Source: Patescibacteria group bacterium
Lineage (GTDB): Bacteria > Patescibacteriota > Minisyncoccia > Phycocordibacterales > Phycocordibacteraceae
Reading direction: 5' to 3'
Length of the DNA stretch: 64,000 nucleotides
NCBI GenBank assembly: GCA_024653825.1
Contig: JANLHF010000039.1
Location: 6,945-70,944, forward strand
How positions within the stretch are numbered: the first letter of the stretch is position 1; every line of letters begins with the position of its first letter. The translations under genes were made by a program, and so were the position numbers. Of the stretch, positions 1-64,000 are shown piece by piece. The notes below the pieces were generated by a model. It was not told the DNA's origin and searched no databases. It saw only the letters and a list, made by a program, of their open reading frames with translations.

Positions 1-1617
1 CCGCACCTGCGCTTTCTTGAGAATCAGGTAAAGAAGTTGGAACGCGCTGATGCGTTGCGCACCGATCTCGTCGGCCTCGCGCAGACCTACTTCGCCATTG
101 AGGACGCGTATCTCGCGCAGGAAAAAGAAAGAGTCATCGGAGAGAAACGCGATGCAGCAGAACGGCTTGCGGTAGCGAGCGCCGAGCTCGATCGCATCGC
201 AGATCCGAAGTCCGCAGACCACGAGACTGTGAAGCGCACTGAGGCTTTGCGGAAGGCGGAGCGGGAAGTGAGCGAACTTTCTGCAGAGCGCGCCACACTC
301 TCACGCGACATAGGACGACTGGAAGGCGCTCTGACCGAAGTGAAGCGTCGGGCCACTTCAGCGGCGCACGAGCCATATGCGAAGGTGTCGCGCGAGGAGC
401 TTGAAGCACTACACAGTGAGGTTGTACGACAGGCTGAAAACGCCGGAAACAGTAGCGAATCTCTGCGCGCTGCGCTTGATGCGATTAAGCGTACGATACA
501 ATTCTTTTTTTCTCGCTATGGCTCCCCCAGCGATGAGAAGTTTTCTGAAGAGGAAAATACGGCGTTTCGACTGGAACAGGAGCGTACCGCGCTTGCGGAG
601 AAATACACAACGGTTTCCGCTGATCTTGAGAGGGCAGAAACTTCGCGCGCGCGTGCGCGCGAGGCGATGGTTGCTCTTGAAGAGACCGGTCGCGATATTC
701 GCCGCCATATTCTGGACTTCGCACAGGCGAAGGCACATGAAGAAGGCGAGGTGGCAAAGTATGAAGCACGCGAATACGAGCTCGGTGTTCTTACTGAAGA
801 ACTTGAACGAGATAAAAGGGAAGTTCTCGCGATTGGTGGGACCGCCGCCCTCTCTTATGCATCGCTCTCACAACTGCCGAGCGAAGATCGCAAGACACAA
901 GAAGAGCGCCAGCGTATTCTGGAGCGCACAAAGATCCGTTTAGAAGAAGCAGGTGGGACAGGCGAAGAGCTTCGACAGGAGCATAAAGAGGTGTCTGAGC
1001 GAGAAGCATTCCTCGCCACCGAACTCGACGATCTCGCGAAATCAGCGGCGGGTCTGCGCGAACTCATCCACGATTTAGATACGGAATTACAGAAGCATTT
1101 CTCCGAAGGGCTCGCCAAGGTCAACGCTTCGTTCGGTGAATATTTTGCACTTATGTTCGGCGGTGGTGGCGCACGGCTCACGCTTGAAGAGCCTGATGAA
1201 CCGGACGAAGACGACCTTGAGTCTGAAGAAGAAATGGATGAATTGCCGAAGGAGAAAGAACGTCAGGGTATAGAAATAGCGGTGAATCTGCCGAAGAAGA
1301 AGGTGCGCTCGCTGATGCAACTCTCGGGCGGGGAGCGCGCGCTCACCTCTATCGCGCTCATATTCGCGATGAGTCAGGTGAATCCGCCACCATTTTTGAT
1401 ACTGGACGAGACTGATGCCGCGCTCGACGAGGCGAACAGCCGTCGCTATGGGGACATGATAGAAAACCTCGCGAAGAAGAGTCAGCTCATCGTCATCACC
1501 CACAACCGCGAGACCATGAGCCGCACCGGCATCCTCTACGGCGTCACGATGGGCGGCGACGGAGTCTCCAAATTATTGTCAGTAAAATTCGAAGAAGCAG
1601 TACAAGTAGCGAAGTAG
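1..1617 (+). CDS. smc: Chromosome segregation protein SMC, C-terminal part (5' end outside the window)
   Basis: The frame is open from position 1. The product is a coiled-coil region followed by the C-terminal ABC signature and Walker B region (LSGGERALTSIALIFAM...LILDETDAALDE). Confidence 0.85.
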   Translation, partial: PHLRFLENQVKKLERADALRTDLVGLAQTYFAIEDAYLAQEKERVIGEKRDAAERLAVASAELDRIADPKSADHETVKRTEALRKAEREVSELSAERATLSRDIGRLEGALTEVKRRATSAAHEPYAKVSREELEALHSEVVRQAENAGNSSESLRAALDAIKRTIQFFFSRYGSPSDEKFSEEENTAFRLEQERTALAEKYTTVSADLERAETSRARAREAMVALEETGRDIRRHILDFAQAKAHEEGEVAKYEAREYELGVLTEELERDKREVLAIGGTAALSYASLSQLPSEDRKTQEERQRILERTKIRLEEAGGTGEELRQEHKEVSEREAFLATELDDLAKSAAGLRELIHDLDTELQKHFSEGLAKVNASFGEYFALMFGGGGARLTLEEPDEPDEDDLESEEEMDELPKEKERQGIEIAVNLPKKKVRSLMQLSGGERALTSIALIFAMSQVNPPPFLILDETDAALDEANSRRYGDMIENLAKKSQLIVITHNRETMSRTGILYGVTMGGDGVSKLLSVKFEEAVQVAK

Positions 1618-1708
1618 GAGTATACTAAACCCATTAAACCTAATTTACGAATATGTCATTTCTAGAACGTTTCGAGTTCTGTGGAGGTTAAACCTCCGCA
1701 GGAAATAA

Positions 1709-1735
1709 AAACGCAGGCGGTGAAGCCTGCGTGAA
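1709..1735 (-). terminator. Intrinsic terminator for the minus-strand gene ending at 1746
   Basis: There is an 8-bp GC stem (acgcaggc/gcctgcgt). It is preceded on the plus strand by an A-tract, which is a U-tract on the minus strand. Confidence 0.45.
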
Positions 1736-1745
1736 TTGTGTCGGT

Positions 1746-2843
1746 TCATTCCTCCGCCTTCTTGATCGCCTCTCGAGCGACAGATGCGTGGCGAGCGCCT
1801 TTGATATTTTCCACGATCTTCGGCGCAAGATCGTTCGCGAGGTGAAGCGTCCGCGCGATGGCGCTCACTGCCGAGCCGCTCGCCACCTTCGGCACATCAC
1901 CGCTTTCGTGCATTCGCGCGACGATGCGGAGATGCTCGTCGCCGGTCATCACCGCGCGTTCGAGACCTGTGCCGACCGACTTGCGAGCCCCATCGAGTGC
2001 GTCTTGGATGGAGAGCCCGAACATATCGCCCTGGCCTTGAAGCTGCTTGATCTGTTCGGAGACCCAGGCCGCAGCCGCTTTCGTGGTCTTCTGTTGGACG
2101 ACCAGCACGTACGCGAGATGAAGCAGTTCTTGTTCCGCGTACGGCTTATGCTTCAGCTGCCGCGCCTCCTGGAGGCGAGCGAGCTCGCAGAGAATGCCGA
2201 AGGCAATGCCCTTCTTATATTCCGGGCTCGGGAGCACCAGCCTCTGCACGCGTATCGGTAGTGAAGTGAAGCGGACCGAACGGCGCATGGCTTCAGGCGT
2301 CTTGCCCCTCTGACGGGCGAACCCGCCGAGGGTGAGCTTCGGATGTTTTGACTTTTCCTGCCGCCAGAGAAGCGTTAGGAACTTTGCTTCTTCATCCTGC
2401 CGCACTTCTTCGTGCTGATTTTCCTGGTACTGCATGGTGAGCGCTTCAGAGAAGCTGCATCCGACATGCAGATTGCAGAAAAAGGTCGTGATGCCGGCCT
2501 GCTCAACGGCGTCTCTTCGGCGATGGCCTGCTACTAGGAACAAATAGAAGTGGTCATTCAGTTCCTGTAGATATGCCGGTGTGAAGTCCCCGATAGCATA
2601 GGCGGTACCCCACATCTCATTGATCTGGCTCAAATACTTCACCGCATCTGCTCGCGTGAGCGCGACGACGATACCTGCCATCATTTGGCCGATCGCTTTG
2701 ATGCCCGCCGTCAGGTTCTCGATGCCTTCTTTGGAGACGGTTCCTCTCATCTGGACGAGCGTATGGATCATCTCGAGAGGGATCTTCACGGAGTAGACGC
2801 CCTTGGGCAATGTCGCAGCCGAGGCGGCTAAGCTAATTTCCAT
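1746..2843 (-). CDS. Hypothetical protein (365 aa) with weak, degenerate metallophosphoesterase-like motifs
   Basis: This is a long ORF with coding-like composition. No family could be assigned confidently. Confidence 0.5.
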   Translation of the reverse strand: MEISLAASAATLPKGVYSVKIPLEMIHTLVQMRGTVSKEGIENLTAGIKAIGQMMAGIVVALTRADAVKYLSQINEMWGTAYAIGDFTPAYLQELNDHFYLFLVAGHRRRDAVEQAGITTFFCNLHVGCSFSEALTMQYQENQHEEVRQDEEAKFLTLLWRQEKSKHPKLTLGGFARQRGKTPEAMRRSVRFTSLPIRVQRLVLPSPEYKKGIAFGILCELARLQEARQLKHKPYAEQELLHLAYVLVVQQKTTKAAAAWVSEQIKQLQGQGDMFGLSIQDALDGARKSVGTGLERAVMTGDEHLRIVARMHESGDVPKVASGSAVSAIARTLHLANDLAPKIVENIKGARHASVAREAIKKAEE

Positions 2844-2930
2844 TCAACCTCCACAGTGGGTGAGGGAAGTGCAAAAAAGTACTGTCTGCAGACACCGTAT
2901 CCCTCCTCGGAAGTAAAATCAATGAAACGG

Positions 2931-4904
2931 TTATGCCGGCACGAAGTCGAGTTCTTTTTCTGGAATACGCGCGGCGGTTAATTTAACCCGGATAGGGTCG
3001 CCGAGTTGGAAGGCTTTATGTGTGCGCTTGCCGACGAGGCGGTAGTGCTTCTCGTCATATTCAAAATAGTCGTCGCCGACGAGCCTGATATTTATCATCC
3101 CATCGGCATGCGTGGTTTGCTCTTCTACATAGAGTCCGCGCTCGGTCACGCCGGAAATGACGGCGTCAAATTCCTCGCCGATGCGTGGCGCGAGGAACTC
3201 CACCTGCTTCATTTTGATAGAGTCGCGCTCGGCGTCCGAAGCGCCGACTTCGCGCTCGGAGGCATGGATAGCGAGCTTGTCGAATGACTGCATCTCATTT
3301 GGCGTGATAGGGTCGCCACCGCTATGCGCCTTAATCAATCTGTGGATAACGAGGTCGGGGTAGCGGCGGATTGGGGAAGTGAAGTGTGTATAAAAGTCGA
3401 AGGCGAGACCGAAGTGGCCGATATTCTTTGTTGTATAGATAGCCTTGCTCATCGAGCGAAGCGTCGCCATCTTCACAAGATACTCCTCCGGCTTCCCTTT
3501 CACCGATTCCATAAGTTTGTTCAATTCGGCACCGGTCACTTGCCCACTGCCGCTCGTCTTCAGATGATAGCCCATAACGCGGAGAAGATTAGCAAGGTTT
3601 TCAATGCGGTCTGTGTCCGGCTCGTCGTGAACGCGATAGAGCGACTGGAAGTGCGAGCCGCCCTTGCTCGAGAGTTTAGAAAGGTGTTTCGCGACTGCTT
3701 CGTTCGCGAGGAGCATAAAGTCTTCGATCATCAGCATCGTATCCTTGCGCTCTTTGAGATGTATGGCGATCGGCTTGCCTTCAGCATCGAGTTCGATCTT
3801 GACCTCTGCTGTGTCGAATTCGACTGCGCCCTTGGCCTGGCGGCGCACGCGTATTTTCTTGGAGAGCGCGAGCAGAGTAGAAAGTTCTTCATACATCGTG
3901 CCGCTTCCCGCATCGAGCACCTCCTGCGCATTTTCATACGTAAAGCGCTTGTCGGAGTGGATAACCGTCTCGCCGAACCATTCGCTGACGATGTTCGCGT
4001 CGCTATCGAGCGTGAAAACTGCCGAAACGGCGAGACGATCTTCGTCCGGCTTAAGAGAACACAAATCATTCGACAAAACTTCGGGGAGCATCGGGATGGT
4101 GCGATCAACGAGGTACACACTTGTTGCGCGCGCCACCGCTTCTTTATCAAGCTCCGTGCCGGGCGAAACAAAGAACGAAACGTCAGCGATGTGTACACCG
4201 ACTTCAATGTTCCCATCGGGCAATTTCTGCACTGAGAGAGCATCGTCAAAGTCTTTTGCATCAAAGGGGTCGATAGTGCAGGTAGGGACTTTTCTAAAAT
4301 CTCTACGCTTCGGACTCCTCGCTTCCTCTGCGAGTATCGCCGCACCGTTTTTTTCGAGCTTTTCGGCATCCGCAACGACACCGGGAGGGAAGTCGCTTGA
4401 GAATCCTTGACCGAGCGCGAGTGCACGCATCTCGGTCTCGTGCATGCCGGCCTTGCCGATGTCTTCTTCAATCGTGCCGAGCGGGTAATCCTTGTCTGCG
4501 GCCCACTCGCCGAGCCGTACGAGGACCTTGTCGCCAAGCTGGGCGTCGCCCCGGTCAAGAATGACAATCGGCACGTACATCTTCTTGTAGTCGGGGGCAA
4601 GGAGGGTGAGACCGTTTTCTTCAACCAATGTTCCCACAAACGTTTCTCGAGCTCTAGAAACGATTTCAACCACCTTGCCCGAGGCGCGTGGCGGCATCCG
4701 GCCCATCGGGTCGCTATACATGCCTGCTGGGGCGACTTTAACAATGTCGCCCGCGAGCGCGTGGTTTGCCCATTCCTTAGGTATGAGCAGGTCTTCTTCC
4801 TGCTTGCCCTTCGTAGCCTTGGCGGAGGAGGGCCCTTCCACAGAGAAAAAGCCGATGCCTTTTCGGGTCATCGTTATAGGACCTTCGTAAATTGCCTGCG
4901 CCAT
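2931..4904 (-). CDS. rnr: Ribonuclease R (RNB family exoribonuclease with a C-terminal S1 domain)
   Basis: The RNB motif (CTIDPFDAKDFDDALS) is present, with a cold-shock-like N-terminus and an S1 domain at the C-terminus. The start is placed at an internal Met (4904, or 4871) because the longer ORF overlaps rpsP on the opposite strand. Confidence 0.85.
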   Translation of the reverse strand: MAQAIYEGPITMTRKGIGFFSVEGPSSAKATKGKQEEDLLIPKEWANHALAGDIVKVAPAGMYSDPMGRMPPRASGKVVEIVSRARETFVGTLVEENGLTLLAPDYKKMYVPIVILDRGDAQLGDKVLVRLGEWAADKDYPLGTIEEDIGKAGMHETEMRALALGQGFSSDFPPGVVADAEKLEKNGAAILAEEARSPKRRDFRKVPTCTIDPFDAKDFDDALSVQKLPDGNIEVGVHIADVSFFVSPGTELDKEAVARATSVYLVDRTIPMLPEVLSNDLCSLKPDEDRLAVSAVFTLDSDANIVSEWFGETVIHSDKRFTYENAQEVLDAGSGTMYEELSTLLALSKKIRVRRQAKGAVEFDTAEVKIELDAEGKPIAIHLKERKDTMLMIEDFMLLANEAVAKHLSKLSSKGGSHFQSLYRVHDEPDTDRIENLANLLRVMGYHLKTSGSGQVTGAELNKLMESVKGKPEEYLVKMATLRSMSKAIYTTKNIGHFGLAFDFYTHFTSPIRRYPDLVIHRLIKAHSGGDPITPNEMQSFDKLAIHASEREVGASDAERDSIKMKQVEFLAPRIGEEFDAVISGVTERGLYVEEQTTHADGMINIRLVGDDYFEYDEKHYRLVGKRTHKAFQLGDPIRVKLTAARIPEKELDFVPA

Positions 4905-4940
4905 TTGCCCTACTGTAACACTTCTGCTATAGTCGCTCCA

Positions 4941-5414
4941 ATGTTGATGATTCGCTTTCAGCGCATCGGCCGGACCAATGATCCGGCATTTCGCATTGTC
5001 GTCCTTGAGAAAGAGCGCGCAGCGAAGGCCGGCAATATCGTCGAACTCCTTGGGACCTACAATCCGCGTAGCAAGGCGCTTACGCTCAATGAGGAACAGG
5101 TGAAGCATTGGATAAGTATGGGCGCTCAGCCGACCGATTCCATCCACAACCTCCTTATCAACAAGGGCATCATCCAGGGTAAGAAGATAAACGTGCTTCA
5201 GAAGCACACGCCGCAGAAGAATGAGGCTGCGATAGCCGCAGCCCCGACGCAAGAAGTCGGGGCGCCGACCGCAAGCGTCGGCGAAGTAATCGTGGAAGCC
5301 CCAATGCCGACCGAAGCCGAAGTCGCAGCAGAAGCTGAGCCGGCTCCGGAGGTAACCCCGGCACCCGAAGTTCCCGCAGAAGAAGAGAAGCCGGCAGAAA
5401 CTCCTGCCGCATAA
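4941..5414 (+). CDS. rpsP: 30S ribosomal protein S16 with a low-complexity Ala/Glu/Pro-rich C-terminal extension
   Basis: The N-terminus MLMIRFQRIGRTNDPAFRIVV...LGTYNP...WISMGAQPTD matches S16. The true start is an internal ATG at 4941 within the longer ORF 4407..5414. Confidence 0.85.
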   Translation: MLMIRFQRIGRTNDPAFRIVVLEKERAAKAGNIVELLGTYNPRSKALTLNEEQVKHWISMGAQPTDSIHNLLINKGIIQGKKINVLQKHTPQKNEAAIAAAPTQEVGAPTASVGEVIVEAPMPTEAEVAAEAEPAPEVTPAPEVPAEEEKPAETPAA

Positions 5415-5451
5415 CTCGCTCCCGCTGAAAGCGGGATGCTAACATATCCCT

Positions 5452-5751
5452 ATGGAACCAGATCAAGCATTTCTTGAATACGCGGTGAAGGCGCTCGTCG
5501 ATCACCCTGAGGCGGTGGAGACTACTCGTGTTATTGATCAGATGGGAGTTCTTCTTACTCTCACGGTTCACCCTGAGGACATGGGCAAGGTAGTGGGTAA
5601 GCTCGGTAAAACGGCCGAGGCATTGCGAGTCTTATTGCGCATTGTCGGGATGAAGGGGAACGCACGCGTAAACCTGAAAATAAACGAGCCCGTTGGCGGT
5701 AAGCGGGAGCAAGAACTCAAGACCATAGACCAAGTGGTTGAAGAGCTATAA
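5452..5751 (+). CDS. KH-domain RNA-binding protein (YlqC/UPF0109 family)
   Basis: It carries the GKVVGKLGKTAEALR KH motif. Its position between rpsP and trmD is conserved in bacteria. Confidence 0.75.
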   Translation: MEPDQAFLEYAVKALVDHPEAVETTRVIDQMGVLLTLTVHPEDMGKVVGKLGKTAEALRVLLRIVGMKGNARVNLKINEPVGGKREQELKTIDQVVEEL

Positions 5752-5759
5752 AGACAAAA

Positions 5760-6155
5760 ATGAAAGCGAAAATAAGTATTATAACGCTTGGGGTAAAAAA
5801 TCTAGTGAAATCAAAGAAATTTTACGCGAAACTTGGATTCAAGGCGAATGATAAATATAAGGGAATAATATTTTTCAAACTTCAGAATCTGACCCTTGCG
5901 CTCTTCCCACAAAAAGAGCTCGCGGAAGATGCAACGGTATCTGTGAAGGGAAGCGGTTTCCGTAGTTTTACCCTCGCGCACAACGTATCCTCAAAGAAAA
6001 AAGTCGATGCTGTCCTTGCGGAGGCGAAAAAAGCCGGAGGACGAATTGTAAAATTTGGGCAAGACGTTTCTTGGGGCGGATACTCAGGATATTTTAAGGA
6101 TCCTGATGGATTTTTGTGGGAAGTGGCATGGAATCCTTTCATGGATCTTGTTTAA
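5760..6155 (+). CDS. Glyoxalase/bleomycin-resistance (VOC) family protein
   Basis: The VOC-fold signature includes the C-terminal DPDGFLWEVAWNP. The gene is markedly AT-rich relative to its flanks. Confidence 0.6.
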   Translation: MKAKISIITLGVKNLVKSKKFYAKLGFKANDKYKGIIFFKLQNLTLALFPQKELAEDATVSVKGSGFRSFTLAHNVSSKKKVDAVLAEAKKAGGRIVKFGQDVSWGGYSGYFKDPDGFLWEVAWNPFMDLV

Positions 6156-6158
6156 TAA

Positions 6159-6824
6159 ATGAAATTTCACTTAATCACACTTTTCCCCGAGGCCTGTGAC
6201 GCATATTTGAGCGCGTCCATCATCGGTCGCGCGCGGAAGGAAAAAAAGATTTCAATAAAATATCAGAACCCCCGCGACTTCGTCGCGGGGCCGGCGGGTA
6301 GCTATAAGAAGGTAGACGAGAAGCCGTATGGTGGTGGCCCCGGCATGGTAATGATGGCACTTCCAATCGTCAAAGCCGTCCAGAAATCACTTGGGGGTCG
6401 GACCCCCAAGTTGAAGAATCCTGTCATCGTCTGGTTTAAGCCGGGGGCGAAGCAGTTCACCAATAAAGATGCGGACGCGCTCGCGAAATATAGCGACGTG
6501 GTGCTCGTCTGTGGTCGCTACGAGGGCATAGATGAGCGCGCGAAGAAGATTTTAAAAACAATGGCGACAGTAAAAGAATTCGCCGTCGGCGAAGCGGTCT
6601 ACACCGGCGGGGAAGTCCCAGCGCTCGCGATAGTAGACGCCGTCACGCGTCGTCTGCCGGGCGTCCTCGGCAAGGACGCCTCCGTCGAGGAGCGCCGCAT
6701 CGCCTCCTCGGCCGTCTACACCCGTCCCGAAACGATTTCATACAAAGGCAAGAACTATAAAGTGCCAAAGGTCCTCAAAACCGGTCATCACACAAAGATT
6801 GACGCGTGGCGGAAGAAGAAATAA
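6159..6824 (+). CDS. trmD: tRNA (guanine37-N1)-methyltransferase TrmD
   Basis: The YGGGPGMVM motif and the SPOUT C-terminal region are present. The gene contains an in-frame 23-bp palindromic insertion (SLGGRTPKL). Confidence 0.85.
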   Translation: MKFHLITLFPEACDAYLSASIIGRARKEKKISIKYQNPRDFVAGPAGSYKKVDEKPYGGGPGMVMMALPIVKAVQKSLGGRTPKLKNPVIVWFKPGAKQFTNKDADALAKYSDVVLVCGRYEGIDERAKKILKTMATVKEFAVGEAVYTGGEVPALAIVDAVTRRLPGVLGKDASVEERRIASSAVYTRPETISYKGKNYKVPKVLKTGHHTKIDAWRKKK

Positions 6825-6870
6825 AGAAACCCTGCCGCGAGGCAGGGTTGATTGAGTGGAACTGAGCCCG

Positions 6871-7254
6871 TTAAGGGAGGGCGTATTGCTCGAGTATTTC
6901 GAGATAGCGAGTGCCGTCCGGGTCATGCGTCCGCTCGTCACGCGCCGATCGACGCACTTCGCTGATAGCGAAGATCTCGTCTGAGAAGACGCCGCCATAG
7001 TCTGTGTCCGTGCGCGGTTTCTCCATGAGCGGCAGATACACCCGGATGCCGTCGACCCACCGAGGTTCGGCGAGCGTGTCGACGAACGTGATGATGCGGC
7101 CGGCCTCGTCGGGATAGCAGACGAGCACCTTCATGCCCGCCTCCGCCTTACGTACAAAGCTGAGAACGTTCCTTCCGTTCTCCTTGGCATTCCGAACGAT
7201 CTTGCTCGGGGCCTCTGGCTTCGGGTGCAGTACTGCTTGGTTCTTGGACGACAT
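6871..7254 (-). CDS. Hypothetical protein (127 aa)
   Basis: ORF with coding-like composition and no recognisable motifs. Confidence 0.35.
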   Translation of the reverse strand: MSSKNQAVLHPKPEAPSKIVRNAKENGRNVLSFVRKAEAGMKVLVCYPDEAGRIITFVDTLAEPRWVDGIRVYLPLMEKPRTDTDYGGVFSDEIFAISEVRRSARDERTHDPDGTRYLEILEQYALP

Positions 7255-7424
7255 ACGTCCTCCTCAATATGGTTTCGCGGAAAGACCCGCCTGCCTTCGT
7301 TATACTCCTAATAATAAAAAAGTCAATAAACGTGTTATTTACATCTTTGACGATGTGTCGTACTCTCTGACCCAGAAAGATCTGTTCGGGGAAGCCCGAT
7401 AATCTGATACGAGAGGGGAAAGAA

Positions 7425-7907
7425 ATGGACACAAAACAGCTCAACGTACCCGAGAATTTCCACGAACTCTTGCAGCGGCCCGAGAAGAAAGACTTCGAAA
7501 TCACTGCCGTGTACTTCTTGGAACTCTCACACGCACACGGCCTCTGGGGATTCTTCCCGGCCGTGTTCGCCGCCGACACGAAGCGTATGGTTCTCACCCC
7601 GGATGTGTTGCTCCTGAAAGCAGTCTGGGAGACGCTTACGCCGCGTCGCTCACATATCGGCCAGGCGTATTTCTGCTTGAATCCTGCGCTGTCGATCGGT
7701 TACGAGGTCCGTGGCGATTCAGGGAGCGACGAGCAGAAACGGTCCAAGCCGATGCAGATCCTCACGCAAGAGGAATTCAATCGGCTCATCGCTGAAGGAG
7801 GACAACCCTTCCAATGGGCGCCCGGACTCGTCGGCGACGATATGAACGCCGATGAATTCCGCCAAACCATCGAGGCGGCCCAACAAACTCTGCGCGAGGC
7901 TTTCTGA
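7425..7907 (+). CDS. Hypothetical protein (160 aa)
   Basis: The ORF is preceded by a purine-rich SD-like sequence (GAGAGGGG). A terminator follows it. Confidence 0.45.
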   Translation: MDTKQLNVPENFHELLQRPEKKDFEITAVYFLELSHAHGLWGFFPAVFAADTKRMVLTPDVLLLKAVWETLTPRRSHIGQAYFCLNPALSIGYEVRGDSGSDEQKRSKPMQILTQEEFNRLIAEGGQPFQWAPGLVGDDMNADEFRQTIEAAQQTLREAF

Positions 7908-7916
7908 AGCACACGA

Positions 7917-7962
7917 CCCGCAACGGCGAGAAAGAGTCTCGCCGTCGCGGGCCTTTTTCTTA
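7917..7962 (+). terminator. Intrinsic terminator
   Basis: A ~15-bp stem (cccgcaacggcgaga / tctcgccgtcgcggg) is followed by CTTTTTCTT. Confidence 0.6.
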
Positions 7963-8171
7963 TCCCCAGTCCCGTTTAGGGGCTTGCGGAAAAAGAGGGG
8001 TACTGATACAGTACGGGCACAAGATACGAGTGAGTCACGGAGGGCGGGGAGTACAGATTCATACGGGAGCCGAAAGAAAACGCGATAGCGATAGCGGATT
8101 TATTTCCGTGCGTGCGCATTTATATATAGGGAAAAGTGCAGCCAACTTACTAAACCTTACGCTACCCTCAC

Positions 8172-11100
8172 ATGCTCAAGAAACTCGTCCAGAAGACCTT
8201 CGGTGCATATCGGGCCCCTTTCGTTCCGTTTCCCGACCTCGTCGGCCATCAGCGATCCTCGTTCGATTGGCTTCTTAAGGACGGATTTACTGAGCTCTTC
8301 AAGGAGTTCTCGCCGATCAGCGACTATTCGGGGAAGAAGTTCCAGCTCGAGTTTGAGAGTTTTGAAATTGGCGAACCGAAGTATGACGAGCAGTTCGCGC
8401 GCGAGAACGCGCGCACCTACGAAGCACCGGTGAAGGTAACGGTGAAGTTGGTGAATAAGACATTCGGTTCGGAGAAGAAGCAGGAAATCTTCCTCACCGA
8501 TATGCCGGTGATGACGCCGCATGGTTCCTTCATCGTTTCCGGTGTGGAGCGCGCCATCGTTCCTCAGCTCGCGCGTTCCTTCGGCGCATTCTTCGTTTCT
8601 GAACTCCTGCGCGGTAAGCCGTACTTTGGCGCGAAGATTATCCCGCTCCGCGGGGTCTGGATCGAGATCGACTCTGAAGCCGATGGCGCTATTTTCGTGA
8701 AGATAGATAGGAAGCGTAAGTTTCCGATTACTCAGCTCCTTACCGTCTTTGGCGGCGGTCTCGGTGAGGCAACAGCGAAACATTTCGCGAAGGATCCGCT
8801 CGCGCTCGCAGCTATCAAGGCGACCCTAGAGCACGACGAGGCGAAGTCTGTCGAAGAGGCCTATATCGAGATACACCGTCGCATGCGCGACGGCGATCTC
8901 GCGACACCAGAGAACGCTAAGAACTTCGTGCAGTCGCTCTTCTCCGTGGACCGTTACGACGTCGGCCGCGTCGGCCGCCACCGCTTGAATTCTCGCTTCG
9001 GCCTCTCGACCACTGAGAAGGCGCTCGAGAAGCGCACGCTCGTACTCGCGGACTTTGTCCGCATCATTTCTGAAATTACCAAGTTGAACGCCGACCCGTC
9101 GGCGCGCCCGGATGACATCGACCATCTCGGGTTCCGCCGCGTTCGTTTCGTCGGCGAGCTCCTCCAAGCGCGTATGCGCGTCGGCATGAGCCGCATGAAG
9201 CGCAACATCCAAGACCGTATGAGTACGATCGAAAGTGAGACGACGCTCCCGGCGGCGCTCGTGAACCCGCGTCCGTTCCACGCGTCTGTGCACGAATTCT
9301 TTACTGCGAACCAACTCTCGCAGTTCATGGATCAGCAGAACATTCTCGCAGAGCTTGAACACATGCGCCTCTTCTCGGCGCTCGGTCCCGGCGGCCTCAC
9401 TCGCGAACGCGCGGGCTTCGAGGTGCGCGACGTGCACCCTTCGCACTACGGCCGTCTCTGTCCTATCCATACGCCTGAAGGCCAGAACATCGGTCTCATT
9501 CTCCACATGGCGACGCACGCACGAACGAACGATTTTGGTGTTATCGAAACGCCGTATGTGAAGGTAAAGAAGGGCTCGGTGACCGAGGAGATTGTCTACC
9601 TCAATGCGCTCGATGAAGAGCTTGAATACATCGCGCACGGCGCGACCAAGCTTGACGATAAGGGACGTATCGCGCTTGAGTCGGTCGAAGCGCGCCATAA
9701 GGGCGATCCGATTATTGTTACGCGTGAGGCGATTACGCTCATGGACGCCTCTACCTATCAGATGCTCTCTATTGCGACGTCAATGATTCCATTCGTCGAC
9801 CACGATGACGCGAACCGCGCATTGATGGGTTCCAACATGCAGAAGCAGGCGACGCCAGTCCTCATTCCTGAAGCACCGCTCGTTTCCACCGGCATCGAAG
9901 CGCATGCCGCGAAGTCCACGGGACGCCTCGTGCTCGCGATCGAATCCGGCGAAGTCACTTCAGTCGACGCACGTCGCATTGTCGTTCAAAACAAAGAAGG
10001 GAAGAAGAAGGAGTATCACCTCCAGGGCCTTACCCAGACCAACCAGAACTCTGCGTTTATGCAGCGTCCATCGGTGCGTCTCGGCGATGCTGTGAAGAAG
10101 GGCGATGTCCTCGCAGATAACTCTTCGACCGATCAGGGCCAGCTTGCGCTCGGTCAGAACGTACGCGTCGCCTTCATGAGCTGGAACGGCGCCAACTACG
10201 AAGACGCCATCATCATTTCAGAACGTCTTGTTGAAGAGGCAAAGTTTACTACGGTCCATATCGAGGATTTCGATTGTGTCGTACGCGACACCAAGCTCGG
10301 TCCCGAGACCACGACCCACGACATCCCAAATGTCGGCGAACTTCGTTTGAAGAACCTTGATGAAGAGGGTGTCATCCGTATCGGTGCTGAAGTGCGTCCC
10401 GGCGACATTCTTGTCGGTAAGGTCACGCCGAAGGGCGAGACTCAGCTCACGCCAGAAGAGCGTCTCCTGCGTTCCATCTTCGGCGACAAGGCGAAGGACG
10501 TGAAGGACACATCGCTCCGCATGGAGGGAGGCAAGCGCGGCCGCGTTATTGGTGTGCGCGTCTTCTCTCGCGAGAAGGGCGACCAGCTCGAGACCGGCAT
10601 CATCAAGAAGATTGTCGTGACGGTCGCGCAGGTGCGTAACGTCTCTGTCGGCGACAAGCTCGCCGGACGCCACGGCAACAAGGGTGTTATCTCCCGTGTG
10701 CTTCCGGTTGAAGATATGCCGTACGACGATGATGGTAACCCAGTGGACGTCATCCTCACCCCCCTCGGCGTGCCAAGCCGTATGAACCTCGGACAGATTC
10801 TCGAGATGCACCTCGGGCTCGCCGCGCATACGCTCAACTACCAGGCCGTTGTTCCGCCCTTTGCCGGCGCGACTGCAGACGAGATTCGTGATGAGCTTGT
10901 TGCCGCAGGTTTCGACAAGTCAGGCAAGATGCAGCTCTACGATGGACGTTCGGGCGAAGCGTTCGGGCAGACCATCGCCGTCGGATATATGTATATTCTT
11001 AAACTGCATCACATGGTGGAGGACAAGATCCATATGCGCTCCATCGGTCCATACTCGCTCATCACCCAGCAACCGCTCGGTGGCAAGGCACAGAACGGAG

Positions 11101-11348
11101 GACAGCGCTTCGGCGAAATGGAAGTCTGGGCCTTGCTCGGCTACGGTGCTGCTTACACGCTACGCGAGATGCTCACCATCAAGTCGGACGACATCCAGGG
11201 TCGCTCGGCAGCCTTCGATGCAATCGTGAAGAGTGAGCCGATTAGTCACACAGGCACGCCCGCATCCTTTGCAGTCCTTACCAACCAGATTCGCGGCCTC
11301 GCTCTCGATGTCGATCCGTTGAATCTGCCGCCAGAACCGGAGGCGTAA
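8172..11348 (+). CDS. rpoB: DNA-directed RNA polymerase subunit beta (short form, 1058 aa)
   Basis: Conserved beta-subunit blocks are present, including GQRFGEMEVWALLGYGAAYTLREMLTIKSDD. Confidence 0.95.
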   Translation: MLKKLVQKTFGAYRAPFVPFPDLVGHQRSSFDWLLKDGFTELFKEFSPISDYSGKKFQLEFESFEIGEPKYDEQFARENARTYEAPVKVTVKLVNKTFGSEKKQEIFLTDMPVMTPHGSFIVSGVERAIVPQLARSFGAFFVSELLRGKPYFGAKIIPLRGVWIEIDSEADGAIFVKIDRKRKFPITQLLTVFGGGLGEATAKHFAKDPLALAAIKATLEHDEAKSVEEAYIEIHRRMRDGDLATPENAKNFVQSLFSVDRYDVGRVGRHRLNSRFGLSTTEKALEKRTLVLADFVRIISEITKLNADPSARPDDIDHLGFRRVRFVGELLQARMRVGMSRMKRNIQDRMSTIESETTLPAALVNPRPFHASVHEFFTANQLSQFMDQQNILAELEHMRLFSALGPGGLTRERAGFEVRDVHPSHYGRLCPIHTPEGQNIGLILHMATHARTNDFGVIETPYVKVKKGSVTEEIVYLNALDEELEYIAHGATKLDDKGRIALESVEARHKGDPIIVTREAITLMDASTYQMLSIATSMIPFVDHDDANRALMGSNMQKQATPVLIPEAPLVSTGIEAHAAKSTGRLVLAIESGEVTSVDARRIVVQNKEGKKKEYHLQGLTQTNQNSAFMQRPSVRLGDAVKKGDVLADNSSTDQGQLALGQNVRVAFMSWNGANYEDAIIISERLVEEAKFTTVHIEDFDCVVRDTKLGPETTTHDIPNVGELRLKNLDEEGVIRIGAEVRPGDILVGKVTPKGETQLTPEERLLRSIFGDKAKDVKDTSLRMEGGKRGRVIGVRVFSREKGDQLETGIIKKIVVTVAQVRNVSVGDKLAGRHGNKGVISRVLPVEDMPYDDDGNPVDVILTPLGVPSRMNLGQILEMHLGLAAHTLNYQAVVPPFAGATADEIRDELVAAGFDKSGKMQLYDGRSGEAFGQTIAVGYMYILKLHHMVEDKIHMRSIGPYSLITQQPLGGKAQNGGQRFGEMEVWALLGYGAAYTLREMLTIKSDDIQGRSAAFDAIVKSEPISHTGTPASFAVLTNQIRGLALDVDPLNLPPEPEA

Positions 11349-11370
11349 TTTATTAATCTCTGAAATTCTT

Positions 11371-14300
11371 ATGGCATTCACACCCCGCAAACTTCCACCG
11401 CGCGACACCTGGAATGGACTCCGGCTCACGCTCGCTTCACCAGAGAAGATTCTCTCTTGGTCTTCGGGCGAAGTAACCAAGCCTGAGACCATCAACTATC
11501 GCACCCAGCGCTCCGAGAAGCACGGCCTCTTCGACGAGAAAATCTTCGGTCCGGAAAAGGACTATGAGTGTTACTGCGGTAAGTACAAGGGCATTCGCTA
11601 CAAGGGAATTGTCTGCGATAAATGTGGGGTTGAGATTACGCGCTCCATTGTTCGCCGCGAACGTATGGGCCACATCGAGCTCTGCACGCCGGTCGCGCAC
11701 ATCTGGTTCCTTCGCTCCGTGCCGTCGCGCATGGCGCTCCTTTTGGGCGCCTCGGCCGCGGATATTGAAAAGGTCGTCTACTTCGCCGGCTATATCGTCT
11801 CCAAGATTGCCGAAGAAGAGAAGAAGCGTTTGCTCACCGAACTCGAGAGTGAATATAAGTCCAAGTACAAGTCGCTTAGCTCCGATAAGGATCGCGATAC
11901 ACTCAAGGAAAAGATGACACTCACGAAGGCGGAGATTGAGGGTGTCGTCGTCGGCAAGGTGCTTGACGAGCTCGAATATCACCGCTTCTCGGTGAAGTAC
12001 GGCGGTCTCTTTGAGGCACGCATTGGCGCTGAGGCTATTTATGATATTTTCCGCGCGGTTAACCTGAAGGATCTCGAGAAGACGCTCGCGGCTCGTTATG
12101 AGCATGCCGGCGCCGCTGAACGCGAGAAGCTCGCGAAGCGTCTCTCGCTTATTGCCGGCCTTATCGCTGCTGGTGTTCGTCCTGAATGGCTCTTCCTCAC
12201 GCGCATCCCAGTCATCCCGCCGGCGCTTCGCCCGATGGTCGCGCTTGAAGGTGGTCGCCATGCGACCAGCGACGTGAACGACCTCTATCGCCGCGTCATC
12301 AACCGTAACAATCGTTTGAAGAAGCTCATCGACATTCACGCGCCGGAAGTTATTCTGCGTAACGAAAAGCGTATTCTCCAAGAGGCTGTTGATGCACTTC
12401 TCGACAACTCTATCCGTAAGAGCGGCGCCTCAGCTGGCGCACTCACGATGGCACAGCGTCGTCCGCTGAAGAGCTTGGCCGACTATCTGAAGGGTAAGCA
12501 GGGATACTTCCGTCAGAACCTACTCGGTAAGCGCGTCGATTACTCCGGTCGCTCGGTTATTGTCGTCGGTCCGGACTTGGAACTCGACGAATGCGGTCTG
12601 CCAAAGCACATGGCCTTGGAACTCTTCCGTCCGTTCGTTATCGCCGGACTTCTCGAGCGCGAACTCGCGTTCAACATTCGCGGCGCAGGCCGTCTCGTTG
12701 AAGACGGTGTTGCCGAAGTGTGGGAAATCCTTGAGGAGGTCATCAAGGGTAAGTATGTGTTGCTTAACCGCGCACCGACGCTCCACCGCCAGGGCATCCA
12801 AGCATTCCAGCCGCGACTCATCGAGGGCGATGCTATCCAGCTCCACCCGCTCGTTTGTAGCGCATTCAATGCCGACTTCGACGGCGACCAGATGGCCGTT
12901 CACGTCCCTCTCTCCGAAGAGGCGCAGTGGGAGGCGGCGAACATTATGAGTGCCAACAAGAATATCCTCAAGCCGGGATCCGGCGACGTCACCGTACTTA
13001 TCGGTAAGCCGATGGACATCATCCTTGGCGTCTACTGGCTCACGAAGGCAGTGGAGGGGGCGAAGGGTGAAGGCGACCACTTCGCATCACCGAACGCGGC
13101 TATTCTCGCGTCCGAGTATGAAGCGATTGATGCTCGCGCCAAGATCAAGGTCTTGCCGGTTGAAGGTAAGGAGAAGTATGCGGCATTTGACGGACATCCG
13201 TTTGAGACGACTGTCGGACGTCTTCTCTTTAACACGGTGCTTCCCGCCGACTACCCGTTTATCAACGAGACAATCACGAAGAAGGTGCTCGCGCGCATTG
13301 TGAACCACTGCATCGCGAAGTACGGTCTCGACGCCGTGCCGGGCATTGTGAACAAGGTGAAGCGTTTCGGTTTTGATTATGCGACGCGCTCCGGTATCAG
13401 TTGGGCGATTGACGATGCGTCGGTGCCGAAGGAGAAGGAGCATATCATTGATGCCGCCGCGGCCAAGATTGCCTCTCTAGAAAAGGATTATCAGAACGGC
13501 CTTCTCGCTGAGGAAGAGAAGCGTCGTATGGCCATTGAGATCTGGCAGGGCACAAAGCAGGCGGTGGAAGAACAGGTCGCCAAAGAACTCAACCCAATGG
13601 GTTCAGTTTCCGACATGGTGAAGTCGGGCGCTCGCGGTACGATGGGCAACCTGACACAGATGTCAGGTATGAAGGGCCTTATTCAGGACACCTCCGGTAG
13701 AACCATCGAGGTGCCGATCATTTCCTCGATGATTGAGGGACTCAATCCGATTGAATACTTCATGTCGACGCACGGCGCGCGTAAGGGTCTCACCGACACC
13801 GCGCTCGGTACGGCAAAGGCCGGATACCTCACACGCCGCCTCTTTGACGTGGCACAGGACTCTATCGTGACCGAAAAGGATTGCGGCACGAAACGCGGCG
13901 TGAAGATTAATCGCGTGTCGGCCTCCGGAATCCAGACGAATTACGCTGAAGCACTTCGCGGACGCGTACTCGCCGAAGACGTGCAGGATAAAGACGGCGC
14001 TGTTCTCTTTAAGAAAGGACAGTATCTTTCGATTGCCGACGCTGAAACGTTGGCGGCAGCTACTTCAGTCGCGACGGTCGTGTCGCGTTCACCGATGTCC
14101 TGTGAGACGCGCTACGGCGTCTGTCAGACCTGCTACGGGATGGACCTCACGACACAGGAAATGGTTGACCTCGGAGAAGCAGTGGGCACAGTCGCGGCGC
14201 AGGCCATCGGCGAACCGGGCACTCAGCTCACGATGCGTACCTTCCACGCCGGTGGCGTGGCCTCGGTCGGTGGTGACATCACCTCGGGTCTCCCGCGTGT

Positions 14301-15093
14301 TGAAGAAGTATTCGAAAAGCGTTCGCCAAAGAATCCAGCAGTTATTTCCAAGACTGACGGCATCGTTTCTGAAATTAAAGAAGAGGGAAGGGAGAAAGTC
14401 CTCGTGGTTGTCCCGTCAGCAGGACAGGGCAAGAAGGATGGCTCTGCGTACGAATATCTCGCGCCATATCCACGCGTTCCGCTTGTGAAGGAGGGCGACA
14501 CGGTCGTGAAGGGTCAGATCCTCACCGACGGTTCCGCCGATCTCGACGATCTCTTCGAGTATTCCGGCCGTGCGACGGTACAGGAATATATCATCACTGA
14601 GGCATCCAAGATCTATGAGCTCCAGGGCGCGCCCGTTTCGCGTAAGCACTTGGAGGTTGTGGTGAAGCAGATGTTCTCGCGCGTGAAGATTACCGACGCG
14701 GGCGACACCGATTACTCGGTCGGCGACGTTGTGGAGGATTGGGAAATCGTGAAGTCGATGAAGGAGATGGAGGATGCGGGGAAGATCGTGCCGAAGTCGC
14801 GCGATATCGTTCTCGGCATCAAGGAGAGCGCTCTCTCTCGCCGTTCCTTCCTCTCGGCTGCTTCCTTCGAACAGACGACGAAGATTCTCATCAACGCCGC
14901 ACTCCGCGGCTCGGTGGACCGCCTACGCGGACTCAAAGAGAACGTCATCCTCGGCCGTCTTATCCCGTCAGGCACCGGATTCAAGGGGAGTAAGAAGTAC
15001 GAGCACATCGCGAAGTTGCAGGCCGAGCGCCCGGCGCCGACCTATGAGTCGCGCACGACCTCGTTCGCCCCCCGCACTCCGCGGGCGTTCTAG
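11371..15093 (+). CDS. rpoC: DNA-directed RNA polymerase subunit beta'
   Basis: The [16 protein letters not shown] catalytic motif and N-terminal zinc-binding cysteines are present. The gene lies 22 bp downstream of rpoB. Confidence 0.95.
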
Positions 15094-15116
15094 TTTTACA
15101 AAAAAAGAAAAACACA

Positions 15117-15147
15117 ACCGCCCTCACGGGCGGTTTCTGTTTCTGTA
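15117..15147 (+). terminator. Intrinsic terminator after rpoC
   Basis: A ccgccc-tcac-gggcgg hairpin is followed by TTTCTGTTTCTG. Confidence 0.6.
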
Positions 15148-15408
15148 ACGATATTGTTATCAGCATCCGGTCGGAAAAGATAACAATATTTGAATATAAA
15201 AATATAACGGCGCGGAACTTTTCAGTCCGCGCCGCTTTGGCGGAGTCACTGGCTCATTTTTCCAATGCCGCCGCGTCCATTCCACGCAAAAGGGCAGTGC
15301 CGACCGCGGCTGGTGCGTGGGACGAACACGCGAATTGGTCCATTTCGATGATAGCATGACTGGTTCATGTTGTCAAGCACGCGTAAAACGCGGTAGGATA
15401 GGGGAAAT

Positions 15409-17097
15409 ATGGCAAAGGATACGGTGGCAGAGATTAAGGAGAGACTGAGCATACAGGACATCATTGCGCCGTATGTGAAGCTGCGCCGAGCAGGGAGAAG
15501 TCTCGTCGGTCTCTGTCCATTTCATAAGGAGAAGACCGGTTCGTTCCACGTCAGCCTCGAGCGTGGGAGCTGGCACTGCTTCGGTTGTGGAGAGGGAGGC
15601 GACGGATTCTCTTTTATTGAAAAAGTTGAGGGAGTGGACTTCAAGGGTGCTTTGAAAATTCTCGCTGAGAAAGCGGGGGTCACGATTGAATATTCCGGCG
15701 GGGGGAACAAAGAAGACCAGTCAAAAAAAGAACGCCTACGTGCGCTGATGACGCGTGCGTGCGAGTGGTATGCAGGTAATTTAAAAGGTAGTCCGGCTGA
15801 AGCGTATGCCGCGTCACGCGGACTTTCTGTAGAGACGGTTATGGCGTGGCGCCTCGGCTATGCGCCCGACGAATGGAGGGTACTTCTAGAGGCTCTTACT
15901 GCCGAAGGGTTCACGATACAAGAACTGCTCGCCGCAGGATTGATTAAAGAGGCCGATGGCAAGCCGGGCACTTATTACGACCGCTTCCGTAATCGTCTTA
16001 TGTTTCCGATATGCGATGTCGCGGGCCATGTCGTCGCGTTTACCGGCCGAGCGCTTTCCGCGGATGATATGGCGAAATATCTTAATTCGCCTGAGACCGA
16101 GCTGTACCACAAGTCCGACATCCTCTTCGGTCTCAGTCGTGCGAAAGAGGCGATACGGGTGCGCAAGTTTACAATGCTGGTAGAAGGGCAGACGGATGTC
16201 ATCCTTGCGCATCAGGCGGGGTTTGAGAATGCGGTCGCACTTTCGGGCACGGCGCTCACCGAGAAGCACCTCAGCCTGATGAAGCGGTACAGCGAGAACC
16301 TAATGCTTGTGCTCGATGCCGACACGGCGGGATTGAAGGCGACGGCGCGCTCGGCGGCACTCGCGCTTTACAGCGGCTTACGCGTGAAGGCGGCTCGACT
16401 CCCGAAAGGAAAGGACCCTGCAGACCTCATCACCGAAGATGCCAAAGAATTTGCGAAGCGCATTACTGCGGCGAAGCCTATTGTTGAGTTTTTTCTCGCT
16501 GAAATCGCTCAGGAGGAGAGCGATCCACATCGGCTCCTGCGCGTGGCCGAAAGTGTTGTCCTCCCTCTTATCGCGGCTATGCCGAGCCCGATGGAGCGCG
16601 AACATTTTATACAATCCACCGCCCGTGCTCTCGGGCTTTCAGCCGAAGCCGTCAGGGAATCGGTCAAACGACTGCCGAAATATCCGGAGACAGCGGACAG
16701 CACTCCAAACGCACCGAAACCAACTCCGGCGTCCCTCCGTTTACCTTCAGAGATACGCAAAGAAATCATTATTGCCGTTGTCCACGCGTATCCCGCAACC
16801 CCCCTTGCCGAAAGAATGAAAACAGGGTATTGTCGAATTACTGAAGCTGAGCAGTTTCCCGAGGAGATTCCTTCAGAACCGGCTCTGTTCAAGGCGGAAC
16901 AGACGTTCGGCGAGGAGCCCAAAGAGGATGCTGCAGACGAGCTTCTCCGCGCCTTTGAAGAAGCGGTTATCCGCGAGGCGTATCAGGAGGCAGTGATGAA
17001 CTTACGGAAAGCCGAGGCAGCAGGGGATGCTGTCACGGTTACAAATGCACAAAATCGATGCGCGAAACTTTCTGCGCGTCTCGCAGTGTTTGGATAG
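15409..17097 (+). CDS. dnaG: DNA primase DnaG
   Basis: It has a CHC2 zinc finger (CPFHKEKTGSFHV...CFGCGEGGD) and a Toprim domain (EGQTDV). Confidence 0.9.
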   Translation: MAKDTVAEIKERLSIQDIIAPYVKLRRAGRSLVGLCPFHKEKTGSFHVSLERGSWHCFGCGEGGDGFSFIEKVEGVDFKGALKILAEKAGVTIEYSGGGNKEDQSKKERLRALMTRACEWYAGNLKGSPAEAYAASRGLSVETVMAWRLGYAPDEWRVLLEALTAEGFTIQELLAAGLIKEADGKPGTYYDRFRNRLMFPICDVAGHVVAFTGRALSADDMAKYLNSPETELYHKSDILFGLSRAKEAIRVRKFTMLVEGQTDVILAHQAGFENAVALSGTALTEKHLSLMKRYSENLMLVLDADTAGLKATARSAALALYSGLRVKAARLPKGKDPADLITEDAKEFAKRITAAKPIVEFFLAEIAQEESDPHRLLRVAESVVLPLIAAMPSPMEREHFIQSTARALGLSAEAVRESVKRLPKYPETADSTPNAPKPTPASLRLPSEIRKEIIIAVVHAYPATPLAERMKTGYCRITEAEQFPEEIPSEPALFKAEQTFGEEPKEDAADELLRAFEEAVIREAYQEAVMNLRKAEAAGDAVTVTNAQNRCAKLSARLAVFG

Positions 17098-17151
17098 GTA
17101 AGGAGCTCGTCGTTCCCATTTTTCAATTCATTTCTATTTAATCTTTTCTGC

Positions 17152-18390
17152 ATGGCGAAATCTATTACAAAGAAGAAAAAGACTTCCAAAAAAGTCGCCA
17201 AGAAGCGAGTGGTGAAGCGCGCACCCGCTAAGAAGAAAGGGAAGAAGGTTGCCTATAAGAAAGTGGCGCGTTCAAAGAAACGGGTCGTGCGCACCGCCAT
17301 CCGCGGCGCGAAGGCAAAGGCGAATTCGGCAAAAGCGCTTTCGGCGGAAACGCTTATCGAGAAAGGAAAGGAACGTGGCTATGTCACTTACAGCGAAATT
17401 CTTAAATCATTCCCGCATGTCGAAGACGACGTGAACTTCCTTGAGTCGCTGTACGAACGTTTCGCGATTGCGGGCGTTGACGTGCTTGAAGGCGGTATGC
17501 TCGAAGATGCGGCCGACGAATATCTCGCGACGCGCAATATTAAAGACCGCCACTCTACCGGCTACGACTCCATTCAGATTTATCTCCGCGAGATAGGGCA
17601 GTATCCGCTTCTGACCGCCGCCGAAGAGCGCGAGCTCGCGAAGCGTATCGAGAAGAGCGACGCCGAGGCTCGCAACATCCTCGCGCGTAGCAACCTGCGC
17701 CTCGTAGTCTCTATCGCGAAGAAGTATGTGGGGCGATCCCCTGACCTCACACTCCTTGATCTCATCCAGGAAGGAAATCTCGGCCTCTTCCGCGCCGTGG
17801 ATAAGTTTGATTGGAAGAAGGGGTACAAGTTTTCAACCTACGCGACCTGGTGGATCCGCCAGGCGATTACCCGCGCACTCGCTGACCAGTCGCGCACGAT
17901 CCGTATCCCTGTGCATATGGTGGAGACGATTGCGAAGTATAAGCAGGTCTCGCGCCGTCTCTCACAAGTCTTGGGTCGCGACCCTCAGGCAGAAGAAATA
18001 GCAGTGGAAATGGGCGTGGAGCCGGAGAAGATTTACCAAATAGAGAAGATTAATCAGGACACACTCTCACTCGAGAACCCAGTCGGAAGCGACGACGACG
18101 AGAAATCGACGCTCGGTGACTTCATCCCAGACGACAAAATTCCTTCGCCGGTGCAGGAATCTTCGGAGCGCATTCTCCAGGAGCAGGTGCGTGCCATCCT
18201 CAACGATCTCTCGCCGAAGGAGCGCAAGATTCTAGAAATGCGCCACGGACTTATGGACGGCATCTATCATACGCTTGAAGAAGTCGGCCGCGAATTCGGC
18301 GTCACCCGCGAACGCATCCGCCAGATTGAAGCAAAAGCACTCGAAAAGATTCGTACCCACGACAAAGCCCGCCACCTGAAGTCGTACTAA
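17152..18390 (+). CDS. rpoD: RNA polymerase sigma-70 factor RpoD with a Lys-rich N-terminal tail
   Basis: Sigma region 2 ([40 protein letters not shown]) and region 4 are present. Confidence 0.92.
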
Positions 18391-18451
18391 ACTATAAAAA
18401 GAAACAAGTCGTCCGAAAGGGCGGCTTGTGTTGTACTGTCCATCGTACCAG

Positions 18452-18691
18452 CTAGGTCGTCGATGATTCAACCAATTCCCTGGCGAAATGTTCGTCCCCG
18501 AGGGCTTTCTCGAGTAGAACCGCGGCAATTTGGCCGACAGTAGCGTTTCCGATTCTCGAATCCGCATGGTCTCGTGTCGCCAGCAGCATACAAACTCCAT
18601 CGTCGGCGACTTTTGTAGCAGCGTTGGCCAGTTCAACTGGGGAATATTTCGATGGAGGCCGTGGCTTTCGTGTGGCTAGCTCACTCTTCAT
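18452..18691 (-). pseudogene. Possible remnant of an NmrA/SDR-like NAD(P)-binding protein C-terminus (79-aa ORF)
   Basis: The peptide ...RIGNATVGQIAAVLLEKALGDEH... resembles the C-terminal region of NmrA-like proteins. There is no upstream Rossmann part, and it sits in a 466-bp mostly noncoding gap. Confidence 0.2.
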
Positions 18692-18805
18692 TGTATCTCC
18701 TTTTCATACATATGCCCGATGTATTCGGGTTGCAGGGAATCCTGCCAAGAACTTCAACCTGCCTCTCTTTATACACCATCTCCATAAATTATCAAGGTAT
18801 CCCCA

Positions 18806-18832
18806 AAGATTGTCCTATAGGACAGAGTTTGG
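18806..18832. repeat. 27-bp direct repeat, copy 1, containing the perfect 14-bp palindrome TGTCCTATAGGACA (putative operator)
   Basis: AAGATTGTCCTATAGGACAGAGTTTGG here and AAGATTGTCCTATAGGACGAAGTTTGG at 19462..19488 flank the wHTH gene. Confidence 0.7.
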
Positions 18833-18857
18833 GTAGGCGGTGAGGTAGCATGTATGC

Positions 18858-19445
18858 ATGGGAACACTAGAAAAAAGTGCTAAGAAGGAACGGCGATGGG
18901 GAGCGTTTCAACAGGCGATGCTCTACGCCGCACTCGGTGGCATCATGGTCGCTACAGGTGCGGTTCCGGACTTCCGCAAGATTTTGAAATACTATGCGGG
19001 AAGCAAAAAAGACTCTCGTTTCAACTACCGTGCGAAGACGGTACTTGGGCGCCTTGTCGCCAAAGGATTCATCAAGTTTGAAGAGCGTGACGGGAGACGC
19101 TATGCGCGCCTGACTGAAACTGGTAAACGAGTGCTGGACCTGGAGCTGTTGAAAGATGAAGGTGTGCGGAAACCAAAACGTTGGGATAATCGATGGAGAG
19201 TTGTTATTTTCGACATCCCGGAACGTAGACGGAAAGTACGTGTCAATCTGCGCTCTTTTATGGGGAAGTACGGATTTGTAAGATTGCAGGACAGCGTCTG
19301 GATATATCCATACGATTGTGAAGAGCTCATTGCCCTCGCGAAAGCACAGTTCCGTATCGGAGTGGATGTGCTCTATATGATCGTCGAGCGGCTCGAGAAT
19401 GACGCGCCTCTGCGAAAACAATTCGGCTTGCCAGCCGCAACCTGA
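18858..19445 (+). CDS. PaaX-like transcriptional regulator (N-terminal winged helix plus a C-terminal Cas2-like/ferredoxin-like domain)
   Basis: The wHTH region is RLVAKGFIKFEERDGRRYARLTETG. The C-terminal WRVVIFDIPERRRKVRVNLRSFMGKYGFVRLQDSVWIYP resembles Cas2/PaaX_C. Confidence 0.55.
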   Translation: MGTLEKSAKKERRWGAFQQAMLYAALGGIMVATGAVPDFRKILKYYAGSKKDSRFNYRAKTVLGRLVAKGFIKFEERDGRRYARLTETGKRVLDLELLKDEGVRKPKRWDNRWRVVIFDIPERRRKVRVNLRSFMGKYGFVRLQDSVWIYPYDCEELIALAKAQFRIGVDVLYMIVERLENDAPLRKQFGLPAAT

Positions 19446-19461
19446 ATATCAGGTATGACCT

Positions 19462-19488
19462 AAGATTGTCCTATAGGACGAAGTTTGG
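19462..19488. repeat. 27-bp direct repeat, copy 2 (same 14-bp palindrome), immediately after the wHTH gene stop
   Basis: 25 of 27 positions are identical to the copy at 18806..18832. Confidence 0.7.
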
Positions 19489-19508
19489 AGATATTGTATT
19501 GGAAAGAA

Positions 19509-19540
19509 GAAAACGCACGGGGGAACCCCGTGCGTTTTGG
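19509..19540. terminator. Bidirectional intrinsic terminator
   Basis: A 13-bp stem (aaaacgcacgggg/ccccgtgcgtttt) is flanked by an A-tract and a T-tract. Confidence 0.6.
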
Positions 19541-19562
19541 TAATGGTGGTGCGCGATGCCGA

Positions 19563-20096
19563 TCAAACGGCCGGGATCATCATCCCGCCCTGGTAAGAAT
19601 GCCAGCCCAGGACTTCTCCGGGTGCTCCCGAGAGTCCCTGCCCTTTTCTCTGGATCTTTTCGTATCCCCTGAAGAAATTCGAGCCCTGGAAGTCGGTACG
19701 GAATGCGGGCTCGACGTCGTTGTGGTAGACGAGGCCTTCGTGAACAAACCCGTCCTGTCCGCGGCCGCCGAAGAATTTCTTCTCGGCGTGAGCGGCACTG
19801 AGCGCCGCCTTGAGGCAGGGAAGGGCTTCCTCCTGGCAGTGGCCGAAGCATTGTAGCGTCCATATCGGTACGTCTTCGTGGGCCATCAGCAACATGCCGA
19901 TGCCACGCGGTCCGAGAGGAGTGAGGATAGAACCGCCCTCGACTGTCCAGGGTCCTTCGGCGAAGTAAGTCCGCGGCATGCCGGCGATGTCGGAATAATC
20001 CGTGTAATCGGGCCCCATCGCTTTGAAGAACATCTCCTCCATTTTGGCGAGGCAGGCAGGCGTCTTTACAAACTCCCCAAGCTCCTCAGTATTCAT
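19563..20096 (-). CDS. Hypothetical protein (177 aa)
   Basis: The ORF has coding-like composition and is followed by the bidirectional terminator. Confidence 0.45.
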   Translation of the reverse strand: MNTEELGEFVKTPACLAKMEEMFFKAMGPDYTDYSDIAGMPRTYFAEGPWTVEGGSILTPLGPRGIGMLLMAHEDVPIWTLQCFGHCQEEALPCLKAALSAAHAEKKFFGGRGQDGFVHEGLVYHNDVEPAFRTDFQGSNFFRGYEKIQRKGQGLSGAPGEVLGWHSYQGGMMIPAV

Positions 20097-20190
20097 TCAC
20101 AGCTCCTTTAGCGCAGTTGTAAGAACTTCGTTGCAGACTTCATTTATACACGATTTATTTGCATCGTCAAATGCCTGCTATACTGCCCAC

Positions 20191-21051
20191 ATGAAGCAGA
20201 AAAGGGCAGTGAGGAACCACGGGAAGAAAAAAAGAGTACCGATTAAGCACTGGAGCCATTCCAGCCTAATGTCCTTCCTAAGGAATCCGCTTGCTTGGTA
20301 CAAGCGCTATGTGGAGGAGATATACGATACGCCGACGACGCCGGCGGCGGTTATCGGCAGCGCGGGGCACCTCGCGCTGGAGCACTATTATTCGGGTGCG
20401 CCCAAGGATATCGCGATACAAAAAGGGTTGGAATACGTGCGCAGTATTGGCGACTTTGAAATTAATTTTGGTCAAGCGAAAAGCAAAGCGGCGCGGCGCG
20501 CGAAGCGCGCCGCGATGGAGGCCGACTATCTACGCGCCATCGGGTATTACCTCGCGCGTCCGCCGAAGCACAAAGTGCTCGGCGTGGAGGTACGGGGTGT
20601 GGTTGAGGTTGAAGGGCTGCCAATCCCCATCAAGGCGATTTCAGACTTGGTGGTGGAATCAAAAGTGGAGAAAGGAGCGGTGGACATTGTGGACCATAAA
20701 TTCGTCGCTTCTTTCAGCAAGGGAGGCGCGGCGAAATCGCTCTTCGTGATTCAGGCACTTTTTAATTACTACACCGTACGGGAGATGTTCGGGAAGCCGG
20801 TCCGGCGCTTTATCGTGTATGAGTGTAAGAAAACAAAGAACGCCGACGGATCCCCGCAGATGCGACGATACGAAATCGATTTCCAGAAGCACGCTCAAGA
20901 TTTCAAAGTCTTCCATCGGCTCATCAACGATGCGACCGAGGAGATTTCGCGCCGGCGCGTGTATCTACCAAACCCCTCCGATATGTTTGAAGGCGACAGT
21001 TCTTTTGATATTTATCGGTTGGAATTAGTTTCCGAGGGCCTGGTCGATTAA
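20191..21051 (+). CDS. PD-(D/E)XK nuclease superfamily protein (RecB/Cas4-like core without an Fe-S cluster)
   Basis: The N-terminal WSHSSLMSFLRNPLAWYKRY and the D...DIVDHK catalytic motifs are present. The start is an internal ATG at 20191, preceded by a TATACT box. Confidence 0.6.
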   Translation: MKQKRAVRNHGKKKRVPIKHWSHSSLMSFLRNPLAWYKRYVEEIYDTPTTPAAVIGSAGHLALEHYYSGAPKDIAIQKGLEYVRSIGDFEINFGQAKSKAARRAKRAAMEADYLRAIGYYLARPPKHKVLGVEVRGVVEVEGLPIPIKAISDLVVESKVEKGAVDIVDHKFVASFSKGGAAKSLFVIQALFNYYTVREMFGKPVRRFIVYECKKTKNADGSPQMRRYEIDFQKHAQDFKVFHRLINDATEEISRRRVYLPNPSDMFEGDSSFDIYRLELVSEGLVD

Positions 21052-21696
21052 CTGCTTCACCGCGTCGTAGGAGTATGATCCTTTCATCAAGACTGGGGGC
21101 TTCCCGGTGACGAGAATGAGAGAATACGGTGTGCCGAGCGCACCCATATCAAGTGCGTTCTGTCGGTCATCCATGATGCGTGTGTTGAGTGCCAGAGAGG
21201 CATTTGCATAACACGTTGCGAAAGCGTCTCCCGAGATGCCGACCGTTCTTGCGTATTCTCCGTAGCGCACAGGATCGGCCGGCTGGTTCTTAAAGAGGGT
21301 GTCTGCGAATTTCCAAAAACCATCGTTGCCGGCGACCTGTGCGGCACACTCGGCGGCGCGCGCGTGGGAGAGGGCATTCGGATGAATTTCAGAAAGTGGG
21401 AACTCGCGGAGGACCCAGGCGACCTGGCCATTCACTCCCGCGTTCGCGATGACCTGATGCAGTGTTTCGTGGAAGTCTTTGCAATATTCACAGTCGAAGT
21501 CAGAGTATTCCACAATCATCACCTTAGCGGTCGGATTTCCGAGAATGTGATCATCAGCGCCGACGGGCCGCACCAGGGCCGGATTGTCGGAACCGGTATC
21601 GGTTGAAGGATCTTTCGGCATCGAAAAATAAACCGCCCCCGCGACGATGACGCCGCCGACGATAATTGCGATGGGGACGGTGAGAGAGGTTTTCAT
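21025..21696 (-). CDS. DsbA-family thiol:disulfide oxidoreductase (membrane-anchored)
   Basis: It has an N-terminal transmembrane helix and a thioredoxin-fold CEYC active site. Confidence 0.75.
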   Translation of the reverse strand: MKTSLTVPIAIIVGGVIVAGAVYFSMPKDPSTDTGSDNPALVRPVGADDHILGNPTAKVMIVEYSDFDCEYCKDFHETLHQVIANAGVNGQVAWVLREFPLSEIHPNALSHARAAECAAQVAGNDGFWKFADTLFKNQPADPVRYGEYARTVGISGDAFATCYANASLALNTRIMDDRQNALDMGALGTPYSLILVTGKPPVLMKGSYSYDAVKQLIDQALGN

Positions 21697-22274
21697 AATG
21701 GCAGCGCGTGAGTCATCGAGGGGATAAGATGCGCATCGCTCTCCCAGAGGGACGTGTCGATCTTAATATCACGGATGTCGCGCAGGTCTTTGTATTTCAG
21801 TATACCGTGCTTGAGCGCGTAGTCGTAGAGTTCGCGCGTAAGGCGCACGTCCTCGATGCAGTATTCGGCAACCTTTTCTCGCTTGCCTTCCTTCCACCAT
21901 TCGCCGGCCTTGAGCCCATCGCCTTTTTTCCCTTTCCCGAGCGTCGCTTCGGCGAGCGACTGGAGGCGGATGCGCCGGCCGAGCACCTTCTGTACTTCGC
22001 TTAAGAGGTCCAGAGAGCGCAGACGGGAGAGATCTCCCGGGTAATAACGATTAAGAAGAGGGATATCAAAGGAGTCGGAATTAAAACCGATGAGCATATC
22101 CGTACGTTCGAGTATCGACCACAGCCTCGGTAGATCCTCTTTAAAATAGGAGGAGTAAGCGCCCGTCTCCGAATCGTGGATGGCGACGACAGTGAGTTCC
22201 TGCTCATCTACGTCCACACGACCACGCACGAGAGAATCGGATATGGATTCAATATCAAACGTGATGGCGCGCAT
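21693..22274 (-). CDS. DEDD-family 3'-5' exonuclease (DnaQ/RNase T-like)
   Basis: The Exo I (FDIES), Exo II (GFNSDSFDIP) and Exo III (YCIEDV) motifs are present. The gene is in an apparent operon with hisS and the dsbA-like gene. Confidence 0.65.
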   Translation of the reverse strand: MRAITFDIESISDSLVRGRVDVDEQELTVVAIHDSETGAYSSYFKEDLPRLWSILERTDMLIGFNSDSFDIPLLNRYYPGDLSRLRSLDLLSEVQKVLGRRIRLQSLAEATLGKGKKGDGLKAGEWWKEGKREKVAEYCIEDVRLTRELYDYALKHGILKYKDLRDIRDIKIDTSLWESDAHLIPSMTHALPL

Positions 22275-22277
22275 AAT

Positions 22278-23546
22278 CTATGAACCGGCGCGTACGCGCG
22301 CCGGTAGTTCCGAGACGGGCAGTCCGGCTTCTTCGCCGGTCGCGAGGATTTTCATGCGGACGGTGCCTTTTGCGACCTCGTCCGCGCCATAGGCGATGAA
22401 GAGGGGAATATCGCGCTTCACCGCGTCTTTGATCTGGTCGCCGAGTCCGCGAGTCGTGAGATTGACGAACACGCGCGATCCTTGCGCGCGGAGCGTATCG
22501 GCGAATGCTTGAGCAGCAGGGATGTCTCCCTCGGTCGGCGTGCCGAGATAGAGCTGTGGTTTCCCCTCGTTCCCGCTCGGAGCGAGTTGATGTGTTTCGA
22601 GAAAGTCGGCAAACGAGACATCCCCCATACCAAAGCCAATCGCAGGGACTGGGTCACCACCGAAGAGTGCCATTAATCCGTCATATCGCCCGCCGCCGAA
22701 GAGTGCGCGAGGGTTCGCGGGGTCGGTGTCGTACACCTCGAAGACTGTGCCGGTGTAATAGTCGAAGCCACGCGTGATGCCCACATCAAATACGATATTT
22801 TCGACGCCGCGCATTTTGAGTGTTTCGATGCGATCGAGGAGTTTCCGTTTCTCAAGAGCGACCTCTGGAGCTTCACTTGAATGTTCGATGAGCGAGAGAG
22901 GGTCCTTCGCAGCGATAGTTGCTGAGGCCGCGGCGAATGCTTCCGGGGCCATCTTCGCTTTTTTATCAAGAAGCCGAAGGTATTGACGGACCTGTTCGCC
23001 CTTGAGTCCGGCCGCTTCGCACGCAGCGTTTAGAAGGGCGCGTGAATTCATACGGATGACAAAGTCGCTCTCGGTGGCGCCAAACGCTTTTACTATCGCC
23101 GAGATGATTTGGATTGTTTCTATATCTGCTTCTCCCTCCGGAAGGCCGACAAGATCGACGTCAAGCTGATAGAACTCGCGCAGGCGACCCTTCTGCGGGC
23201 GTTCATAGCGGAAGCGGTTGCCGATAGAGAACCAGCGGAGCGGGAAGGCGAGCTCGCGGCGCTTATTCGCCACCATGCGTGCGAGGGTCGGAGTCATCTC
23301 CGGCCGGAGTGTTACGCGACGGTCTCCGCGGTCGGTGAAGGTGTAGGTTTGTTCGTTTACGATCTCTTCTGACGTTTTTGCCTCATATAATTCAGCGCGC
23401 TCCAAGGGGGAAGCGTTGTATTCTTCATAACCCCACTCCCGAAGCGTCTGTCGGATGCGCGCGAACATCACCTCCATCCTTACCCAGTCGGCAGGATAGA
23501 AGTCGCGAACGCCCTTATAGGATTCGGTTGAAAGCGTTTCAGACAT
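22278..23546 (-). CDS. hisS: Histidine--tRNA ligase
   Basis: The class II aaRS motifs RGFDYYTGTVFEV and GGGRYDGL are present, along with the anticodon-binding domain. Confidence 0.92.
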   Translation of the reverse strand: MSETLSTESYKGVRDFYPADWVRMEVMFARIRQTLREWGYEEYNASPLERAELYEAKTSEEIVNEQTYTFTDRGDRRVTLRPEMTPTLARMVANKRRELAFPLRWFSIGNRFRYERPQKGRLREFYQLDVDLVGLPEGEADIETIQIISAIVKAFGATESDFVIRMNSRALLNAACEAAGLKGEQVRQYLRLLDKKAKMAPEAFAAASATIAAKDPLSLIEHSSEAPEVALEKRKLLDRIETLKMRGVENIVFDVGITRGFDYYTGTVFEVYDTDPANPRALFGGGRYDGLMALFGGDPVPAIGFGMGDVSFADFLETHQLAPSGNEGKPQLYLGTPTEGDIPAAQAFADTLRAQGSRVFVNLTTRGLGDQIKDAVKRDIPLFIAYGADEVAKGTVRMKILATGEEAGLPVSELPARVRAGS

Positions 23547-23623
23547 AGAACGATTTTACCACGAGCAGCTTTTGAGTTATACTCGCCACCGGAATCGTCC
23601 ACCAACTCTTGGAGAGAGTCAAT

Positions 23624-23803
23624 ATGGAGCCGATATACAAACCGCCGTCTCCGCCAGCGAGAGTGGCAAGAAGATCCTTCAAACTCTGTAGCGAATGCTT
23701 CGCTTCGCTCGTTAAGATCAACAAGGGACATCCGCTGACGTGTTCGGTATCCTGTGAGCGTCAACGCCAGCGAAGGGAAAACGAGGATTTACTACGCACC
23801 TAA
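23624..23803 (+). CDS. Small basic zinc-ribbon protein (59 aa; CxxC...CxxxC)
   Basis: It has a GGAGAG SD-like sequence 7 nt upstream. The product is a cysteine pair-containing small ORF. Confidence 0.3.
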   Translation: MEPIYKPPSPPARVARRSFKLCSECFASLVKINKGHPLTCSVSCERQRQRRENEDLLRT

Positions 23804-23808
23804 CACGC

Positions 23809-23837
23809 TTGACAAACATTCTGTTGGGTACAATTAT
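23809..23837 (+). promoter_or_regulatory. Sigma-70-like promoter (perfect -35 TTGACA, 17-bp spacer, weak -10)
   Basis: The sequence is TTGACA-aacattctgttgggtac-AATTAT, upstream of a 31-codon ORF with an AAGGAG SD. Confidence 0.4.
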
Positions 23838-23867
23838 AGTACTTGGGTAACCAAGAAGGAGAATGTG

Positions 23868-23963
23868 ATGGATCCGCCGTTGATGAACTCTCTGCTGTTC
23901 CAGTCCCGGTCGTGCCTTGGGAGGCGCGCACACCAACCCCTTGGAGACGTCGGAAGGAGGTGA
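23868..23963 (+). CDS. 31-aa small ORF whose stop codon is embedded in GGAAGGAGGTGATCC
   Basis: An AAGGAG SD lies 6 nt upstream of the ATG. The ORF ends with TGA inside a 13-nt perfect complement of the 16S 3' tail. Confidence 0.3.
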   Translation: MDPPLMNSLLFQSRSCLGRRAHQPLGDVGRR

Positions 23964-24012
23964 TCCAGTCGCGGCGGGGCTAAACCCCCTGCCAACCTTG
24001 TTTCAGCAACAC

Positions 24013-24046
24013 AGAGGAGGGACATTGTTCCCTCCTTTTACTTTTC
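24013..24046 (+). terminator. Intrinsic terminator
   Basis: An aggaggga-cattgt-tccctcct hairpin is followed by TTTACTTTT. Confidence 0.5.
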
Positions 24047-24584
24047 AGAGCCCGTCGTTCTTCGATGGCTCTTCAGAAACGTATTTTAATATGAGGTCGC
24101 GCATTTGTTCCGGATGGGGAATGCCGCGCATAGTAAACTCAATTTCGGCGCCGGCGCTCTGGACCTTGATATTGCCGAGATTAAGAAGCGAAGAAACAAT
24201 CCCCGTCACATTGGTGGTCACGTCCTGCACGCGCGGTAAAAGGAGGCTTGATACTTCGCGAACGAAGAAACGGCGCTGTTTGATAGTCGCGATGCGCTGA
24301 TTGGTGAGGATCCATGCGTTGAGGAAATAGCGAGTGAAGGCGCCCCATGCGCTTGTCCAGGTGACGAGGAGCCACACGCCGAGCCCCGCGCGCCCGAGGA
24401 CCGTATGGTAGTCAAAGAGACTCGCGTACTTCGCAAGAGGCGGCACGAGTACCAAGAGTTTTGGGAGTGCGAAGGGGATAACCGCAAGGATAGCGAAGGG
24501 CAAGAGCTCTCCGAGGAAGAGGAACCAATGCTTACGTACCGTCTTCACAATATGTTCACCCGGACTTAGTTCAAATTCTTTCAT
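24045..24584 (-). CDS. Membrane-flanked bacterial PH-domain protein (YdbS/YdbT-like)
   Basis: Two N-terminal transmembrane helices are followed by a bPH_2-like domain. Confidence 0.6.
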   Translation of the reverse strand: MKEFELSPGEHIVKTVRKHWFLFLGELLPFAILAVIPFALPKLLVLVPPLAKYASLFDYHTVLGRAGLGVWLLVTWTSAWGAFTRYFLNAWILTNQRIATIKQRRFFVREVSSLLLPRVQDVTTNVTGIVSSLLNLGNIKVQSAGAEIEFTMRGIPHPEQMRDLILKYVSEEPSKNDGL

Positions 24585-24589
24585 ATAAT

Positions 24590-24877
24590 TTATGGCAGAT
24601 AGGAAGTGAAAAAGAAGGAGCTACCGGAGAGGGTATAAGAAATAAGCACGAACGATATGAGAAGGTGCACGGCCATCGCGGGGAAGGCGATCCACGACGC
24701 ATGAGAATATTTAAGCCAGTGATAGATAGCGACGAGCGTATAAATCGCCCAGAAGATGAAGACGGCGTAGAGCACCCACTCGACAGCAACGCCTAAGGAG
24801 CCCTTGAACTGGAACGGTAACCAATAATCAGAAACGAAATCAGGCGGAGAAAACGGCTGAAGCGGCTGGTCGAGCAT
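24590..24877 (-). CDS. Small hydrophobic membrane protein (95 aa)
   Basis: The ORF is hydrophobic with transmembrane-like segments and is coupled to its neighbours. Confidence 0.35.
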   Translation of the reverse strand: MLDQPLQPFSPPDFVSDYWLPFQFKGSLGVAVEWVLYAVFIFWAIYTLVAIYHWLKYSHASWIAFPAMAVHLLISFVLISYTLSGSSFFFTSYLP

Positions 24878-25671
24878 TACGTATAGGATACAACAATCAC
24901 ACGGGGCTTGCTGTACTGGTCAGTGCGTATCTCGGCCGTGAGGCCCTGTTCCACAAAAAGCGCGGCCGCAGCGGCCGCGTGTCCGCGGTCGCACTCGATC
25001 CACGCGACTCCGCCTTTGGCGAGATGCCTTGGGAGCGCGAGCGCGATGCGGCGGATATAATCGAGTCCGTCATCTCCGGCCATGAGTGCGAGAGAGGGTT
25101 CGTAGTCGGCGACGCTCGGCGGAAGCACATGGCTAGTGGGGACGTAGGGCGGGTTCGTAGCGATGACATCAAATTTCATATCCTCAAATGGTTCAAGGAG
25201 GTCGCCGATGCAAATGTGTGCGTGGCTCTCGTCCAGATTATTTTCTTGAATGTTTTTTAAAATAGTCGCCTTGTGTGCGGGATCGATCTCGCCGAAATAG
25301 ACTTGTGCATTGGGAATCTTCGCGAGCGCCGCACACCCGATGGCGCCGCTCCCTGCACATAAATCAAGGAATTTCAGTTGCTCGCCGGCAGGCCCAAAAG
25401 TGGGCGCGCTCCGGGCCGCTAGGCCAAGTCTTACCCCCACTTTTGGGCCTGCCGGTTCGCTTTTCAACAATTGCTCGGTCCACCACTCAGTCTCGGGGCG
25501 GGGGATGAGTGGCTTGGAATCTAGATAGATTTTCAGACCCAGAAAGGGTTGCCAGCCGATGACGTAGGCCAGCGGCTCGCCTCCGGCGAGCCGCTTCCTA
25601 TCTTCTTCAAAATGGGGGGTTCGTACCCCATCATATTTTTCTTCCAGAAGATGTTGTTCGTCTTTAGTCAT
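24877..25671 (-). CDS. prmC: Release factor glutamine methyltransferase PrmC/HemK
   Basis: It has the NPPY motif and an LDLCAGSGAIG SAM-binding site. It carries an in-frame 72-bp hairpin-element insertion. Confidence 0.85.
   Translation of the reverse strand: MTKDEQHLLEEKYDGVRTPHFEEDRKRLAGGEPLAYVIGWQPFLGLKIYLDSKPLIPRPETEWWTEQLLKSEPAGPKVGVRLGLAARSAPTFGPAGEQLKFLDLCAGSGAIGCAALAKIPNAQVYFGEIDPAHKATILKNIQENNLDESHAHICIGDLLEPFEDMKFDVIATNPPYVPTSHVLPPSVADYEPSLALMAGDDGLDYIRRIALALPRHLAKGGVAWIECDRGHAAAAAALFVEQGLTAEIRTDQYSKPRVIVVSYT
25384..25455. repeat. E2 hairpin element, copy 1, in-frame inside prmC: a 21-bp perfect inverted repeat around a 30-nt conserved core
   Basis: The sequence is gccggcaggcccaaaagtggg - CGCGCTCCGGGCCGCTAGGCCAAGTCTTAC - cccacttttgggcctgccgg. 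The core is shared with the copy at 63436..63466. Confidence 0.7.
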
Positions 25672-25742
25672 AATATAAAGAACGGTACCATATATAACAA
25701 AACGCCCCGAGAGGGGCGTTTTGTGCTGTGTAGCGTGGCTGA

Positions 25743-26117
25743 TTAATAGCCACCACGGCCATAACCGCCTTGGCCACCGTAGCCACCGCGATCACCACCG
25801 CCGAAACCGCCACCTCCGCCTTCACGGCGAGGAGGGCGATCACCCTGCGGGCGAGCAAAAGAAACGGAGAGCGTGCGCCCGTCCATCTCCTTGCCGTCCC
25901 ACTTGTCGATAGCCGCCTGAGCTTCCGCCTCGGTTGCCATCTCGACGAAGCCGAACCCGCGTGAGCGACCCGTCATACGATCAGAAATAATGCTCGCAGA
26001 AACGACATTGCCGGCCTCACCGAAGGCCTTCTTAAGATCGTCTTCTGTCGAGCGATAGGGGATACCACCCACGTAGAGCTTGTTTCCCTGAACTGAATCT
26101 GCTGATGCTGTGTCCAT
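25743..26117 (-). CDS. RRM-type RNA-binding protein with a Gly-rich C-terminal tail
   Basis: The RNP2/RNP1 motifs are KLYVGGIPY and RGFGFVEM. Confidence 0.85.
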   Translation of the reverse strand: MDTASADSVQGNKLYVGGIPYRSTEDDLKKAFGEAGNVVSASIISDRMTGRSRGFGFVEMATEAEAQAAIDKWDGKEMDGRTLSVSFARPQGDRPPRREGGGGGFGGGDRGGYGGQGGYGRGGY

Positions 26118-26409
26118 GTATTGGATTTAACTAAGTAACCTCGCCGAAACTGAACACTTGCGGTCTTACGACCGAGCGAAGCTCGAATACTCTGCGAGTT
26201 GCAGAAAGTATGCCAGAAATACTCATCAAACGCAAGGAGGTGTGGATAATCTCCCTTGCATTGACAGAAAAACGTGGGGGTGTACATTCGCGTTAGGAGG
26301 AGGTGCGAAATCAGCAGGCGACGGGCATGCCGCTTTCAAAGTGATTTTTTATACAGATTTTGCTTCATTTCTCCATTATTACAGGGCGGTTTCTTAAAAC
26401 ATACCATCT

Positions 26410-29400
26410 ATGAAAACGGCTTTGCGCGTTTCTTTGCCTGTATTTTTATCCATTCTCGCCTTCGGAGCCTCTGCTCCTCTCGCGTTTGCGGCAAACGAAC
26501 ATGTTGTGAATCTACAGATAGCTACCGTTCCGACACCGGATGCTGGGACCTCTGTAGCAGTTGACACGCCAATGGCTCTTGCGGTTCAGGCCTTTGACAG
26601 CGAAGGCGCTGCAACTAGCACAGATGGCACACTGGTGGTTGCTTTAACTGATGGGAACAACAACGGCGTGTTTACCACCGGTTCGACCGAAGGAGTCTGT
26701 AATGTAGATGTTTGGAACAACGCGACCAACGGGATAGTCACAAGTAAAACTCGAAAAGGCTTCTGCTACAAAAACTCCACCCCGGGCGCATATACGCTAA
26801 CCGCCACTGCGGGAGCACTCAGCACGACGTTTAACGTGACCGTTACCGGCGCAACAATCGTTGGTGGCAATACCTACCCCACAATTCAGGCGGCGATTAA
26901 CGCCGCTTCAACTACGGCACCAGACACAATTAACGTCGTGGCGGGGACGTATAACGAAAATCTAAATATAGATAGACCAGTAACACTCCAATCCGTTTCT
27001 GGTGCCGGTGCTACGACTATCTCAGGCGCAACAGGTATTGTGGTCACCATAAGCTCCAGTGATGTAACCGTGACTGGATTCACCATTACTAATGGAGGTG
27101 TACATGGTATAGGTATCTATTCTGCGGACAAAAGCAATCTGACAATCACGGACAACATCATTACAGGGATAGGTAATAGCAGTGCTGACGTGATGGGAAG
27201 AGGAGTTGTCATTGTCTCTTCGGCAAGTTCAATAGACGGCATAACTATCTCCAATAACCAGATAAACAACATCACTTCCGGCATGCGCACCGGTTCTGCC
27301 AGTGTCAGTGCATCCGGCGTCTCCGTCGGGTGGAGCACGGGAACGGAAGATATTACGAACCTTGTACTGGACGGGAATACCATATCCAACATTAGCGCGG
27401 ACACAAGTCCGTGGAACAGTCCAGGAACAAAAGGTCAGGGCGCTAACGGTATCATCATCAACCACGCCAGTGGCAAAAGTGGTAATACCGGTCGCACGGT
27501 TGCTCCTCAGATTACAAACAACAGCATCAGCAATCTAAGTGGGCTCTGGTCACACGCTATCGGTCTTGAAGGCAATACACCCGATACAGTCTTGAGCAAC
27601 AACACCATCAGCAACCTCTCCAGCACGAAAACACCGAGCGATGCCTTCGCAATCTTCTTTGAAGACAATGCGGGCAAGACCACGGTCTCAATTGACGGCG
27701 TTACTTACGACGCAACCACGACCGTTGCCGTTAATGCCGCATGGAACGGTTTGGGAGGTAATCCGCTCGTGTCGCTTAATGGCGAGTCGTACATCTTTGA
27801 TGTAAATGCATTCTCTACCATTCAAGAAGGCATTAATGCGGTCGCAGTAGGAGGTACGGTAAATGTTGTGGCAGGAACGTATGCCACGACAGGACAGGTT
27901 CTTATCGATAAGAATCTGAACATTGTTGGTGATGCTGCAAACAAGCCGACGATTAGTCCGGCGGCTGATTTCACTGCGACCAATAACGTCGCCGGGGCGT
28001 GGTTCTTGGTCAATGCGGGCGCGACATTCAACTTGAGCAACGTCGTTCTTGATGGCAATGGCAAGAAGTTACAGCAAGGTGTTCGATCACACGGCACGAC
28101 GTCAATTACTAACGTCGATTTCGCTAACATCATCAACAGCACGAGTCCGTATGTCGGGTTTGCAATCGCAAACTTTGGGGGAATGGTTCCCGGTGGAGCT
28201 GGGTCAGATACTCACAGCGCTGGCGGTGCGGCCAGTACGCTAACGGTGACGAACAGCACGTTTACTAACATCGGGCGCGTAGGAGTATTGACCAAGGGCA
28301 CTGGTTCGACCGTTACACTTACCGGGAATACCTACACAGGGAAAGGTGACGGCACATTCCTCGATTATGCTTTTGAGTTTGGTGCCGGAGGGTCTGGTAC
28401 TGCTAGTGGCAACACTATTAGCGACAACCGCGGTGTTGCTAGTGACACCTCAACCTCAGCCGGGATCTTGGTAACTGATTATTACGGAACAGGAACTTCA
28501 GCAACTATTGAGAACAACACGATAACCAACAATACAGATGGCATCGCGATTGGTTATGATGAGGCGGATAACAGCGTTGTCGTTGTTCATAGCAATGCAT
28601 TCGGCGGTAATGTGAATGCGATAAACACCACCCACCCGACTGTGAATGCCATCAACAACTGGTGGGGCAACTCGTCCGGTCCGACCGTTGCGTCTAATCC
28701 AACTGGAACGGGAGACACAATCGTTGAAGCAACACCAGGTACGGTCTCGTTCTTCCCGTGGTACATCAATCCGGGTATGACGATCCTCTCCGATGCAGTC
28801 AGTGACACTGGTGCGATAGATTCCTCCACGGACAACTTCGATGTGGCGGGTACGAATTCTGGGACGGCTGATATTCCGTCTGGAGTTACGAACATCACGC
28901 TAGGAGATAACACCGCACTCGACCTTTCAACCGGATTGAGCGGGGATACGGTTACGCTAAATTCCGGCACCACCGGCGAACCAGTTGTGTTGGCTAACTC
29001 AAACTCGAATGTCGCTGGTATCAGCGCAAGTATTCCTGACGGGACGACAATTACTGGTCCATCGGGATGGGACGGCAAAATAGCGCCTCCGGTCTCTGAT
29101 ACATCGGGCGGGGGAAGCACTCCGGCCGGGTTTAGTGTCGGCGGTACGGTTATCTCAATCGGTTCATCTGCCGGAACACTGACCTTCGATAAGGCGGTGA
29201 AAATTGTCCTGGCTGGTGTTACTGGGACAGTTGCTTACAAACCGGCCCTTTCTAACGACTGGACAACCATAACAACTCAATGTGCCGGTGCGGATGATCC
29301 AAGCAATATTTCTTCGGGCGAGTGTTACTTCACCGATGGGGCGAACACGAATATCTGGACTTATCACTTCACCGAGTTCGGCGGGATGACGCCGACGGCA

Positions 29401-30180
29401 CCGGTCATTACTCCGAGCGGTACGACCTTCCAGGGTTCAATTGATGTGGGGATTGGCCCGACGGTAGATGGTACGACCATTCGCTACACGACGAGTGGCG
29501 ACACTAGCGGTTCCGGTTCCACACCGACCTGCAGTTCCACAGAATACACCGGCGCTCTTACCTTCCACAGCCCGACCGTATTAAATGCGGTGCGTTGTGA
29601 TGGATCAAATAACGTCTCTCCAGTATCCACAGCAACGTTTATCCTCGTTGGTTCTGGTGGCGGTGGAGGTGGAGGTGGTGGAGGTGGTGGAGGTGGCAAC
29701 GTACCTGTTGTCCCAGCAACTCCCGCAACGCCTGCAACTCCGACCGTGACGTCAGCTACTCCCGCAACGCCTGCAACACCGGTGCAAGGACGTGTGCTCG
29801 GTGCAGCGACTTTCAACTTCGCCAACGACCTCCAGATGAACTCCTCGGGAACGGATGTGACCGAACTCCAGAAGAGTCTCATCGCCGAAGGGTTTGATAT
29901 CCCGGCAATAACGAAGGGAGGAGTGAACTACGGCTACTTCGGTGGCCAGACGCGCTCGGCAGTCGTTGCCTTCCAGAAGGCGCGCGGCATCTCGCCGGCG
30001 GTCGGCTACTTCGGCCCGCTCACGCGCGGTGAGCTCAACAAGGGCAGGGTGGTGTCGGCTGTAGCAGGAGGGAATACAAACCTCACGACCGAACAGGCAA
30101 ATGCGATACTCTCGATAATCGAGTCCTTCGGGGCCGATGCATCGGTTGTCGCAAACGTCAGAGCTTCTCTCGGTCTCTAA
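26410..30180 (+). CDS. Large secreted/cell-surface protein with right-handed beta-helix repeats, a poly-Gly and PATP-repeat linker, and a C-terminal peptidoglycan-binding domain
   Basis: It has a signal peptide (MKTALRVSLPVFLSILAFGASAPLAFA) and many NNxISN/ITNN beta-helix repeats. A G15 tract and PATPATP repeats are followed by a PG_binding_1-like C-terminus (YFGGQTRSAVVAFQKARGI). Confidence 0.8.
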   Translation: MKTALRVSLPVFLSILAFGASAPLAFAANEHVVNLQIATVPTPDAGTSVAVDTPMALAVQAFDSEGAATSTDGTLVVALTDGNNNGVFTTGSTEGVCNVDVWNNATNGIVTSKTRKGFCYKNSTPGAYTLTATAGALSTTFNVTVTGATIVGGNTYPTIQAAINAASTTAPDTINVVAGTYNENLNIDRPVTLQSVSGAGATTISGATGIVVTISSSDVTVTGFTITNGGVHGIGIYSADKSNLTITDNIITGIGNSSADVMGRGVVIVSSASSIDGITISNNQINNITSGMRTGSASVSASGVSVGWSTGTEDITNLVLDGNTISNISADTSPWNSPGTKGQGANGIIINHASGKSGNTGRTVAPQITNNSISNLSGLWSHAIGLEGNTPDTVLSNNTISNLSSTKTPSDAFAIFFEDNAGKTTVSIDGVTYDATTTVAVNAAWNGLGGNPLVSLNGESYIFDVNAFSTIQEGINAVAVGGTVNVVAGTYATTGQVLIDKNLNIVGDAANKPTISPAADFTATNNVAGAWFLVNAGATFNLSNVVLDGNGKKLQQGVRSHGTTSITNVDFANIINSTSPYVGFAIANFGGMVPGGAGSDTHSAGGAASTLTVTNSTFTNIGRVGVLTKGTGSTVTLTGNTYTGKGDGTFLDYAFEFGAGGSGTASGNTISDNRGVASDTSTSAGILVTDYYGTGTSATIENNTITNNTDGIAIGYDEADNSVVVVHSNAFGGNVNAINTTHPTVNAINNWWGNSSGPTVASNPTGTGDTIVEATPGTVSFFPWYINPGMTILSDAVSDTGAIDSSTDNFDVAGTNSGTADIPSGVTNITLGDNTALDLSTGLSGDTVTLNSGTTGEPVVLANSNSNVAGISASIPDGTTITGPSGWDGKIAPPVSDTSGGGSTPAGFSVGGTVISIGSSAGTLTFDKAVKIVLAGVTGTVAYKPALSNDWTTITTQCAGADDPSNISSGECYFTDGANTNIWTYHFTEFGGMTPTAPVITPSGTTFQGSIDVGIGPTVDGTTIRYTTSGDTSGSGSTPTCSSTEYTGALTFHSPTVLNAVRCDGSNNVSPVSTATFILVGSGGGGGGGGGGGGGGNVPVVPATPATPATPTVTSATPATPATPVQGRVLGAATFNFANDLQMNSSGTDVTELQKSLIAEGFDIPAITKGGVNYGYFGGQTRSAVVAFQKARGISPAVGYFGPLTRGELNKGRVVSAVAGGNTNLTTEQANAILSIIESFGADASVVANVRASLGL
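29656..29697 (+). repeat. Simple sequence repeat (GGT/GGA/GGC)n encoding poly-Gly
   Basis: This is a GGTGGCGGTGGAGGTGGAGGTGGTGGAGGTGGTGGAGGTGGC run inside the surface-protein gene. Confidence 0.8.
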
Positions 30181-30213
30181 TTCCACACTTCCGGAAGGTC
30201 AAACCTTCCGCAA

Positions 30214-30251
30214 ACACACAACCCCGCCTGTGGCGGGGTTGTGTGTTTTTA
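30214..30251 (+). terminator. Intrinsic terminator after the surface-protein gene
   Basis: A 15-bp stem (acacacaaccccgcc/ggcggggttgtgtgt) is followed by TTTTT. Confidence 0.65.
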
Positions 30252-30276
30252 TGATTCGTTGTATCGTTATCGGCAC

Positions 30277-31251
30277 ATGAAGAAGCCGCTTTTGCACCAT
30301 CTCCACGACTACTTCTTTCCGCACCCGCGCAACAACTATCGTCCGCATCTTTTCAGTGTCGTATCAGTTGCCGTGCTCGTATGTGCAGTCGTTATATTTG
30401 AAGCGGGGTATCTGGTGCAGACGAAGATTGTCTTCCTTAAGACCGACTTCCTCGCATCTGTTTTGCCGGGAGCGCTTGTCGTGCTTACCAACCAAGATCG
30501 CACGACGCTCGGCCTCGCCGGTGTTATTGAAGATCCCCTCCTGAATAAAGCGGCACAAGCAGCCGCAGAGGATATGGCCAACAAGGGCTATTTTGCTCAC
30601 GTATCGCCGGACGGGAAGGACCCGTGGTATTGGCTCAACCAAGTCGGCTACACTTATAGCTACGCAGGACAAAATCTGGCGGTAAATTTCACCGACTCGA
30701 CGAATGTTGAATCGGCATGGATGGAGTCACCGACGCACCGTGCAAACATTTTAAAACCACAATACACGCAGGTTGGCTTCGGTACGGCGAATGGTCTCTA
30801 TGAAGGGAAGGAGACGACCTTCGTTGTTGAGTTCTTTGCGACGCCGGCGTCGACTGTTGCTGAAAAGGTTGCTGTAGCGCCGGCGAAGTCAGCGCCACTT
30901 GAACAGGAGACCACAACAGCACCTGTTCGCGTTCTTGGCATTGAAACAAGTGGCGGAGTCGTAACCGTTGCTCCTGCCCCGACTGAACCGAACTGGTTCG
31001 TTCGTTTGCTTGCCTCACCGCTAAGTACCCTTGTGAGTGTGTTCACCGCCCTCCTCATCATCATCGCTGTGTCGTTTACGTTCGCTTTCTTTATGCGGGG
31101 GAAGATGCTTCATCCGCGCATCGCCATCAGTGGTGCTTTGTTACTCGTTTTCATTTCCGCTTTGATACTGGCAAGCGTAGCGTTCGCGGGTCCCACCCAA
31201 TTGTCTGTCAGTACTCAAACTGCGAGTATCGGCGGGGTGCTTTTGCCGTAA
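30277..31251 (+). CDS. CAP/SCP (cysteine-rich secretory protein, YkwD-like) domain protein with N- and C-terminal transmembrane segments
   Basis: The CAP motifs are GYFAHVSPDG...YAGQNLAV...AWMESPTHRANIL...VGFG. The start is an internal ATG at 30277. Confidence 0.7.
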   Translation: MKKPLLHHLHDYFFPHPRNNYRPHLFSVVSVAVLVCAVVIFEAGYLVQTKIVFLKTDFLASVLPGALVVLTNQDRTTLGLAGVIEDPLLNKAAQAAAEDMANKGYFAHVSPDGKDPWYWLNQVGYTYSYAGQNLAVNFTDSTNVESAWMESPTHRANILKPQYTQVGFGTANGLYEGKETTFVVEFFATPASTVAEKVAVAPAKSAPLEQETTTAPVRVLGIETSGGVVTVAPAPTEPNWFVRLLASPLSTLVSVFTALLIIIAVSFTFAFFMRGKMLHPRIAISGALLLVFISALILASVAFAGPTQLSVSTQTASIGGVLLP

Positions 31252-31258
31252 GGCAAGG

Positions 31259-31354
31259 CTAGCGCCCGATGGTGGATAGGGCGGGAAGGAACAGGGTGGC
31301 TACCATACCAATGGCGAGCAGGACGACTATGATGACGGCAAGGGCGCGTTTCAT
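31259..31354 (-). CDS. Possible 31-aa single-transmembrane peptide (MKRALAVIIVVLLAIGMVATLFLPALSTIGR)
   Basis: The small ORF lies 18 nt downstream of the FAD-oxidase stop. It is hydrophobic, with no clear SD. Confidence 0.2.
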   Translation of the reverse strand: MKRALAVIIVVLLAIGMVATLFLPALSTIGR

Positions 31355-31372
31355 CCTTCTACTATATCAAAA

Positions 31373-33076
31373 TTATGCCGAAGGTGCAGGGCGGATGAGG
31401 TCGTGCTTGATATCGGCAAACGTGCCGCCAACCTTCTTGCCGGGGTTGAAAATCCCTTGCGGGTCAAACATCTTTTTCGTTTTTTCAAAAAGTTCTATCA
31501 TTTCTGCACCGAAGAGCATCGGGAGATAGGGCGTGCGCACGATACCGTCATTGTGCTCGCCGGTCGTGGTGCCACCGGCCTCGATAACCATTTTATACAC
31601 CTTGGGCGCGAGGTCGAGAATGACTTGGCGATTCTCCTCCTTGGTGAGGTCCATCAGCGGAATGATGTGAATGTTACCGTCGCCAATGTGGCCCGCAACG
31701 GTATAAATCATATTGTCTTTGTATTCATCGAGAAGAGCATTCAGCTTCGGCAAGAATGTCGGATAACTTGAAGGCGGGACGACGAAGTCGTCGATGAAGG
31801 GCGAGGAGACGAGTCCGTGGAGATTCTTGCGCAAGAGGTTGAAGCTCTCGCGGCGCACTATCCAATACTTCTCTGACTCTTTTTCATTTTTTTCAATCTT
31901 CGTTTGTAAATGCAAGTCGGCCAAGGCCTCCTTGGCCGCCAGAGCTTTAGCGTCGGCGGCTTCGATAGTGTCTTCGGCAAATTCGGCCATTAATATCATC
32001 TTGGGCACACCGCCGGTCGCGACCATCGCCGCCTCGGGGATGAAGTCGATGCCGAGCCGCACCGCCTTTATAAGCCCCATTTGCGAGAGCATTTGGGGCA
32101 TAAACTTCACCGCGAGGGTGAAGGTGTGGTCGTCGTAGCTCTCAAACGATTCGGGCTTCTGGAGCAGAACGCGCCGGACAATCTCGGGAAGGATGTTGAG
32201 GTCGTAGAGGAAGCACACAAGCATCGCACGGTGCTCCTTGGGCTTCACCAACCCGAGCTTCGCCTGCGTCCAGAGCGCGAGCGTGCCTTGCGAGCCGCAG
32301 ACGAGCTTCGCAAGGTTGAAGCTGCCGGCGGTCGAATCTTTCACGCTCCAGAGCGCGTAGCCGGCAGAGTTTTTAGATACCTTCGGTCGGTGGCCTTCAA
32401 TGAGCCCGGCGTTCTCGGTGAGAAGCGCGTCCATCTCGCGATAAATCCCGCCTTCAAGCGTGTTCAACTTTTTCTTTTCTTCTAGTTCTGCGTATGACAG
32501 TGCCTTAAAGGTAGTTTGTGAGCCATCAGAGAGAACGACGTCGACTTCTTCGACATACTTTTCTGTCTTGCCGTACTTCAGTGTGCGCTCGCCGCCGGAA
32601 TTGTTTGCCACGATGCCGCCCATCGCGGCTATCTCGCGCGAGGCGGGGTAGGAGGGGAGTATTAAACCTTTTTCCAGTGTCGCCTTTTCAAAATCCCTAT
32701 AAAACACCCCTGGCTCCGTCACCGCGTACCCGTCAATTTCACTTGGGGGTCGGACCCCCAAGTCAGAAGTGACTTCGCCCATATGATTCATATGCTCGGT
32801 AAAAGAGACCACGACGCCGGTCGTGAGAGGGCCGCCCGACATGTCGGTACCGGCGGAGCGCGCCGCGAGCGAAATTTCAGTACCTCGACTTCGCTCGGCA
32901 CCTACGACGCGAACGAGTTCGGAAACATCGTTCGCGTCTACGGGATACACCACCAGCTCCGGCATCCGCGTAAACAGGGACGTGTCGCGACTAAGCTTCG
33001 CAAGCGTCGCGCCGTCATCACTCACCTCGCCCTTCATCACCCCCTTCAGCGCATTTTTCAAATCTTCTGTGGTCAT
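31373..33076 (-). CDS. FAD-linked oxidase (GlcD/D-lactate dehydrogenase family)
   Basis: It has the FAD_binding_4 N-domain (RSAGTDMSGGPLT) and a C-terminal GGTTTGEHNDGIVR region. The start is an internal ATG at 33076. An in-frame E1 palindrome encodes TSDLGVRPPSE. Confidence 0.8.
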   Translation of the reverse strand: MTTEDLKNALKGVMKGEVSDDGATLAKLSRDTSLFTRMPELVVYPVDANDVSELVRVVGAERSRGTEISLAARSAGTDMSGGPLTTGVVVSFTEHMNHMGEVTSDLGVRPPSEIDGYAVTEPGVFYRDFEKATLEKGLILPSYPASREIAAMGGIVANNSGGERTLKYGKTEKYVEEVDVVLSDGSQTTFKALSYAELEEKKKLNTLEGGIYREMDALLTENAGLIEGHRPKVSKNSAGYALWSVKDSTAGSFNLAKLVCGSQGTLALWTQAKLGLVKPKEHRAMLVCFLYDLNILPEIVRRVLLQKPESFESYDDHTFTLAVKFMPQMLSQMGLIKAVRLGIDFIPEAAMVATGGVPKMILMAEFAEDTIEAADAKALAAKEALADLHLQTKIEKNEKESEKYWIVRRESFNLLRKNLHGLVSSPFIDDFVVPPSSYPTFLPKLNALLDEYKDNMIYTVAGHIGDGNIHIIPLMDLTKEENRQVILDLAPKVYKMVIEAGGTTTGEHNDGIVRTPYLPMLFGAEMIELFEKTKKMFDPQGIFNPGKKVGGTFADIKHDLIRPAPSA

Positions 33077-33352
33077 ATGAGAACAGTATATACTAGGGGG
33101 ATGGAATGGTTCGAGTCCCGGTTCTGAGTCAATCAAGGCAACTAAAAGGCGAATTCTCGAAAAAGTACCATCAGCCAGTTTTAAGGTTGTAGACCAAGGA
33201 TTCACTGGTTTCATGGCGAGTCAGGCTCGTGACGATTTCTTTAAGTAATGAGTCTTTTTTGAGCAGTAATAAGATTCCAACACCGCCTCGCACAGCCAGC
33301 AGGCACCTTTCTTCCAACCCTCCCGAGTCCCGCTGCTCAAACGGAATTGAAA

Positions 33353-33379
33353 GTGCCCCACTACGAAGTAGCGGGGCAC
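33353..33379 (-). terminator. Intrinsic terminator after the HAD gene
   Basis: A gtgccccgctac/gtagtggggcac hairpin is followed by a moderate U-tract on the minus strand. Confidence 0.4.
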
Positions 33380-33392
33380 GGATTCTTGGATT

Positions 33393-34055
33393 TTATCCCA
33401 TCGAGTTAATCCAGTCGGGAAGATCTTTGATTGACGGAATGACGTGGTTCTCGGGCACCGGATGCGTCTTATCGTGCCCGTTGCGGTAGGGACCGGTCTC
33501 TACGATGACCGTCCTGATACCCGCATTCCGCCCTGCCTCAATATCGACAAAGGTATCGCCGACGAAGAGGCACTCCTCTCGGCGCACATTCTGCCGAGTG
33601 AGCATTTGCAGAGTGCCGGTAAAGGCGCGCCCATCGGGCTTACTGTAGGCTGAATCTTCGCGCGCGGTGATACGCGCGAAATAGTTCTGCAGCCCTTCGC
33701 GCGCGAGGATTGACATCACCGACTCGCGGTGGCGCGAGGTAAGGATACAGACCGTGAGACATTGTTCACGGAACCAGCCGAGTGTCTCCCGAACGCCCTT
33801 GACGAGGGGGATGGGATTTTCGTTGTCCAATTCCTCCCATTCTTGATACATGCGTTTTGCGCGTTCACGCTCAACGCCGAACGCATTCTGCAGGAACTCG
33901 ATGCCGGTATGGCCCCAGGTTTCCTCCATCTTCTGCCGTATCTCAGGCGTGATGGAGAGGCCGTTTCGTTTGGCGAGCCAATCCAGATGTTTGAAGGCAT
34001 CCTGGTATGAATCAAGGATCGTCCCGTCGAAATCGACGATAATTGCTTGGTACAT
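33393..34055 (-). CDS. HAD-superfamily hydrolase (phosphoglycolate phosphatase-like)
   Basis: HAD motif I is present at the N-terminus (MYQAIIVDFDGTILDS). Confidence 0.75.
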   Translation of the reverse strand: MYQAIIVDFDGTILDSYQDAFKHLDWLAKRNGLSITPEIRQKMEETWGHTGIEFLQNAFGVERERAKRMYQEWEELDNENPIPLVKGVRETLGWFREQCLTVCILTSRHRESVMSILAREGLQNYFARITAREDSAYSKPDGRAFTGTLQMLTRQNVRREECLFVGDTFVDIEAGRNAGIRTVIVETGPYRNGHDKTHPVPENHVIPSIKDLPDWINSMG

Positions 34056-34302
34056 GACAATGTCCTCCCAAAGAAAATCTGTCCAGGGTCATAGTAGAGA
34101 ATCGGATGCAACAAGTCAAAGTGAAGAACAGCCGAAAGACACCTTTCTTCCCACCCTCCAGGGCACGAGTAATTCTTTGAACGGCTCAGACCGTCTGAGG
34201 CGTTTGGCGCCATTATGATACTCTTGCAAAAAATTGGGACTTTGGTACTATCTTAAACGGCTGCATTTTTGGCCGCACTTCAACCAAAGAAGGAGAAGTC
34301 TA

Positions 34303-34746
34303 GTGAAAACCACAAGCCGTTTGAGAGTGTTGATCGCCGCCGCTGTCCTTTCAATTTCATCCGCAAGCATCGCCTTCGCCGCCGCTGACACGCTGACGCC
34401 GCCTGACCAAATCGCAGTCACGGGCATGGCCACCGGCATTGAGCAGCAAGCACCCAACCTGGTCCTGGCCACCGACGCCACTGAAGCGCCCATGCTGGTC
34501 GCTGCCGCCGGCACGAACGAGTCGTACCAGATCCAGCTCGCCGCGGCGCCCACAGGCGTCAGTTCCGCTGGCTCGTCAGCGTCCGGACCGTCTCTGGCGC
34601 AGAAAGTCGGCTGGGGCCTCGTCGGCGCGACCGCGGTGAATCTCGCCACTGGCAACGTCGTCGGCATGGCCTGGACCTGGCACGCGGTTTTGACCGGCGC
34701 CGGTGGGTACGTCGGTGCTACAACCGTCGCCGACAAGATGAAGTAA
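34303..34746 (+). CDS. Small secreted Ala/Thr/Gly-rich protein
   Basis: An AAGGAG SD lies 7 nt before a GTG start. The product has a signal peptide (LRVLIAAAVLSISSASIAFAA). Confidence 0.45.
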   Translation: MKTTSRLRVLIAAAVLSISSASIAFAAADTLTPPDQIAVTGMATGIEQQAPNLVLATDATEAPMLVAAAGTNESYQIQLAAAPTGVSSAGSSASGPSLAQKVGWGLVGATAVNLATGNVVGMAWTWHAVLTGAGGYVGATTVADKMK

Positions 34747-34827
34747 GCTGCCGCGGGCACGTGAACAAAGCCGGAGGATTCGTCCTCCGGTTTTTCTTTT
34801 TGACTCCCATACTGTTAGAGTGTCTGC

Positions 34828-36528
34828 ATGACTCAAGGCGAGGCGCTTACGATTTTAAAAACGGGCGCGAATGTGTATCTCACCGGCGAGCCGGGGAGCG
34901 GGAAGACGTACACCATAAATGAATTCGTCGCGTGGCTGCGCGCCTCGGGCATCGAGCCGTCAGTAACCGCGGCGACCGGTATCGCGGCGACGCACGTCGC
35001 GGGGATGACGCTCCACTCCTGGAGCGGTATCGGTATTAACGAATCGCTCTCCCGCGCCGACGTCGACCGCATCGCGACCAAGGAGCACATCGCGAAACGT
35101 ATTACGAAAGCGAGGGTGCTCATTATTGAGGAAATTTCAATGCTTTCTTCTGCGACATTCGAGATGGCGGACGCTGTTTGCCGCGAGGTGCGTAGAGTCG
35201 ACAAGCCCTTCGGCGGGCTCACAGTCATCTTGGTGGGCGACTTTTTCCAGTTACCACCCGTCTCGCGTAATAGAGAAGTCGCTTTCGCCTATACGTCGCC
35301 GGCCTGGCGCGAATTAAATCTCATCACCTGCTATCTCACCGAGCAGTATCGCCAAGACGACAGTGAATTCCTCAGCGTGCTCTCCGCTATTCGCTCGGGA
35401 GAAGTGGAAGAGATGCACTACGAGCAACTTAGGACACGGCGTGTCCTAAATAAGGAAGAGGAGCCGGCGGATGCGCCAAAACTGTTTTCGCATAATGCCG
35501 ATGTCGATCGCATCAATGCGGCAGAACTTGCAAAACTAAAAGGAACATCGAAGAAATTCAGCATGAGCTCAAAAGGAAAGGATAGTTTCGTGGAGGGACT
35601 GAAGCGCGGCTGTCTCTCGCCTGAGGTGTTGGAGCTGAAGGAGGGCGCGGCGGTGATGTTCACCAAGAACTCGCCCCAAGGGAGATTTGTGAACGGTACG
35701 CTCGGCGTGGTGAGCGGATGGGGTGCTGATGGGGCGCCGATTGTGAAGACAAAAGAGGGGCTACGTATCACGACCGAGCCGATGGAGTGGCAACTTGAAG
35801 AGCAGGGGAAGGTGAAGGCGAGCGTCTCGCAGATACCGCTTCGGCTCGCCTACGCGATGACCGTGCATAAGAGCCAGGGGATGAGTATGGACGCGGCGAT
35901 TATGGATCTCTCGAGAGCCTTTGAATACGGACAGGGTTATGTCGCGCTCTCGCGGGTGCGCCGCCTGAGCGGGGTGTATCTCACGGGGCTCAATCAACGC
36001 GCGCTTGAAGTGCATCCGGAGATTCTTGAAAAAGATAAAGACTTCCGTGCCGCCTCAGAGGCGGCACGCGATGCGTTCGCCCCTCGACCAGACTCGGGGC
36101 AGGCGGGAATGTCTGAAACCGAGAAAATAGCGATGCAGAAGAAATTCGTCAAAGCGATGGGAGGAGCCTGGATGGAAAACACAGGGAGTAGCAAGCAAGG
36201 GGTAGGGAGTAGGAAAAAAGATTCGGCAGGGCTGCCGGGGAGACTGGCAGAGACGTTACAGACCGTGCGCGACGCGAAGAGTTTAAAAGAAGTCGTGAAG
36301 TCGCGCGGGCTCGTCGCCTCGACAATCGTGAAGCATCTGGAGGAGCTCGCAGAGATAGGGAAGCTCGCTCGTTCTGACTTCGCGCATCTCGTCCCCATAG
36401 ACATTGTTGATGAAATCCATGAAGCGCTCAAAGATGAAGACACGGATCGTCTTTCACCGGTATTCCATTCTCTCCACGGCCGGCACTCCTTCGAGACTAT
36501 CCGTCTCGTCCGCCTGATGCGGGATTGA
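34828..36528 (+). CDS. Pif1/RecD-family (AAA_30) DNA helicase
   Basis: It has a Walker A (GEPGSGKT), a TVHKSQGMSMD motif and a C-terminal extension. Confidence 0.8.
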   Translation: MTQGEALTILKTGANVYLTGEPGSGKTYTINEFVAWLRASGIEPSVTAATGIAATHVAGMTLHSWSGIGINESLSRADVDRIATKEHIAKRITKARVLIIEEISMLSSATFEMADAVCREVRRVDKPFGGLTVILVGDFFQLPPVSRNREVAFAYTSPAWRELNLITCYLTEQYRQDDSEFLSVLSAIRSGEVEEMHYEQLRTRRVLNKEEEPADAPKLFSHNADVDRINAAELAKLKGTSKKFSMSSKGKDSFVEGLKRGCLSPEVLELKEGAAVMFTKNSPQGRFVNGTLGVVSGWGADGAPIVKTKEGLRITTEPMEWQLEEQGKVKASVSQIPLRLAYAMTVHKSQGMSMDAAIMDLSRAFEYGQGYVALSRVRRLSGVYLTGLNQRALEVHPEILEKDKDFRAASEAARDAFAPRPDSGQAGMSETEKIAMQKKFVKAMGGAWMENTGSSKQGVGSRKKDSAGLPGRLAETLQTVRDAKSLKEVVKSRGLVASTIVKHLEELAEIGKLARSDFAHLVPIDIVDEIHEALKDEDTDRLSPVFHSLHGRHSFETIRLVRLMRD

Positions 36529-36619
36529 CAAAATAATCCGAGTGTGCTAAGGTTATCTCGGACCTCATATGAGGGATTGTCACGCGGGCCTCGGCCTGCT
36601 TTGAAGGGGGAAATACATC

Positions 36620-37186
36620 ATGCAGACGCAAACATCGCAATTTCCGCGACGCGGCATCCTGACTCTGAAAGGGGTCATCTCGCGCGAACCGGCGAAGCAG
36701 CCGACTGCAGTACCCGCAGCGGAGTCGGCGAAGACTTCGTCGAGACCCGTCGTCGAGTTCAAAGACGGCGTGCAGTTCGTTTTGATTTTCAGCTGCCCGC
36801 GCACGTTCGTGCCGGAGGGTATTCAAACCCCTCCGGCGGACGGCGGCAACGGAGTAACGGCAGGCTCGGCCGAGGAAGGCCTTCGCTTCAGCAAGGCGAA
36901 AGTCGACCTGGGCGGGCTGCTAGCTCGCTGCACCGTGGACAGCATCAACGTCCGTGAGCAGAAGGGGTATTGCAGGGTGTACGTCAACTGCACCATTGCG
37001 GCAAACGGTGACGGTTTTGGTCCCTGGAAGGGCTCGTACGAACGCTTCGTGCGCCGGGAACTGGCGCGAGTTTGGAAGCGCGCCGTGGCGAAGCTGCACC
37101 CGGACGGGAAGACCTCGCTCGAGCTGCGCGACATCTGCAAGGACGCCGTCGCGGGCGTCACCATCAGGTTCGCGATCAAGGGTTGA
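36620..37186 (+). CDS. Hypothetical protein (188 aa)
   Basis: The ORF is preceded by a promoter-like TTGACA-17-TAAGGT that overlaps the helicase stop. Confidence 0.4.
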   Translation: MQTQTSQFPRRGILTLKGVISREPAKQPTAVPAAESAKTSSRPVVEFKDGVQFVLIFSCPRTFVPEGIQTPPADGGNGVTAGSAEEGLRFSKAKVDLGGLLARCTVDSINVREQKGYCRVYVNCTIAANGDGFGPWKGSYERFVRRELARVWKRAVAKLHPDGKTSLELRDICKDAVAGVTIRFAIKG

Positions 37187-37226
37187 TCACGGATGTTTCA
37201 GAAGGGGGGCCACCAGCCTCCCTTTT

Positions 37227-37991
37227 TTATTTTCCTGCAAGAAGCGATTTAATGAGATGTTCAGTGTCGGACGGATCTTTGACTGCCTTTGTCTGTGCCT
37301 CTGTTTTATACACCGCTTCATCGTTACCGCCCGACCCGAGCTCATCGCCGACATAGAGGGCCTCGGATTCTTTAATACCGAGCCGTTCACAGAGTTGATG
37401 GATGCCGTACGCTTTGTCGATGCCGTGTTTCGTCACGTCGATGCTTGTGGCGCCGCCGATGCTGGCAGAAAACTGGGGCAGTCGCTTTGCGATTGCCGTT
37501 TGGAGGGCGTGTCGTTTTTTATGATTAGGGTCCCATTCTTTTTTGAGTGCGATAGGTGCCTGTTGACCGAGAGCGGAGAAGGTGACCTGACCTCCGCGAT
37601 ATTCGATACGTTCGCCGTGCGTGGGTTCTGAGAGATCGACGAGACCGGTCTCCTTCACCGCGGCACCGATAGCTACTTCGATAGTGTCTTTTTCTTTTTC
37701 TGAAAGGCGTTCCTCGTAAATTTTTTTCCAACTTGCTCCGAGCAAAGTCGAGGAGTCGTCGTATTCGTAGAGTGCGGCGCCGCTCGTCGGGAGGATGTAA
37801 AGATGTGCGAGATTTGCTGCGACCGGCAGTCGCGAGACGACCTGTTTAAGAAATTGTGAAAGCGCGCCGCCGGAGATGACGGCAACGCGCGTGGTCGCGA
37901 GAAGTTTCGCGACGAGTGCAGCCATCTCGTCGGTAAGGGGCTGCTTACTCTCCGCGAGCGTGCCGTCCAAATCAAAGAAGATGAGCTTCAT
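37227..37991 (-). CDS. HAD-IIB family phosphatase (Cof / mannosyl-3-phosphoglycerate phosphatase-like)
   Basis: It has the FFDLDGTL motif and a cap domain. Its start overlaps the upstream GH130 gene stop. Confidence 0.75.
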   Translation of the reverse strand: MKLIFFDLDGTLAESKQPLTDEMAALVAKLLATTRVAVISGGALSQFLKQVVSRLPVAANLAHLYILPTSGAALYEYDDSSTLLGASWKKIYEERLSEKEKDTIEVAIGAAVKETGLVDLSEPTHGERIEYRGGQVTFSALGQQAPIALKKEWDPNHKKRHALQTAIAKRLPQFSASIGGATSIDVTKHGIDKAYGIHQLCERLGIKESEALYVGDELGSGGNDEAVYKTEAQTKAVKDPSDTEHLIKSLLAGK

Positions 37992-40102
37992 GAAAGCGAA
38001 TCGAGAATGTGCGCGAGCGACGCCGTCGCGACGCCGGTGACTTTGTCGGCTGCGCCGTAGTAGAGGAAGATGGTATCGCCGCGCACGGCGGCACCGCAGG
38101 AGAAGACGACGTTATCGCGTTCGCCGTGCTTTTCGTACAGCGTCTGGGGCATAAGGACAGGAGCATCAAGGCGCGCTTGGACCTGCAGGCCGGACGGGTC
38201 AAGAAATGCGGCTCCGAGTCCGTAGACGCCATTCTCCCCAATGCCGTGATAGAACATAAGCCATCCATCTTGCGTTTTGATCGGTGGTCCCGCGACCCCA
38301 ACTTTTTTACTATCCCATGCCCCGGCGCGGGGATGAAGTATTTCAATACAGCGAGAGATACGTTTCGTAAATGAGAGATCGCCAACGAGCGCCGCACATA
38401 TTCGGTCGCCGATGCGGTGGTACAACATATATTCTCCGCGCACTTTTTCCGGAAGAAGACAGAGGTCCTTGTCGTCAATGTTTTCAGTTGTGACGGGAGT
38501 CGGCATACTCCAGCGGTCGAAGCGTTTTGCGAGGAAGTCGTCACAGGAAATCGAAGTGATAACCCCTTTCGCCTTTCCTGTATCGCCGGCGGCGACATAG
38601 GTCATATATAATCGCCCATCGATGATGACCGCGCGCGGGTCTTCGCATCCGGAGTTCAGGTGGGAATATTTCTGCTCAAACTCAGCGCGCGGGCGATAAG
38701 CGGGTTCGGTGAGGCGTTCATCCAAGTGGATGCCATCTTTTGAACGAGCATAACCGATTGTGGAGATATGATCTGTGCTCATCGCCCGATAGAGTATATG
38801 AATAGAGCCGTCCATATCGATAGCGGCGGCATTAAAGGTTGCACGACTCTCAAAACCGGTTCCGCGCGGATTGAGAATCGGGTTCTCTGGTGCGCGAACG
38901 AACAATGATTTTAATGGGAAGGCGTCTGATTTCAGGAGGTGAGGGGAGTTCTGCTCGCTTGATACGAGTTTTGGCTTCGACACTGCTCGGAGTTCCCCGC
39001 GCGAAAGTGCTTGTACGAATGCCCGAAATGGAACGGACGCCGTGGAAACAGTCATTTCTCCGCTTCCGTAATATAGGGAAAGCGTATCACCAGTAACGGC
39101 TGCTCCACAGGCATACGCGATGCCCGGCTTCCACTCATTTTCATAAGGAGCGTCCGGTTCGAATACCGGCACCGCTGCGCGCGCGACGATCTTTGTTGGG
39201 TCGGCGAGGTCAAGGAGCAATGCTCCCCATTTGTAGCGCGTCGGCTCTGCCGCATCGTGTGCGTGATAGAAAACGAGCCACCCGAGTTCGGTTTTAATCG
39301 GTGGCGGCCCGGCGCCCTGCGCGTGGGTATGCCACGCAACGAGCATACTCGGAACCTTCATCGGGTCGGGACTTACGAACGTCCTCTTGGAGAGGTCTGC
39401 GAGATCATCGGTGTACTCAATGCGCACTCGGTTGTTGTCGTCACCGATGATGCTGTGCAGAACAGCGAATTTCCCACCAATCTTTTCTGGAAATAAGACC
39501 CAGTTTTTATGTATGTGACCCGGCGGGGAAATGAACACTGGTGGACTCCAACGGTCAAAGCGATGAGCGATGAAATCATCGGGAGCGATTGAAGCGACGG
39601 TTACTCGAATTATATCTTTTTCATCAAATGCGTAGAATACAAGATAGACTCGATTTTCTACAAGGACGAGACGTGCATCTTCGCACCCGCCCCAACTCCC
39701 ACCAGAAGCGTAGATTGTTGGCGCGTATCGCGCAACGGTGGGTGCGCCGGCGATGCGCGGGTACCGAATTGTGTACACCGGACTCGACAAGCGTTCGTCA
39801 AAAACGACGCCGTCCTTCGACGATGCGTAGCCGAAGCGCGAGACGCCGTCCTCTCCAATCGCCCGATAAAAAAGATGCGTTCGTCCGCCAAGGACGAGAG
39901 CCCCGGGGTTGAAGACCGCTTTATTTTCCCATTCGTTTTTCGTCGGCTTCAAGATCGGGTTCTGGGATGCGCGAGTAAGCCGGGGGCTGTTGTGGTGAGA
40001 AGGAGAATTGCGAAACGCGCGGAAAAAAACGCCGAAAAGAGTTCCCACAATGAAGAAGGAAAAGAGCAGTGCAATTAGATTCGCTGCAAAGGGAAAGCTC
40101 AT
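37988..40102 (-). CDS. Tandem GH130-family glycoside phosphorylase (two beta-propeller domains) with an N-terminal transmembrane anchor
   Basis: Two copies of the GH130 signature are present (NPGA...LFYRAIGEDGVSRFGYASSKDG and NAAAIDMDGSIHILYRAMSTDHISTIGYARSKDG). Confidence 0.7.
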   Translation of the reverse strand: MSFPFAANLIALLFSFFIVGTLFGVFFRAFRNSPSHHNSPRLTRASQNPILKPTKNEWENKAVFNPGALVLGGRTHLFYRAIGEDGVSRFGYASSKDGVVFDERLSSPVYTIRYPRIAGAPTVARYAPTIYASGGSWGGCEDARLVLVENRVYLVFYAFDEKDIIRVTVASIAPDDFIAHRFDRWSPPVFISPPGHIHKNWVLFPEKIGGKFAVLHSIIGDDNNRVRIEYTDDLADLSKRTFVSPDPMKVPSMLVAWHTHAQGAGPPPIKTELGWLVFYHAHDAAEPTRYKWGALLLDLADPTKIVARAAVPVFEPDAPYENEWKPGIAYACGAAVTGDTLSLYYGSGEMTVSTASVPFRAFVQALSRGELRAVSKPKLVSSEQNSPHLLKSDAFPLKSLFVRAPENPILNPRGTGFESRATFNAAAIDMDGSIHILYRAMSTDHISTIGYARSKDGIHLDERLTEPAYRPRAEFEQKYSHLNSGCEDPRAVIIDGRLYMTYVAAGDTGKAKGVITSISCDDFLAKRFDRWSMPTPVTTENIDDKDLCLLPEKVRGEYMLYHRIGDRICAALVGDLSFTKRISRCIEILHPRAGAWDSKKVGVAGPPIKTQDGWLMFYHGIGENGVYGLGAAFLDPSGLQVQARLDAPVLMPQTLYEKHGERDNVVFSCGAAVRGDTIFLYYGAADKVTGVATASLAHILDSLS

Positions 40103-40171
40103 AGCAAATGAACTTCTTTACCATACCATCTAAAGGGCACGTAACGGCGCACCAATACACAGTTTTATATG

Positions 40172-41875
40172 TTATGCGCGCGGTTTGAATGCGGCACGCA
40201 ATGCATTCAGAATGACAGTGACATCGATGCCTTCTTGAATGACGGCGCCTTCGACCGGAACGATGAAGCCGAATGCGGCGAAGAGCATCCCGACCGTCGA
40301 GAGGCCGATACCGGCGTAGACACTCTGTCCCGCGATATGCACCGAACGTTTTGAAAGGGCGAACAGTTCGCGGATAAGCATCACGTCGCGCCCGAGTATC
40401 GCGACGCCGGCTGCTTCAATGGATGCGCTATTTTCGGTTCCGGAAAAGACAATGCCGATATCCGCCTTCGCCAGAGCCGGCGCGTCATTGAGTCCGTCGC
40501 CGACCATCGCGACCTTCTCGCCACGTCTTTTTGCCTCTTCAACAAGACGGTATTTTTCCTCCGGTGTGCAGTCAGCGCAGATATCAAGCGAGAGACCGGC
40601 AAAGACGGCATCTGCATGATCCTTGCGGTCGCCGGTCAGTACCGCGACCTTGTAACCGGCTCCCGAGAGTTCCGTGAGAAATGTTTTTGCATTCTCTTTC
40701 AGCACATCAGCGAAGTGAAAAACTGCGAGAGGATTCCCGTCGCCGGTAAGAAGAAGCGAGATGCCGCCCTCCTTATGATCGCCTTCGGGGGCCTGTTCGA
40801 GCGTGAGATAGCTCCCCGCGACGGTTCCGGCGATGCCGGTGCCAAGTATCTCGCTCGCATCGGTCGCCGGAACAGGCGAGAGTCCGCGTGCCTTCGTCTC
40901 GGATATGACGGTTCGCGCGAGCGGATGGATGGAGTGATATTCAAGCGCAGCGGCGAGAGAGAGAGCCGCATCTTCGGTAAGTTCGCTTGTCTTGAGCGTT
41001 ATCGCCGTGAGTTGAGGTTCTCCGAGCGTGAGTGTGCCCGTTTTATCAAAAAAGATGGTCGTGATGCCGCTGATCGATTCAAGTGTTGCAGGCGTCTTCA
41101 CGATAATATTCCTGCTCGCGGCGCGCGAGAGACCGCCGATGAACGCGACTGGCGCCGCGATAATAAGCGGGCAGGGAGTCGCGATAACAAGGACCGCGAG
41201 CACGCGAAGGATGTCGCCGGTCAGGAGATAAGCACCGCTTGAGATAAGCAGGGTGAGAAGAGTGAACGGGAGGTTCGCCCGCGTGGTGAGTCGTACGAAG
41301 GGCGCCTGATGCTGTTGGGCATCCTTCACGAGGTCGACGATTTTTGCATACGTCGACGTCGCGAGCGTGCCGGAGACGGTGAGTTCGAAGGCTTCGCCCA
41401 CGTTCACACTACCGCTCTTGATAACCGCCCCCTGCGCAAGCGTTTCGGGCAAAGGTTCGCCCGTTAGGTTCGCGAGCGAGAGTACGGCGCGCGGCGACGA
41501 GAGGAGACCATCGAGCGGGACGAGCTCGTTGCCGCGCACGACGATGGTCGCGCCGGTAAGCACCTCGGCGAGCGGCACCTCGGCGAGCGTGTTGTCGGGG
41601 CTCTTCACGAGCGCTGTCTTCGGGATGCGAGCGAGGAGGGCGGCGAGCGAGGCTCGCGCGCGCCGGCCCGCATAGGCTTCGAGCGCCTCTCCTCCCGTAT
41701 ACATGACGGCGATGACCGCGCCCGCGAGATACTGTTGCGTGTAGAGTGCTAATGCCATCGCGAGAAATGCGATGAAGTCTATAGACTTGCTTCCTGCACG
41801 GATTTCGCGATAGGCGACAACGAAGAGGTATGCGATGCCGATACAGATAATAACGAGGTAGATGGTGGACAGCAT
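40172..41875 (-). CDS. P-type cation/heavy-metal ATPase (P1B-like, lacking an N-terminal metal-binding domain)
   Basis: It has the DKTGTLT phosphorylation site, the GDGLNDAPAL hinge and a transmembrane PCP motif. The start is set at an internal Met to avoid overlapping the divergent gene. Confidence 0.8.
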   Translation of the reverse strand: MLSTIYLVIICIGIAYLFVVAYREIRAGSKSIDFIAFLAMALALYTQQYLAGAVIAVMYTGGEALEAYAGRRARASLAALLARIPKTALVKSPDNTLAEVPLAEVLTGATIVVRGNELVPLDGLLSSPRAVLSLANLTGEPLPETLAQGAVIKSGSVNVGEAFELTVSGTLATSTYAKIVDLVKDAQQHQAPFVRLTTRANLPFTLLTLLISSGAYLLTGDILRVLAVLVIATPCPLIIAAPVAFIGGLSRAASRNIIVKTPATLESISGITTIFFDKTGTLTLGEPQLTAITLKTSELTEDAALSLAAALEYHSIHPLARTVISETKARGLSPVPATDASEILGTGIAGTVAGSYLTLEQAPEGDHKEGGISLLLTGDGNPLAVFHFADVLKENAKTFLTELSGAGYKVAVLTGDRKDHADAVFAGLSLDICADCTPEEKYRLVEEAKRRGEKVAMVGDGLNDAPALAKADIGIVFSGTENSASIEAAGVAILGRDVMLIRELFALSKRSVHIAGQSVYAGIGLSTVGMLFAAFGFIVPVEGAVIQEGIDVTVILNALRAAFKPRA

Positions 41876-41904
41876 ACGAGTATCAATAGTATATAGTATG
41901 CGGT

Positions 41905-42459
41905 ATGGCACTCGACATTCAGCTTTTCCATCTCCTCAATAACCTCGCGGGGCAGTCGCCCTTTTTTGACAACATCATCGTATTTTTTGCTGAGTATCTG
42001 GCGTACCTTCTCATCGCTCTTTTCCTCGCTCTTCTCTTCTTCTCGCTCTATCCCAAAAGGGAGAAGCTGGAAATACTGCTCGTGACCGGCAGTTCAGCCT
42101 TCATTGCCCGTTTTGGCGTTGCTGAGGTTATTCGGCTGTTTATTCATCGTCCGCGTCCATTCTTGGCGATGCCGGTTCATCAGCTCATCACCGACAGCGC
42201 ATGGTCGTTCCCCTCGGGGCATGCGACGTTCTTCTTCGCGATGGCGACGGCGGTCTATCTTTATCACAAGAAGTGGGGGGCCTTCTTTTTTGTCGCGGCG
42301 ATATTCGTGACCGCGGGCCGTGTGATGGCCGGCGTCCACTATCCGTCCGACATTATAGGCGGGGCGCTGATAGGAATCCTCACAGCCTACGCTGTCTTCG
42401 CCGTTACCCGCAAACTTTTCCCTCCACGGGGTCTGCAAAACACTATTTCAACCTATTGA
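41905..42459 (+). CDS. PAP2-family phosphatase (undecaprenyl-diphosphatase/BcrC-like)
   Basis: It has the SFPSGHA and GVHYPSD motifs and transmembrane segments. Confidence 0.75.
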   Translation: MALDIQLFHLLNNLAGQSPFFDNIIVFFAEYLAYLLIALFLALLFFSLYPKREKLEILLVTGSSAFIARFGVAEVIRLFIHRPRPFLAMPVHQLITDSAWSFPSGHATFFFAMATAVYLYHKKWGAFFFVAAIFVTAGRVMAGVHYPSDIIGGALIGILTAYAVFAVTRKLFPPRGLQNTISTY

Positions 42460-42529
42460 CAGAAACTTGTCAATATGTTATCATCTAAATAACGAGGTAG
42501 CTATTGGCTATTTCGGTAACTAAATTCCA

Positions 42530-43069
42530 ATGTTATCACTTACAGCCCTTATGGGGTTTTTCCTTTTCTCGGGTATGCCGGCGCCGGCGATAGTGCCGGA
42601 GGCGTCGTTGCCGAGCTACGCCGTAACGCTTACGGCGTATAATGCCGTTCCGGCCCAGACCGACGGCAATCCTCTCGAGACCGCCTCGGGTGCCTTTTCC
42701 AATCCTGAAGTTGTCGCTGCGCGTTCTCGAGATCTTGCTGACACACTACCGTTCGGTACCATCATCGAACTTGATGGCTCGGACGCTTTGAATGCTTCGT
42801 GCGGATATAGTGTCGTGCATCCGGTCATCGGTTATCGCGTCATCGCGGATACGATGAATGCGCGCTTTACCAAGCGTGTCGACGTGCTTCTCACGACGAA
42901 GGCAGACTATACTACGACCGATAAAGGAATGAAGAACGCTGCGCAGGTGCTCGGCATCTGTAATGGCGTCACCATTCGCGTTGTTGGCCACATTGATATC
43001 AAGCATATGCCGAAAACACAGGCCGAACTCTCGAGAATCGTTCGAGGAGTTGAGCTCGCTCTCAAGTGA
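42530..43069 (+). CDS. 3D-domain (MltA-like) cell-wall-associated protein
   Basis: The TLTAYNAVPAQTDGNPLETASG 3D motif is present, with an N-terminal transmembrane/signal segment. Confidence 0.65.
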   Translation: MLSLTALMGFFLFSGMPAPAIVPEASLPSYAVTLTAYNAVPAQTDGNPLETASGAFSNPEVVAARSRDLADTLPFGTIIELDGSDALNASCGYSVVHPVIGYRVIADTMNARFTKRVDVLLTTKADYTTTDKGMKNAAQVLGICNGVTIRVVGHIDIKHMPKTQAELSRIVRGVELALK

Positions 43070-43081
43070 TACTCTTAGCGC

Positions 43082-43735
43082 ATGGGGAAACTCACGCGCG
43101 CACAATCAGGATTCACCGCGAGCGAATATAAAACGCTCGTGGGGCTCACGACACCCATCAAGATACAAGACTTCCTTGACTCACTCCCGATGAATTGGGA
43201 GAAGAAGGGAGATACTCATATGTCACCGCGCCGCGTGCTGAAAGAAAAGAAGGCGCACTGCATCGAGGGTGCGATGCTCGCTGCCGCCGCACTCTGGATA
43301 ACAGGCGAACGGCCCCTCATCATGAACATCTCGCCAAGGATGGGAAAGGGCGACGACGACCATGTCGTCGCGCTCTATAAGCGCGGCGGACGTTGGGGCG
43401 CCATCAGTAAGACGAATCATGCTACCATACGATTCCGCGATCCGATCTACCGCACGCTCCGCGAGCTCGTGCTCTCCTATTTCCACGAATGGTTCCTGAA
43501 CTCGACCGGCGAAAAATTGTTGGAGTGCTACAGTCGACCGCTTGACATGCGACGCTTCGGCACCGACTGGCTCACGTCAGAAAAAGATTTGTGGGAAGTC
43601 GCCGATGCTCTTAGCGAACTGCCACACGATTATCTCGTCCCAAAAGGGAATTGGCGCTTTGTCCGCAAGGCCGACCCGATGGAGCGCAAAGCCGGAAAAC
43701 TTATCGAGTGGGAGAAGTCAGATTCTCGAACATAG
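43082..43735 (+). CDS. Transglutaminase-like/papain-fold putative cysteine peptidase
   Basis: A Cys-His arrangement (KAHCIEGAMLAAAAL ... DDDHVVALYKRGGRWGAIS) is present. The gene lies 13 bp after the 3D gene. Confidence 0.35.
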   Translation: MGKLTRAQSGFTASEYKTLVGLTTPIKIQDFLDSLPMNWEKKGDTHMSPRRVLKEKKAHCIEGAMLAAAALWITGERPLIMNISPRMGKGDDDHVVALYKRGGRWGAISKTNHATIRFRDPIYRTLRELVLSYFHEWFLNSTGEKLLECYSRPLDMRRFGTDWLTSEKDLWEVADALSELPHDYLVPKGNWRFVRKADPMERKAGKLIEWEKSDSRT

Positions 43736-43749
43736 TGTAGGATGCCGTT

Positions 43750-44190
43750 ATGGCAAAAAAGAAACCAACATATCCCGCCGCCGCGAGGCCGGAGCCCGCT
43801 TTGGCGAGGAAAAGGCCCGAGGGAGTTCGAGTCGGGAGAGCGAGCGCCGGGCTCGGGCTCTTCGCGACACGACCCTACAAGAAAGGCGAACGTGTCATCG
43901 AGTACGTTGGCCGGACGCTCACGAATGCCGAAGAATATTCAAGCCGCAGTAAGTATCTCTTTGAGGTGAATAAGAGGAAGACCATTGACGGCTCGATGCG
44001 CTCTAACATTGCGCGCTATATCAACCATTCCTGTAAGCCCAATTGTGAGCCGGAAATAGAGAGGGGACGTATTTTTATCGATGCGATTAGGAACATCAAA
44101 GAAGGAGAGGAGTTCGTCTACGACTATGGTGAAGAGTATTTTAATGAACATATCAAGCCCTATGGCTGTCGCTGTGCGAAGCATACGTAA
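43750..44190 (+). CDS. SET-domain protein lysine methyltransferase with a post-SET Cys cluster
   Basis: It has the NHSCKPNC and EEFVYDYG motifs and a C-terminal CRCAKH. Confidence 0.8.
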   Translation: MAKKKPTYPAAARPEPALARKRPEGVRVGRASAGLGLFATRPYKKGERVIEYVGRTLTNAEEYSSRSKYLFEVNKRKTIDGSMRSNIARYINHSCKPNCEPEIERGRIFIDAIRNIKEGEEFVYDYGEEYFNEHIKPYGCRCAKHT

Positions 44191-44195
44191 AAAGA

Positions 44196-44226
44196 AAACG
44201 CCCCGCTTCGCGGGGCGTTTTCTTTA
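44196..44226. terminator. Bidirectional intrinsic terminator
   Basis: The sequence is aaaacgccccg-cttcg-cggggcgtttt. Confidence 0.7.
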
Positions 44227-44236
44227 GCTCGATTGT

Positions 44237-44306
44237 TACTACCAAGCGAGCCGAGTGACGAACAAGTTCTTACTTGATTCGTCCGAGGCAAGCTTAGGGA
44301 GCAAGC
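44237..44306. repeat. E3 repeat, copy A: conserved 5' and 3' boxes flanking a variable hairpin
   Basis: The sequence is TACTACCAAGCGAGCCGAG-tga-[hairpin]-TCCGAGGCAAGC..AGGGAG.AAGC. The same boxes occur at 60657..60728 with a different but still paired stem. Confidence 0.6.
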
Positions 44307-44320
44307 TCGGCTTTGCGAGC

Positions 44321-44530
44321 TTAGATCGTGCTGACGTTGAGGGCGTTCGGGCCTTTCGGGCTGTCGCCGATCTCAAACGAAACCTTTGCTCCCTCCTGGA
44401 GCTCGTCGAACGAAATGTTCCGGAGCTCGTTGGAATGGAAGAACAGGTCCTTAGAACCTTCCGGTGCTCCGTCGACTTTAATGAAGCCGAAGCCCTTCTC
44501 GTTCTTCTTGATTACTGTACCATTTTGCAT
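44321..44530 (-). CDS. cspA: Cold-shock protein
   Basis: It has an RNP1-like KGFGFI motif within a canonical CSD. Confidence 0.9.
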
Positions 44531-44651
44531 ACTGCAGATTGATAGATTGTGTGACTAAGATATCAAATCAGTAGCTGAAGATAGAAGCTCGATCCCACTT
44601 CTCTGGATCCCGCTCTGGTTGATATGCACAGGATAGCAGACACACTCTTTT

Positions 44652-45383
44652 TTGTCAACACCCCACCCATACGGCTCCTTTTTATGGTATACACTAGGCG
44701 ATATGAAAGAGGAACCGCGCTCTCTTCGAGACCTATTTGGGTCGGAGTATAGATATTCGCTTCTAGGAGCATTTGCACTGCTTGTGGCGGCATATGTGGC
44801 CGAACACTTTGCAAACATCTACGCCTTTGACTATATGGCGCGCCCGACTTCAAACCATGTCGGAGATCTCTTCCTCGACAATCTGCCGATCGTTGATCTG
44901 AACTTCATCATCATTGAGGGGGCATTTTTTTCTATCGTCCTCGGCACGCTCTACGTGTTGTCAAAACCGCGCTCAGTGCTCTTCACGCTCAAGGCCTTAT
45001 CAATCTTCATTATCATACGAGCCCTTTTTATCTCTCTTACCCACGTCGGTTTTTATCCGATCCATCTTGATCCAGGAGTCGGGTTCTTCGCCGACTTATA
45101 CTCATATCTTAATTTTCAGCTCGGGTTCTTCTTCTCTGGACACACCGGCCTACCATTCCTCATCGCACTCATTTTCTGGGGGAATCGACAGGCGCGTCTC
45201 GTTTTTATCTCGCTGTCCGCGGTGTTCGGCGCTGCTGTTCTTCTCGCGCATATTCATTACTCTATTGATGTGCTCGCGGCACCTTTTATGGCCTATGGAA
45301 TATTCACTATCGCTAAGTATCTCTTCCCACGCGACTACGCGCTCATCGCGACGGCTCCCCCAGTTGTCGAAGATGCGTCTTGA
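44652..45383 (+). CDS. PAP2_C/sphingomyelin-synthase-like integral membrane protein
   Basis: There are multiple transmembrane helices with SGHT ... HYSIDV motifs. Its GC content is lower than in neighbouring genes. Confidence 0.5.
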   Translation: MSTPHPYGSFLWYTLGDMKEEPRSLRDLFGSEYRYSLLGAFALLVAAYVAEHFANIYAFDYMARPTSNHVGDLFLDNLPIVDLNFIIIEGAFFSIVLGTLYVLSKPRSVLFTLKALSIFIIIRALFISLTHVGFYPIHLDPGVGFFADLYSYLNFQLGFFFSGHTGLPFLIALIFWGNRQARLVFISLSAVFGAAVLLAHIHYSIDVLAAPFMAYGIFTIAKYLFPRDYALIATAPPVVEDAS

Positions 45384-45407
45384 CAAATAAGACGCGAGGA
45401 ATATAAT
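45380..45407 (+). promoter_or_regulatory. Consensus sigma-70 promoter (TTGACA-16 bp-TATAAT)
   Basis: It has perfect -35 and -10 hexamers. No protein-coding ORF lies downstream; only a hairpin-rich noncoding region follows. Confidence 0.55.
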
Positions 45408-45413
45408 TAGTCC

Positions 45414-45620
45414 TGTTGTGGGCGCCTCCCTCTCCCCGTTCTGTTTCAGTAAGAGCGCTCTTATTCTGGGGCGCTTTTTTATTTGTATTCATTATAAAGA
45501 TAAAGAGTGAGCCCACTCGGGGAGTGGGCTCAGGGGGTGGTTTTTCGCCGCCGCCAACGCGGACGTGTAGGAATGTACGACTTACTGCACCGACCACAAA
45601 GCTCGTGGTCGTTTTTTGAG
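45414..45620 (+). ncRNA. Candidate small RNA (about 60-200 nt) with three hairpins, the last a strong intrinsic terminator
   Basis: The region lies downstream of the consensus promoter. The hairpins are gagcccact/agtgggctc and cgaccac/gtggtcg, followed by TTTTTT at about 45588..45618. No credible ORF is present. Confidence 0.35.
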
Positions 45621-45775
45621 GGCCCAGTCCATTTCTTCTTCCCTTTTCTTTTCCGAGGATACCGGACCCTTGTCTGGCATTCACAATAACTTATGGTCAT
45701 AGGAGTACCCCTTTCTTTCGAGAGCTAGCTCGCGATATCGTACCACGAGGAAATATAAAAGTAAAGTTTGAAAAA

Positions 45776-46009
45776 TTAGGATTCCTGACTGCGGGGAGGC
45801 ATCCAATCGATAATCTTTTTCCGGTGTTCGTCGAGCGACCAGAGGTCGCCATGCTTGAAGAAGAGGGGGTGTGTCAATTTAAACTCTCGCAAGAGTGCAA
45901 GGGAGGCTTTCGGAAATCCATGAGGCAAATTTTTGTTATACGACTTCAGGAAATCGCCGAGCGATATGCGGAGCTCGCTTATCTTCAGTTCTTCGCCGTA
46001 TTTCTTCAT
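45776..46009 (-). CDS. Hypothetical small protein (about 77 aa)
   Basis: The ORF has an internal Met start (MKKYGEEL...). Confidence 0.3.
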   Translation of the reverse strand: MKKYGEELKISELRISLGDFLKSYNKNLPHGFPKASLALLREFKLTHPLFFKHGDLWSLDEHRKKIIDWMPPRSQES

Positions 46010-46116
46010 TGAGACCACAATACCACGAATTATTGAAAAAATCAACGTATTGCTGTATTGAGATTAAAAAAGAAACGGCACCCTTGGAGGGTGCCGATGC
46101 CGTACTGAACCGAGGC

Positions 46117-46587
46117 TCAGAAAGCCTTGAAGTGATACGTGGCGGAAAAGAGCAGTATCGCCTTTCGTCTACCGTTCGGCGGTATGAGTGCGACGTTGCC
46201 ACCGAGCGCATCCTTCCTGACCGACAGGAAAGGGATGATGAGAGTACCGTGTGCTGTTCCGCGCCCAGGGAACTCGTAATTCACTCGCGCGACTTCAGCG
46301 GCGACGGAGAACACATAACCTCGAACGTTGGCGAAGGGATATTCATACCCCACGCCGAAGGCCGTTGTTTGCCCGCGCGAACTGTTCTTCATCCTGTCGG
46401 CGGCGACGAACCACTTGCCGTGGTAGGCGCGGAGGCCGAGGCCCCAGTTCTGCTCGTTGTAGTTGCGATCGCGATTGCCGTGGTAGCTGAGCCCCCAGAA
46501 GTCGACCGCGATGTGATTGTCCGCTGCGAAGGCAGGAACGAGCCCGGAAACAGCAAAGAACAACAGCACCCTCCATACATTTCGCAT
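46117..46587 (-). CDS. Secreted small beta-barrel protein, PagL/OMP-like (C-terminal aromatic residue)
   Basis: It has a signal peptide (MRNVWRVLLFFAVSGLVPAFA) and alternating hydrophobic strands, and it ends in ...YHFKAF. Confidence 0.35.
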   Translation of the reverse strand: MRNVWRVLLFFAVSGLVPAFAADNHIAVDFWGLSYHGNRDRNYNEQNWGLGLRAYHGKWFVAADRMKNSSRGQTTAFGVGYEYPFANVRGYVFSVAAEVARVNYEFPGRGTAHGTLIIPFLSVRKDALGGNVALIPPNGRRKAILLFSATYHFKAF

Positions 46588-46647
46588 TTTTCGCTCCTTC
46601 CTCGGTTGATGTAGCCCACCTCCTTTTACGCTTTTCAAGCCACTTCG

Positions 46648-47061
46648 TCAAGGTAGATCAATTTCCTCGCTGTAGGTCGTATAGTCGACGGTCAGCTCCT
46701 CGCCGACCTCGATGTCCTCGATGGCGATGAAATCCTCACGGATCACTCGCATATTCGGACTCGAAGAATGATTCATATGCCACGATTTGGTTGCTTCCTC
46801 GAGACCGTTGTCAGGTATCCAGTAGTATCCCTTCTGGAACGCGCACATATCGTGCACCAGTTTTTTGACCGCTTCCGGCACCCCCCGCAGATCCTCATCC
46901 GATACTCGGATAGAACGAGCGAACGTGCTATCTCCCCTGAAGGGGCTTGTTCCTTCGGGGATCGGCCGTATAGCGAATACGCCGATGCCGTGGATAGGTG
47001 AGGGAGCGAGCCGGGTGAAGACATCGTCCCGCAACTGCTTCAGCAATTTCGTCTTGTTCAT
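46648..47061 (-). CDS. Second SET-domain protein (no post-SET)
   Basis: It has the MNHSSSPNM and GEELTVDY motifs. An AAAGGAG SD lies 8 nt upstream of the ATG at 47061. Confidence 0.7.
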   Translation of the reverse strand: MNKTKLLKQLRDDVFTRLAPSPIHGIGVFAIRPIPEGTSPFRGDSTFARSIRVSDEDLRGVPEAVKKLVHDMCAFQKGYYWIPDNGLEEATKSWHMNHSSSPNMRVIREDFIAIEDIEVGEELTVDYTTYSEEIDLP

Positions 47062-47164
47062 GTCTGCACTCCTTTCTTGTCCGCCTGTCACCATACCACT
47101 TTTCTATAAAAAAGAAATCGCCCCAAGCGCGTGAGCGCAAGGGGCGATGAGGTAACACGAAAGA

Positions 47165-48838
47165 TCAGCGAGCGAATTGCTCCACGAACCGCCAGAGATA
47201 GCGGACGCCGAAGCCCGGTCCCGCACCATAGTTGTCCGCGTCGGTTTCGAATACCGCTGCGACATCCAGATACAGCCACGGCGTTGAAGGATCCCACTGC
47301 AGGAACCGCGAGAGGAAAATCATCCCCGCATGGTAGTGGTAGCCGCAGTCATTCACGAGGTCGCTCTCCGTGCCAGTGAATAAATCGCTCACGTTGTCGA
47401 AATGGTCGAGAGGCGGGAAGTGCAGCATCTTCTCGTGCGAATGGCTTTCGGCGACTCTCATCTTCCGTAGAAGTCTGTAGTCATTCGTCATGACCTTGAT
47501 AAAGTCAGGTCCGAAATCGGCCATATCGCAGAGCGTTGCCACTGTGACGACCGCGTCTGGCCTCACATGCTTCTCCGAATAAGCGAGCGCATCCGCGAGG
47601 ATGAGCCGGCCTTCGGCGTCCGTATTGGTGATTTCCACCGTCTGGCCATCGTACGCGGTAATGACGTCGTTCAGACGGACTGCGTTTGGGCCGATCGCAT
47701 TTTCGACGATAGGCAAGAGTGTAACGATCTCAACGGCGAGATTTGTCTCTACTGCAAGACGAAACACTCCTGCCACTGTTGCTGCGCCGGCCATATCGTA
47801 ATGCATACGATCCATCGTTTGGTCCGTCTTGAGATTGAGACCGCCGGTATCGAGGATGACGCCCTTTCCGATGAGCGAAACTTTCTTCATCCCCTCCGGT
47901 TTGTTTTTCGGTCGGTAATGAATCTTTAGCACACACGGTTCGTCACGGCTTCCTTGGCCGACGGCCGCAATGAGCCCAAAACCGGCCCTGCGTAGGGTCT
48001 CGACCCCGCTGATTATCTGGACCTGTACCCCCGGGCCGTATTGATGTCTTTTCACCGTGCGCCACGCGGACCCCTTGGAAGGGGCACGCAGGGCAAGCTT
48101 TGCTCCGAGCATACGTTCGACAAGAAGAAGGGGGGTTTTTTCGCTCGGCGGTAACTTAGTCAGTCCTCGGGCCTCGCTCACGGCTGTACCGATCTCGACA
48201 CCCGCTTCGACCGTACGCCTGAAGAAGTGCGTCGCGGTCTGCTGATGTTCGCCAAAATGGGTAAAGCACACGTTGGCGATCCGCGGCCGCGGTGACGCTT
48301 GATGAGTGTCAGGCGAGTTTGCCGTAACGATTGATTCCGTAAGCGTTTGCACGAAGGTTTCTTCCTCGCGCTCGCCTCGGGGGTCCTTTTTCAGATGCTT
48401 CGGATGGAAGCGTCCCGGGAGCACGATTGTGAATTCGGTATGTCCCATGTCCCGAAGCTTCTTCACCGCCTTATACATCTGGGCGCTGAGGGTCCGGTAG
48501 AAATAGATGCTGCCGAATCGGAAATGCGTTTTTCGGCTCTTCTCCGCACGCCACCTGCGACCGATGTAGACCAGGATCGCGGGGAAACGCGCCTCTCCTC
48601 GTGCGAGCGGGAAAAGGTGCGTCATATCGTCGACGATCTCGCGGTTTTTCTCGATACCAAGGCGCATCTCTTCGACTTCGGGGAATCGGGTGCTGATAAC
48701 CGTGTCAGGCTGTTCCTCGAATGCGAAGAATATGACGGGATGCCCGGGCGTAAATTCCATAGCGTCGTAAGTCTGGAATTCGAACTCAATCGGTGGTGGT
48801 GTCGGCGCCGGAGGCGCTTCGGGAGCACGGGTAGACAT
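47165..48838 (-). CDS. pepA: M17-family leucyl aminopeptidase with a long N-terminal domain
   Basis: The NTDAEGRLILADAL signature is present. An AAGGAGG SD lies 7 nt upstream of the ATG at 48838. Confidence 0.85.
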   Translation of the reverse strand: MSTRAPEAPPAPTPPPIEFEFQTYDAMEFTPGHPVIFFAFEEQPDTVISTRFPEVEEMRLGIEKNREIVDDMTHLFPLARGEARFPAILVYIGRRWRAEKSRKTHFRFGSIYFYRTLSAQMYKAVKKLRDMGHTEFTIVLPGRFHPKHLKKDPRGEREEETFVQTLTESIVTANSPDTHQASPRPRIANVCFTHFGEHQQTATHFFRRTVEAGVEIGTAVSEARGLTKLPPSEKTPLLLVERMLGAKLALRAPSKGSAWRTVKRHQYGPGVQVQIISGVETLRRAGFGLIAAVGQGSRDEPCVLKIHYRPKNKPEGMKKVSLIGKGVILDTGGLNLKTDQTMDRMHYDMAGAATVAGVFRLAVETNLAVEIVTLLPIVENAIGPNAVRLNDVITAYDGQTVEITNTDAEGRLILADALAYSEKHVRPDAVVTVATLCDMADFGPDFIKVMTNDYRLLRKMRVAESHSHEKMLHFPPLDHFDNVSDLFTGTESDLVNDCGYHYHAGMIFLSRFLQWDPSTPWLYLDVAAVFETDADNYGAGPGFGVRYLWRFVEQFAR

Positions 48839-48905
48839 AGCGGAACCTCCTTGACCTTTCGTGAATGGAATGAGCTTGTATCCGTCGCGAGCATACCACA
48901 TTACG

Positions 48906-48935
48906 AAAAGAAAAACCGCCTCTCGTTGAGGCGGC
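48906..48935 (-). terminator. Intrinsic terminator for the gene at 48947..49465
   Basis: A ccgcctc/gaggcgg hairpin carries a U-tract on the minus strand. Confidence 0.5.
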
Positions 48936-48946
48936 GCGAAGGCATG

Positions 48947-49465
48947 TTACTGAATCGGCTGTTTGTCGAGAAGAGGGTAGTACTCGGGGCACTCTTTGTG
49001 CGGGATCACCATCAGTGGATCGTTCGCCATGACGAGCGACCTTTCCTCTTCGGTCATCTGCCGTAGATAGAAGAGTGTACAGCGGGGGTTTGTCTCGAAA
49101 CGTTGCAGAGAGACGGGAGTGACTTCTCCTGCCGTGTTAATGACAAAGGTCGGAAGACCCTCTCTGATGAACCATTGTGCGCTGTCGGCCACGTCGATAC
49201 CCATACGCCCATCGAGGAAGGGGAGCGCGACTACGCCGTCGCATTCGGGGAACACGACTTCATGGAAGTAGTTCATGAGGCCGGCGTCTGCGGAGTGTGC
49301 CCAGTGTCGGTACCCTTCTTCGTGTTCTGGCTCGTTCGGATTTTCGACCCGTTTTCTGGATATGTCGAAGTGTTTTGCGACTAGTGCGATAAGCGCCACT
49401 TCGAGCCGTGAACCATACACACTGACTGGGAGGGCAAGAAATGGGAAGAACAGGCGATGATCCAT
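48947..49465 (-). CDS. Uncharacterized protein, paralog A (172 aa) of a tandem pair
   Basis: It shares the ENPN.P.H.EGY, NYF.EV.P.CD..VA.PFLDGR.G and TEEE..LVMA.DP blocks with 49610..50212. Confidence 0.55.
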   Translation of the reverse strand: MDHRLFFPFLALPVSVYGSRLEVALIALVAKHFDISRKRVENPNEPEHEEGYRHWAHSADAGLMNYFHEVVFPECDGVVALPFLDGRMGIDVADSAQWFIREGLPTFVINTAGEVTPVSLQRFETNPRCTLFYLRQMTEEERSLVMANDPLMVIPHKECPEYYPLLDKQPIQ

Positions 49466-49545
49466 TGCGATACCTCCACACTAGTAAGAGAACGACGAAG
49501 CGTTGATTCCGCGGACATACTAGCGCAGCGTTTTGATAAACACAA

Positions 49546-49592
49546 TAAAAAACCGCCCGCCAACATTTACGAAGTTGTGGCGGGCGGCGTGC
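49546..49592 (-). terminator. Intrinsic terminator for the gene at 49610..50212
   Basis: A 10-bp GC stem (ccgcccgcca/tggcgggcgg) carries a U-tract on the minus strand. Confidence 0.55.
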
Positions 49593-49609
49593 GCACATGC
49601 CGAATGCAG

Positions 49610-50212
49610 TTACTTTTTGTCGGGATAAAACCCTGGCGGAACGGGTAGGGAAACCAGGTGCGCCGTCTCGAAAGGGCGCTTCTCTTTGCCGTAGACGAGG
49701 AATGTTCGAAGGCGCGTTTCGATGTGAGGGACAACGAGCCGAGGATCGTCTGCCATGACGAGGATCTTTTCTTCTTCGGTCAGCGGTCGCGGTTTGAAAA
49801 GTCCGCTTTGGTGATTTTCCTCGAAGGCTCGCAGGGAGTCGGGAGTAATCGCATCTTTGTCGAAGTCCATCACGAAGACCGGCAGGCCCTCCGTAATGAA
49901 CCATTTCATTTCGCCTGCAACGCCGAGCCCCACGCGGCCGTCGAGAAATGGCATTGCCACGCAGCTGTCGCATTTAGGCAACACTTCGTCGTAGAAGTAG
50001 TTCATGCCCTTATGATTCGTGGCCGCTAGGCTGGCGCGTTTGGCGTACAGTGTGTAGCCCTCTTGATGGTGCGGCTGATTCGGATTCTCGACACTTTCCT
50101 CGCAGATCTTGAACTGGTCGGTGAGGGCCTTTACCCAGGAGACTTCAAGTCGAGTGTCGTACGAGTTTACTGCGTGCGCGAAGTACGGTCGCATAAGTCT
50201 TTTTTCCATCAC
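49610..50212 (-). CDS. Uncharacterized protein, paralog B (about 195 aa) of a tandem pair
   Basis: It is clearly paralogous to 48947..49465, with about 45% identity over conserved blocks. Confidence 0.55.
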   Translation of the reverse strand: MMEKRLMRPYFAHAVNSYDTRLEVSWVKALTDQFKICEESVENPNQPHHQEGYTLYAKRASLAATNHKGMNYFYDEVLPKCDSCVAMPFLDGRVGLGVAGEMKWFITEGLPVFVMDFDKDAITPDSLRAFEENHQSGLFKPRPLTEEEKILVMADDPRLVVPHIETRLRTFLVYGKEKRPFETAHLVSLPVPPGFYPDKK

Positions 50213-50260
50213 TACTCCTTATCGGTTGTTTGACGAAAGACTGCTCATTCCGCGGGCACT

Positions 50261-50890
50261 CTAGCGCGCCCGTTTAACCCTGTCGAGTGCGACCGCGACC
50301 TCGTACGCCTTTCGCGCGCCATTGATCGCAGTGTGCACCGCCGGTTCCGGTTCGATGTTGAGCGTCCGTAGCAGATGGCTATTCCGCATGCTGTAGTCCG
50401 CAGGTTCGAAGGGCTCATTCGGAACGAGGAGTTCCTGAACTGCCATCGAACGATTGTCGAGTCGAGCGTAGTGGAAGTACTTTGTCTGCAATTCTTCTTG
50501 CGAGATGTTGTTCCACGCGAAGGCGGTCGACAAGAAATTCCAATCGAAGAAAAAATTCTGCCCACGCAGTACCGCAACACCCGGCGCCACATACCACGTG
50601 ACGAAGTTAAGGAACATCCGGAGGCCGTCAGTAAGAGACACGGCGGTGTTCCATTCTCCGCGCGCGGCGCGTGCCGGATAGTGGTTGATGAGATCGGGCA
50701 GACAACGCTCAGGATGTTCGGAGCGTATTTTAATCTCGCCTTCCTCGATGCACTGCAAGGTTTTCGAATCAGCGAGTACCCATCCCATGTCGATAATCTC
50801 GTGCCAAGGAATGAGTGTGTCGTCGACGCGTTTCAATGGGTCGTGCCCGGTTGTTTCCAGATCAAGAAACAGAAAAGGATATGTACGCAT
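50261..50890 (-). CDS. DEDD-family 3'-5' exonuclease (DnaQ-like fold)
   Basis: The Exo I (FLDLETTGHD), Exo II (NFFFDWNFL) and Exo III-like (HTAINGARKAYEV) motifs are present. Confidence 0.6.
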   Translation of the reverse strand: MRTYPFLFLDLETTGHDPLKRVDDTLIPWHEIIDMGWVLADSKTLQCIEEGEIKIRSEHPERCLPDLINHYPARAARGEWNTAVSLTDGLRMFLNFVTWYVAPGVAVLRGQNFFFDWNFLSTAFAWNNISQEELQTKYFHYARLDNRSMAVQELLVPNEPFEPADYSMRNSHLLRTLNIEPEPAVHTAINGARKAYEVAVALDRVKRAR

Positions 50891-50902
50891 TTTGGGACCT
50901 CT

Positions 50903-51436
50903 CTAATTGGTCAGACAGAGGGCTGCGATGAAGACATTCATCACTATTGCACCCCAAGGAACGAAGGTATTCGCGAAGTCGCGTTTCTCCGCTCCGAGAA
51001 TTGCGAGCAGACACGCGACGACCATGAGAAGCCAGAGCCACAGCGTGTCTGGCTGTGGCTTGTCCCAGTACTGCGCCATGAGCGGTACAAAGGCGACATA
51101 ACGAGCAGTCATGTATGCCCAGAGTGCCCGACGCGCGGTCTGAGAGATCCAGAGCCAGACCGTAACCCCGAAGAACAGAACCGATAGTGTTTCGGTCAGC
51201 CCCCAGCCGATCTGGTTGTCGTTCATCAGTACCGCAGAGAGGACGAAGAGGCCCGCTGCCGCCCACCCGAGTTGCAGGAACGGCTTTGTATTGCCGTCCT
51301 TAATAACAAGTATCAGCCCCAGGGTGTCCAGAGCCATACTCATTCCCCACGTGGCTGCGCTCTGCGGGACGTGGTGTACGTAGAGCATCCAGGCGAAGAG
51401 CACACAGATGCCGAAACTCAGTAAACCGCTTGCCAT
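50903..51436 (-). CDS. Integral membrane protein (5-6 transmembrane helices), hypothetical
   Basis: The ORF is hydrophobic. The start is uncertain; the longer ORF runs to 51595. Confidence 0.4.
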   Translation of the reverse strand: MASGLLSFGICVLFAWMLYVHHVPQSAATWGMSMALDTLGLILVIKDGNTKPFLQLGWAAAGLFVLSAVLMNDNQIGWGLTETLSVLFFGVTVWLWISQTARRALWAYMTARYVAFVPLMAQYWDKPQPDTLWLWLLMVVACLLAILGAEKRDFANTFVPWGAIVMNVFIAALCLTN

Positions 51437-51583
51437 GACTGCGCAAGTCTTCCATATCCTTTTCACCTTGTACCTCCTCGGTTCTCGTCTATAAAATGAA
51501 CTGTAACCCGCCGGGAGCTTACCACAAAAAAATGGAAACGTGATAGCATCCGTCCGGACAGAACCATCAAAAAGGAGCAGCGA

Positions 51584-52540
51584 ATGAATCCCCATATCGA
51601 AGACATCCTGAACGCAGGAGCATACGGACGCGATGTGTGTGTGAACGGTAGGAAACTTACTGAATACGCGCGACGGTGGTTGGGAGAAGAACTACGAATT
51701 CCCGAATGGCGTGAACCCGTGTTTCCGGAAGATGACGAGACGTTCGTACAACTCATCGGCGTCGCTAATGCAATTAACTTCTGCTTTCGCGATCCGGTGA
51801 CCAAACGGCTGTATGAGACGGAGTATCGCGGAGTGAAATGGCGCGGCGCCTTCGGCATGTTCGCGGCGCTAAAACGCGCCCATGAATCGGGCCTCGCCAT
51901 TCTCGACCCACATTATCTGTTGCAGGTGAGTGGCGTCGGTCTGGAACGAATATTCGGCACCAATCCTTCGATGCCGCTTCTTCATGAAAGGGTGCGGTGC
52001 TTATTGTCTGCCGGCCATATGCTGCATCTGTATGCGGGCGGAAAATATAAGGAATTTTTCCAGAGATGTCAGTACCTTGCATTCAACAAAGGCAAGGGCA
52101 TCGTCGAGAGGCTTTCTAAATATGATCCGCGTTACCGGGATGTTTCCTTCTATGCTCCTACCTCACGACGGCTCGTGTTCAACAAACGGGCGAACTTGTT
52201 CCTGATGATGTATCAGGGGAGGGCGCTTGCTTCGGGTGGAAAGTTGCCACTAATCGAGGATGCCGACGACTTCACCCCTCCGGCTGATTATCATGTGCCG
52301 CGCGTGCTTCGACACCTCGGCATACTTGAATATTCGGCTGAGCTCTCGCACGCGGTGGACGAGGGTCTCGAGATCCCTGCGGGCAGTCAGTGGGAACAGG
52401 AGATTCGTATACAAACAGTGGTTGCGATGAGCAAATTGTGTGAGCAGAGCGGGAAGTCGATCGTCGCGATGGATGCGAAGGTCTGGAGCCATCACGGCTT
52501 CGCACGGCCCCAACACATCACAACGACATCCGCGTATTGA
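51584..52540 (+). CDS. DUF2419-like protein, possible queuosine salvage enzyme (Qng1-like)
   Basis: The overall size and several blocks (FNKRANLFLMM, DYHVPRVLRHLGILEYS) recall DUF2419/Qng1. This rests on recalled family features only. Confidence 0.35.
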   Translation: MNPHIEDILNAGAYGRDVCVNGRKLTEYARRWLGEELRIPEWREPVFPEDDETFVQLIGVANAINFCFRDPVTKRLYETEYRGVKWRGAFGMFAALKRAHESGLAILDPHYLLQVSGVGLERIFGTNPSMPLLHERVRCLLSAGHMLHLYAGGKYKEFFQRCQYLAFNKGKGIVERLSKYDPRYRDVSFYAPTSRRLVFNKRANLFLMMYQGRALASGGKLPLIEDADDFTPPADYHVPRVLRHLGILEYSAELSHAVDEGLEIPAGSQWEQEIRIQTVVAMSKLCEQSGKSIVAMDAKVWSHHGFARPQHITTTSAY

Positions 52541-52565
52541 AACTACCCACGAGGTGTCACCTCGG

Positions 52566-52608
52566 GAAAAAGAAAGGGCTCGCTTCTCCCGGAGGAGGAA
52601 GCGAGCCC
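52566..52608. terminator. Bidirectional intrinsic terminator
   Basis: An 11-bp stem (gggctcgcttc/gaagcgagccc) carries a T-tract on the minus strand. Confidence 0.55.
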
Positions 52609-52624
52609 AATTTGTTCAAGGAGC

Positions 52625-55426
52625 TCAGACCGAGTCGGGCAGGAACTCATCCCACGGGAACGGTTCCCCGGACGTGAGATATTTCTGCACCGTCGTCGGA
52701 GTCAGATGCACGACGCTAATCTCGCCGGCATCGGGGCCTTCAGCAGGCAATCCGATGAAGGCAACGCCCGCATTGTTCTCGGCAAGGCCGCCGGCGATTT
52801 CTGCAAAGCCGTCCGTATGGGTCGACGACGGTCCCATCACATAGACATCACCTCCCGCGAACGCTCCCGCGAAGAAGTGCTTGTCGCCCGTGATGTGAAC
52901 AATCGACTTCTCGTCGAGGACGGACGAAGGATTCCCGCGTGCGCGGTTCACCGCCACCCAGCCATGCAGGACGTCTTTCCAGCTGTCGCGTTTCGGCGGG
53001 GTGCCACTTATGTGGAGTCCCCACTCGTAGCCGTCGCCGACCTTCAGCGTGCCGTAGGCAATCCCCAGGTCCTGGAAGAGTGGCCAACGGATGAGGCGGT
53101 CGAGATCGAGACCGGCAAGGTCCGGATCGCCCGCGAGCCTCATACGCAAGATTTCCGCAACGATCGCGCCCTCGTGGAGCATACCGTCGGTCGTCTTGGT
53201 TGCGTGATTGCCGGAGCCGAAATTGATGACCCCGACGTCGCGCATATCGTTCGGTACGTTCGAGAAGTCGCTGACGCCTCTCACCACAACTTTCGCCCGT
53301 TTGGCCGCAAGGAGAATTCCCTTGAAGATATCGGGGTACGGCCGGATGAGCCCGTGGAAGAGCTCCTGGAACTGTCCGGTCAGATAATCCGGCGGACGGC
53401 TCTTCACTTGGTCCATTAGTTCGCGATACAGTTTCCTTTCTTCTCCCTCGCGCACCTTCAGATCACGAATCGTACGGATACGTCTGAGCTTCTGCTCGTT
53501 GTCCGCAAGAATTTCCGCGAACGATCGCCAGTGATAATGCGGGCGCATATGCGTGCCGAAGTGGTTGCCGTGCAGGATGTCGTCGCAGACAAAGAGTCCT
53601 GCGACCGGCGTTGCACCACCTCTGCTTAAGCCCGACTTCTGCATCAGCTCAAAGACCGCCTCAGTGAGGCCGATTGGCATACCGGAGGGGCGATGCAAGA
53701 ATACCCGCATCGATCCGCCGAAGTGCATATCGGTCGCCACCATTAGCCACAGCTTGTCTGCTGGAGCCGGAGAAGGCCCGCGTCGTGGCGCGCTTATTTT
53801 GCGTACCGCTTCTGCCGAGATGAAGTCAGGCGTGATGCCGAGGTCTGAATCAATCTTGATGACGAGCATCCCCCCGTTGAACATGGGGTCAGCCACCGCC
53901 TTCACGACGGGAAGCTTTATGCGAGTGCCACGTGTCCTGTCGAGGATAGGACCCTTATCGATGAGCATCGGCGCTTCGACGAAACCGACCGTGCCGAGCA
54001 TCGAACCACTCAGGTAATTCTCCCGGGAAGTCTTCCGCATGTAGACGGAACGCGGATGCGATACCACGGTCAGGGAGGGCAGGTTGCCTTTCCGTTGCGC
54101 GGGGCCGTAGCTGCCGAGTTCATCGTAGTACGGATTGTTGCTGTCACCGCCGGAGACGAACTTGATGATACTCGCGTTCTTGCCGAAGATGACATGCGCC
54201 GAGTTCTGATCGATGACCTTCGTATTCGGCATATGCTTCTCGATCTCGTGGATCAGGTACGAAAGCGCCTGGTCGTAGACGCGTCTGTTTTGCGTCGGGT
54301 CGAGGTTCGTCATCCGCATACGGCTCACGAGCCGGGACGCATCGCGCGACTCACCTTCGACTTCTTCGTACGCTCTTTGGGCCTCATTCATGGCGGTCTT
54401 GGAGCCACTGTGTCGAGTGTCAGTCAGGTAGACGTGCGCTTCGGCCGCAAGCTTTGCTCGTACATTTGCTTCGGCTTCAGCCTCACGCAGCTCCTGATTC
54501 TGCAGGTAGAGCAGTTCGAAGTACGCCATACGTCGTACCAGCCCGAGTTCATCGGGACTAAGTACGATATACACCGGACCATCGAATTCAGGTCTCCCAT
54601 CAGGGCGAACCATAATCTTGTACCATCCCCGCAGAAGGTCTTTGAACCGTTCGTAGGCGGTGGTGAAGATCGGTCCGAACTCGCCCTTTTTGAGGATTTC
54701 GGCTACGCGGTCGCGATAGTTTGCTGCCATTGACTCGATGTCAATCTCAGTACCGGTCACGAGGTCGTCGAGAAGCCGGTTCGGACCAGTCGTCTTCTGC
54801 CAGGTGAGGCGGAAGAGGCCCCCGCTAATGACGAGTGCATCGCACCGCATCTTCCGTGCTGCCGAAATGCCGGAGCGCGTGAGATTACGTACGATGTCGG
54901 GGTCATACGCGAGGCCGAGCTGAGGCGCCGAGATGAGTGCGATGCGGAACCGATCCGATTTGTTCTTAGGGAGCGCATGGAAGGGTTTGCTATGACTCGT
55001 TTCTTCGAGCGAGTACGGCGGTGCGTCGGTGAACGGCACGCGGAGAATGCCCGGCAAATTTACCGTCTCTTCGCGCGGTGCCGAAGTGCGCCCCTTCATG
55101 TCTTGAAACTTCGCTTCCACGACCCACTCTGGCGGTACGGTACGATTACCTAATTGCTTTTTGAGCACCATATGGAGTTTGGCCGAGGAGTACTTGGCCT
55201 TTACTGCGTGCACCAGAAGATCCTTCCGGTCTTCCCAGAAGATGGCGTCGAGCTCCGCATAAAGACGGGTCTTCGTGATTTCATCCCTATGGGTAGATAG
55301 CGCAGCAGGCAGTTCCTTGATGAGCGTCTTGCGCAGAATATCGAGACTTACCGGAGGACGCTTGAGTCGCATCTTCGCTTCGATCTTGTCCGTAATCCAG
55401 CTGTTGAATGCTTTTATCGTAGACAT
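52625..55426 (-). CDS. Large (933 aa) uncharacterized protein with a C-terminal Mre11/SbcD-like metallophosphoesterase domain and an N-terminal half of unknown function containing coiled-coil
   Basis: The MPE motifs are I LWLMVATDMHFGG, II VCDDILHG, III FGSGNHA and V/VI ITGDKHFF. The N-terminus contains degenerate MPE-like blocks (RIALISAPQLG, CDALVISGG). The gene is monocistronic, with its own SD (AAAGGAG) and terminators. Confidence 0.55.
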   Translation of the reverse strand: MSTIKAFNSWITDKIEAKMRLKRPPVSLDILRKTLIKELPAALSTHRDEITKTRLYAELDAIFWEDRKDLLVHAVKAKYSSAKLHMVLKKQLGNRTVPPEWVVEAKFQDMKGRTSAPREETVNLPGILRVPFTDAPPYSLEETSHSKPFHALPKNKSDRFRIALISAPQLGLAYDPDIVRNLTRSGISAARKMRCDALVISGGLFRLTWQKTTGPNRLLDDLVTGTEIDIESMAANYRDRVAEILKKGEFGPIFTTAYERFKDLLRGWYKIMVRPDGRPEFDGPVYIVLSPDELGLVRRMAYFELLYLQNQELREAEAEANVRAKLAAEAHVYLTDTRHSGSKTAMNEAQRAYEEVEGESRDASRLVSRMRMTNLDPTQNRRVYDQALSYLIHEIEKHMPNTKVIDQNSAHVIFGKNASIIKFVSGGDSNNPYYDELGSYGPAQRKGNLPSLTVVSHPRSVYMRKTSRENYLSGSMLGTVGFVEAPMLIDKGPILDRTRGTRIKLPVVKAVADPMFNGGMLVIKIDSDLGITPDFISAEAVRKISAPRRGPSPAPADKLWLMVATDMHFGGSMRVFLHRPSGMPIGLTEAVFELMQKSGLSRGGATPVAGLFVCDDILHGNHFGTHMRPHYHWRSFAEILADNEQKLRRIRTIRDLKVREGEERKLYRELMDQVKSRPPDYLTGQFQELFHGLIRPYPDIFKGILLAAKRAKVVVRGVSDFSNVPNDMRDVGVINFGSGNHATKTTDGMLHEGAIVAEILRMRLAGDPDLAGLDLDRLIRWPLFQDLGIAYGTLKVGDGYEWGLHISGTPPKRDSWKDVLHGWVAVNRARGNPSSVLDEKSIVHITGDKHFFAGAFAGGDVYVMGPSSTHTDGFAEIAGGLAENNAGVAFIGLPAEGPDAGEISVVHLTPTTVQKYLTSGEPFPWDEFLPDSV

Positions 55427-55487
55427 CTGATTCTCCTTTCAAGTCAAGGATCAAATTTCACCCTGCGAGCAGGATACTCCGCGTATA

Positions 55488-55532
55488 TAAATAAAGAAAG
55501 CGGTGTTTCGTCCTCTTGACGAAACACCGCTT
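55488..55532 (-). terminator. Intrinsic terminator after the small gene at 55550..55831
   Basis: A 15-bp perfect stem (aagcggtgtttcgtc/gacgaaacaccgctt) is followed by a U-tract on the minus strand. Confidence 0.65.
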
Positions 55533-55549
55533 CGATAGCAAAAAATTCG

Positions 55550-55831
55550 TTACTCGAGCCCGATGACGGACAGCCCGTCGAATTGATTCTTTTCCATCAC
55601 GAGTCCTGCGAACTTCTGGAGTTCTGTTTCGGCGGCCCCCCAACACTGGACGACTACTGAGACCGTGGGGGATATCATCCCCGCGGGGTCTCTCATCACC
55701 TCGCCGATGAAAAGACCGTTTTTGACGAGGACGTCTGCCTTCCCGAGCAATGCCTGGAGTTCCGTGCGGAATTCCTCCAGCATCCTTTCATTGTCGGTAG
55801 AACTTGGCGCACTAAACACGATACTTGCCAT
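55550..55831 (-). CDS. Hypothetical small protein (93 aa)
   Basis: The ORF has its own terminator. Confidence 0.4.
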   Translation of the reverse strand: MASIVFSAPSSTDNERMLEEFRTELQALLGKADVLVKNGLFIGEVMRDPAGMISPTVSVVVQCWGAAETELQKFAGLVMEKNQFDGLSVIGLE

Positions 55832-55955
55832 AACGCTTCTCCTTGGGTAAGTCCAGAGTGAAAATACCTCTCAACAGGGGTGGAGTCAAGGAATTCGGCA
55901 TTAATCAAACTAAGGACAGTTTACAAGTCATAGTGGGGGTATATTATCCACCTGA

Positions 55956-56678
55956 ATGTTCAACCTGAGGGAGGTTGTCGTTATGGATGAGACAAGAGAA
56001 ATATTGGTGGTTCCCGCTAAACCGAAAGACGTGAAAGAAGAAGCGCGTTTCCAGAACTTGAACGGCAGGGGATTCGTGCGCGCCGAGACGGCGGGGTATC
56101 AGTGGTACCTGCTCGTGAATGAAGCCTGCGAGAAGTCGAAATTGCCGGTCGATAATTTGGTGCGGGAATATCTCGGCGCGATGCTTCATCGTTTTATGAC
56201 GCGCGCGGGGCTGTTCAAGGATCTGTCTTCCTTCAACTTCTATCAGCACATGCTCGGGATACCGAAGACCGTTCCGGTTTGTCTTCAGGAAGTTGCCGAT
56301 ATCTGTCTCCAGTACGTCGCCTTCTTCCCAGAGCAGAGCGGGTATCGACACCAACCGCGAACTGTTGAGCATGTCGCGAATATGGGGACGAGTCTGTATT
56401 ACGAGCTCGCGAGAGCGTCGATGGGGAAGGACGACTTTTTCAGTCGCGCGCTTCAGCTGATGCCCAAATCATTCGGTCGCTCAGTCATGGTGCTCCGATC
56501 TGTGTGTCCGAGGTTCGCACATCGCAGAACCATTGCCGCGGAATGGGAACGTCGGCGTCAAGCGACATGCGTCCCGAGCGTTGCTGGGAAGCAATTGAGT
56601 TTCCCGGGCCAGGTGATGAATTACGTGCATCTCCAATCTGACGATACCCCGATGGTTTCAGGCAGTTTGAAGAACTAA
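55956..56678 (+). CDS. Hypothetical protein (about 230 aa)
   Basis: ORF with coding-like composition. Confidence 0.4.
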   Translation: MFNLREVVVMDETREILVVPAKPKDVKEEARFQNLNGRGFVRAETAGYQWYLLVNEACEKSKLPVDNLVREYLGAMLHRFMTRAGLFKDLSSFNFYQHMLGIPKTVPVCLQEVADICLQYVAFFPEQSGYRHQPRTVEHVANMGTSLYYELARASMGKDDFFSRALQLMPKSFGRSVMVLRSVCPRFAHRRTIAAEWERRRQATCVPSVAGKQLSFPGQVMNYVHLQSDDTPMVSGSLKN

Positions 56679-56783
56679 TAAGGAGTTTCAATAGGCGCTT
56701 ACTTCGGCGCCTATTTTCTTTGATATGAAAAAACCACACCTGGCGGGGCATGGCTTTGAGGAACAGGGTGGCTTGCGCTGTAC

Positions 56784-57080
56784 TCAGCGGCTAGATCGGT
56801 TTTGGACTCCGACCGCGGCGTTTATCAGGCGCTCGGTCTCCGGCTCGTTGAGCGGTACGACATACTGCGGGTCGTGTCCGAGGGGGCCATCGGGCTCCCA
56901 CTCGCTGTCCTTCTGGAATTGGTACTCCTGGAGGACCTCTCCTATGTCGTCGTTTGGCCAGACGCCGAGGTCGAATCCGTCGATAGTGCCGACCGTGTAC
57001 TTTTGGGTCGCGGTGGCTTCGTTCACGAGATCGCGGATTTTTTCGGCCACGGTCTTTCCTACGGGAGTGTATCGGCGCAT
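56784..57080 (-). CDS. Hypothetical protein (99 aa)
   Basis: An AAGGAG SD lies 7 nt upstream of the ATG at 57080. Confidence 0.45.
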   Translation of the reverse strand: MRRYTPVGKTVAEKIRDLVNEATATQKYTVGTIDGFDLGVWPNDDIGEVLQEYQFQKDSEWEPDGPLGHDPQYVVPLNEPETERLINAAVGVQNRSSR

Positions 57081-57227
57081 GAGTGCTCTCCTTGGTTGGG
57101 TCTGTTTCTTATATATCACGACAAGACTATACTGTCAACCACCCCCCACGACCACATTCATTGACAGGAGCCCAGAAATCAATTTTACTCACCATGGATA
57201 TAGTTCAATGACAAAGGGGAGTTCGCT

Positions 57228-58790
57228 ATGGCACGTATCATCATTATCGGTGCAGGACATAATGGCCTTGTGTGCGCGGATTATCTCGCGCGCGCGGGGC
57301 ATCAGGTCACCGTATTTGAACAAAGCAATTTTCTCGGCGGTGCGGCGAGATCAGACAGCGCCACCTTCCCCGGATACACGCTGTCGACGTATTCGTACGT
57401 CTGCAGTTTGTTCCTCTCGAAGATTGTCGAAGATCTTGGTCTCGCGCGTCATGGGTATGAAATCCTTGAACGCGACCCGTCCTTCTTCAAGCCTCTTCTG
57501 GACGGGCGATTCCTATCGCTCGGGAAAGATGGTACGGAAAATGCACGACAGATTGCAAAGTTCTCCGAACAGGACGCTGAAGCCTTCAGGCGCTATGGAG
57601 AGGCATATGGCGTGCTCGGCGGATTCTTTGAGCAGTTCTTGCTCGAGACGCCACCATCTATGCCGCCTCGAAATATACGCGACGTTCTCACCTGCCTAAG
57701 GGCGGCTGGTCGTACACTGCGACTCGGGCCGTGCGCTGACGCGCGTCTGCTTGAGATCATTGTGCGCGATGCGCGGGCGATTCTCGCTGACTGGTTTGAA
57801 AGCGATGTAATCCGCAGCGCCCTGCTCCCCGACAGTTCCATCGGTTCCCTAGACACTAGCGGGCTTCTTCTCATCCTGCACCAATTCATGGGTGCGGCGG
57901 GCGGTGCCCGCGGGATGTGGGGGTATCACCGTGGCGGTATGGGTGGTATAGCGAAGGCACTCGCGAGTGCGGGTAGGGAGTTCGGCGTTGAGATCGTCTG
58001 CAATGAGCCGGTTAAATCTATCCTCATTAGCAAGAGCGGCGTCGCATACGGCGTGTGGCTCAAGAGCGGGGAAGTCGTTCCGGCGGATATCGTCGTGTCG
58101 AATGCAACGCCGCACGAAACATTCCTGCGCTTAGTGTCGAGCGAAGCGTGCCCGCCGGCGTATGCTCGACGGGTGCGTAACGATGACTATTCAAGCGGTG
58201 CAATGAAGGTGAACGCCATTCTTTCCGGCTTGCCGGAGTTCAACTCGCTCGATGGCTGTGGTGACCCCGCACACTATCTTAAGGGGACGATCCACCTCTC
58301 GCCGACGACGGCGTATATCGAGCGCGCGCTTTCTGATGTGCTGATACACGGCATACCGTCGGAGTTACCAATGGTTGAGATGACCATCCCGAGCATCGTG
58401 GATAACATGCTCGCTCCACAAGGACATCACGTGATGAACTTGTTCGTTCAGTATGTGCCGGATCATCCCCGAAGGGGAGGCGAGTGGACTGCCAAACGAA
58501 AGGATAGGTATTTCAGGGAAAACATTCTGAGTGTCGTTCGTCCGTTCGTGAGAAACATCGATGATATCCTTATCGGCGCGCAAGTACTCTCTCCTCAGGA
58601 TATGTATCGGGACCTGCGCCTTACGGGAGGGAACATCTTTCATGGGGCGTTCAAAATCGGTCTTCGGCATCCGTACCGCACGCCGATACCGGAACTGTGG
58701 CTCTGTGGTGCCGGTACGCACCCGGGTGGCGGGGTGATGGGCGCTTGTGGCCATAACGCCGCACGTGACATTGCCCAGTCGCTCGTCTAA
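57228..58790 (+). CDS. Phytoene desaturase-family FAD/NAD(P)-dependent oxidoreductase (CrtI-like, COG1233)
   Basis: The N-terminal dinucleotide-binding motif is MARIIIIGAGHNGLVCADYLARAG. A C-terminal GAGTHPGGGVMG region is also present. Confidence 0.8.
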   Translation: MARIIIIGAGHNGLVCADYLARAGHQVTVFEQSNFLGGAARSDSATFPGYTLSTYSYVCSLFLSKIVEDLGLARHGYEILERDPSFFKPLLDGRFLSLGKDGTENARQIAKFSEQDAEAFRRYGEAYGVLGGFFEQFLLETPPSMPPRNIRDVLTCLRAAGRTLRLGPCADARLLEIIVRDARAILADWFESDVIRSALLPDSSIGSLDTSGLLLILHQFMGAAGGARGMWGYHRGGMGGIAKALASAGREFGVEIVCNEPVKSILISKSGVAYGVWLKSGEVVPADIVVSNATPHETFLRLVSSEACPPAYARRVRNDDYSSGAMKVNAILSGLPEFNSLDGCGDPAHYLKGTIHLSPTTAYIERALSDVLIHGIPSELPMVEMTIPSIVDNMLAPQGHHVMNLFVQYVPDHPRRGGEWTAKRKDRYFRENILSVVRPFVRNIDDILIGAQVLSPQDMYRDLRLTGGNIFHGAFKIGLRHPYRTPIPELWLCGAGTHPGGGVMGACGHNAARDIAQSLV

Positions 58791-58888
58791 GCACCACCCT
58801 TACATCCCTCGCAGTTGCGGGGGATTTTCGTTTAACGTGTATGAAAATAGAAACCCGCCGAGGCGAGTTCCCTCGTCGGCGGGCTGAT

Positions 58889-59203
58889 TCAAAAAAGATC
58901 CACGAATTTCTCCAGCCAGAACGAATTCTTGGAGTACAGGACGGTCGTCCTTGTCGTTTCCTTTTTGGCGACGACCAATGTCTCTGATGCGCCGCCCAGT
59001 TTCGGACTGGGGACACACAGCACGACCAGCGTGTCCCCGACGTTCACGTCTCCTTTGAGACGCCGGGGGATCCATACGGAGAACCCGGCGGTGTCACTTC
59101 TAGGGATCTCGGTCGCGCAGAGGTCCCTTCCTTCAGGTCGTATCGCGTTCACGAGCATTTCTGCCCGGACGATTGTGACGGCGTCGCATCCGAGAATTTT
59201 CAT
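58889..59203 (-). CDS. Hypothetical small protein (about 104 aa)
   Basis: An AAAGGAG SD lies upstream of a tandem ATG ATG start. Confidence 0.35.
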   Translation of the reverse strand: MKILGCDAVTIVRAEMLVNAIRPEGRDLCATEIPRSDTAGFSVWIPRRLKGDVNVGDTLVVLCVPSPKLGGASETLVVAKKETTRTTVLYSKNSFWLEKFVDLF

Positions 59204-59383
59204 CATCACTCCTTTGAGGACTGTCCTTCGTATGTAGGGTAGCTTTTTTGTTCCTAAAATAAGATAGCACGAGCTTACCATAGTGTCAATCTTTTGCCGA
59301 GGTTCAGACGATTACGAAATATAAAGAAAGACCGCCCGTGCATCGTATGGGCGGTCAAGACGAGATCTGCGCCGATAGCTCGA

Positions 59384-59791
59384 CTAGGGAGTGGAAGGAG
59401 CGGGGTGCAGCTCCATCAATTTCTCGACACATGCGTTGGCGACGTCTCTGTCCGGCTCTTTCCCACCGGGGAACGTTACCCATCCGGCTTTCATGAGATT
59501 GTCCTCCCGATTCCAGGAGTCGGCCTTCTGCAGCGCAACAATCAGGCCCTTGTCTGTGCTGGCCGCTTTCTGGAAGTTGGCGACACAAATGGGCGCCAAG
59601 GTGGCAACTCGTTCTTGTTGCCTGGCTTCGTTCGCCATTTTTTCAGTGGTACTTCCGAGATTCCATCCGCCGTAATGGAAGCCGAGAATCATCGTAACGA
59701 CTACGCCAACGACAAGGCCTTGCGTTAGACGAATCGGATTATCTCCCTCGACATAAGGAGACAGAAAGGAAAGGGACTGAGGAACTTTCAC
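59384..59791 (-). CDS. Membrane-anchored hypothetical protein (135 aa)
   Basis: The ORF has one transmembrane segment. Confidence 0.35.
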   Translation of the reverse strand: MKVPQSLSFLSPYVEGDNPIRLTQGLVVGVVVTMILGFHYGGWNLGSTTEKMANEARQQERVATLAPICVANFQKAASTDKGLIVALQKADSWNREDNLMKAGWVTFPGGKEPDRDVANACVEKLMELHPAPSTP

Positions 59792-59931
59792 AAGATTTAC
59801 TCCTTCATTTTGAGGATGGACGATTCCATCCCACCGCCGTCAGTCTAGCATGCAAATTAGGACATCGCCCAAGGACCACCGGGGTAGGGGATAAGAAAAA
59901 GCCCCACCATGACGATAGGGCCACAGCGGGG

Positions 59932-60441
59932 TCAGTACATCTTTCGGGCATACGATACCCTCCGGACGTAGTAGTGGGAACTCGGGTCCCTCTCTTTGAG
60001 TATCCCTCGGACACTCCCCGGCCCGACTCCATAAGCGAGAATCAGTTCCTTTCCCTTGAAGCCGTACCTTTCGCGAAGGTGCTCCAGGTACCGTATCCCG
60101 AGAGAGATGTTCACAACCGGATTAAGGAGATTACATCTCGGCAGCTTGAACTCCTCGCAAACGATCGGGCTAATCCCAAGAAGTCCTGAGGCGCCCGAAG
60201 CGTTCTTGGCCGATGGTTTTCCCATTGACTCTGTCAGCATGATACCGACGATGAGATCAATGGGCAGATTAGAATCGCGAAGCGACTCCTCTATTACTCG
60301 TCGCCAACGTGCAATTACGGACGGGCCGTCTTTCAAAACTGAGCGTTGCCACCCGCTGGGTGCCATCGGCAAGAGGGGGCTCTCTCGCGCAAGCAAAGTC
60401 TTGCTGAAAAAGAACAACAAACAACACAAAAGAAATCGCAT
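59932..60441 (-). CDS. Lytic transglycosylase (SLT domain) with a signal peptide
   Basis: The SLT catalytic motif is MLTESMGKPSAKNASGASGLLGI. Confidence 0.75.
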   Translation of the reverse strand: MRFLLCCLLFFFSKTLLARESPLLPMAPSGWQRSVLKDGPSVIARWRRVIEESLRDSNLPIDLIVGIMLTESMGKPSAKNASGASGLLGISPIVCEEFKLPRCNLLNPVVNISLGIRYLEHLRERYGFKGKELILAYGVGPGSVRGILKERDPSSHYYVRRVSYARKMY

Positions 60442-60536
60442 GCGACTCTCCCAATAATGAATGTACTTTTACTATATATTCATATATATATGTTGTCAAT
60501 TCGGAGCTTCCGGCGGAAAAGAAAAAGTGCGAAGTG

Positions 60537-60608
60537 CTCCGGGAGCAGGACTCGAACCTGCAACCAACGCCTTAACAGGGCGCTGCTCTACCATTGAGCT
60601 ATCCCGGA
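60537..60608 (-). tRNA. tRNA-Asn (anticodon GUU); no encoded CCA
   Basis: A cloverleaf was folded manually. The acceptor stem is TCCGGGA/TCCCGGA, the D-arm is GCTCAATGGTAGAGC, the anticodon loop is CUGUUAA and the T-arm is GCAGGTTCGAGTCCTGC. Confidence 0.85.
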
Positions 60609-60656
60609 ATATTATTTACGAACGTTCCTAACTATGCAGTCCATTCCAGCGCTGCT

Positions 60657-60728
60657 CTACTACCAAGCGAGCCGAGCGAAAAGTGAATGTCTTCATGCAC
60701 TTTTCCGAGGCAAGCGCAGGGAGGAAGC
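60657..60728. repeat. E3 repeat, copy B (same conserved boxes as 44237..44306 with a covarying hairpin), about 45 nt upstream of tRNA-Asn
   Basis: The sequence is CTACTACCAAGCGAGCCGAG-cga-[gaaaagtg..cacttttc hairpin]-CGAGGCAAGCGCAGGGAGGAAGC. Confidence 0.6.
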
Positions 60729-60854
60729 CGTTCTTATGGCTTACTGCGGAATGTTTGAACGCGCGCCGCGAAGCGGCGCGTGAGTGTATTCTAGCGTAAA
60801 ATCGTTATGTCGCAATGTTCTACCTACGTGCCTCCGAAGTGCTACCATACCTGT

Positions 60855-61067
60855 ATGAAGGACTCACTGATTGTCGGAGTAATCCTGATAATCATCGGGG
60901 GTATAGAGACTCTGAGAACAGTCTGGTTTATTCGTTTCCAAATCTGGGTACAGAAGACTCTTATGGGCGCCGACTATGTCCCGAGCGCACGTACCTACAC
61001 CGTCGTCCGGATAGTAGGCGCGTTCATCATGGTCCTAGGATTTTCTGTGTTGCTGTGGGGTGAATGA
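60855..61067 (+). CDS. Small two-transmembrane membrane protein (70 aa)
   Basis: A hydrophobic ORF starting at MKDSLIVGVILIIIGG. Confidence 0.35.
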   Translation: MKDSLIVGVILIIIGGIETLRTVWFIRFQIWVQKTLMGADYVPSARTYTVVRIVGAFIMVLGFSVLLWGE

Positions 61068-61089
61068 GGCAGTTTCGCGTATAGAAGGT

Positions 61090-61116
61090 GAACGGCTCAG
61101 ACGGTCTGAGCCGTTC
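61090..61116. repeat. E4 27-bp perfect palindrome, GAACGGCTCAGAC-G-GTCTGAGCCGTTC
   Basis: A second copy (GAACGGCTCAGAC-C-GTCTGAGGCGTT) is at 34179..34204. Confidence 0.65.
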
Positions 61117-61135
61117 CAGAATGGGTTATACTGTT

Positions 61136-61378
61136 TCTATGCTGACGTTGTATGTAAAAACTGGCTGTCCCTTTTGTCATAAAGTACTCGCCACGGGAGA
61201 AGAGCTCGGTATTTCGTTTGAAGAGAAGAACATAGCAGATGACGCGGTGGCGGCCGAGCTTGTCGCCCGAGGAGGGAAGCGGCAGGTGCCGTATCTCATC
61301 GACAGCGAACGCGGTGTAGAGATGTATGAGTCGGGCGATATAGACGCGTATCTGCAAACGACATATCCAAAACAATAA
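61136..61378 (+). CDS. Glutaredoxin-like protein (CPFC active site)
   Basis: The thioredoxin fold and active site appear as MLTLYVKTGCPFCHK. Confidence 0.75.
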   Translation, partial: SMLTLYVKTGCPFCHKVLATGEELGISFEEKNIADDAVAAELVARGGKRQVPYLIDSERGVEMYESGDIDAYLQTTYPKQ

Positions 61379-61606
61379 ATGTTTATAAAAGTATTCGTTA
61401 CGCCGAGTGCGAAGCGCGAAAGAATAGACGAAAAGGGCGATGCGTTGCTCGTGGCAGTAAAAGAGCCAGCAATGGGGAATCGCGCGAATACGCGCGTGCG
61501 CGAGATTGTCGCCGCACGGGAAGGTGTGCCGGTGGGGAAGGTGCGCATACTGACAGGACACCGTTCTCGGGTTAAAATGGTAAGTGTTACTAGCCCCGAC
61601 GCTTAG
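61379..61606 (+). CDS. DUF167/YggU-family protein
   Basis: The DUF167 pattern is VKVTPSAKRERI...LLVAVKEPAMGNRAN... Confidence 0.65.
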   Translation: MFIKVFVTPSAKRERIDEKGDALLVAVKEPAMGNRANTRVREIVAAREGVPVGKVRILTGHRSRVKMVSVTSPDA

Positions 61607-61645
61607 TCGGGGCCCCGACTAAGCGTCGGGGCTGATTTTTCCACT
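61596..61645 (+). terminator. 40-bp perfect palindrome (two inverted 20-nt units) followed by a T-tract; strong terminator or cruciform
   Basis: The sequence is gccccgacgcttagtcgggg|ccccgactaagcgtcggggc, then TGATTTTTCC. It overlaps the yggU stop codon. Confidence 0.65.
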
Positions 61646-62008
61646 ATGCATATCACCATCAAGACGACAAAGCTTAAATTAGATCCAGAGACTGAAGCGA
61701 TGGTAGAAGAGAAGCTCGCGGCGCCCCTGCGTCTGCTTGGAGAAGACGGCGATAACGCTCTACTAGAAATAGATGTGGAAGAAGCGCCGCCGGAGGGCCG
61801 CTCGTCAGAGCCGTACCATCTGGTCGCTCGGCTTATCGTAAATGGCGAGGTGTACCACGCCGAAGCAGTGAAGCCGACGCCGGAGAGCGCAGCCGACAGA
61901 GTACGCAGTGAACTAGAGGCAGAAATACGACGCTCGCGCGGGCGCGCACGCAAACTCTGGAAGCGCGGTAGCTCGGCGGTTAAGAATATGTTGCGCTTCG
62001 GCCGTTAG
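61646..62008 (+). CDS. hpf: Ribosome hibernation promoting factor / RaiA family (short form with a basic tail)
   Basis: The N-terminus MHITIKTTKLKLDPETEAMVEEKL is typical of the S30AE family. Confidence 0.8.
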   Translation: MHITIKTTKLKLDPETEAMVEEKLAAPLRLLGEDGDNALLEIDVEEAPPEGRSSEPYHLVARLIVNGEVYHAEAVKPTPESAADRVRSELEAEIRRSRGRARKLWKRGSSAVKNMLRFGR

Positions 62009-62856
62009 CCTTTGTATTCCGTTTCGCGTTTGCCTTCGGGAATGACGCGCAGGACACGGAAAACGCCCGCGGCGTTTTCCGCGGAGATGATTTTCATACG
62101 CTTTCCGTTTTCAAAGAAATACGTGCCGATGCTGTCAGCGTAGGCACGATACTTGTTCCAGTTTTCTTGTGCGGGCGCAGTGAGGTCGAGAAGACCGTCT
62201 TCTTTTGCGAGTTTACGCGCGCGCGAAGCGCGCGCGGCGTCCTGGGCGACTGGCGTAATCTCATCGCGTTCAAATACAGGGAGTGTAGTGGTGAGAAGCG
62301 TTGCGCCCATCTCGATGAGTCGCGGGCGCAGTTCACGCGCAGTCTCGTCAGGCACTATCGTCGTTTTTTCTTGTGCGAGGATGTCGCCCGCATCAAGCTC
62401 GCGCACCATTTTCTGTATCGTCACACCGGTCTCAGCTTCGCCCATGAGAAGCGCGGTCTCGAGCGGCGTTGCGCCACGATACTTCGGTAGGAGCGAGTAG
62501 TGCACATTTAAAACGCCTTTCGGGAATGTGGCGATAAGCGCCTCGGGAAATATTTTTCCGTAGGCGACGACGACGGCGTAGTCAGTGTGCTGCGACGCGA
62601 TTGCCGCAATCGCGACGTCATCCAATTTTTCTGGCGTGAGGACTGGAATAGTGTGCGCGAGCGCGAGCTCCTTGGTGAGCGAAGGGGTGAGCGCGAGGCC
62701 ACGTCCTTTTGGCGCGTCCGGAGACGTCACGACAAGTGTCGGTATAAAACCGTGTTCGATTAGAAGCGCGAGCGTGTCGCTTGCGACCTTCGGCGTGCCA
62801 AAATAGACGAAGCGAAGCGAGCCCCTTTGTTGGGCGAACTTATGCGACTGCGGCAT
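62005..62856 (-). CDS. fmt: Methionyl-tRNA formyltransferase
   Basis: The HYSLLPKYRGATP motif is present. The gene overlaps the def stop, giving a def-fmt operon. Confidence 0.85.
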   Translation of the reverse strand: MPQSHKFAQQRGSLRFVYFGTPKVASDTLALLIEHGFIPTLVVTSPDAPKGRGLALTPSLTKELALAHTIPVLTPEKLDDVAIAAIASQHTDYAVVVAYGKIFPEALIATFPKGVLNVHYSLLPKYRGATPLETALLMGEAETGVTIQKMVRELDAGDILAQEKTTIVPDETARELRPRLIEMGATLLTTTLPVFERDEITPVAQDAARASRARKLAKEDGLLDLTAPAQENWNKYRAYADSIGTYFFENGKRMKIISAENAAGVFRVLRVIPEGKRETEYKG

Positions 62857-63409
62857 GGTGGATGTGGATAAGATTCTCCGCGTGGTCGACGAAGAGGACG
62901 CCGTTGAGATGATCGATTTCGTGCTCGAATATCTGCGCTATGAGCCCGCCGCCCCCGCGCTCAAACTTTGTGCCGTCGACGCGACGCGCGCAGACGGTCA
63001 CGCGCTCGTGCCTATTGGTTGTGCCGTACACGCCGCGGACGGAAAGACACCCCTCATCCGCCTTCGCGCGTTTGCGGGAGGTCTTCACAATCTCCGGATT
63101 GATATACACTTCAACCTCAGCACTTGGGGGTCCGACCCCCAAGTCTGACTTGGGGGTCGGACCCCCAAGTGGAGCTTCGGGAAGAGGTGGTAGGGTGCGA
63201 TCTTTCCGCACGATGAAGATGCGATAGGGAATGCCGATCTGTGGTGCGGCGAGCGCGACACCCTCGAGTTCAGGATCGAGCGCTTCGGTCATATCGTCAA
63301 TAATCTTTGCGAGCTTTGGCGTATCGAAAAACTCCTCGGGCACCGGCTCGGCCGTCCCGCGGAGCACCTCGGCACCGTCTTGCACGATTTCTTTCATGTC
63401 GTTTAGCAT
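62840..63409 (-). CDS. def: Peptide deformylase
   Basis: It has the three deformylase motifs GVALAAPQIG, EGCLS and HEIDHLNG. A tandem in-frame E1 palindrome pair encodes LGGPTPKSDLGVGPPS in a surface loop. Confidence 0.85.
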   Translation of the reverse strand: MLNDMKEIVQDGAEVLRGTAEPVPEEFFDTPKLAKIIDDMTEALDPELEGVALAAPQIGIPYRIFIVRKDRTLPPLPEAPLGGPTPKSDLGVGPPSAEVEVYINPEIVKTSRKRAKADEGCLSVRGVYGTTNRHERVTVCARRVDGTKFERGGGGLIAQIFEHEIDHLNGVLFVDHAENLIHIHHAAVA

Positions 63410-63416
63410 AGCTCGT

Positions 63417-63487
63417 CGGCAAAGCAAAATAAAGGCCGCGCTCCGGGCCACTAGGTCAAGTCTTACTACCTTTATTTTACTTTGCCG
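63417..63487. repeat. E2 hairpin element, copy 2 (intergenic, immediately upstream of def): a 19-bp inverted repeat around the conserved core
   Basis: The sequence is cggcaaagcaaaataaagg - CCGCGCTCCGGGCCACTAGGTCAAGTCTTAC - ta - cctttattttactttgccg. Confidence 0.7.
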
Positions 63488-63491
63488 CTCA

Positions 63492-63776
63492 CTAATGTTT
63501 CGTCGGGTCGAGCTCCCACCAGAATTTTTTGCCAAAGTTTTTTGCCTGACTGCAGACACTCTTTAAATAATACAAATCTTGGGTCGGGATTTTCTCCAGC
63601 ACCGTGCCGAGGTGTGCCATCGTCATCGGCGCGAGGCCGTCATTTGCACGAGAGTGATTCAAATGGCGGAGAAAGAATCGCATCATCTCGCCACGTTCGG
63701 TCTGGCGCTTCCTCCCCTTGGGCGCTTCCGCCCGTTTCTTTTCAAACTCGGGGAGTATGTCGCCGATGGATTTCAT
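63492..63776 (-). CDS. Hypothetical small protein (94 aa)
   Basis: ORF between murA and def. Confidence 0.35.
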   Translation of the reverse strand: MKSIGDILPEFEKKRAEAPKGRKRQTERGEMMRFFLRHLNHSRANDGLAPMTMAHLGTVLEKIPTQDLYYLKSVCSQAKNFGKKFWWELDPTKH

Positions 63777-63780
63777 TCTG

Positions 63781-64000
63781 TTAGGCCGCCTCGATGGAGG
63801 CGCCCAATTGTTGGAGGCGATTCACAATATCTTCGTAGCCACGGTTGATTGAGTAGACATTGCGGAGTGTGGAGCGACCTTTTGCGGCAAGCATGCCGAC
63901 GAGGATGATGGTCGCGGGTCGGAGCGCGGGCGGACAGACCACTTCGGCGGCCTTAAGCTTGGTCGGGCCTTCGATCGAGATGCGGTGCGGGTCATGAAGG
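63781..64000 (-). CDS. murA: UDP-N-acetylglucosamine 1-carboxyvinyltransferase MurA, C-terminal part (5' end outside the window)
   Basis: The C-terminal peptide ...LRNVYSINRGYEDIVNRLQQLGASIEAA* matches the MurA C-terminus. Confidence 0.7.
   Translation of the reverse strand, partial: LHDPHRISIEGPTKLKAAEVVCPPALRPATIILVGMLAAKGRSTLRNVYSINRGYEDIVNRLQQLGASIEAA

What the first reader, a model, noticed from the sequence alone, without database searches (positions are those of the whole stretch)
6389..6411. E1: a 23-bp palindromic selfish element inserted in-frame in housekeeping genes (trmD copy)
The near-perfect palindrome ACTTGGGGGTC-S-GACCCCCAAGT occurs in four coding locations: trmD at 6389, the FAD oxidase gene at 32741 and a tandem pair in def at 63122 and 63148. 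The three-gene distribution points to a spreading element rather than chance. Each copy keeps the reading frame, and none of its three frames contains a stop. The copies encode short Gly/Pro-rich loops (SLGGRTPKL; LGVRPPS). This parallels the Rickettsia palindromic elements (RPEs), which insert in-frame into protein genes, but here the unit is far shorter.
Basis: seen in the sequence. Interest (0 to 1): 0.75.

Follow-up and report, generated by a model that had tools for sequence, protein, structure and literature searches.

The report
Tiny hairpin transposon inside essential genes
A 23-base DNA palindrome that sits in-frame inside trmD, def and an FAD oxidase gene is a real, spreading repeat of ultra-small (Patescibacteria) bacteria, and in related genomes it directly flanks an IS200-like "RAYT" transposase gene, so it is a new family of REP-type hairpin elements, one that often survives inside protein-coding genes.

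Summary
ACTTGGGGGTC-S-GACCCCCAAGT occurs exactly four times in the window, at 6389, 32741, 63122 and 63148, against 0 in shuffles. All four copies lie in-frame, in trmD, an FAD oxidase gene and def.

The same 23-mer occurs at 64 non-redundant sites in Patescibacteria MAGs and metagenome contigs of 32-61% GC. These include at least 13 housekeeping gene families (dnaE, murC, uvrC, tsaD, gltX, ksgA and others) and the tips of terminator-like intergenic hairpins. Comparisons with orthologues that lack the element show true insertions: +48 nt for a pair, +42 nt in a CCA enzyme gene, and about +21 nt in the FAD oxidase.

The key result is that the element directly flanks an IS200-like Y1 (HUH) transposase gene. 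Its best NCBIfam match is the REP-associated tyrosine transposase (RAYT), though below the curated cut-off. This holds in 6 contigs found through the element and in 2 of 2 relatives of that transposase fetched through the protein. Tandem pairs are inverted doublets, as in REPINs.

E1 is therefore a REP/REPIN-type hairpin, probably mobilised in trans by a divergent RAYT. Intragenic REPs and Rickettsia RPEs are already known, so this is a new variant of a known kind. It has no GTAG/CGTC tag, is conserved across very different genomes, and changes in concert at orthologous sites.

The parts
6389..6411 (.). E1 copy (centre G) inside trmD (+ strand gene, 6159-6824). It encodes (S)LGGRTPK(L), at the end of a helix and in the loop before strand VIVWF.
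   Evidence: The same insert is at the same site in H41-bin079 (L007) and in L039. All 23 bases are identical there, while only 51-58% of flanking third-codon positions are identical.
32741..32763 (.). E1 copy inside the FAD-linked oxidase ORF (- strand, 31373-33214). It encodes (D)LGVRPPS(E).
   Evidence: The closest homologue (66% identity, P0361) and most others lack these residues.
63121..63171 (.). Inverted doublet of E1 (63122-63144 centre C, 63148-63170 centre G, spacer CTG), forming a 51-nt perfect palindrome inside def (- strand, 62840-63397). It encodes PLGGPTPKSDLGVGPPS in a disordered loop.
   Evidence: The same 23-CTG-23 doublet occurs in dnaE of another contig (L021).
6159..6824 (+). 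Host gene trmD (tRNA m1G37 methyltransferase).
62840..63397 (-). Host gene def (peptide deformylase, 185 aa as annotated in P0121).
31373..33214 (-). Host gene: FAD-binding oxidase (GlcD/D-lactate dehydrogenase-like). The true start is probably downstream of the first ATG of the ORF.

Best explanation
E1 is a REP/REPIN-type miniature hairpin element of Patescibacteria.

**What it is.** The unit is a 23-25 bp perfect palindrome, (C)ACTTGGGGGTC-N-GACCCCCAAGT(G). As single-stranded DNA it folds into a 10-11 bp hairpin.

**How it probably moves.** It is the cognate repeat of a divergent clade of IS200-like Y1 (HUH) tyrosine transposases, RAYT-like and annotated RayT by JGI. That enzyme, encoded elsewhere in the genome, most likely recognises the hairpin on single-stranded DNA, for example at replication forks. 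It would then cut and rejoin it at new sites without making target-site duplications.

**Why it is seen in genes.** These ~1 Mb genomes have very little intergenic space, so many insertions land in genes. Only those survive that add a multiple of 3 nt to a tolerant loop. E1 has no stop codon in any frame, and its three frames encode Gly/Pro/Ser/Thr-rich peptides (LGGxTPK, LGVxPPS, TWGSDPQV). Copies therefore persist inside trmD, def, dnaE and other genes.

**Pairs and intergenic copies.** Pairs are inverted doublets, REPIN-like. Intergenic copies cap longer, lineage-specific stems that look like terminators.

**Shown:** repeat family, true insertions, in-frame persistence, hairpin potential, physical linkage to the transposase gene.

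**Inferred:** that this transposase mobilises E1, the single-strand mechanism, and selection as the cause of the in-frame pattern.
For: **Repeat family**
- Four exact copies in the window against 0 in shuffles.
- 64 non-redundant sites in contigs of 32-61% GC. The outer A...T, which the search pattern did not specify, is kept in 75 of 76 hits.

**True insertions**
- dnaE of L021 against L031 differs reciprocally at two sites, +48 nt each.
- dnaE of L010 is also empty at the first site.
- CCA enzyme +14 aa.
- FAD oxidase about +7 aa against its closest homologue.

**Host genes**
- Ten host genes from the related loci, in ten different families, were confirmed by Pfam, and all three reading frames are in use.

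**Link to the transposase**
- A Y1_Tnp gene (Pfam 38.5 bits, cut-off 23) occurs in 7 of the E1-selected loci and directly abuts E1 in 6 of them:
  - L037: copies at 6522 and 6675, gene 6712-7383, copy at 7353.
  - L017: copy at 13768, gene 13799-14521, copy at 14543.
  - L018: copy at 2989, gene, copy at 3884.
  - Also L009, L028 and L051.
- Reciprocal test: two homologues fetched by protein alone are also flanked by E1-family hairpins (ACTTGG...CCAAGT). These are L068 and L072.
- A second Y1 gene on the same contig as L068 is flanked by a different palindrome (L069). This fits one repeat family per transposase.
- The HUH motif and the catalytic Tyr are invariant in 36 homologues.
- The only or best NCBIfam hit is the REP-associated tyrosine transposase. 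JGI names the family RayT.

**Hairpin matters**
- Variant copies keep palindromy through compensated changes.
- DNA folding gives z-scores of -4 to -11.

**Other features**
- No target-site duplication was found.
- Doublets always have complementary centres, so they are inverted, as in REPINs.
Against: - No RAYT gene lies in the 64-kb window, and the rest of this genome could not be retrieved. The trans-acting enzyme is therefore not shown for this organism.
- The transposases score below NCBIfam's RAYT cut-off (18-63 bits against 80). They have no significant PDB sequence match.
- E1 lacks the GTAG/CGTC tag of described REP superfamilies.
- Copy number is low: 4 in 64 kb, and 7 in the MAG H41-bin079.
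- Mobility has not been shown experimentally for any REP/RAYT system in this phylum.
- Perfect conservation at old orthologous sites is not what simple insert-and-decay predicts.
Confidence: 0.8

Rival explanations
1. E1 is a selected or driven protein-binding or DNA-uptake signal, like DUS/USS or parS/matS. It would be maintained by selection or by biased uptake and recombination, not spread by transposition.
For: - The 23-mer is conserved across very different genomes (32-61% GC).
- It is identical at orthologous trmD sites despite about 45% divergence at flanking third-codon positions.
- Intergenic copies form terminator-like hairpins, as inverted USS/DUS pairs do.
- Orthologous def copies change in concert with the lineage's other copies.
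Against: - Filled-versus-empty comparisons show insertions of 42-48 nt, not point-mutational creation.
- Isolated half-sites are essentially absent: none in the window, one stray in L006.
- Density is far below that of uptake sequences.
- The tight flanking of Y1 transposase genes is unexplained by this model.
Confidence: 0.08
2. The palindromes arise in place by replication template switching or fold-back synthesis at hairpins. No dedicated enzyme would be involved, and E1 would simply be the most successful product.
For: - Nested, doubled palindromes are always inverted duplications.
- The window holds 26 perfect palindromes with arms of 9 nt or more, against about 1.5 in shuffles. Some are apparently built from local coding sequence, such as 6270-6290, which encodes PRDFVAG.
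- Compensated variants keep palindromy.
Against: - De novo genesis cannot place one identical 23-mer at 64 unrelated sites in different genomes.
- It does not explain linkage to Y1 transposase genes.
- It may still explain doublet formation and the symmetrising of mutations.
Confidence: 0.07
3. E1 is a minimal MITE of a conventional DDE transposon: two abutted terminal inverted repeats, inserted with a target-site duplication.
For: The element is two 11-nt inverted repeats around a single base. Position -1/+1 prefers C/G.
Against: - No direct repeats flank the copies.
- The flanks are often complementary rather than duplicated.
- No DDE transposase is linked to E1, whereas a Y1 transposase is.
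Confidence: 0.03
4. Assembly or sequencing artefact: a palindromic chimera or adaptor.
For: One MAG contig (L004) shows a collapsed pair that creates a frameshift in dnaE.
Against: - E1 is present in independent assemblies from many studies.
- It is in-frame at orthologous positions in diverged genes.
- It is linked to a specific gene family.
Confidence: 0.01

Closest known systems
REP / REPIN elements with REP-associated tyrosine transposases (RAYTs) of Proteobacteria (Nunvar 2010 and Ton-Hoang 2012, from my own knowledge; Bertels & Rainey, PMC3116915, listed but not read; bioRxiv 10.1101/2021.07.10.451892, read)
   Same: - A short (20-40 bp) palindromic repeat dispersed in the genome.
- Inverted doublets.
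- An IS200-like Y1/HUH transposase gene flanked by its own repeat.
- No target duplication.
- Intergenic copies placed downstream of genes in terminator-like hairpins.
   Different: - The phylum is Patescibacteria; a full-text search found no paper linking RAYT or REPIN to it.
- The palindrome is perfect, with a single free central base.
- There is no GTAG or CGTC tag; the conserved stem foot is ACTTGG/CCAAGT.
- The doublet spacer is 2-3 nt (CTG or CA in E1 pairs), not tens of nt.
- Copy number is low.
- A large share of copies is intragenic and translated.
- The same repeat is conserved across transposases only 31-60% identical and across genomes of 32-61% GC.
- The transposase scores below NCBIfam's RAYT cut-off.
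Intragenic GTAG/CGTC REPs and Rickettsia palindromic elements RPE-4/RPE-6 (Di Nocera et al. 2013, PMC3733652) and RPE-1 (Ogata et al. 2000, cited there)
   Same: - Palindromic repeats inserted in-frame in functional genes.
- Often present as dimers encoding about 20-30 aa.
- Frequent in replication and repair genes, including dnaE and uvr genes.
   Different: - E1 belongs to a different sequence family and host phylum.
- RPE-1 is 100-150 bp.
- E1's sites are shared by diverged lineages and carry lineage-specific compensated variants.
- E1-derived segments lie in-frame inside the transposase gene itself.
Coding palindromes in Nematomorpha mitochondrial genes (PMC6649704; abstract seen) and GC clusters of yeast mitochondria (own knowledge)
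   Same: Perfect inverted repeats embedded in protein-coding sequence and translated.
   Different: Those are organellar, much longer or of other sequence, and have no associated transposase. This comparison is a lead from an abstract and from memory, not something tested here.

Membership tests
REP/REPIN-RAYT system | Short (about 20-40 bp) palindromic sequence repeated at dispersed sites | tested here: met
   Four exact copies in the window. 64 non-redundant sites elsewhere. Seven copies in MAG H41-bin079.
REP/REPIN-RAYT system | A Y1 (HUH) transposase gene flanked by copies of the same repeat | tested here: met
   Met in L037, L017, L018, L009, L028 and L051, and reciprocally in L068 and L072. 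Not present in the window itself.
REP/REPIN-RAYT system | The transposase is a RAYT rather than an IS200 TnpA | tested here: inconclusive
   - Pfam Y1_Tnp is above its cut-off (38.5 against 23).
- The best or only NCBIfam hit is NF047646, REP-associated tyrosine transposase, but below its cut-off (18-63 against 80). For L018 it scores 62.7 against 25.4 for IS200.
- HUH and Tyr are invariant.
- JGI names the family RayT.
REP/REPIN-RAYT system | Conserved GTAG (or CGTC) tetranucleotide at the foot of the hairpin | tested here: not met
   E1 reads (C)ACTTGG...CCAAGT(G), with no GTAG or CGTC. A different palindrome in the same trmD loop of L062 does carry GTAG...CTAC.
REP/REPIN-RAYT system | Inverted doublets (REPINs) | tested here: met
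   def pair in the window, with centres C then G. L021. L031 has a doublet whose centres are G then C, though its second copy has one mismatch. L070 has a pair, but both centres are C and the second copy is cut short; L071 has a pair with both centres A. The spacer is only 2-3 nt.
REP/REPIN-RAYT system | Extragenic location | tested here: not met
   All four window copies and roughly a third of all sites are inside genes. Intragenic REPs are a known minority elsewhere (PMC3733652).
REP/REPIN-RAYT system | The transposase binds and cleaves the repeat; the repeat is mobile | not testable with these tools
   There is only comparative evidence of insertion.
Rickettsia palindromic elements (RPE) | Palindromic repeat inserted in-frame in functional protein genes | tested here: met
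Rickettsia palindromic elements (RPE) | Member of the Rickettsia RPE sequence families (RPE-1 is about 100-150 bp) | not tested
   E1 is 23 bp and was found only in Patescibacteria-type contigs. No sequence comparison with RPE consensus sequences was run.
MITE of a DDE transposon | Target-site duplication flanking terminal inverted repeats | tested here: not met
   No direct repeats. The flanks are complementary or unrelated.
DNA uptake sequence (DUS/USS) | Very frequent single, non-palindromic copies created by substitution | tested here: not met
   Half-sites do not occur alone in the window. Copies are insertions.

The most novel reading that the evidence does not exclude
E1 copies may not be passive insert-and-decay relics. 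They may be actively rewritten in place.

- At the orthologous def site, three lineages carry three different, still palindromic E1 variants.
- The variant is the same in both copies of the doublet. In L070 it matches another copy elsewhere in that locus.
- At the trmD site the 23-mer is frozen while its flanks diverge. In other relatives the same loop holds unrelated palindromes of the same length.

This would fit hairpin-cassette exchange or gene conversion driven by the RAYT-like enzyme. Such a process would homogenise repeats even inside essential genes. The enzyme's own gene carries two in-frame E1-derived segments, which might serve autoregulation.
Probability: 0.3. Interest if true: 0.7.

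Novelty: new variant of a known kind. Interest (0 to 1): 0.55.

Why it matters
REP/RAYT systems have been studied almost only in Proteobacteria and are regarded as essentially extragenic.

Here a very small hairpin repeat is linked to a divergent RAYT clade that has at least about 3,000 members in public Patescibacteria data. It persists inside essential genes of some of the smallest, most gene-dense bacterial genomes. Its sequence is conserved across a wide range of hosts.

- **A natural system for study.** It could show how hairpin elements choose and keep their sites. It could also show how proteins tolerate repeated 8- to 16-residue loop insertions, and whether repeats are homogenised in place.
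- **A practical warning.** The repeat can collapse in MAG assemblies and create false frameshifts, and it adds spurious "conserved motifs" (LGGxTPK, LGVxPPS) to protein alignments.

Tried and rejected
- **Target-site duplication or insertion motif.** None found. The only signal is a symmetric preference for C at -1 and G at +1.
- **DNA-uptake or parS-like site.** Considered because of the cross-genome conservation. Rejected as the main explanation because copies are insertions, half-sites never occur alone, and the transposase linkage is strong.
- **Stop-free frames as a special adaptation.** A random 23-mer has roughly a 1-in-3 chance of this (my own estimate), so it is not evidence by itself.
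- **Rfam.** No family covers E1; the only hit in the window is a tRNA.
- **Viral contigs.** No copy found.
- **PDB sequence searches with the transposase.** Nothing significant with a single sequence or a profile; the best relevant hit is ISDra2 TnpA at E = 0.16.
- **The window's own contig.** Look-up failed, so neither a genome-wide copy count nor the presence of a RAYT in this organism could be established.
- **RAYT in the window.** tblastn found none.
- **The shortest TrmD loop form (L063) as an "empty site".** It is only 9 nt shorter and its left side resembles the E1 arm. The ancestral state of that loop is therefore unclear, and I did not use it to size the insertion.

Full report
**1. 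The observation**

The 23-mer ACTTGGGGGTC-S-GACCCCCAAGT is present exactly at 6389, 32741, 63122 and 63148. No further copy exists with up to three mismatches, and none appears in 100 dinucleotide-preserving shuffles.

All four copies lie in long ORFs and are read through:
- trmD (+, 6159-6824): SLGGRTPKL.
- An FAD-linked oxidase ORF (-, 31373-33214): DLGVRPPSE.
- def (-, 62840-63397): PLGGPTPKS then DLGVGPPSA.

TrmD and Def are confirmed by strong matches to solved structures. The two def copies have complementary centres (C, then G) and a CTG spacer. Together they form a 51-nt perfect palindrome.

The element has no stop codon in any frame. The unit is 23 nt, so the reading frame is kept by the total inserted length, not by the unit. 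The two def copies are read in different frames.

**2. It is a family, and it is inserted**

A scan of one genome per species found the exact 23-mer in three Patescibacteria MAGs. One of them, H41-bin079, is a close relative and has the same trmD insert.

A metagenome scan used a pattern that left the centre and the outermost bases free. It returned 54 more loci. Together there are 64 non-redundant sites, on contigs of 32-61% GC. The unspecified outer A...T is kept in 75 of 76 hits. The centre base is G (27), C (27), T (6) or A (4). No copy occurs in viral contigs.

Ten spanning ORFs from the related loci were confirmed by Pfam as ordinary genes: DnaE, MurC, UvrC, TsaD, GltX, KsgA, CCA-adding enzyme, prepilin peptidase, a glycosyltransferase and an LTD/PKD protein. 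With the three window genes, at least 13 gene families carry the element. All three reading frames are in use.

Filled and empty sites can be compared directly:
- Two dnaE orthologues (L021, L031) each carry an E1 pair where the other has none, at two different sites. The difference is +48 nt in each case.
- A third dnaE (L010) is also empty at the first site.
- A CCA-enzyme gene carries +14 aa relative to the H41-bin079 orthologue.
- In the window's FAD oxidase, the closest homologue (66% identity) has a loop 7 residues shorter, and most others about 10 shorter.

So these are true, lineage-specific insertions.

**3. Anatomy**

No target-site duplication or asymmetric target motif was found. 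The only flank signal is C at -1 and G at +1, which gives a 25-mer consensus.

In 22 of 64 sites the flanks extend the palindrome by 3-13 further complementary bases. By my estimate, chance would give about 1.6% of sites. These lower stems differ between organisms but repeat within one. Examples are CGAAC|E1|GTTCG six times in the 60%-GC RCMY contigs and CCTCC|E1|GGAGG twice in L010. They are often bracketed by A- and T-runs, like bidirectional terminators.

Degenerate copies keep palindromy through paired changes. The outer ACTTGG/CCAAGT is the most conserved part.

As single-stranded DNA, single copies fold at about -11 kcal/mol and the def pair at -33 kcal/mol. The z-scores are -4 to -11.

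**4. The decisive link**

I looked at what lies between closely spaced copies. In L037 this was a 223-aa ORF with YHIYNRG, NHFH (HUH) and SAYINLN motifs. Pfam assigns it to Y1_Tnp, "Transposase IS200 like" (38.5 bits, cut-off 23).

tblastn found this gene in 7 of the loci that had been selected only for containing E1. In 6 of them E1 directly abuts the gene:
- L037: copies at 6522 and 6675, gene 6712-7383, copy at 7353.
- L017: copy at 13768, gene 13799-14521, copy at 14543.
- L018: copy at 2989, gene, copy at 3884.
- L009: copy 3 nt after the stop codon.
- L028: copy just 3' of the gene.
- L051: a gene fragment bounded and interrupted by E1.

As a reciprocal test I fetched two homologues by protein alone. 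Both are flanked on both sides by E1-family hairpins:
- L068: ACTTGGCGGCGAGACACCCAAGT, five copies.
- L072: ACTTGGGTGTCCAACACCCAAGT and relatives.

A second Y1 gene on the same contig as L068 is flanked by a different palindrome, AAGTTAGGACATC-S-GATGTCCTAACTT (L069). That is what one repeat family per transposase predicts.

The protein family has at least 2,991 members at E <= 1e-10. JGI names them "REP element-mobilizing transposase RayT". NCBI calls them "transposase" in Zambryski-, Giovannoni- and Nomurabacteria, Minisyncoccia and others. The HUH histidines and the tyrosine are invariant in 36 aligned members.

The only or best NCBIfam hit is NF047646, REP-associated tyrosine transposase, but below its cut-off (18-63 bits against 80). 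PDB sequence searches gave nothing significant. The clade is RAYT-like but divergent.

**5. Mechanism**

The best-supported reading is that E1 is a REP/REPIN-type hairpin mobilised in trans by this transposase. By analogy with IS200/IS605 and E. coli RAYT (my own knowledge), the enzyme would act on the folded single strand and leave no target duplication.

In-frame persistence is most simply a survivorship effect in genomes with almost no intergenic DNA. Only insertions that add a multiple of three and fall in tolerant loops remain. E1's stop-free, Gly/Pro/Ser/Thr-rich translations make that easier.

The structure models have only moderate confidence (mean pLDDT 64-67):
- The Def insert is in an unstructured segment with pLDDT below 50, between two strands.
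- The TrmD insert is at the end of a helix and in the coil before strand VIVWF.

The linkage, the insertions and the hairpin constraint are shown. Catalysis and mobilisation by the RAYT-like protein are inferred. No such gene is in the window, and I could not retrieve the rest of this genome.

**6. Hot spots and concerted change**

Among 120 close TrmD homologues the same loop is hypervariable. DNA from six of them shows other perfect palindromes at the same place:
- A 23-mer with the same centre but different, fully compensated arms (L062, TGTAGGACGTC-G-GACGTCCTACA).
- Doubled hairpins of 40-51 nt (L064-L067), always as inverted duplications.

The Def loop behaves likewise.

At the orthologous def site, L070 carries ACTTGGCGGTC-C-GACCGCCAAGT in both copies of the pair. 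That variant recurs elsewhere in the locus, at 8547. L071 carries CTTGGAGGCC-A-GGCCTCCAAG in both copies.

At trmD, window, L007 and L039 share all 23 bases, including 8 of 8 third-codon positions. Flanking third positions are only 51-58% identical.

So these insertions are old, yet they track a lineage "master" sequence. Possible causes are conversion between copies, RAYT-mediated replacement of the hairpin, template switching within the nested palindrome, or repeated insertion into the same tolerant loop. I cannot separate them. This is the least explained and most interesting aspect.

**7. Comparison with what is known**

REP/RAYT and REPIN biology is established in Proteobacteria. [quoted passage not shown]

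Di Nocera et al. (PMC3733652) already described intragenic GTAG/CGTC REPs. These are often dimers encoding 20-30 aa, frequent in replication and repair genes including dnaE. They equated the short Rickettsia RPE-4 and RPE-6 with such REPs.

A full-text search found no paper linking RAYT or REPIN to Patescibacteria.

E1 differs from described REPs in several ways:
- No GTAG/CGTC tag.
- A perfect palindrome with one free base.
- A 2-3 nt doublet spacer.
- Low copy number.
- A high intragenic share.
- Conservation across transposases only 31-60% identical to the L037 protein, and across very different base compositions.
- Most of the transposase genes contain two in-frame E1-like segments, LGG(E/R/P)TPK.

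I therefore class it as a new variant of a known kind.

**8. Verdict**

The added result is the identification of E1 as the hairpin of a RAYT-like transposase clade. The open question is how copies are updated in place. Interest is moderate (0.55).

Noticed in passing
L062:1510-1535, L064:3940-4000, L065, L066, L067, L069:10238-10264 (trmD loop of relatives): The same TrmD loop holds unrelated perfect palindromes in close relatives. There is a GTAG-tagged 23-mer, and there are doubled hairpins of 40-51 nt. The family ATGTGGGACGT-NNN-ACGTCCCACAT also sits in an L25 gene (twice) and in a transketolase gene of the same contig.
   Followed up: partly
window 1-64000, e.g. 6270-6290, 20492-20514, 24961-24979, 25571-25595, 31918-31938, 36046-36068, 46076-46096: The window holds 26 perfect palindromes with arms of 9 nt or more, against about 1.5 in shuffles. 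About ten lie inside ORFs. At 6270-6290, inside trmD, the palindrome encodes PRDFVAG, so VAG is the reverse complement of the conserved PRD codons. This looks like local fold-back duplication.
   Followed up: partly
window 35429-35449: TTAGGACACG-G-CGTGTCCTAA lies inside a 569-aa ORF. It resembles the palindrome AAGTTAGGACATC-S-GATGTCCTAACTT that flanks a second Y1 transposase gene in L069. It may be a second REP family in this genome.
   Followed up: no
window 61592-61633: A 42-nt perfect palindrome made of a hairpin (CCCCGAC-GCTTA-GTCGGGG) and its inverted copy, followed by a T-run. It lies just upstream of ORF 61646-62008. It is another inverted doublet, of a different sequence.
   Followed up: no
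alignment A4 (P0241-P0355); L037:7149, L017:13996 and 14296, L068:2392 and 2671, L072:10178 and 10457: Most genes of the RAYT-like family contain E1-derived segments in-frame at two conserved positions (..SF..LGGETPK.. and ..NLN..H.LGGETPKL..). A minority of members lack both.
   Followed up: partly
L004:2688-2770 versus L031:7931-8040 (dnaE of Hainich H41 organisms): The MAG contig has one E1 copy where the metagenome contig has a pair. This puts dnaE out of frame and is probably an assembly collapse. In L031 the ORF also ends at a TAG nine codons after the pair, where L021 reads on.
   Followed up: no
L011:6537-7288; L023:4628-5321: Pairs of E1 copies bracket small accessory cassettes: a GIY-YIG nuclease gene (L011 6611-6877) and a HepT/MntA toxin-antitoxin pair (L023 4661-5273).
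   Followed up: partly
Def homologues P0125, P0126, P0143, P0164, P0175, P0201 and others: Many Def orthologues carry another palindrome-like peptide, QGSTLDxNSQGRTL, in the same loop. This suggests a further hairpin family. The DNA was not examined.
   Followed up: no
L018, L024, L025, L033, L045, L049 (RCMY contigs, about 60% GC): Here E1 has an A or T centre and constant CGAAC/GTTCG flanks with T-runs. L018 has a more canonical RAYT (62.7 bits to NF047646). The organism was not identified and may lie outside the window's clade.
   Followed up: no
L038:3113 versus L052:723: Two 98%-identical CCA-enzyme genes differ at the E1 centre base (Pro against Arg). This is either a point change or a flip of the hairpin.
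   Followed up: no
window 60537-60608: A tRNA gene on the minus strand. It is the only Rfam match in the window.
   Followed up: no

Follow-up and report, generated by a model that had tools for sequence, protein, structure and literature searches.

A winged-helix/Cas2-like regulator gene of Patescibacteria bracketed by two co-varying copies of its predicted operator

To our knowledge, almost nothing has been established experimentally about transcription control in the mostly uncultivated Patescibacteria (CPR). Among bacterial repressors in general, those of the lac (O1/O2), deoR, and gal systems employ auxiliary operators and DNA looping. The closest characterized system to the regulator described here is PaaX, a repressor that responds to phenylacetyl-CoA and controls the paa operons of E. 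coli and Pseudomonas. The E. coli protein represses its own synthesis by occluding, or competing with, RNA polymerase; its binding site, TGATTC-N27-GAATCA, is a palindrome of 39 bp (PMC9493321). Our literature search retrieved no paper that links PaaX or the PaaX_M domain to Patescibacteria or that describes the regulator family reported here.

The locus was analyzed within a 64-kb stretch of Patescibacteria DNA, referred to here as the window (64,000 nt; all coordinates are window positions). It contains a gene for a 195-aa regulator lying between two copies of a long palindrome, designated O1 (upstream) and O2 (downstream). The features on which the analysis relies are listed below.

18452..18691, minus strand: divergent 79-aa gene with a GGAG ribosome-binding site; function unassigned
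18768..18797, minus strand: divergent promoter-like element, TTGATA-18 nt-TATAAA, whose -35 abuts the left edge of O1; putative function
18799..18836, unstranded: O1, a 38-bp imperfect palindrome centered on 18817/18818, 40 nt before the ATG; it holds the upstream 27-mer and the perfect core
18846..18851, plus strand: -10-like TAGCAT, 6 nt before the ATG, in a column that is conserved in the alignment; putative promoter function
18858..19445, plus strand: regulator gene, 195 aa, with a predicted N-terminal winged helix and a Cas2-like PaaX_M domain, without PaaX_C
19455..19492, unstranded: O2, the downstream palindrome copy centered on 19473/19474, 28 nt past the stop codon; 3' untranslated, before the terminator
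19510..19538, unstranded: bidirectional intrinsic-terminator hairpin with a 13-bp stem, a 3-nt loop, and flanking A and T runs
19563..20096, minus strand: convergent DUF5680-like gene, 177 aa, which together with the terminator parts O2 from the PD-(D/E)XK gene
20179..21051, plus strand: PD-(D/E)XK nuclease gene, 286 aa, with its ATG at 20191 and its own -10-like TATACT at 20179-20184, 6 nt before the ATG

The starting observation, made in an earlier note on this DNA, was that a 27-mer flanks the regulator gene on both sides. Its coordinates proved correct: the upstream copy, AAGATTGTCCTATAGGACAGAGTTTGG, occupies 18806-18832 and ends 25 nt 5' of the ATG (18858), and the second copy, with two mismatches, occupies 19462-19488 and begins 17 nt past the stop codon (19443-19445). 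The repeat is in fact larger than was first described, as it extends to a 38-nt direct repeat (18795-18832 and 19451-19488) of 87% identity. The perfect 14-bp palindrome attributed to both 27-mers, TGTCCTATAGGACA, is indeed perfect in the upstream copy (18811-18824); its downstream counterpart (19467-19480) matches at 13 of 14 positions (...GGACG). This 14-bp core is merely the center of a site of ~38 bp, since each repeat copy forms an extended imperfect palindrome, CCAAAgatTGTCCTATAGGACAgagTTTGG, continued by outer arms (CCAAA...TTTGG and beyond). As palindromes, O1 and O2 are identical at 30 of 38 positions in direct orientation, and their centers lie 656 bp apart. No further copy of the 27-mer was present anywhere in the 64-kb window at up to three mismatches, and 100 shuffles gave an expectation of zero copies, which rules out a chance repeat. 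The earlier note had proposed a search of the genome for further copies of the palindrome; the window has two in total. An Rfam search of the window returned one tRNA only.

The encoded protein had been described from its sequence as a PaaX-like, winged helix-turn-helix (wHTH)/Cas2-like regulator, and PF20803, NCBIfam profiles, and fold matches now support a wHTH joined to a Cas2-like PaaX_M domain. The predicted winged helix spans approximately residues 15 to 95, and the Cas2-like PaaX_M domain, which has a ferredoxin fold, approximately residues 107 to 190. The latter matches Pfam PF20803 (PaaX_M, "PaaX central Cas2-like domain") at residues 107-177 with an E value of 4.5e-19 (68.8 bits against a cutoff of 24). 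In the N-terminal half, Pfam yielded only subthreshold matches to the wHTH families PadR and DUF6293_C (PadR, PF03551: E = 0.014, 15.8 bits against a cutoff of 27), and the PaaX N-terminal domain gave no match at E ≤ 0.1. PaaX_C gave no Pfam match either, the regulator stopping at residue 195. The AlphaFold model (pLDDT, 65.6) is good in the C-terminal beta-alpha-beta-beta-alpha-beta domain and poor in the N-terminal wHTH. In the PDB, the model is closest in fold to the PaaX-like protein Rv0674 (3kfw) and to E. coli PaaX (8a39), with Cas2 chains and PadR regulators ranking next. The alignment to 3kfw and 8a39 comprises 141 to 176 columns and includes the N-terminal part, where the wHTH of the model is of low confidence; the PadR structures are partial fold matches only. 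An N-terminal transmembrane helix, considered for a hydrophobic stretch at about residues 17 to 38, is unlikely, as the model predicts a continuous helix at residues 3-27. In terms of PaaX N-terminal sequences, this stretch corresponds to the first wHTH helix.

We read the regulator as neither a bona fide PaaX nor a bona fide Cas2. Against the PaaX equivalog model, TIGR02277, it scores 34.2 bits (cutoff, 264.55) and covers only profile positions 38 to 131 of 279. Against the NCBIfam cas2 model, TIGR01573, it scores 27.5 bits (cutoff, 24.5), a partial match that covers profile positions 2 to 38 of 96; Pfam Cas2, PF09827, is below threshold (22.5 versus 23.8 bits). Because the partial cas2 match passes its cutoff and the PaaX equivalog score is far below its own, relatives are named "Cas2" or "PaaX" depending on the source, and family members that NCBI names "CRISPR-associated endonuclease Cas2" are probably misassigned. 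D119 (in VVIFDIPE, at the end of beta-1) presumably corresponds to the catalytic Asp of Cas2, as is also indicated by the alignment range of the Cas2 profile. The Cas2-like domain presumably serves as a module for dimerization and effector sensing. With PaaX as the closest characterized system, we interpret the regulator as a PaaX-like repressor that controls its own gene and has a pair of cognate operators, a prediction to which we assign a probability of roughly 60%.

Relatives of the regulator are numerous and confined to one group of bacteria. A word-indexed search returned 1,729 matches, every named one of which belongs to Patescibacteria, while no relatives were found on viral contigs; a phage- or plasmid-borne element was rejected on the latter ground. 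At the level of clusters at 50% identity, 255 matched with E ≤ 1e-30 and 2,306 with E ≤ 1e-10, the best 150 representatives being mostly ~185 to 200 aa long. Species-representative genomes contained 512 confirmed stretches. PaaX-like paralogs, for which the earlier note had also proposed a search, are absent from the window itself and number several per genome across the family (e.g., the five MFMI01 loci); paralogs share 37 to 65% identity (median, 49%). Among 81 members, with identities down to 37%, mean pairwise identity is 64% in the Cas2-like half versus 43% in the wHTH half. The far greater variability of the wHTH half fits a diversified DNA specificity combined with a common effector domain. 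Residues that are invariant in all 81 members include W109, D110, R114, F118, D119, E122, Q144, and S146, as well as W148, Y150, P151, D153, C154, and E155. Within the Cas2-like domain, D110, D119, E122, D153, C154, and E155 make up an invariant acidic/Cys set, which could be catalytic instead of regulatory, a point against the repressor reading.

The bracketing arrangement was surveyed at 80 homologous loci by extracting the flanks of each gene and seeking the best palindrome pair per locus. At 62 of the 80 loci, the upstream and downstream palindromes agree at ≥27 of 38 positions; in a control in which the upstream flank of one locus was paired with the downstream flank of another, the median agreement was 18 and the 95th percentile was 27. 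The palindromes differ strongly between loci and also between paralogs of the same genome, as in the five MFMI01 loci. At inner-arm positions, entropy between loci reaches 1.9 bits, and the two copies within a locus agree at 66 to 98% of positions. In orthologs, the core of both sites is invariant and the flanking intergenic DNA has diverged. A Nomurabacteria subgroup has O1 without a clear O2. The earlier impression of a "bounded cassette" is sound as far as architecture is concerned, the O1-gene-O2 arrangement being conserved whatever lies downstream. A simple code leading from recognition helix to operator was considered and rejected, as many paralogs have a near-identical helix 3 and different inner operators.

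Spacing between O1 and O2 ranges from 610 to 731 bp across loci, with no obvious helical phasing within that range. On average, O2 is slightly more symmetric than O1 (Wilcoxon P = 0.007), which would suit a higher-affinity auxiliary site cooperating with O1. At asymmetric positions, the direct match between the two copies beats the reverse match in 39 versus 14 loci (P = 0.0008), and of 640 such positions, 379 agree in the direct and 192 in the reverse orientation. This direct-orientation asymmetry is not predicted by a symmetric dimer site and suggests that the repeats evolved in concert or were duplicated, or that they are functionally asymmetric.

The position of O1 relative to the gene falls into two classes, with the center 39 to 43 nt before the ATG at 36 loci and 18 to 21 nt before it at 16 loci. 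A -10-like hexamer, most commonly TAGAAT, ends 6 to 8 nt before the ATG at 49 of 62 loci. As this spacing leaves no room for a Shine-Dalgarno sequence, the regulator mRNA is probably leaderless or near-leaderless; promoters and leaderless starts are assigned throughout by consensus. For loci of the 18-nt class, the right palindrome arm contains the -10, and the downstream copy is the more symmetric of the two. The autoregulation that the earlier note had suggested from the upstream repeat gains support here, in that the predicted operator O1 holds a fixed position relative to the -10-like box and the ATG and co-varies with O2 at 62 of the 80 loci. On the other side of O1, the TTTATACACCA block of the divergent promoter-like element is conserved in syntenic loci. 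The minus-strand slot upstream of the regulator is a variable "cargo" position, occupied in relatives by other small genes.

An O1 center near -41 would also suit a class II activator, which counts against the repressor reading. In that case, protein bound at O1 would recruit RNA polymerase, and O2 would likewise activate the downstream gene. Given a leaderless mRNA, O1 centers lying 39 to 43 nt before the ATG would fall at about -40 to -42, and no convincing -35 hexamer was seen in O1 or O2. We nonetheless regard activation as unlikely. The characterized PaaX is a repressor, and where the site lies with respect to the -10 is not constant: it is at ~-34.5 for PD-(D/E)XK promoters, ~-41 for O1, ~-16.5 in the 18-nt class (where the -10 is inside the site), and ~-70 in other paralog groups. 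Such wide variation favors occlusion over position-dependent activation.

Downstream of the gene, O2 begins within a few nucleotides of the stop codon, with a modal stop-to-center distance of 20 to 28 nt; at some loci, the stop codon itself is part of the palindrome. The window shares with at least 16 loci the gene order dnaG, rpoD, variable minus-strand gene, regulator, PD-(D/E)XK nuclease gene, DsbA-like gene, RNase H-like exonuclease gene, and hisS. At 9 to 10 syntenic loci, O2 is followed by 3 nt, TATAAT or TATACT, a further 6 to 17 nt, and the ATG of a codirectional PD-(D/E)XK gene, of which the nuclease gene in the window is the ortholog. In the window and in the 89%-identical locus L158, O2 is followed by the terminator and the convergent DUF5680-like gene, and the nuclease gene has its own -10-like box. 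Since the 91%-identical locus L001 has the direct O2-nuclease arrangement, the difference seen in the window is recent. The DUF5680-like gene is missing from this slot in L001; in L002, L004, and L006, it is located 5' of the regulator. The earlier note had offered regulation of the convergent downstream region as a role for the downstream copy; on geometry, O2 does not appear to regulate the convergent gene, as the terminator and the whole gene body separate O2 from the promoter of that gene near 20142-20171.

Retention of O2 does not depend on one particular neighbor. It is conserved in L158, the nearest relative with the gene order of the window, and keeps an invariant core in loci that carry the terminator and the convergent gene. 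Six distant-paralog loci retain O2 even though their downstream neighbor is a conserved convergent membrane-protein gene, and O2 likewise stays beside the stop codon at loci with other gene insertions. At other paralog loci, the codirectional downstream genes encode RNase HII, amidase, malic enzyme, ComEC, DnaE, MurD, HAD hydrolase, or O-antigen ligase, and at several of the other paralog loci O2 lies ~40 to 60 nt upstream of the next promoter, too far to occlude it. Because O2 is kept whatever follows and at several loci is far from the next promoter, we assign it to the regulator unit rather than just to the promoter of the next gene.

These comparisons bear on two further explanations of the downstream copy. 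It might be a neutral leftover of a local duplication, functionless in the genome of the window; here, O2 and the nuclease promoter are no longer coupled, and the outer arms of O2 show less regularity than in L001. We consider this highly unlikely, given that bracketing occurs at 62 of 80 loci, the encoded proteins having identities down to 37%, that the O2 core is invariant in orthologs with or without the insertion, and that O2 of L002 is a nearly perfect palindrome (18 of 19 arm pairs) despite having no adjacent promoter. Alternatively, O2 could function at the RNA level, as a hairpin at the 3' end of the regulator mRNA (a stabilizer, a terminator, or a protein-binding RNA), its likeness to O1 being secondary. 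O2 is predicted to be transcribed ahead of the terminator and can fold into a hairpin, and Cas2-type folds are able to bind RNA. However, arm mismatches of O2 on the sense strand show no excess of G.U-compatible over A.C pairs (63 versus 54), no U-tract follows O2, a separate canonical terminator does follow, and O1 co-varies with O2 although it would not be transcribed if the mRNA is leaderless. An RNA-level function is accordingly very improbable, and O2 as an RNA hairpin or terminator was rejected on the first three of these grounds.

Copies of the site beyond the bracketing pair are few. Third copies were found at L018, L059, and L031 among the 80 loci. A metagenome scan with the 16-nt core gave 77 matches, nearly all due to chance. 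The only informative ones were in L086 (an ortholog with two copies), L091 (beside a paralog), and L147, whose miaA coding sequence contains a single isolated site of the window's operator type; the MiaA protein of L147 shows no length change relative to solved MiaA structures. Regulators from two or more protein lineages occupy the slot between rpoD and the nuclease gene. At the syntenic loci L020 and L026, a window-type O2 precedes the nuclease gene and does not match the O1, which is of another type; this suggests regulator replacement or cross-regulation. The window also contains another palindrome family, inserted in-frame within housekeeping genes.

Observations of this kind raise the question of whether the Cas2-like domain is a nuclease or recombination factor with site specificity for O1 and O2, the O1-gene-O2 unit being, or having been, a self-propagating or exchangeable cassette. 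It would then resemble a RAYT gene with flanking REP sequences or a repeat that was duplicated on integration. Such a cassette would fit the shared polarity of the bracketing direct repeats (with the concerted evolution or duplication that it suggests), the location of D119 at the Cas2 catalytic position, and the invariance of the D/C/E residues down to 37% identity. It would also fit the presence of different paralog lineages in one rpoD-PD-(D/E)XK slot, the "foreign" window-type O2 in L020 and L026, the extra copies in L018, L059, and L031, the solo copy in miaA, and the in-frame position of the other palindrome family. We nevertheless judge this reading to be rather improbable. The site is of low copy number (2 in 64 kb), orthologs are stably syntenic from dnaG to hisS, paralogs diverged anciently (median identity, 49%), and relatives are missing from viral contigs. 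In addition, no recombinase, transposase, or Cas1 was seen beside the gene at the loci examined, no empty site was found, and O1 forms an integral part of the predicted promoter, at a constant distance. Recent mobility has left no sign: paralogs are 37 to 65% identical, orthologs are syntenic, viral copies are absent, and the 64-kb window has only two copies of the site.

A related proposal, which we regard as a long shot, is that the wHTH-Cas2-like proteins process DNA in a sequence-specific manner, with the invariant D/C/E site nicking or recombining the cognate palindromes and in this way keeping the repeats alike. If true, regulator cassettes could swap genomic slots and occasionally seed solo copies, even in coding sequences, and the family would be an analog, in CPR bacteria, of RAYT/REP systems, built on a Cas2 domain.

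Under the preferred reading of an autoregulated repressor, the protein would be a truncated PaaX-type transcription factor in which a winged helix is joined to a Cas2-like dimerization/sensor domain, and its dimer would bind the ~38-bp palindrome. O1 would overlap the -35 and spacer of a leaderless regulator promoter and abut the divergent -35, such that binding would repress the regulator's own synthesis. In what is probably the ancestral arrangement, and a common one in orthologs, O2 lies 3 nt before the -10 of a presumably leaderless PD-(D/E)XK nuclease gene. Protein bound at O2 would there cover the -35 and spacer of the nuclease promoter, and the regulator would therefore co-repress the nuclease gene. 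In the lineage of the window, the terminator and the DUF5680-like gene have come to lie between O2 and the nuclease gene, which now appears to have a separate promoter. O2 of the window is probably an auxiliary operator that would bind cooperatively with, or loop to, O1 at a distance of 656 bp, or else act as a roadblock. Candidate roles for O2 in general are those of an auxiliary operator or loop site, a roadblock, or a recombination site.

The regulator family may be among the main local regulator families of Patescibacteria. Since each gene carries two presumed binding sites, dozens of protein-operator pairs can be read from metagenomes and tested in vitro without cultivation, a natural data set of winged-helix specificity co-evolving with its site. 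The main value of the system lies in CPR gene regulation and in wHTH-operator co-evolution that is directly testable in vitro. It also raises the mechanistic question of why a cognate site should stand directly behind the stop codon of its own regulator.

In relation to described systems, the regulator shares with PaaX and with the PaaX-like structures Rv0674 (3kfw) and 3l09 a Cas2-like PaaX_M domain, preceded in the regulator by a predicted N-terminal winged helix. The PaaX operator resembles O1 and O2 in being a long inverted repeat of ~38 to 39 bp with widely spaced outer half-sites (PMC9493321), and the predicted overlap of O1 with the regulator's own promoter would match the geometry of PaaX autorepression. 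PaaX, however, is ~300 aa long and has a PaaX_C effector-binding domain, whereas the regulator has 195 aa and no PaaX_C. Unlike PaaX, the regulator also keeps a Cas2-type Asp in its FDIPE motif, occurs as several paralogs per Patescibacteria genome, and is surrounded by dnaG, rpoD, PD-(D/E)XK nuclease, DsbA-like, RNase H-like exonuclease, and hisS genes, with no paa genes. The second predicted operator right after the stop codon is a feature of the regulator family, and such an operator is not described for PaaX in the review (PMC9493321).

Cas2, the CRISPR adaptation protein, has in common with the regulator a ferredoxin-like fold, the beta-1 Asp, and QxSVW/F motifs, and a gene between two partly palindromic direct repeats of ~38 bp superficially resembles a CRISPR repeat-spacer-repeat unit. 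Unlike Cas2, the regulator is a fusion to a wHTH, and it matches only 36 of 96 cas2 profile positions. The 64-kb window has no CRISPR-like repeat array, no cas genes are present among the called neighbors in L158, and cas1 was not seen in the neighborhoods examined. REPtrons (RAYT plus REP/REPIN) are similar in that a gene is flanked by family-specific palindromes and several paralogs each have their own palindrome type. The regulator differs from them in lacking an HUH/Y1 transposase fold, in having palindromes that are not dispersed (two in 64 kb), and in having direct rather than inverted repeats, the upstream copy of which lies within a predicted promoter.

As in the lac, deoR, and gal systems, two cognate operators would be located hundreds of base pairs apart, one at the promoter and one downstream. 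What sets the present family apart is that the putative auxiliary site brackets the gene of the regulator itself, right behind the stop codon, as a rule across the family. Autoregulated wHTH repressors that use auxiliary operators are an already known kind of system; what is new, as read from sequence comparison, is a self-bracketing layout of two predicted operators that is conserved and co-varies across a large, CPR-specific paralog family.

Across the 62 family loci, in which matching palindromes bracket the regulator gene, the presumed operators upstream (O1) and downstream (O2) share a polarity: the asymmetric positions common to both sites were in direct orientation in 39 loci versus reverse orientation in 14 (p = 0.0008). 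This shared polarity could stem from concerted evolution of the two sites by gene conversion or from a functional polarity of the site itself. Three loci carry a third copy of their locus-specific palindrome:

L018, 3661-3698, third palindrome copy
L059, 3801-3838, third palindrome copy
L031, 7265-7302, third palindrome copy

Two of these lie 140 to 280 bp upstream of O1, with apparently noncoding DNA between, and the remaining one lies ∼450 bp past the end of a downstream lipase-like gene, which is thereby bracketed as well.

In two syntenic loci (L020 and L026), the PD-(D/E)XK nuclease gene is preceded by a window-type palindrome (AAGATTGTCCTATAGGACG), the palindrome upstream of the regulator is of another type, and the regulators belong to a protein lineage different from that of the window. 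This pairing of a window-type O2 with an O1 and a regulator of other types suggests either that the regulator was replaced or that paralogs cross-regulate. Between O2 and the nuclease gene, L002, L006, L014, and L057 carry a short conserved motif, GAAGTCGTATTA(A/G), which recurs wherever this spacer holds extra DNA. A lone palindrome matching the window's operator type (GGTATCCCAAAGATTGTCCTATAGGACAAAGTTGCGGATACC) is present in metagenome contig Ga0172379_10006076 (L147, 6545-6586), in frame within a miaA coding sequence (…RYPKDCPIGQSCGYQ…). The encoded MiaA is unchanged in length compared with MiaA proteins of solved structure, and the 13 kb of this contig that were covered contain no gene for the regulator.

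Regulator paralogs often occur within a few kilobases of one another: L006 and L012 represent two paralogs ∼7 kb apart on contig JAQUAU010000003.1, and another lies upstream of dnaG (L158, 1-209, minus strand). NCBI records label many members of the family "CRISPR-associated endonuclease Cas2," a name whose source is a partial TIGR01573 match (36 of 96 positions, barely above the cutoff, for the window gene at 18858-19445). Given the partial match, the wHTH fusion, and the absence of CRISPR context, this name is probably a misannotation.

The window contains further repeats. A palindrome, AACGGCTCAGAC(C/G)GTCTGAG(G/C)CGTT, occurs in two intergenic copies (34180-34204 and 61091-61115), each a short distance before a −10-like box (TATGAT, TATACT), and is a candidate operator for a different regulator. 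Separately, a 33-nt repeat with 91% identity, GG(G/C)CGCGCTCCGGGCC(G/A)CTAGG(C/T)CAAGTCTTAC, is found at 25402-25434 and 63434-63466, within longer inverted repeats (AAAAGTGGG...CCCACTTTT and AAATAAAGG...CCTTTATTT).

A GC-rich palindrome, CACTTGGGGGTC(G/C)GACCCCCAAGT, is unrelated to that of O1 and O2. Its four copies in the window are all intragenic, in host genes supported by Pfam:

6389-6411, one copy, in trmD (6159-6824, plus strand)
32741-32763, one copy, in an FAD-linked oxidase gene (31373-33214, minus strand)
63122-63144 and 63148-63170, two tandem copies, in a peptide deformylase gene (62840-63559, minus strand)

The palindrome was not found in any of the 160 other loci compared. Because its position in the deformylase (Def) coincides with an insertion of ∼22 amino acids relative to solved deformylases, it has the appearance of a palindromic element inserted in frame, which recalls the Rickettsia palindromic elements.

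Follow-up and report, generated by a model that had tools for sequence, protein, structure and literature searches.

A compact unit between a bPH-domain gene and hisS

The window, i.e., the whole stretch of 64,000 nucleotides that was analysed, belongs to a Kaiserbacteria-like CPR bacterium. In CPR bacteria (Patescibacteria) the ribosomes are reduced, and each cell contains only a small number. Between a bPH-domain gene and hisS, on the strand opposite to theirs, the window carries a short unit that runs from a promoter to a terminator on the plus strand. The sigma-70-type promoter (23809-23837) consists of the -35 box TTGACA (23809-23814), a 17-nt spacer and the -10 box AATTAT (23832-23837). 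It scores 10/12, is the top promoter-like site within 23000-25000, and its position predicts a transcription start at about 23844. The variable 5' segment that follows (23856-23963) comprises a ribosome-binding site AAGGAG (23856-23861), 6 nt, and a 31-codon ORF (23868-23963, start codon ATG 23868-23870) with the product MDPPLMNSLLFQSRSCLGRRAHQPLGDVGRR. The stop codon TGA (23961-23963) is held within an orphan super-Shine-Dalgarno motif, GGAAGGAGGTGATCC (23952-23966). Directly 3' of the motif lies hairpin P1 (GGCGGGG CTAAAC CCCCTGCC, 23973-23993), and the linker AACCTTGTTTCAGCAACAC (23994-24012) stands between P1 and the intrinsic terminator AGAGGAGGGA-CATTGT-TCCCTCCTTT, followed by TACTTTT (24013-24046; stem 24013-24038, T-run to 24046).

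The terminator abuts the stop codon (24045-24047) of the next gene, which according to the window gene calls is convergent to the unit and encodes a bPH_2 domain (24045-24584). No gene is present 3' of the unit on the plus strand. The original prediction had described a compact unit without a gene downstream, made up of this promoter, AAGGAG, an ATG, a 31-codon ORF, a TGA within an anti-16S stretch and a terminator. All of these are there, with coordinates shifted by 1-2 nt, and the layout is borne out by the convergent bPH_2 gene.

With Rfam 15 at gathering score, the window yielded one tRNA and nothing else, and at the element itself nothing was found at E ≤ 5-10 in the window region and eight related loci. 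A T-box or other known hisS leader was rejected, since Rfam offers no such match and hisS lies on the other strand.

The motif, the 16S tail and related loci

The 13-mer AAGGAGGTGATCC has a single exact occurrence in the window, at 23954-23966, where by our own arithmetic about 0.002 exact occurrences are expected per 128 kb of strand; the chance figure of 1.42 given by the search program refers to matches with up to two mismatches, not to the exact 13-mer. The motif is complementary to the canonical 16S 3' tail GGAUCACCUCCUUUC, and the exact complementarity predicted for this site was thus found as the 13-mer. The match extends as GGTGATCCAGTCGC, in agreement with the common bacterial ...GCGGCUGGAUCACC if one G.U pair is allowed. 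The term anti-16S presumes a canonical tail ending in ...CACCUCCUU, a 16S rRNA gene being absent from the window and from all related loci examined. With the canonical tail, the window motif is predicted to form a duplex of 15 bp and -29.4 kcal/mol. For 5000 random 26-mers of the window the median against the tail is -5.9, the 1% quantile -14.8 and the minimum -20.7 kcal/mol, and the strongest gene Shine-Dalgarno (SD) sequences of the window reach -12.7 to -15.9 kcal/mol.

A purine-rich motif ending in GGTGA occurs at the same syntenic place and on the same strand in 20 distinct loci of Kaiserbacteria-like genomes (the window and 19 others, given below as L numbers), with the family consensus R-R-A-A-G-G-R-G-G-T-G-A-Y-C. 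For 19 of the 20 loci, the duplex predicted against the canonical tail GGAUCACCUCCUUUCU comprises 12-16 bp and lies between -20 and -30.5 kcal/mol; the value for L006 is -14.7 kcal/mol. A scan of 840 kb on both strands gave 23 sites at or below -22.9 kcal/mol, 19 of which are this element. Two observations place the motif above chance: its duplex beats those of random 26-mers, and 19 other loci carry it in the same syntenic place. In the variants of the motif, A is replaced by G or a G is inserted, and pairing is retained through G.U: GGGGG in L009, L089, L094, L098 and L151, and GGGAGG in L001, L016, L102, L133, L137 and L138. This pattern fits RNA-RNA pairing by the plus strand. In 19 of the 20 members no ATG, GTG or TTG lies 3-14 nt past the motif core, although about 44% of members would carry such a start codon by chance (own arithmetic; the loci are not independent). 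The possibility that the motif is the SD of a hidden downstream ORF was ruled out by this lack of start codons.

The motif is the sole block common to all 20 loci; a second conserved block, UUUCGCUACCG, is found in 7-8 members. The motif is kept at 12-16 nt where the flanking bPH protein is only 57-85% identical and nearby non-coding sequence is unalignable. As judged from this comparison, the motif is the selected feature and is kept irrespective of reading frame, and the emphasis that the original prediction had placed on the anti-16S stretch holds up in about 20 related loci. TTGACA(AA) upstream of the element is kept in most related loci; L102 has the -10 box AATTAT as in the window and L111 a similar spacer (GGGTAC). 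A GC-rich hairpin with a T-run is present beside the stop codon of the bPH gene in every family member. The predicted promoter and terminator on the plus strand are thereby conserved. In L102, L111 and L151 the promoter lies 13-35 nt upstream of the motif, which is near the 5' end of a transcript of about 110 nt. The distance from the predicted start to the motif is 6-28 nt in these three members, about 110 nt in the window and up to about 290 nt in members with a Zn-ribbon gene. The insert is missing at the site in 41 of 60 related loci, and the element is therefore dispensable. Zn-ribbon cassettes without the motif occur in L020, L022 and L141, the last of which has a degenerate copy, AAAGGAATCG.

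Transcript folding, initiation signals and short ORFs

Hairpins homologous to P1 are found in L034, L083, L089 and L094, that of L083 with a compensatory G-C to A-T change. Other subtypes have a different hairpin in the same place (TCGCC/GGCGA; CGGGG/CCCCG, in L137 CGGGC/GCCCG; CTGTCG/CGACAG). The MAFFT alignment of all subtypes misplaced P1, and hairpins were compared by direct reading, without a covariance model. MAFFT puts the L111 motif at 23856-23875 of the window (AAGGAGAATGTGATGGATCC), a segment that may represent an earlier, degenerate copy placed first in the transcript. Beyond the motif on its 3' side the RNA shows little conservation, and the window copy has no P2. The linker sequence ACCTTGT is common to the window, L089 and L094 only. 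In the predicted minimum-energy fold of the window transcript (z-score -1.36), ACCUU of the linker pairs with GAGGU of the motif. Fold z-scores against shuffles range from +1.6 to -3.4 and are mostly about -1, so that stability is unremarkable and a thermodynamically special structure was ruled out. The predicted accessibility of the motif is nothing special; it is often paired inside the transcript, with partners that are inconsistent between members. An internal anti-SD partner (ACCUU in the window, ACCUCC in the P2 loop of L111, CCUCC in the P1 loop of L088, AUCACC in a loop of L083) was rejected, since its position is never conserved. In transcripts of the L001 type, the 5' sequence GGGUAGCCGA is complementary over 6-8 nt to UUCGCUACCG in the 3' part; as a general 5'-3' UTR pairing it was dismissed, being confined to this subtype and invariant there. 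Also set aside were a CsrA site (GUACAAG against RUACARGGAUGU, lacking GGA), a box C/D or k-turn (L003 only), and a DNA palindrome or recombination site (GAGGTGATCACCTC only in L001, with a near-palindrome in L138, and the motif internal to the insert).

SD 5-mers at -17 to -5 precede 12 of 54 window genes, against a background of 4.7%. Enrichment is stronger for -10-like boxes directly before start codons, and many window genes, including the neighbouring hisS, are apparently leaderless. SD-led initiation exists in the lineage, as a minority mode. In at least part of the Parcubacteria, use of SD and anti-SD is weak or absent, and a CCTCCT anti-SD was found in only 48% of Parcubacteria 16S genes (Tsurumaki et al. 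2022). A gene for an RNB-family exonuclease is located at 2931-5252; RNase J was not found among 25 window proteins in a scan that was not exhaustive.

An SD-led ORF terminates exactly at the UGA of the motif in 7 of the 20 loci, and in 14 the stop codon of the upstream ORF lies inside the motif or at most about 20 nt before it; three members lack an ORF altogether. In the window, L142, L094 and L009, short ORFs that have good SDs and are unrelated to one another end at the motif UGA, as do the Zn-ribbon genes of L083 and L089. Cassette ORFs have a GGAG-type SD 5-10 nt ahead of the start, with the exception of L003, where a 14-codon ORF ending at the motif UGA has a poorly spaced SD (3 nt). 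Depending on the member, the motif is read in frame A, in frame B or not at all, and some ORFs end just before it. Past the motif, the distances to the next stop differ widely among members. The +1 frame of the window is open through the terminator and then antisense into the bPH gene; a conserved antisense ORF was ruled out by the variable frames and lengths. In one relative, a 79-aa gene is annotated across the element.

The ORF of the window is probably translated, and the peptide itself is unconserved. Readings of the unit as coding (for a small protein of 31 aa, for a leader peptide that causes stalling, or with a frameshift at an SD abutting a stop), which had been among the functions proposed for the unit, draw on the good ribosome-binding site (AAGGAG-6 nt-ATG) and the open 31-codon frame. 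The peptide has no Pfam match, however, and tblastn against 138 related loci found no counterpart of it in the syntenic place, which speaks against a small-protein gene. L142, the closest relative with the module, does have a 31-codon ORF also ending in GRR and a stop, but its sequence is unrelated, and its DNA identity to the window ORF (26%) equals shuffle expectation. L098 and L109 have a 31-codon ORF in common without indels; its differences are spread over the codon positions as 7/8/11, with 6 synonymous and 11 non-synonymous codon changes. When conservation of the peptide was checked against that of the nucleotides, as had been suggested, the motif proved conserved in 20 loci and the peptide not. 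AGG-AGG tandems are shift-prone sites in E. coli, and the prfB (RF2) +1 frameshift site likewise has a strong SD-like sequence directly before an in-frame UGA. The window reads GGA AGG AGG UGA, with AGG as the P-site codon and the SD overlapping the E and P sites. While prfB has CUU_U and 3 nt from SD to P site, the window has no CUU_U and 0 nt, its gene is not prfB, and neither a 3-nt spacer nor a conserved extension in an alternative frame is found, so that a programmed frameshift was not upheld. A stalling leader is excluded, since there is no downstream gene to control. With the frame across the motif varying and three members free of an ORF, the coding readings are largely refuted, and we consider them highly improbable. 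On these comparisons, the selected feature is the RNA element rather than the 31-aa peptide.

A possible docking site for ribosomes and the alternatives

The explanation that we favour, tentatively and at somewhat less than an even chance, is that the element might be a non-initiating ribosome docking site, STAB-SD-like and/or an anti-SD decoy. Its 12-16-nt stretch could base-pair along almost all of the single-stranded 3' tail of the 16S rRNA. The partner could be a free 30S subunit, or a ribosome fresh from termination on the short upstream ORF; it would be held through anti-SD pairing and remain parked, with nothing there to initiate on. The likeliest consequence would be in cis: the bound subunit would shield the short 3' RNA (P1, the terminator and, where there is one, P2) and fix its 5' boundary, much as STAB-SD elements in Bacillus act against 5'-exonucleolytic decay. 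We infer that the RNA is produced, that 30S subunits bind it, that the tail of the lineage is canonical, and what binding leads to. The poor conservation 3' of the motif and the missing P2 of the window would be odd if the motif served only to protect a functional RNA body. Also weighing against this explanation are the dispensability of the element, the minority use of SDs in the lineage, the figure of 48% for the CCTCCT anti-SD, the unremarkable folds and accessibility, and the result that RNase J was not found among the window proteins scanned. The option of a ribosome-sequestering RNA or sRNA, also raised in the original prediction, fits, with SD-led ORFs stopping at the motif UGA in seven of the 20 loci.

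The STAB-SD element was reportedly described by Agaisse and Lereclus (1996). It is known from Bacillus (cryIIIA leader; hbs, aprE and ermC-type protection from RNase J1), and according to PMC5737220, RNase J1 of B. subtilis is blocked by ribosomes bound to a strong SD. Like the element described here, it is a complement of the 16S 3' end that does not start translation, and it acts by binding of the 30S subunit or ribosome close to, or at, the 5' limit of the surviving RNA, as is proposed here. Of the features that define it, complementarity to the 16S tail was found in 19/20 members (canonical tail assumed), and absence of a start codon at initiation distance likewise in 19/20. The differences are in length (about 9 nt against 12-16 nt), in position (a 5' leader against, in most members, the 3' end or stop codon of a small ORF), in what follows (an mRNA against only a non-coding tail of 60-130 nt), and in that the present element is from CPR bacteria.

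A docking RNA could also act in trans. As a ribosome regulator, it would occupy the anti-SD tail of 30S subunits, as a sponge or an analogue of RMF, and lower SD-led relative to leaderless initiation, or cap the 16S 3' end on idle subunits against RNase R-like 3' exonucleases. We regard this as unlikely. In its favour, no other part of the transcript is as conserved as the motif, and in the window hardly any other is conserved at all; the pairing spans the whole 16-nt tail, far more than initiation uses; the promoter is strong; and start codons are avoided past the motif. Many genes, hisS among them, look leaderless, an RNB-family exonuclease is encoded in the window, and CPR cells reportedly hold only tens of ribosomes (Luef et al. 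2015), so that an sRNA could match their number. Against it stands the patchy occurrence, where a global regulator would be expected to persist, and the pairing often predicted for the motif within the transcript; we know of no bacterial sRNA that works by occupying the 16S tail. Still less likely is the fullest version, in which a small trans RNA, loaded preferentially by ribosomes terminating on a throw-away ORF that ends within the motif, would pair with the entire tail, as an RNA equivalent of RMF or bS21. It would park or cap the 30S subunits, a few dozen in an ultra-small CPR cell, and shift initiation from SD-led to leaderless mRNAs or keep 3' exonucleases away from idle subunits. Proteins that occlude the anti-SD are described in PMC7797042 and PMC13000453: RMF in Gammaproteobacteria, and bS21/bS18/bS6 in Bacteroidia, where rpsU is autoregulated in an SD-dependent way. 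What the candidate would share with them is control through access to the 16S 3' tail, in organisms or states that do not rely on SD pairing by default; the agents there are proteins, whereas the candidate ligand here is an RNA. If a conventional sRNA were at work, the motif could be a seed for CACCUCC-like RNAs, for instance freeing an SD masked by an internal anti-SD (anti-antisense). Promoter, seed near the 5' end, hairpins and terminator make an sRNA-like build, and the second block UUUCGCUACCG could be another seed. This has a very low probability in our view, as the 64-kb window contains no other site complementary to the 13-mer (up to two mismatches, both strands), and the complementarity follows the 16S tail well past the CCUCC core. 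Some likeness exists to 3'-UTR-derived sRNAs, in that the module likewise uses the terminator of a small upstream gene; three members have their own promoter directly upstream.

The place of the motif at the end of an ORF suggests two further readings, each of low probability. As a 3' translational enhancer or recycling site, the motif would catch 30S subunits at the end of a short mRNA and return them to its own start, helped by 5'-3' UTR pairing. The stop codon is in or beside the motif in most members, the L001-type sequences could provide the pairing, and a precedent, the 5'/3'-UTR interaction of B. subtilis hbs mRNA, is given in PMC5737220. Three members have no ORF, however, the complementarity is invariant in one subtype (no covariation) and missing in others, and the Zn-ribbon cassettes of L020, L022 and L141 do without the motif. 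Alternatively, the motif could be an evolutionary relic, the SD of a lost, translationally coupled cistron, inherited without function. In coupling, the SD usually overlaps the stop codon of the gene before it, and termination-reinitiation SDs overlap the end of the preceding ORF just as here; in addition, the element is dispensable in most relatives and degenerate in L141. But a restart codon is lacking, start codons after the motif being depleted rather than left over, the motif is far longer than functional SDs of the same genome, and a relic would hardly be kept at 12-16 nt amid unalignable non-coding sequence at 57-85% bPH identity. The minus strand, finally, is barely probable as the functional one. 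Read-through RNA of the bPH gene with a hairpin followed by GGAUCACCUCCUUCC would mimic the 16S 3' end and be a decoy for anti-SD-binding factors or toxins, or a separate 16S tail. On this strand 23952-24002 reads ACAAGGUU-hairpin-GGAUCACCUCCUU, resembling 16S positions 1500-1542, the terminator has no U-run, so that read-through is possible, and an anti-SD is undetectable in some Parcubacteria 16S genes. A 16S mimic or split 16S was nevertheless rejected: the conserved promoter and the T-run terminators sit on the plus strand in all members; the A-to-G variants become CCCCC/CCCUCC and would break pairing with GGAGG SDs, those of the cassette ORFs included; ACCTTGT is present in three members only; the hairpin loop is not the GGAA of h45; and the element is missing from most relatives, with no Rfam SSU match.

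A conserved RNA that is invariant only in a maximal complement of the 16S tail would offer a testable handle on the use of the anti-SD in lineages in which SD pairing is weak, and it bears on whether RNAs, besides proteins, can engage the anti-SD without initiating. Unless recognized, the element would be mis-annotated as assorted spurious short or long ORFs. At the least, it is non-coding and uncatalogued, has about 20 members and matches no Rfam family. In the comparison with RF01867 (CC2171 sRNA of Alphaproteobacteria, expressed, function unknown), the window scores 16.3 bits against a gathering score of 75, and only the 5' 26 positions and a short hairpin of the 159-nt model are matched. 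The two differ in phylum and gene context; the consensus of RF01867 starts GAAAGGAGGUGAUCCAGU, and the window has 17 identical bases, GAAGGAGGUGAUCCAGU.

Anatomy and setting of the unit

The unit lies between hisS (22278-23546, minus strand), upstream, and a convergent gene for a bPH_2-domain protein (bPH; 24045-24584). Reading of 23400-24500 recovered every component named in the original prediction, with coordinates shifted by 1-2 nt. The plus-strand promoter consists of a -35 box TTGACA (23809-23814), a 17-nt spacer and a -10 box AATTAT (23832-23837); it scores 10/12 and is the top-scoring promoter-like site of the scanned 2-kb region. A ribosome-binding site, AAGGAG, is read at 23856-23861, and an ATG at 23868 opens a 31-codon ORF (translation MDPPLMNSLLFQSRSCLGRRAHQPLGDVGRR) whose stop codon TGA (23961-23963) lies inside GGAAGGAGGTGATCC (23952-23966). 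This purine-rich super-Shine-Dalgarno (SD) stretch, here called the motif or element, is complementary to the canonical 16S rRNA 3' tail. Its exact 13-mer AAGGAGGTGATCC is unique within the window, and the likeness to the reverse complement of the bacterial 16S 3' end extends as ...CCAGTCGC. A hairpin (P1, 23973-23993) and an intrinsic terminator (stem 24013-24038, T-run to 24046) follow on the plus strand. As had been stated, no plus-strand protein gene follows the unit; the next gene is the convergent bPH.

Between hisS and the TTGACA promoter lies a Cys-rich ORF of 59 aa (23624-23803, plus strand; CxxC...H...CxxxC) with the SD GGAGAGAG. Word-based protein search returned no homologue; one is located at the equivalent place in the related locus L111 (pairwise E 6e-4) and gives a weak match to DUF2116 (treble clef). 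There is no terminator between this ORF and the element, which may therefore double as its 3' UTR. The ribosome-binding site and start region of the 31-codon ORF (23856-23875, AAGGAGAATGTGATGGATCC) resembles a disrupted motif copy and is aligned by MAFFT with the L111 motif, at the same distance from the shared promoter; the window may hold two copies 96 nt apart, the first degenerate and the second perfect. One terminator arm (within 24013-24038) is SD-like (AGAGGAGGGA) and the other anti-SD-like (UCCCUCCUUU), with the super-SD upstream as a possible competitor for the 3' arm; these features of the arms are not conserved in the relatives.

By sequence similarity, the hisS and bPH proteins identify a CPR bacterium of the Kaiserbacteria/Paceibacterota type. 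The best genome matches of HisRS reach 82% identity and are all MAGs. Both genes are present in 60 related loci: adjacent and co-directional in 41, with a gap of <120 nt (often 9-60 nt), and separated by an opposite-strand insert in the remaining 19; the unit of the window is such an insert. The junction (window 23547-24044, compared with the gaps of the related loci L001-L152) is a variable hot spot, where other opposite-strand inserts include Zn-ribbon ORFs, a purH-like fragment (L021) and further ORFs (L024, L048, L049). Filled junctions carry similar A/T-rich sequence on the hisS side (CGTGATAAAAT) and on the bPH side (GCGTATAAAAA), and empty junctions a single one, GCGTCTGATATAC. The paired ends recall a target-site duplication, or may just reflect a -10 box and a terminator tail. 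Also in the neighbourhood are genes for an RRM_1 RNA-binding protein (25743-26117, minus strand) and a beta-helix/peptidoglycan-binding protein of 1256 aa (26410-30180, plus strand), and a tRNA (60537-60608, minus strand), the sole Rfam match of the window.

The motif family in related loci

A motif search of the related loci, followed by an energetic scan of them, placed the element in 19 distinct loci besides the window: L001, L003, L006, L009, L016, L034, L083, L088, L089, L094, L098, L102, L109, L111, L133, L137, L138, L142 and L151. Each carries R-R-A-A-G-G-R-G-G-T-G-A-Y-C on the strand opposite bPH, 60-150 nt past the bPH stop codon. With the canonical tail GGAUCACCUCCUUUCU, which is assumed, 12-16 contiguous pairs and duplex energies of -20.5 to -30.5 kcal/mol are predicted for 19 of the 20 loci; the predicted value for L006 is -14.7 kcal/mol. 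The strongest gene SDs of the window are predicted at -12.7 to -15.9 kcal/mol, with no contiguous gene SD complement longer than 9 nt, and for 5000 random 26-mers drawn from the window the median was -5.9 and the minimum -20.7 kcal/mol. Sites at or below -22.9 kcal/mol number 23 in 840 kb of related sequence (both strands), and 19 of these are the element. Conservation of the element at the family level is solid. Motif variants are A-to-G changes (GGGGG) or an inserted G (GGGAGG), both keeping G.U pairing to CCUCCUUU, the pattern expected if a plus-strand RNA pairs with the 16S tail.

The motif is the sole block common to all members in a k-mer census, and a blastn search with the whole intergenic region of the window matched relatives only over 23948-24002 (motif and P1). 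Most members have a TTGACA(AA) -35 box with a plausible -10 box; L006, L016 and L088 have no TTGACA within 480 nt, and L006 and L088 have a TATACT/TATAAT -10 box in common. A GC-rich hairpin with a T-run adjoins the bPH stop codon in all members, and P1 always lies between motif and terminator, differing in sequence by subtype: GGCAGGG/CCCCGCC in the subtype of the window (GACAGGG/CCCTGTC in L083), TCGCC/GGCGA, CGGGG/CCCCG (CGGGC/GCCCG in L137) and CTGTCG/CGACAG in L151. Many members, the window not among them, have a second hairpin (P2) with a UUUCGCUACCG block, which is found in 7-8 members. The predicted fold is no more stable than that of shuffled sequence, and the predicted accessibility of the motif is not unusual, with no consistent intramolecular partner. 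Rfam 15 gave no match for the window element or eight relatives. RF01867 (CC2171), an expressed alphaproteobacterial sRNA of unassigned function, came up below threshold (16.3 bits vs 75) through an identical 17-mer, GAAGGAGGUGAUCCAGU; the element lacks its defining features. The element appears to be an orphan, non-initiating SD outside every Rfam family.

Some observations concern single loci or subtypes. L001, L133, L137 and L138 carry GGGUAGCCGA right after the -10 box, complementary over 6-8 nt to a conserved UUCGCUACCG block in the 3' part of the transcript (P2 loop). The two could pair the 5' and 3' ends; covariation is absent because the pairing is invariant within the subtype. L006 has a second strong anti-16S match (ACAGGAGGTGATCC, 826-836, plus strand, -26 kcal/mol) 2.2 kb from the element, on the bPH strand, and the other strand there looks coding. 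Two AAGGAGGTGAT copies 72 nt apart in L034 (2868-2878 and 2796-2806, minus strand of the locus) lie within one 80-aa Zn-ribbon ORF and are read as K-E-V-I. In L003 (2230-2260, minus strand of the locus) the motif is GGUGAUGA, with CUGA 17 nt later, a box C/D-like pair, and GUGAUG can pair with a downstream CAUCAC; both features are found in L003 only.

Reading frames and possible function

What goes beyond sequence comparison in this section is inferred. A small-protein gene had been proposed for the 31-codon ORF; tblastn against 138 loci matched nothing at the syntenic site, and Pfam gave no hit. Comparing conservation of peptide and nucleotide sequence gave a clear outcome, with the nucleotide motif kept and the peptide not. 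L142, the closest relative with the module (bPH protein 84% identical), has an ORF that is SD-led, exactly 31 codons long and terminated by GGA AGG AGG TGA, and from ATG to motif the two ORFs show 26% identity, the shuffle expectation. The motif's UGA is the stop codon in 7 of the 20 members, for short unrelated ORFs (14-31 codons) in the window, L142, L094, L009 and L003, and for Zn-ribbon genes (67-76 aa) in L083 and L089. The stop lies 0-8 nt upstream of the motif in six members (L001, L133, L137, L138, L006, L088) and 20 nt upstream in L016. Three members (L034, L098, L109) read through the motif in another frame as K-E/G-V-I-Q, and differences between L098 and L109 number 7/8/11 by codon position, giving no coding signature. 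No ORF is present in L102, L111 and L151, where the promoter precedes the motif by 13-35 nt. Conserved Cys/His positions and homologues in the protein database mark the Zn-ribbon ORFs as real genes; these also occur without the motif (L020, L022, L141). No antisense ORF is conserved across family members. Selection therefore acts on the nucleotide motif irrespective of reading frame, and the recurring feature is something translated that ends at the motif, the peptide itself not recurring.

In 19 of 20 members no ATG, GTG or TTG lies 3-14 nt after the motif; by our own arithmetic such a start codon is expected by chance in ~44%, the loci not being independent. Initiation after the motif seems to be avoided, and because of this scarcity the motif was ruled out as the ribosome-binding site of a hidden downstream ORF. 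The public gene call in L142 and L143 (2063-2302, minus strand of the locus) is a 79-aa ORF with a TTG start whose K-E-V-I frame crosses the motif; the element has probably given rise to a spurious annotation here.

The element may serve 30S subunits or post-termination ribosomes as a non-initiating docking site and so protect the RNA 3' of it, a reading given somewhat less than an even chance. It draws on the maximal anti-16S-tail sequence, the avoided start codons, the flanking hairpin, the dedicated promoter and terminator, and a disposable ORF that often delivers a terminating ribosome onto the motif. A ribosome ending translation of this ORF would be delivered onto the motif, a 30S subunit or post-termination ribosome would dock there without initiating, and RNA 3' of the motif would be shielded from 5'-exonucleolytic decay. 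Docking at the STAB-SD of the Bacillus cryIIIA leader, a non-initiating SD-like RNA stabiliser, protects RNA 3' of the site against such decay. On hbs mRNA, RNase J1 is blocked by ribosomes at a strong SD (PMC5737220). Such 3' protection is the best-documented outcome of docking of this kind. The element resembles STAB-SD in its 16S-tail complementarity (canonical tail assumed) and in the absent start codon, but lies near the predicted 5' end in three members only; it would work like a STAB-SD, with a predicted stabilising effect, but cannot be filed as one. Docking with protection would explain the irrelevance of the reading frame, the position of the motif at the boundary of a variable, degradable 5' part and a terminator-proximal tail, and its place next to the transcription start in ORF-less members.

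A weak point of protection is that the tail is less conserved than its protector and is reduced in the window to P1 and the terminator, which favours engagement of the 16S tail as the function itself: a sponge, an RMF-like block of the anti-SD, or a cap that keeps RNase R-type decay from the 3' end. The window has a gene (2931-5252, minus strand) for an exoribonuclease of the RNB family (RNase R/II-like). The patchy distribution of the element, which is dispensable, speaks against this alternative, considered unlikely. The other readings are each much less probable still. A coding reading is opposed by the lack of peptide conservation. The resemblance to programmed-frameshift contexts did not extend to the defining features of the prfB site, and the proposed stalling leader lacks those of a leader-peptide attenuator as well as a plus-strand gene downstream. 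An anti-SD mimic on the minus strand was rejected, as GGGGG and GGGAGG are the opposite of what it would tolerate. A relic SD, a 3' translational enhancer and a conventional sRNA seed are just as improbable.

Anti-SD, SD use and leaderless genes

No 16S gene is present in the window or in the related loci compared. The CCTCCT anti-SD is found in only 48% of Parcubacteria 16S genes, so the caveat on the canonical tail is real, and bS21 is frequently absent in this group (Tsurumaki et al. 2022, PMC9297842). For the lineage of the window, the enrichment of SD 5-mers, the SDs seen and the SD-led cassette ORFs nevertheless speak indirectly for a functional canonical tail. SD 5-mers occur at -17..-5 in 12/54 window genes (long ORFs, putative starts) vs 4.7% background; SDs seen in the window are AAAGGAG, GAAAGGAG, AGAAAGGAG and AAGGAGGT. 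In the cassette ORFs examined, 5-10 nt separate a GGAG-type SD from the start codon; L003 is the exception (3-nt spacer).

The element is unusual in its length of 12-16 nt, in its place at the stop codon or 3' end of small ORFs, and in its occurrence in a CPR lineage with low SD use; it bears on the role of the anti-SD in SD-poor, ribosome-poor bacteria. At putative starts, -10-like TANNNT boxes lie at -16..-5 in 15/54 window genes vs 5.5% background. Upstream enrichment across the related loci is dominated by -10-like hexamers (TAAAAT, TATACT, TACAAT, GTGATA), and the positional SD peak is weak. From these counts, leaderless genes seem to be widespread in the lineage and SD use to be a minority mode. 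One such leaderless gene may be hisS: a conserved extended -10 box precedes its ATG (23546) by 5-8 nt, no SD is present (23547-23600, minus strand), and hisS looks leaderless for these two reasons. In the window the box reads TGGTAAAAT; relatives (L001, L034, L083 and others) have TGATAAAAT or CGTGATAAAATCG. In relatives with no insert, the bPH stop codon overlaps the hisS -10 box (TCTGATATAC).
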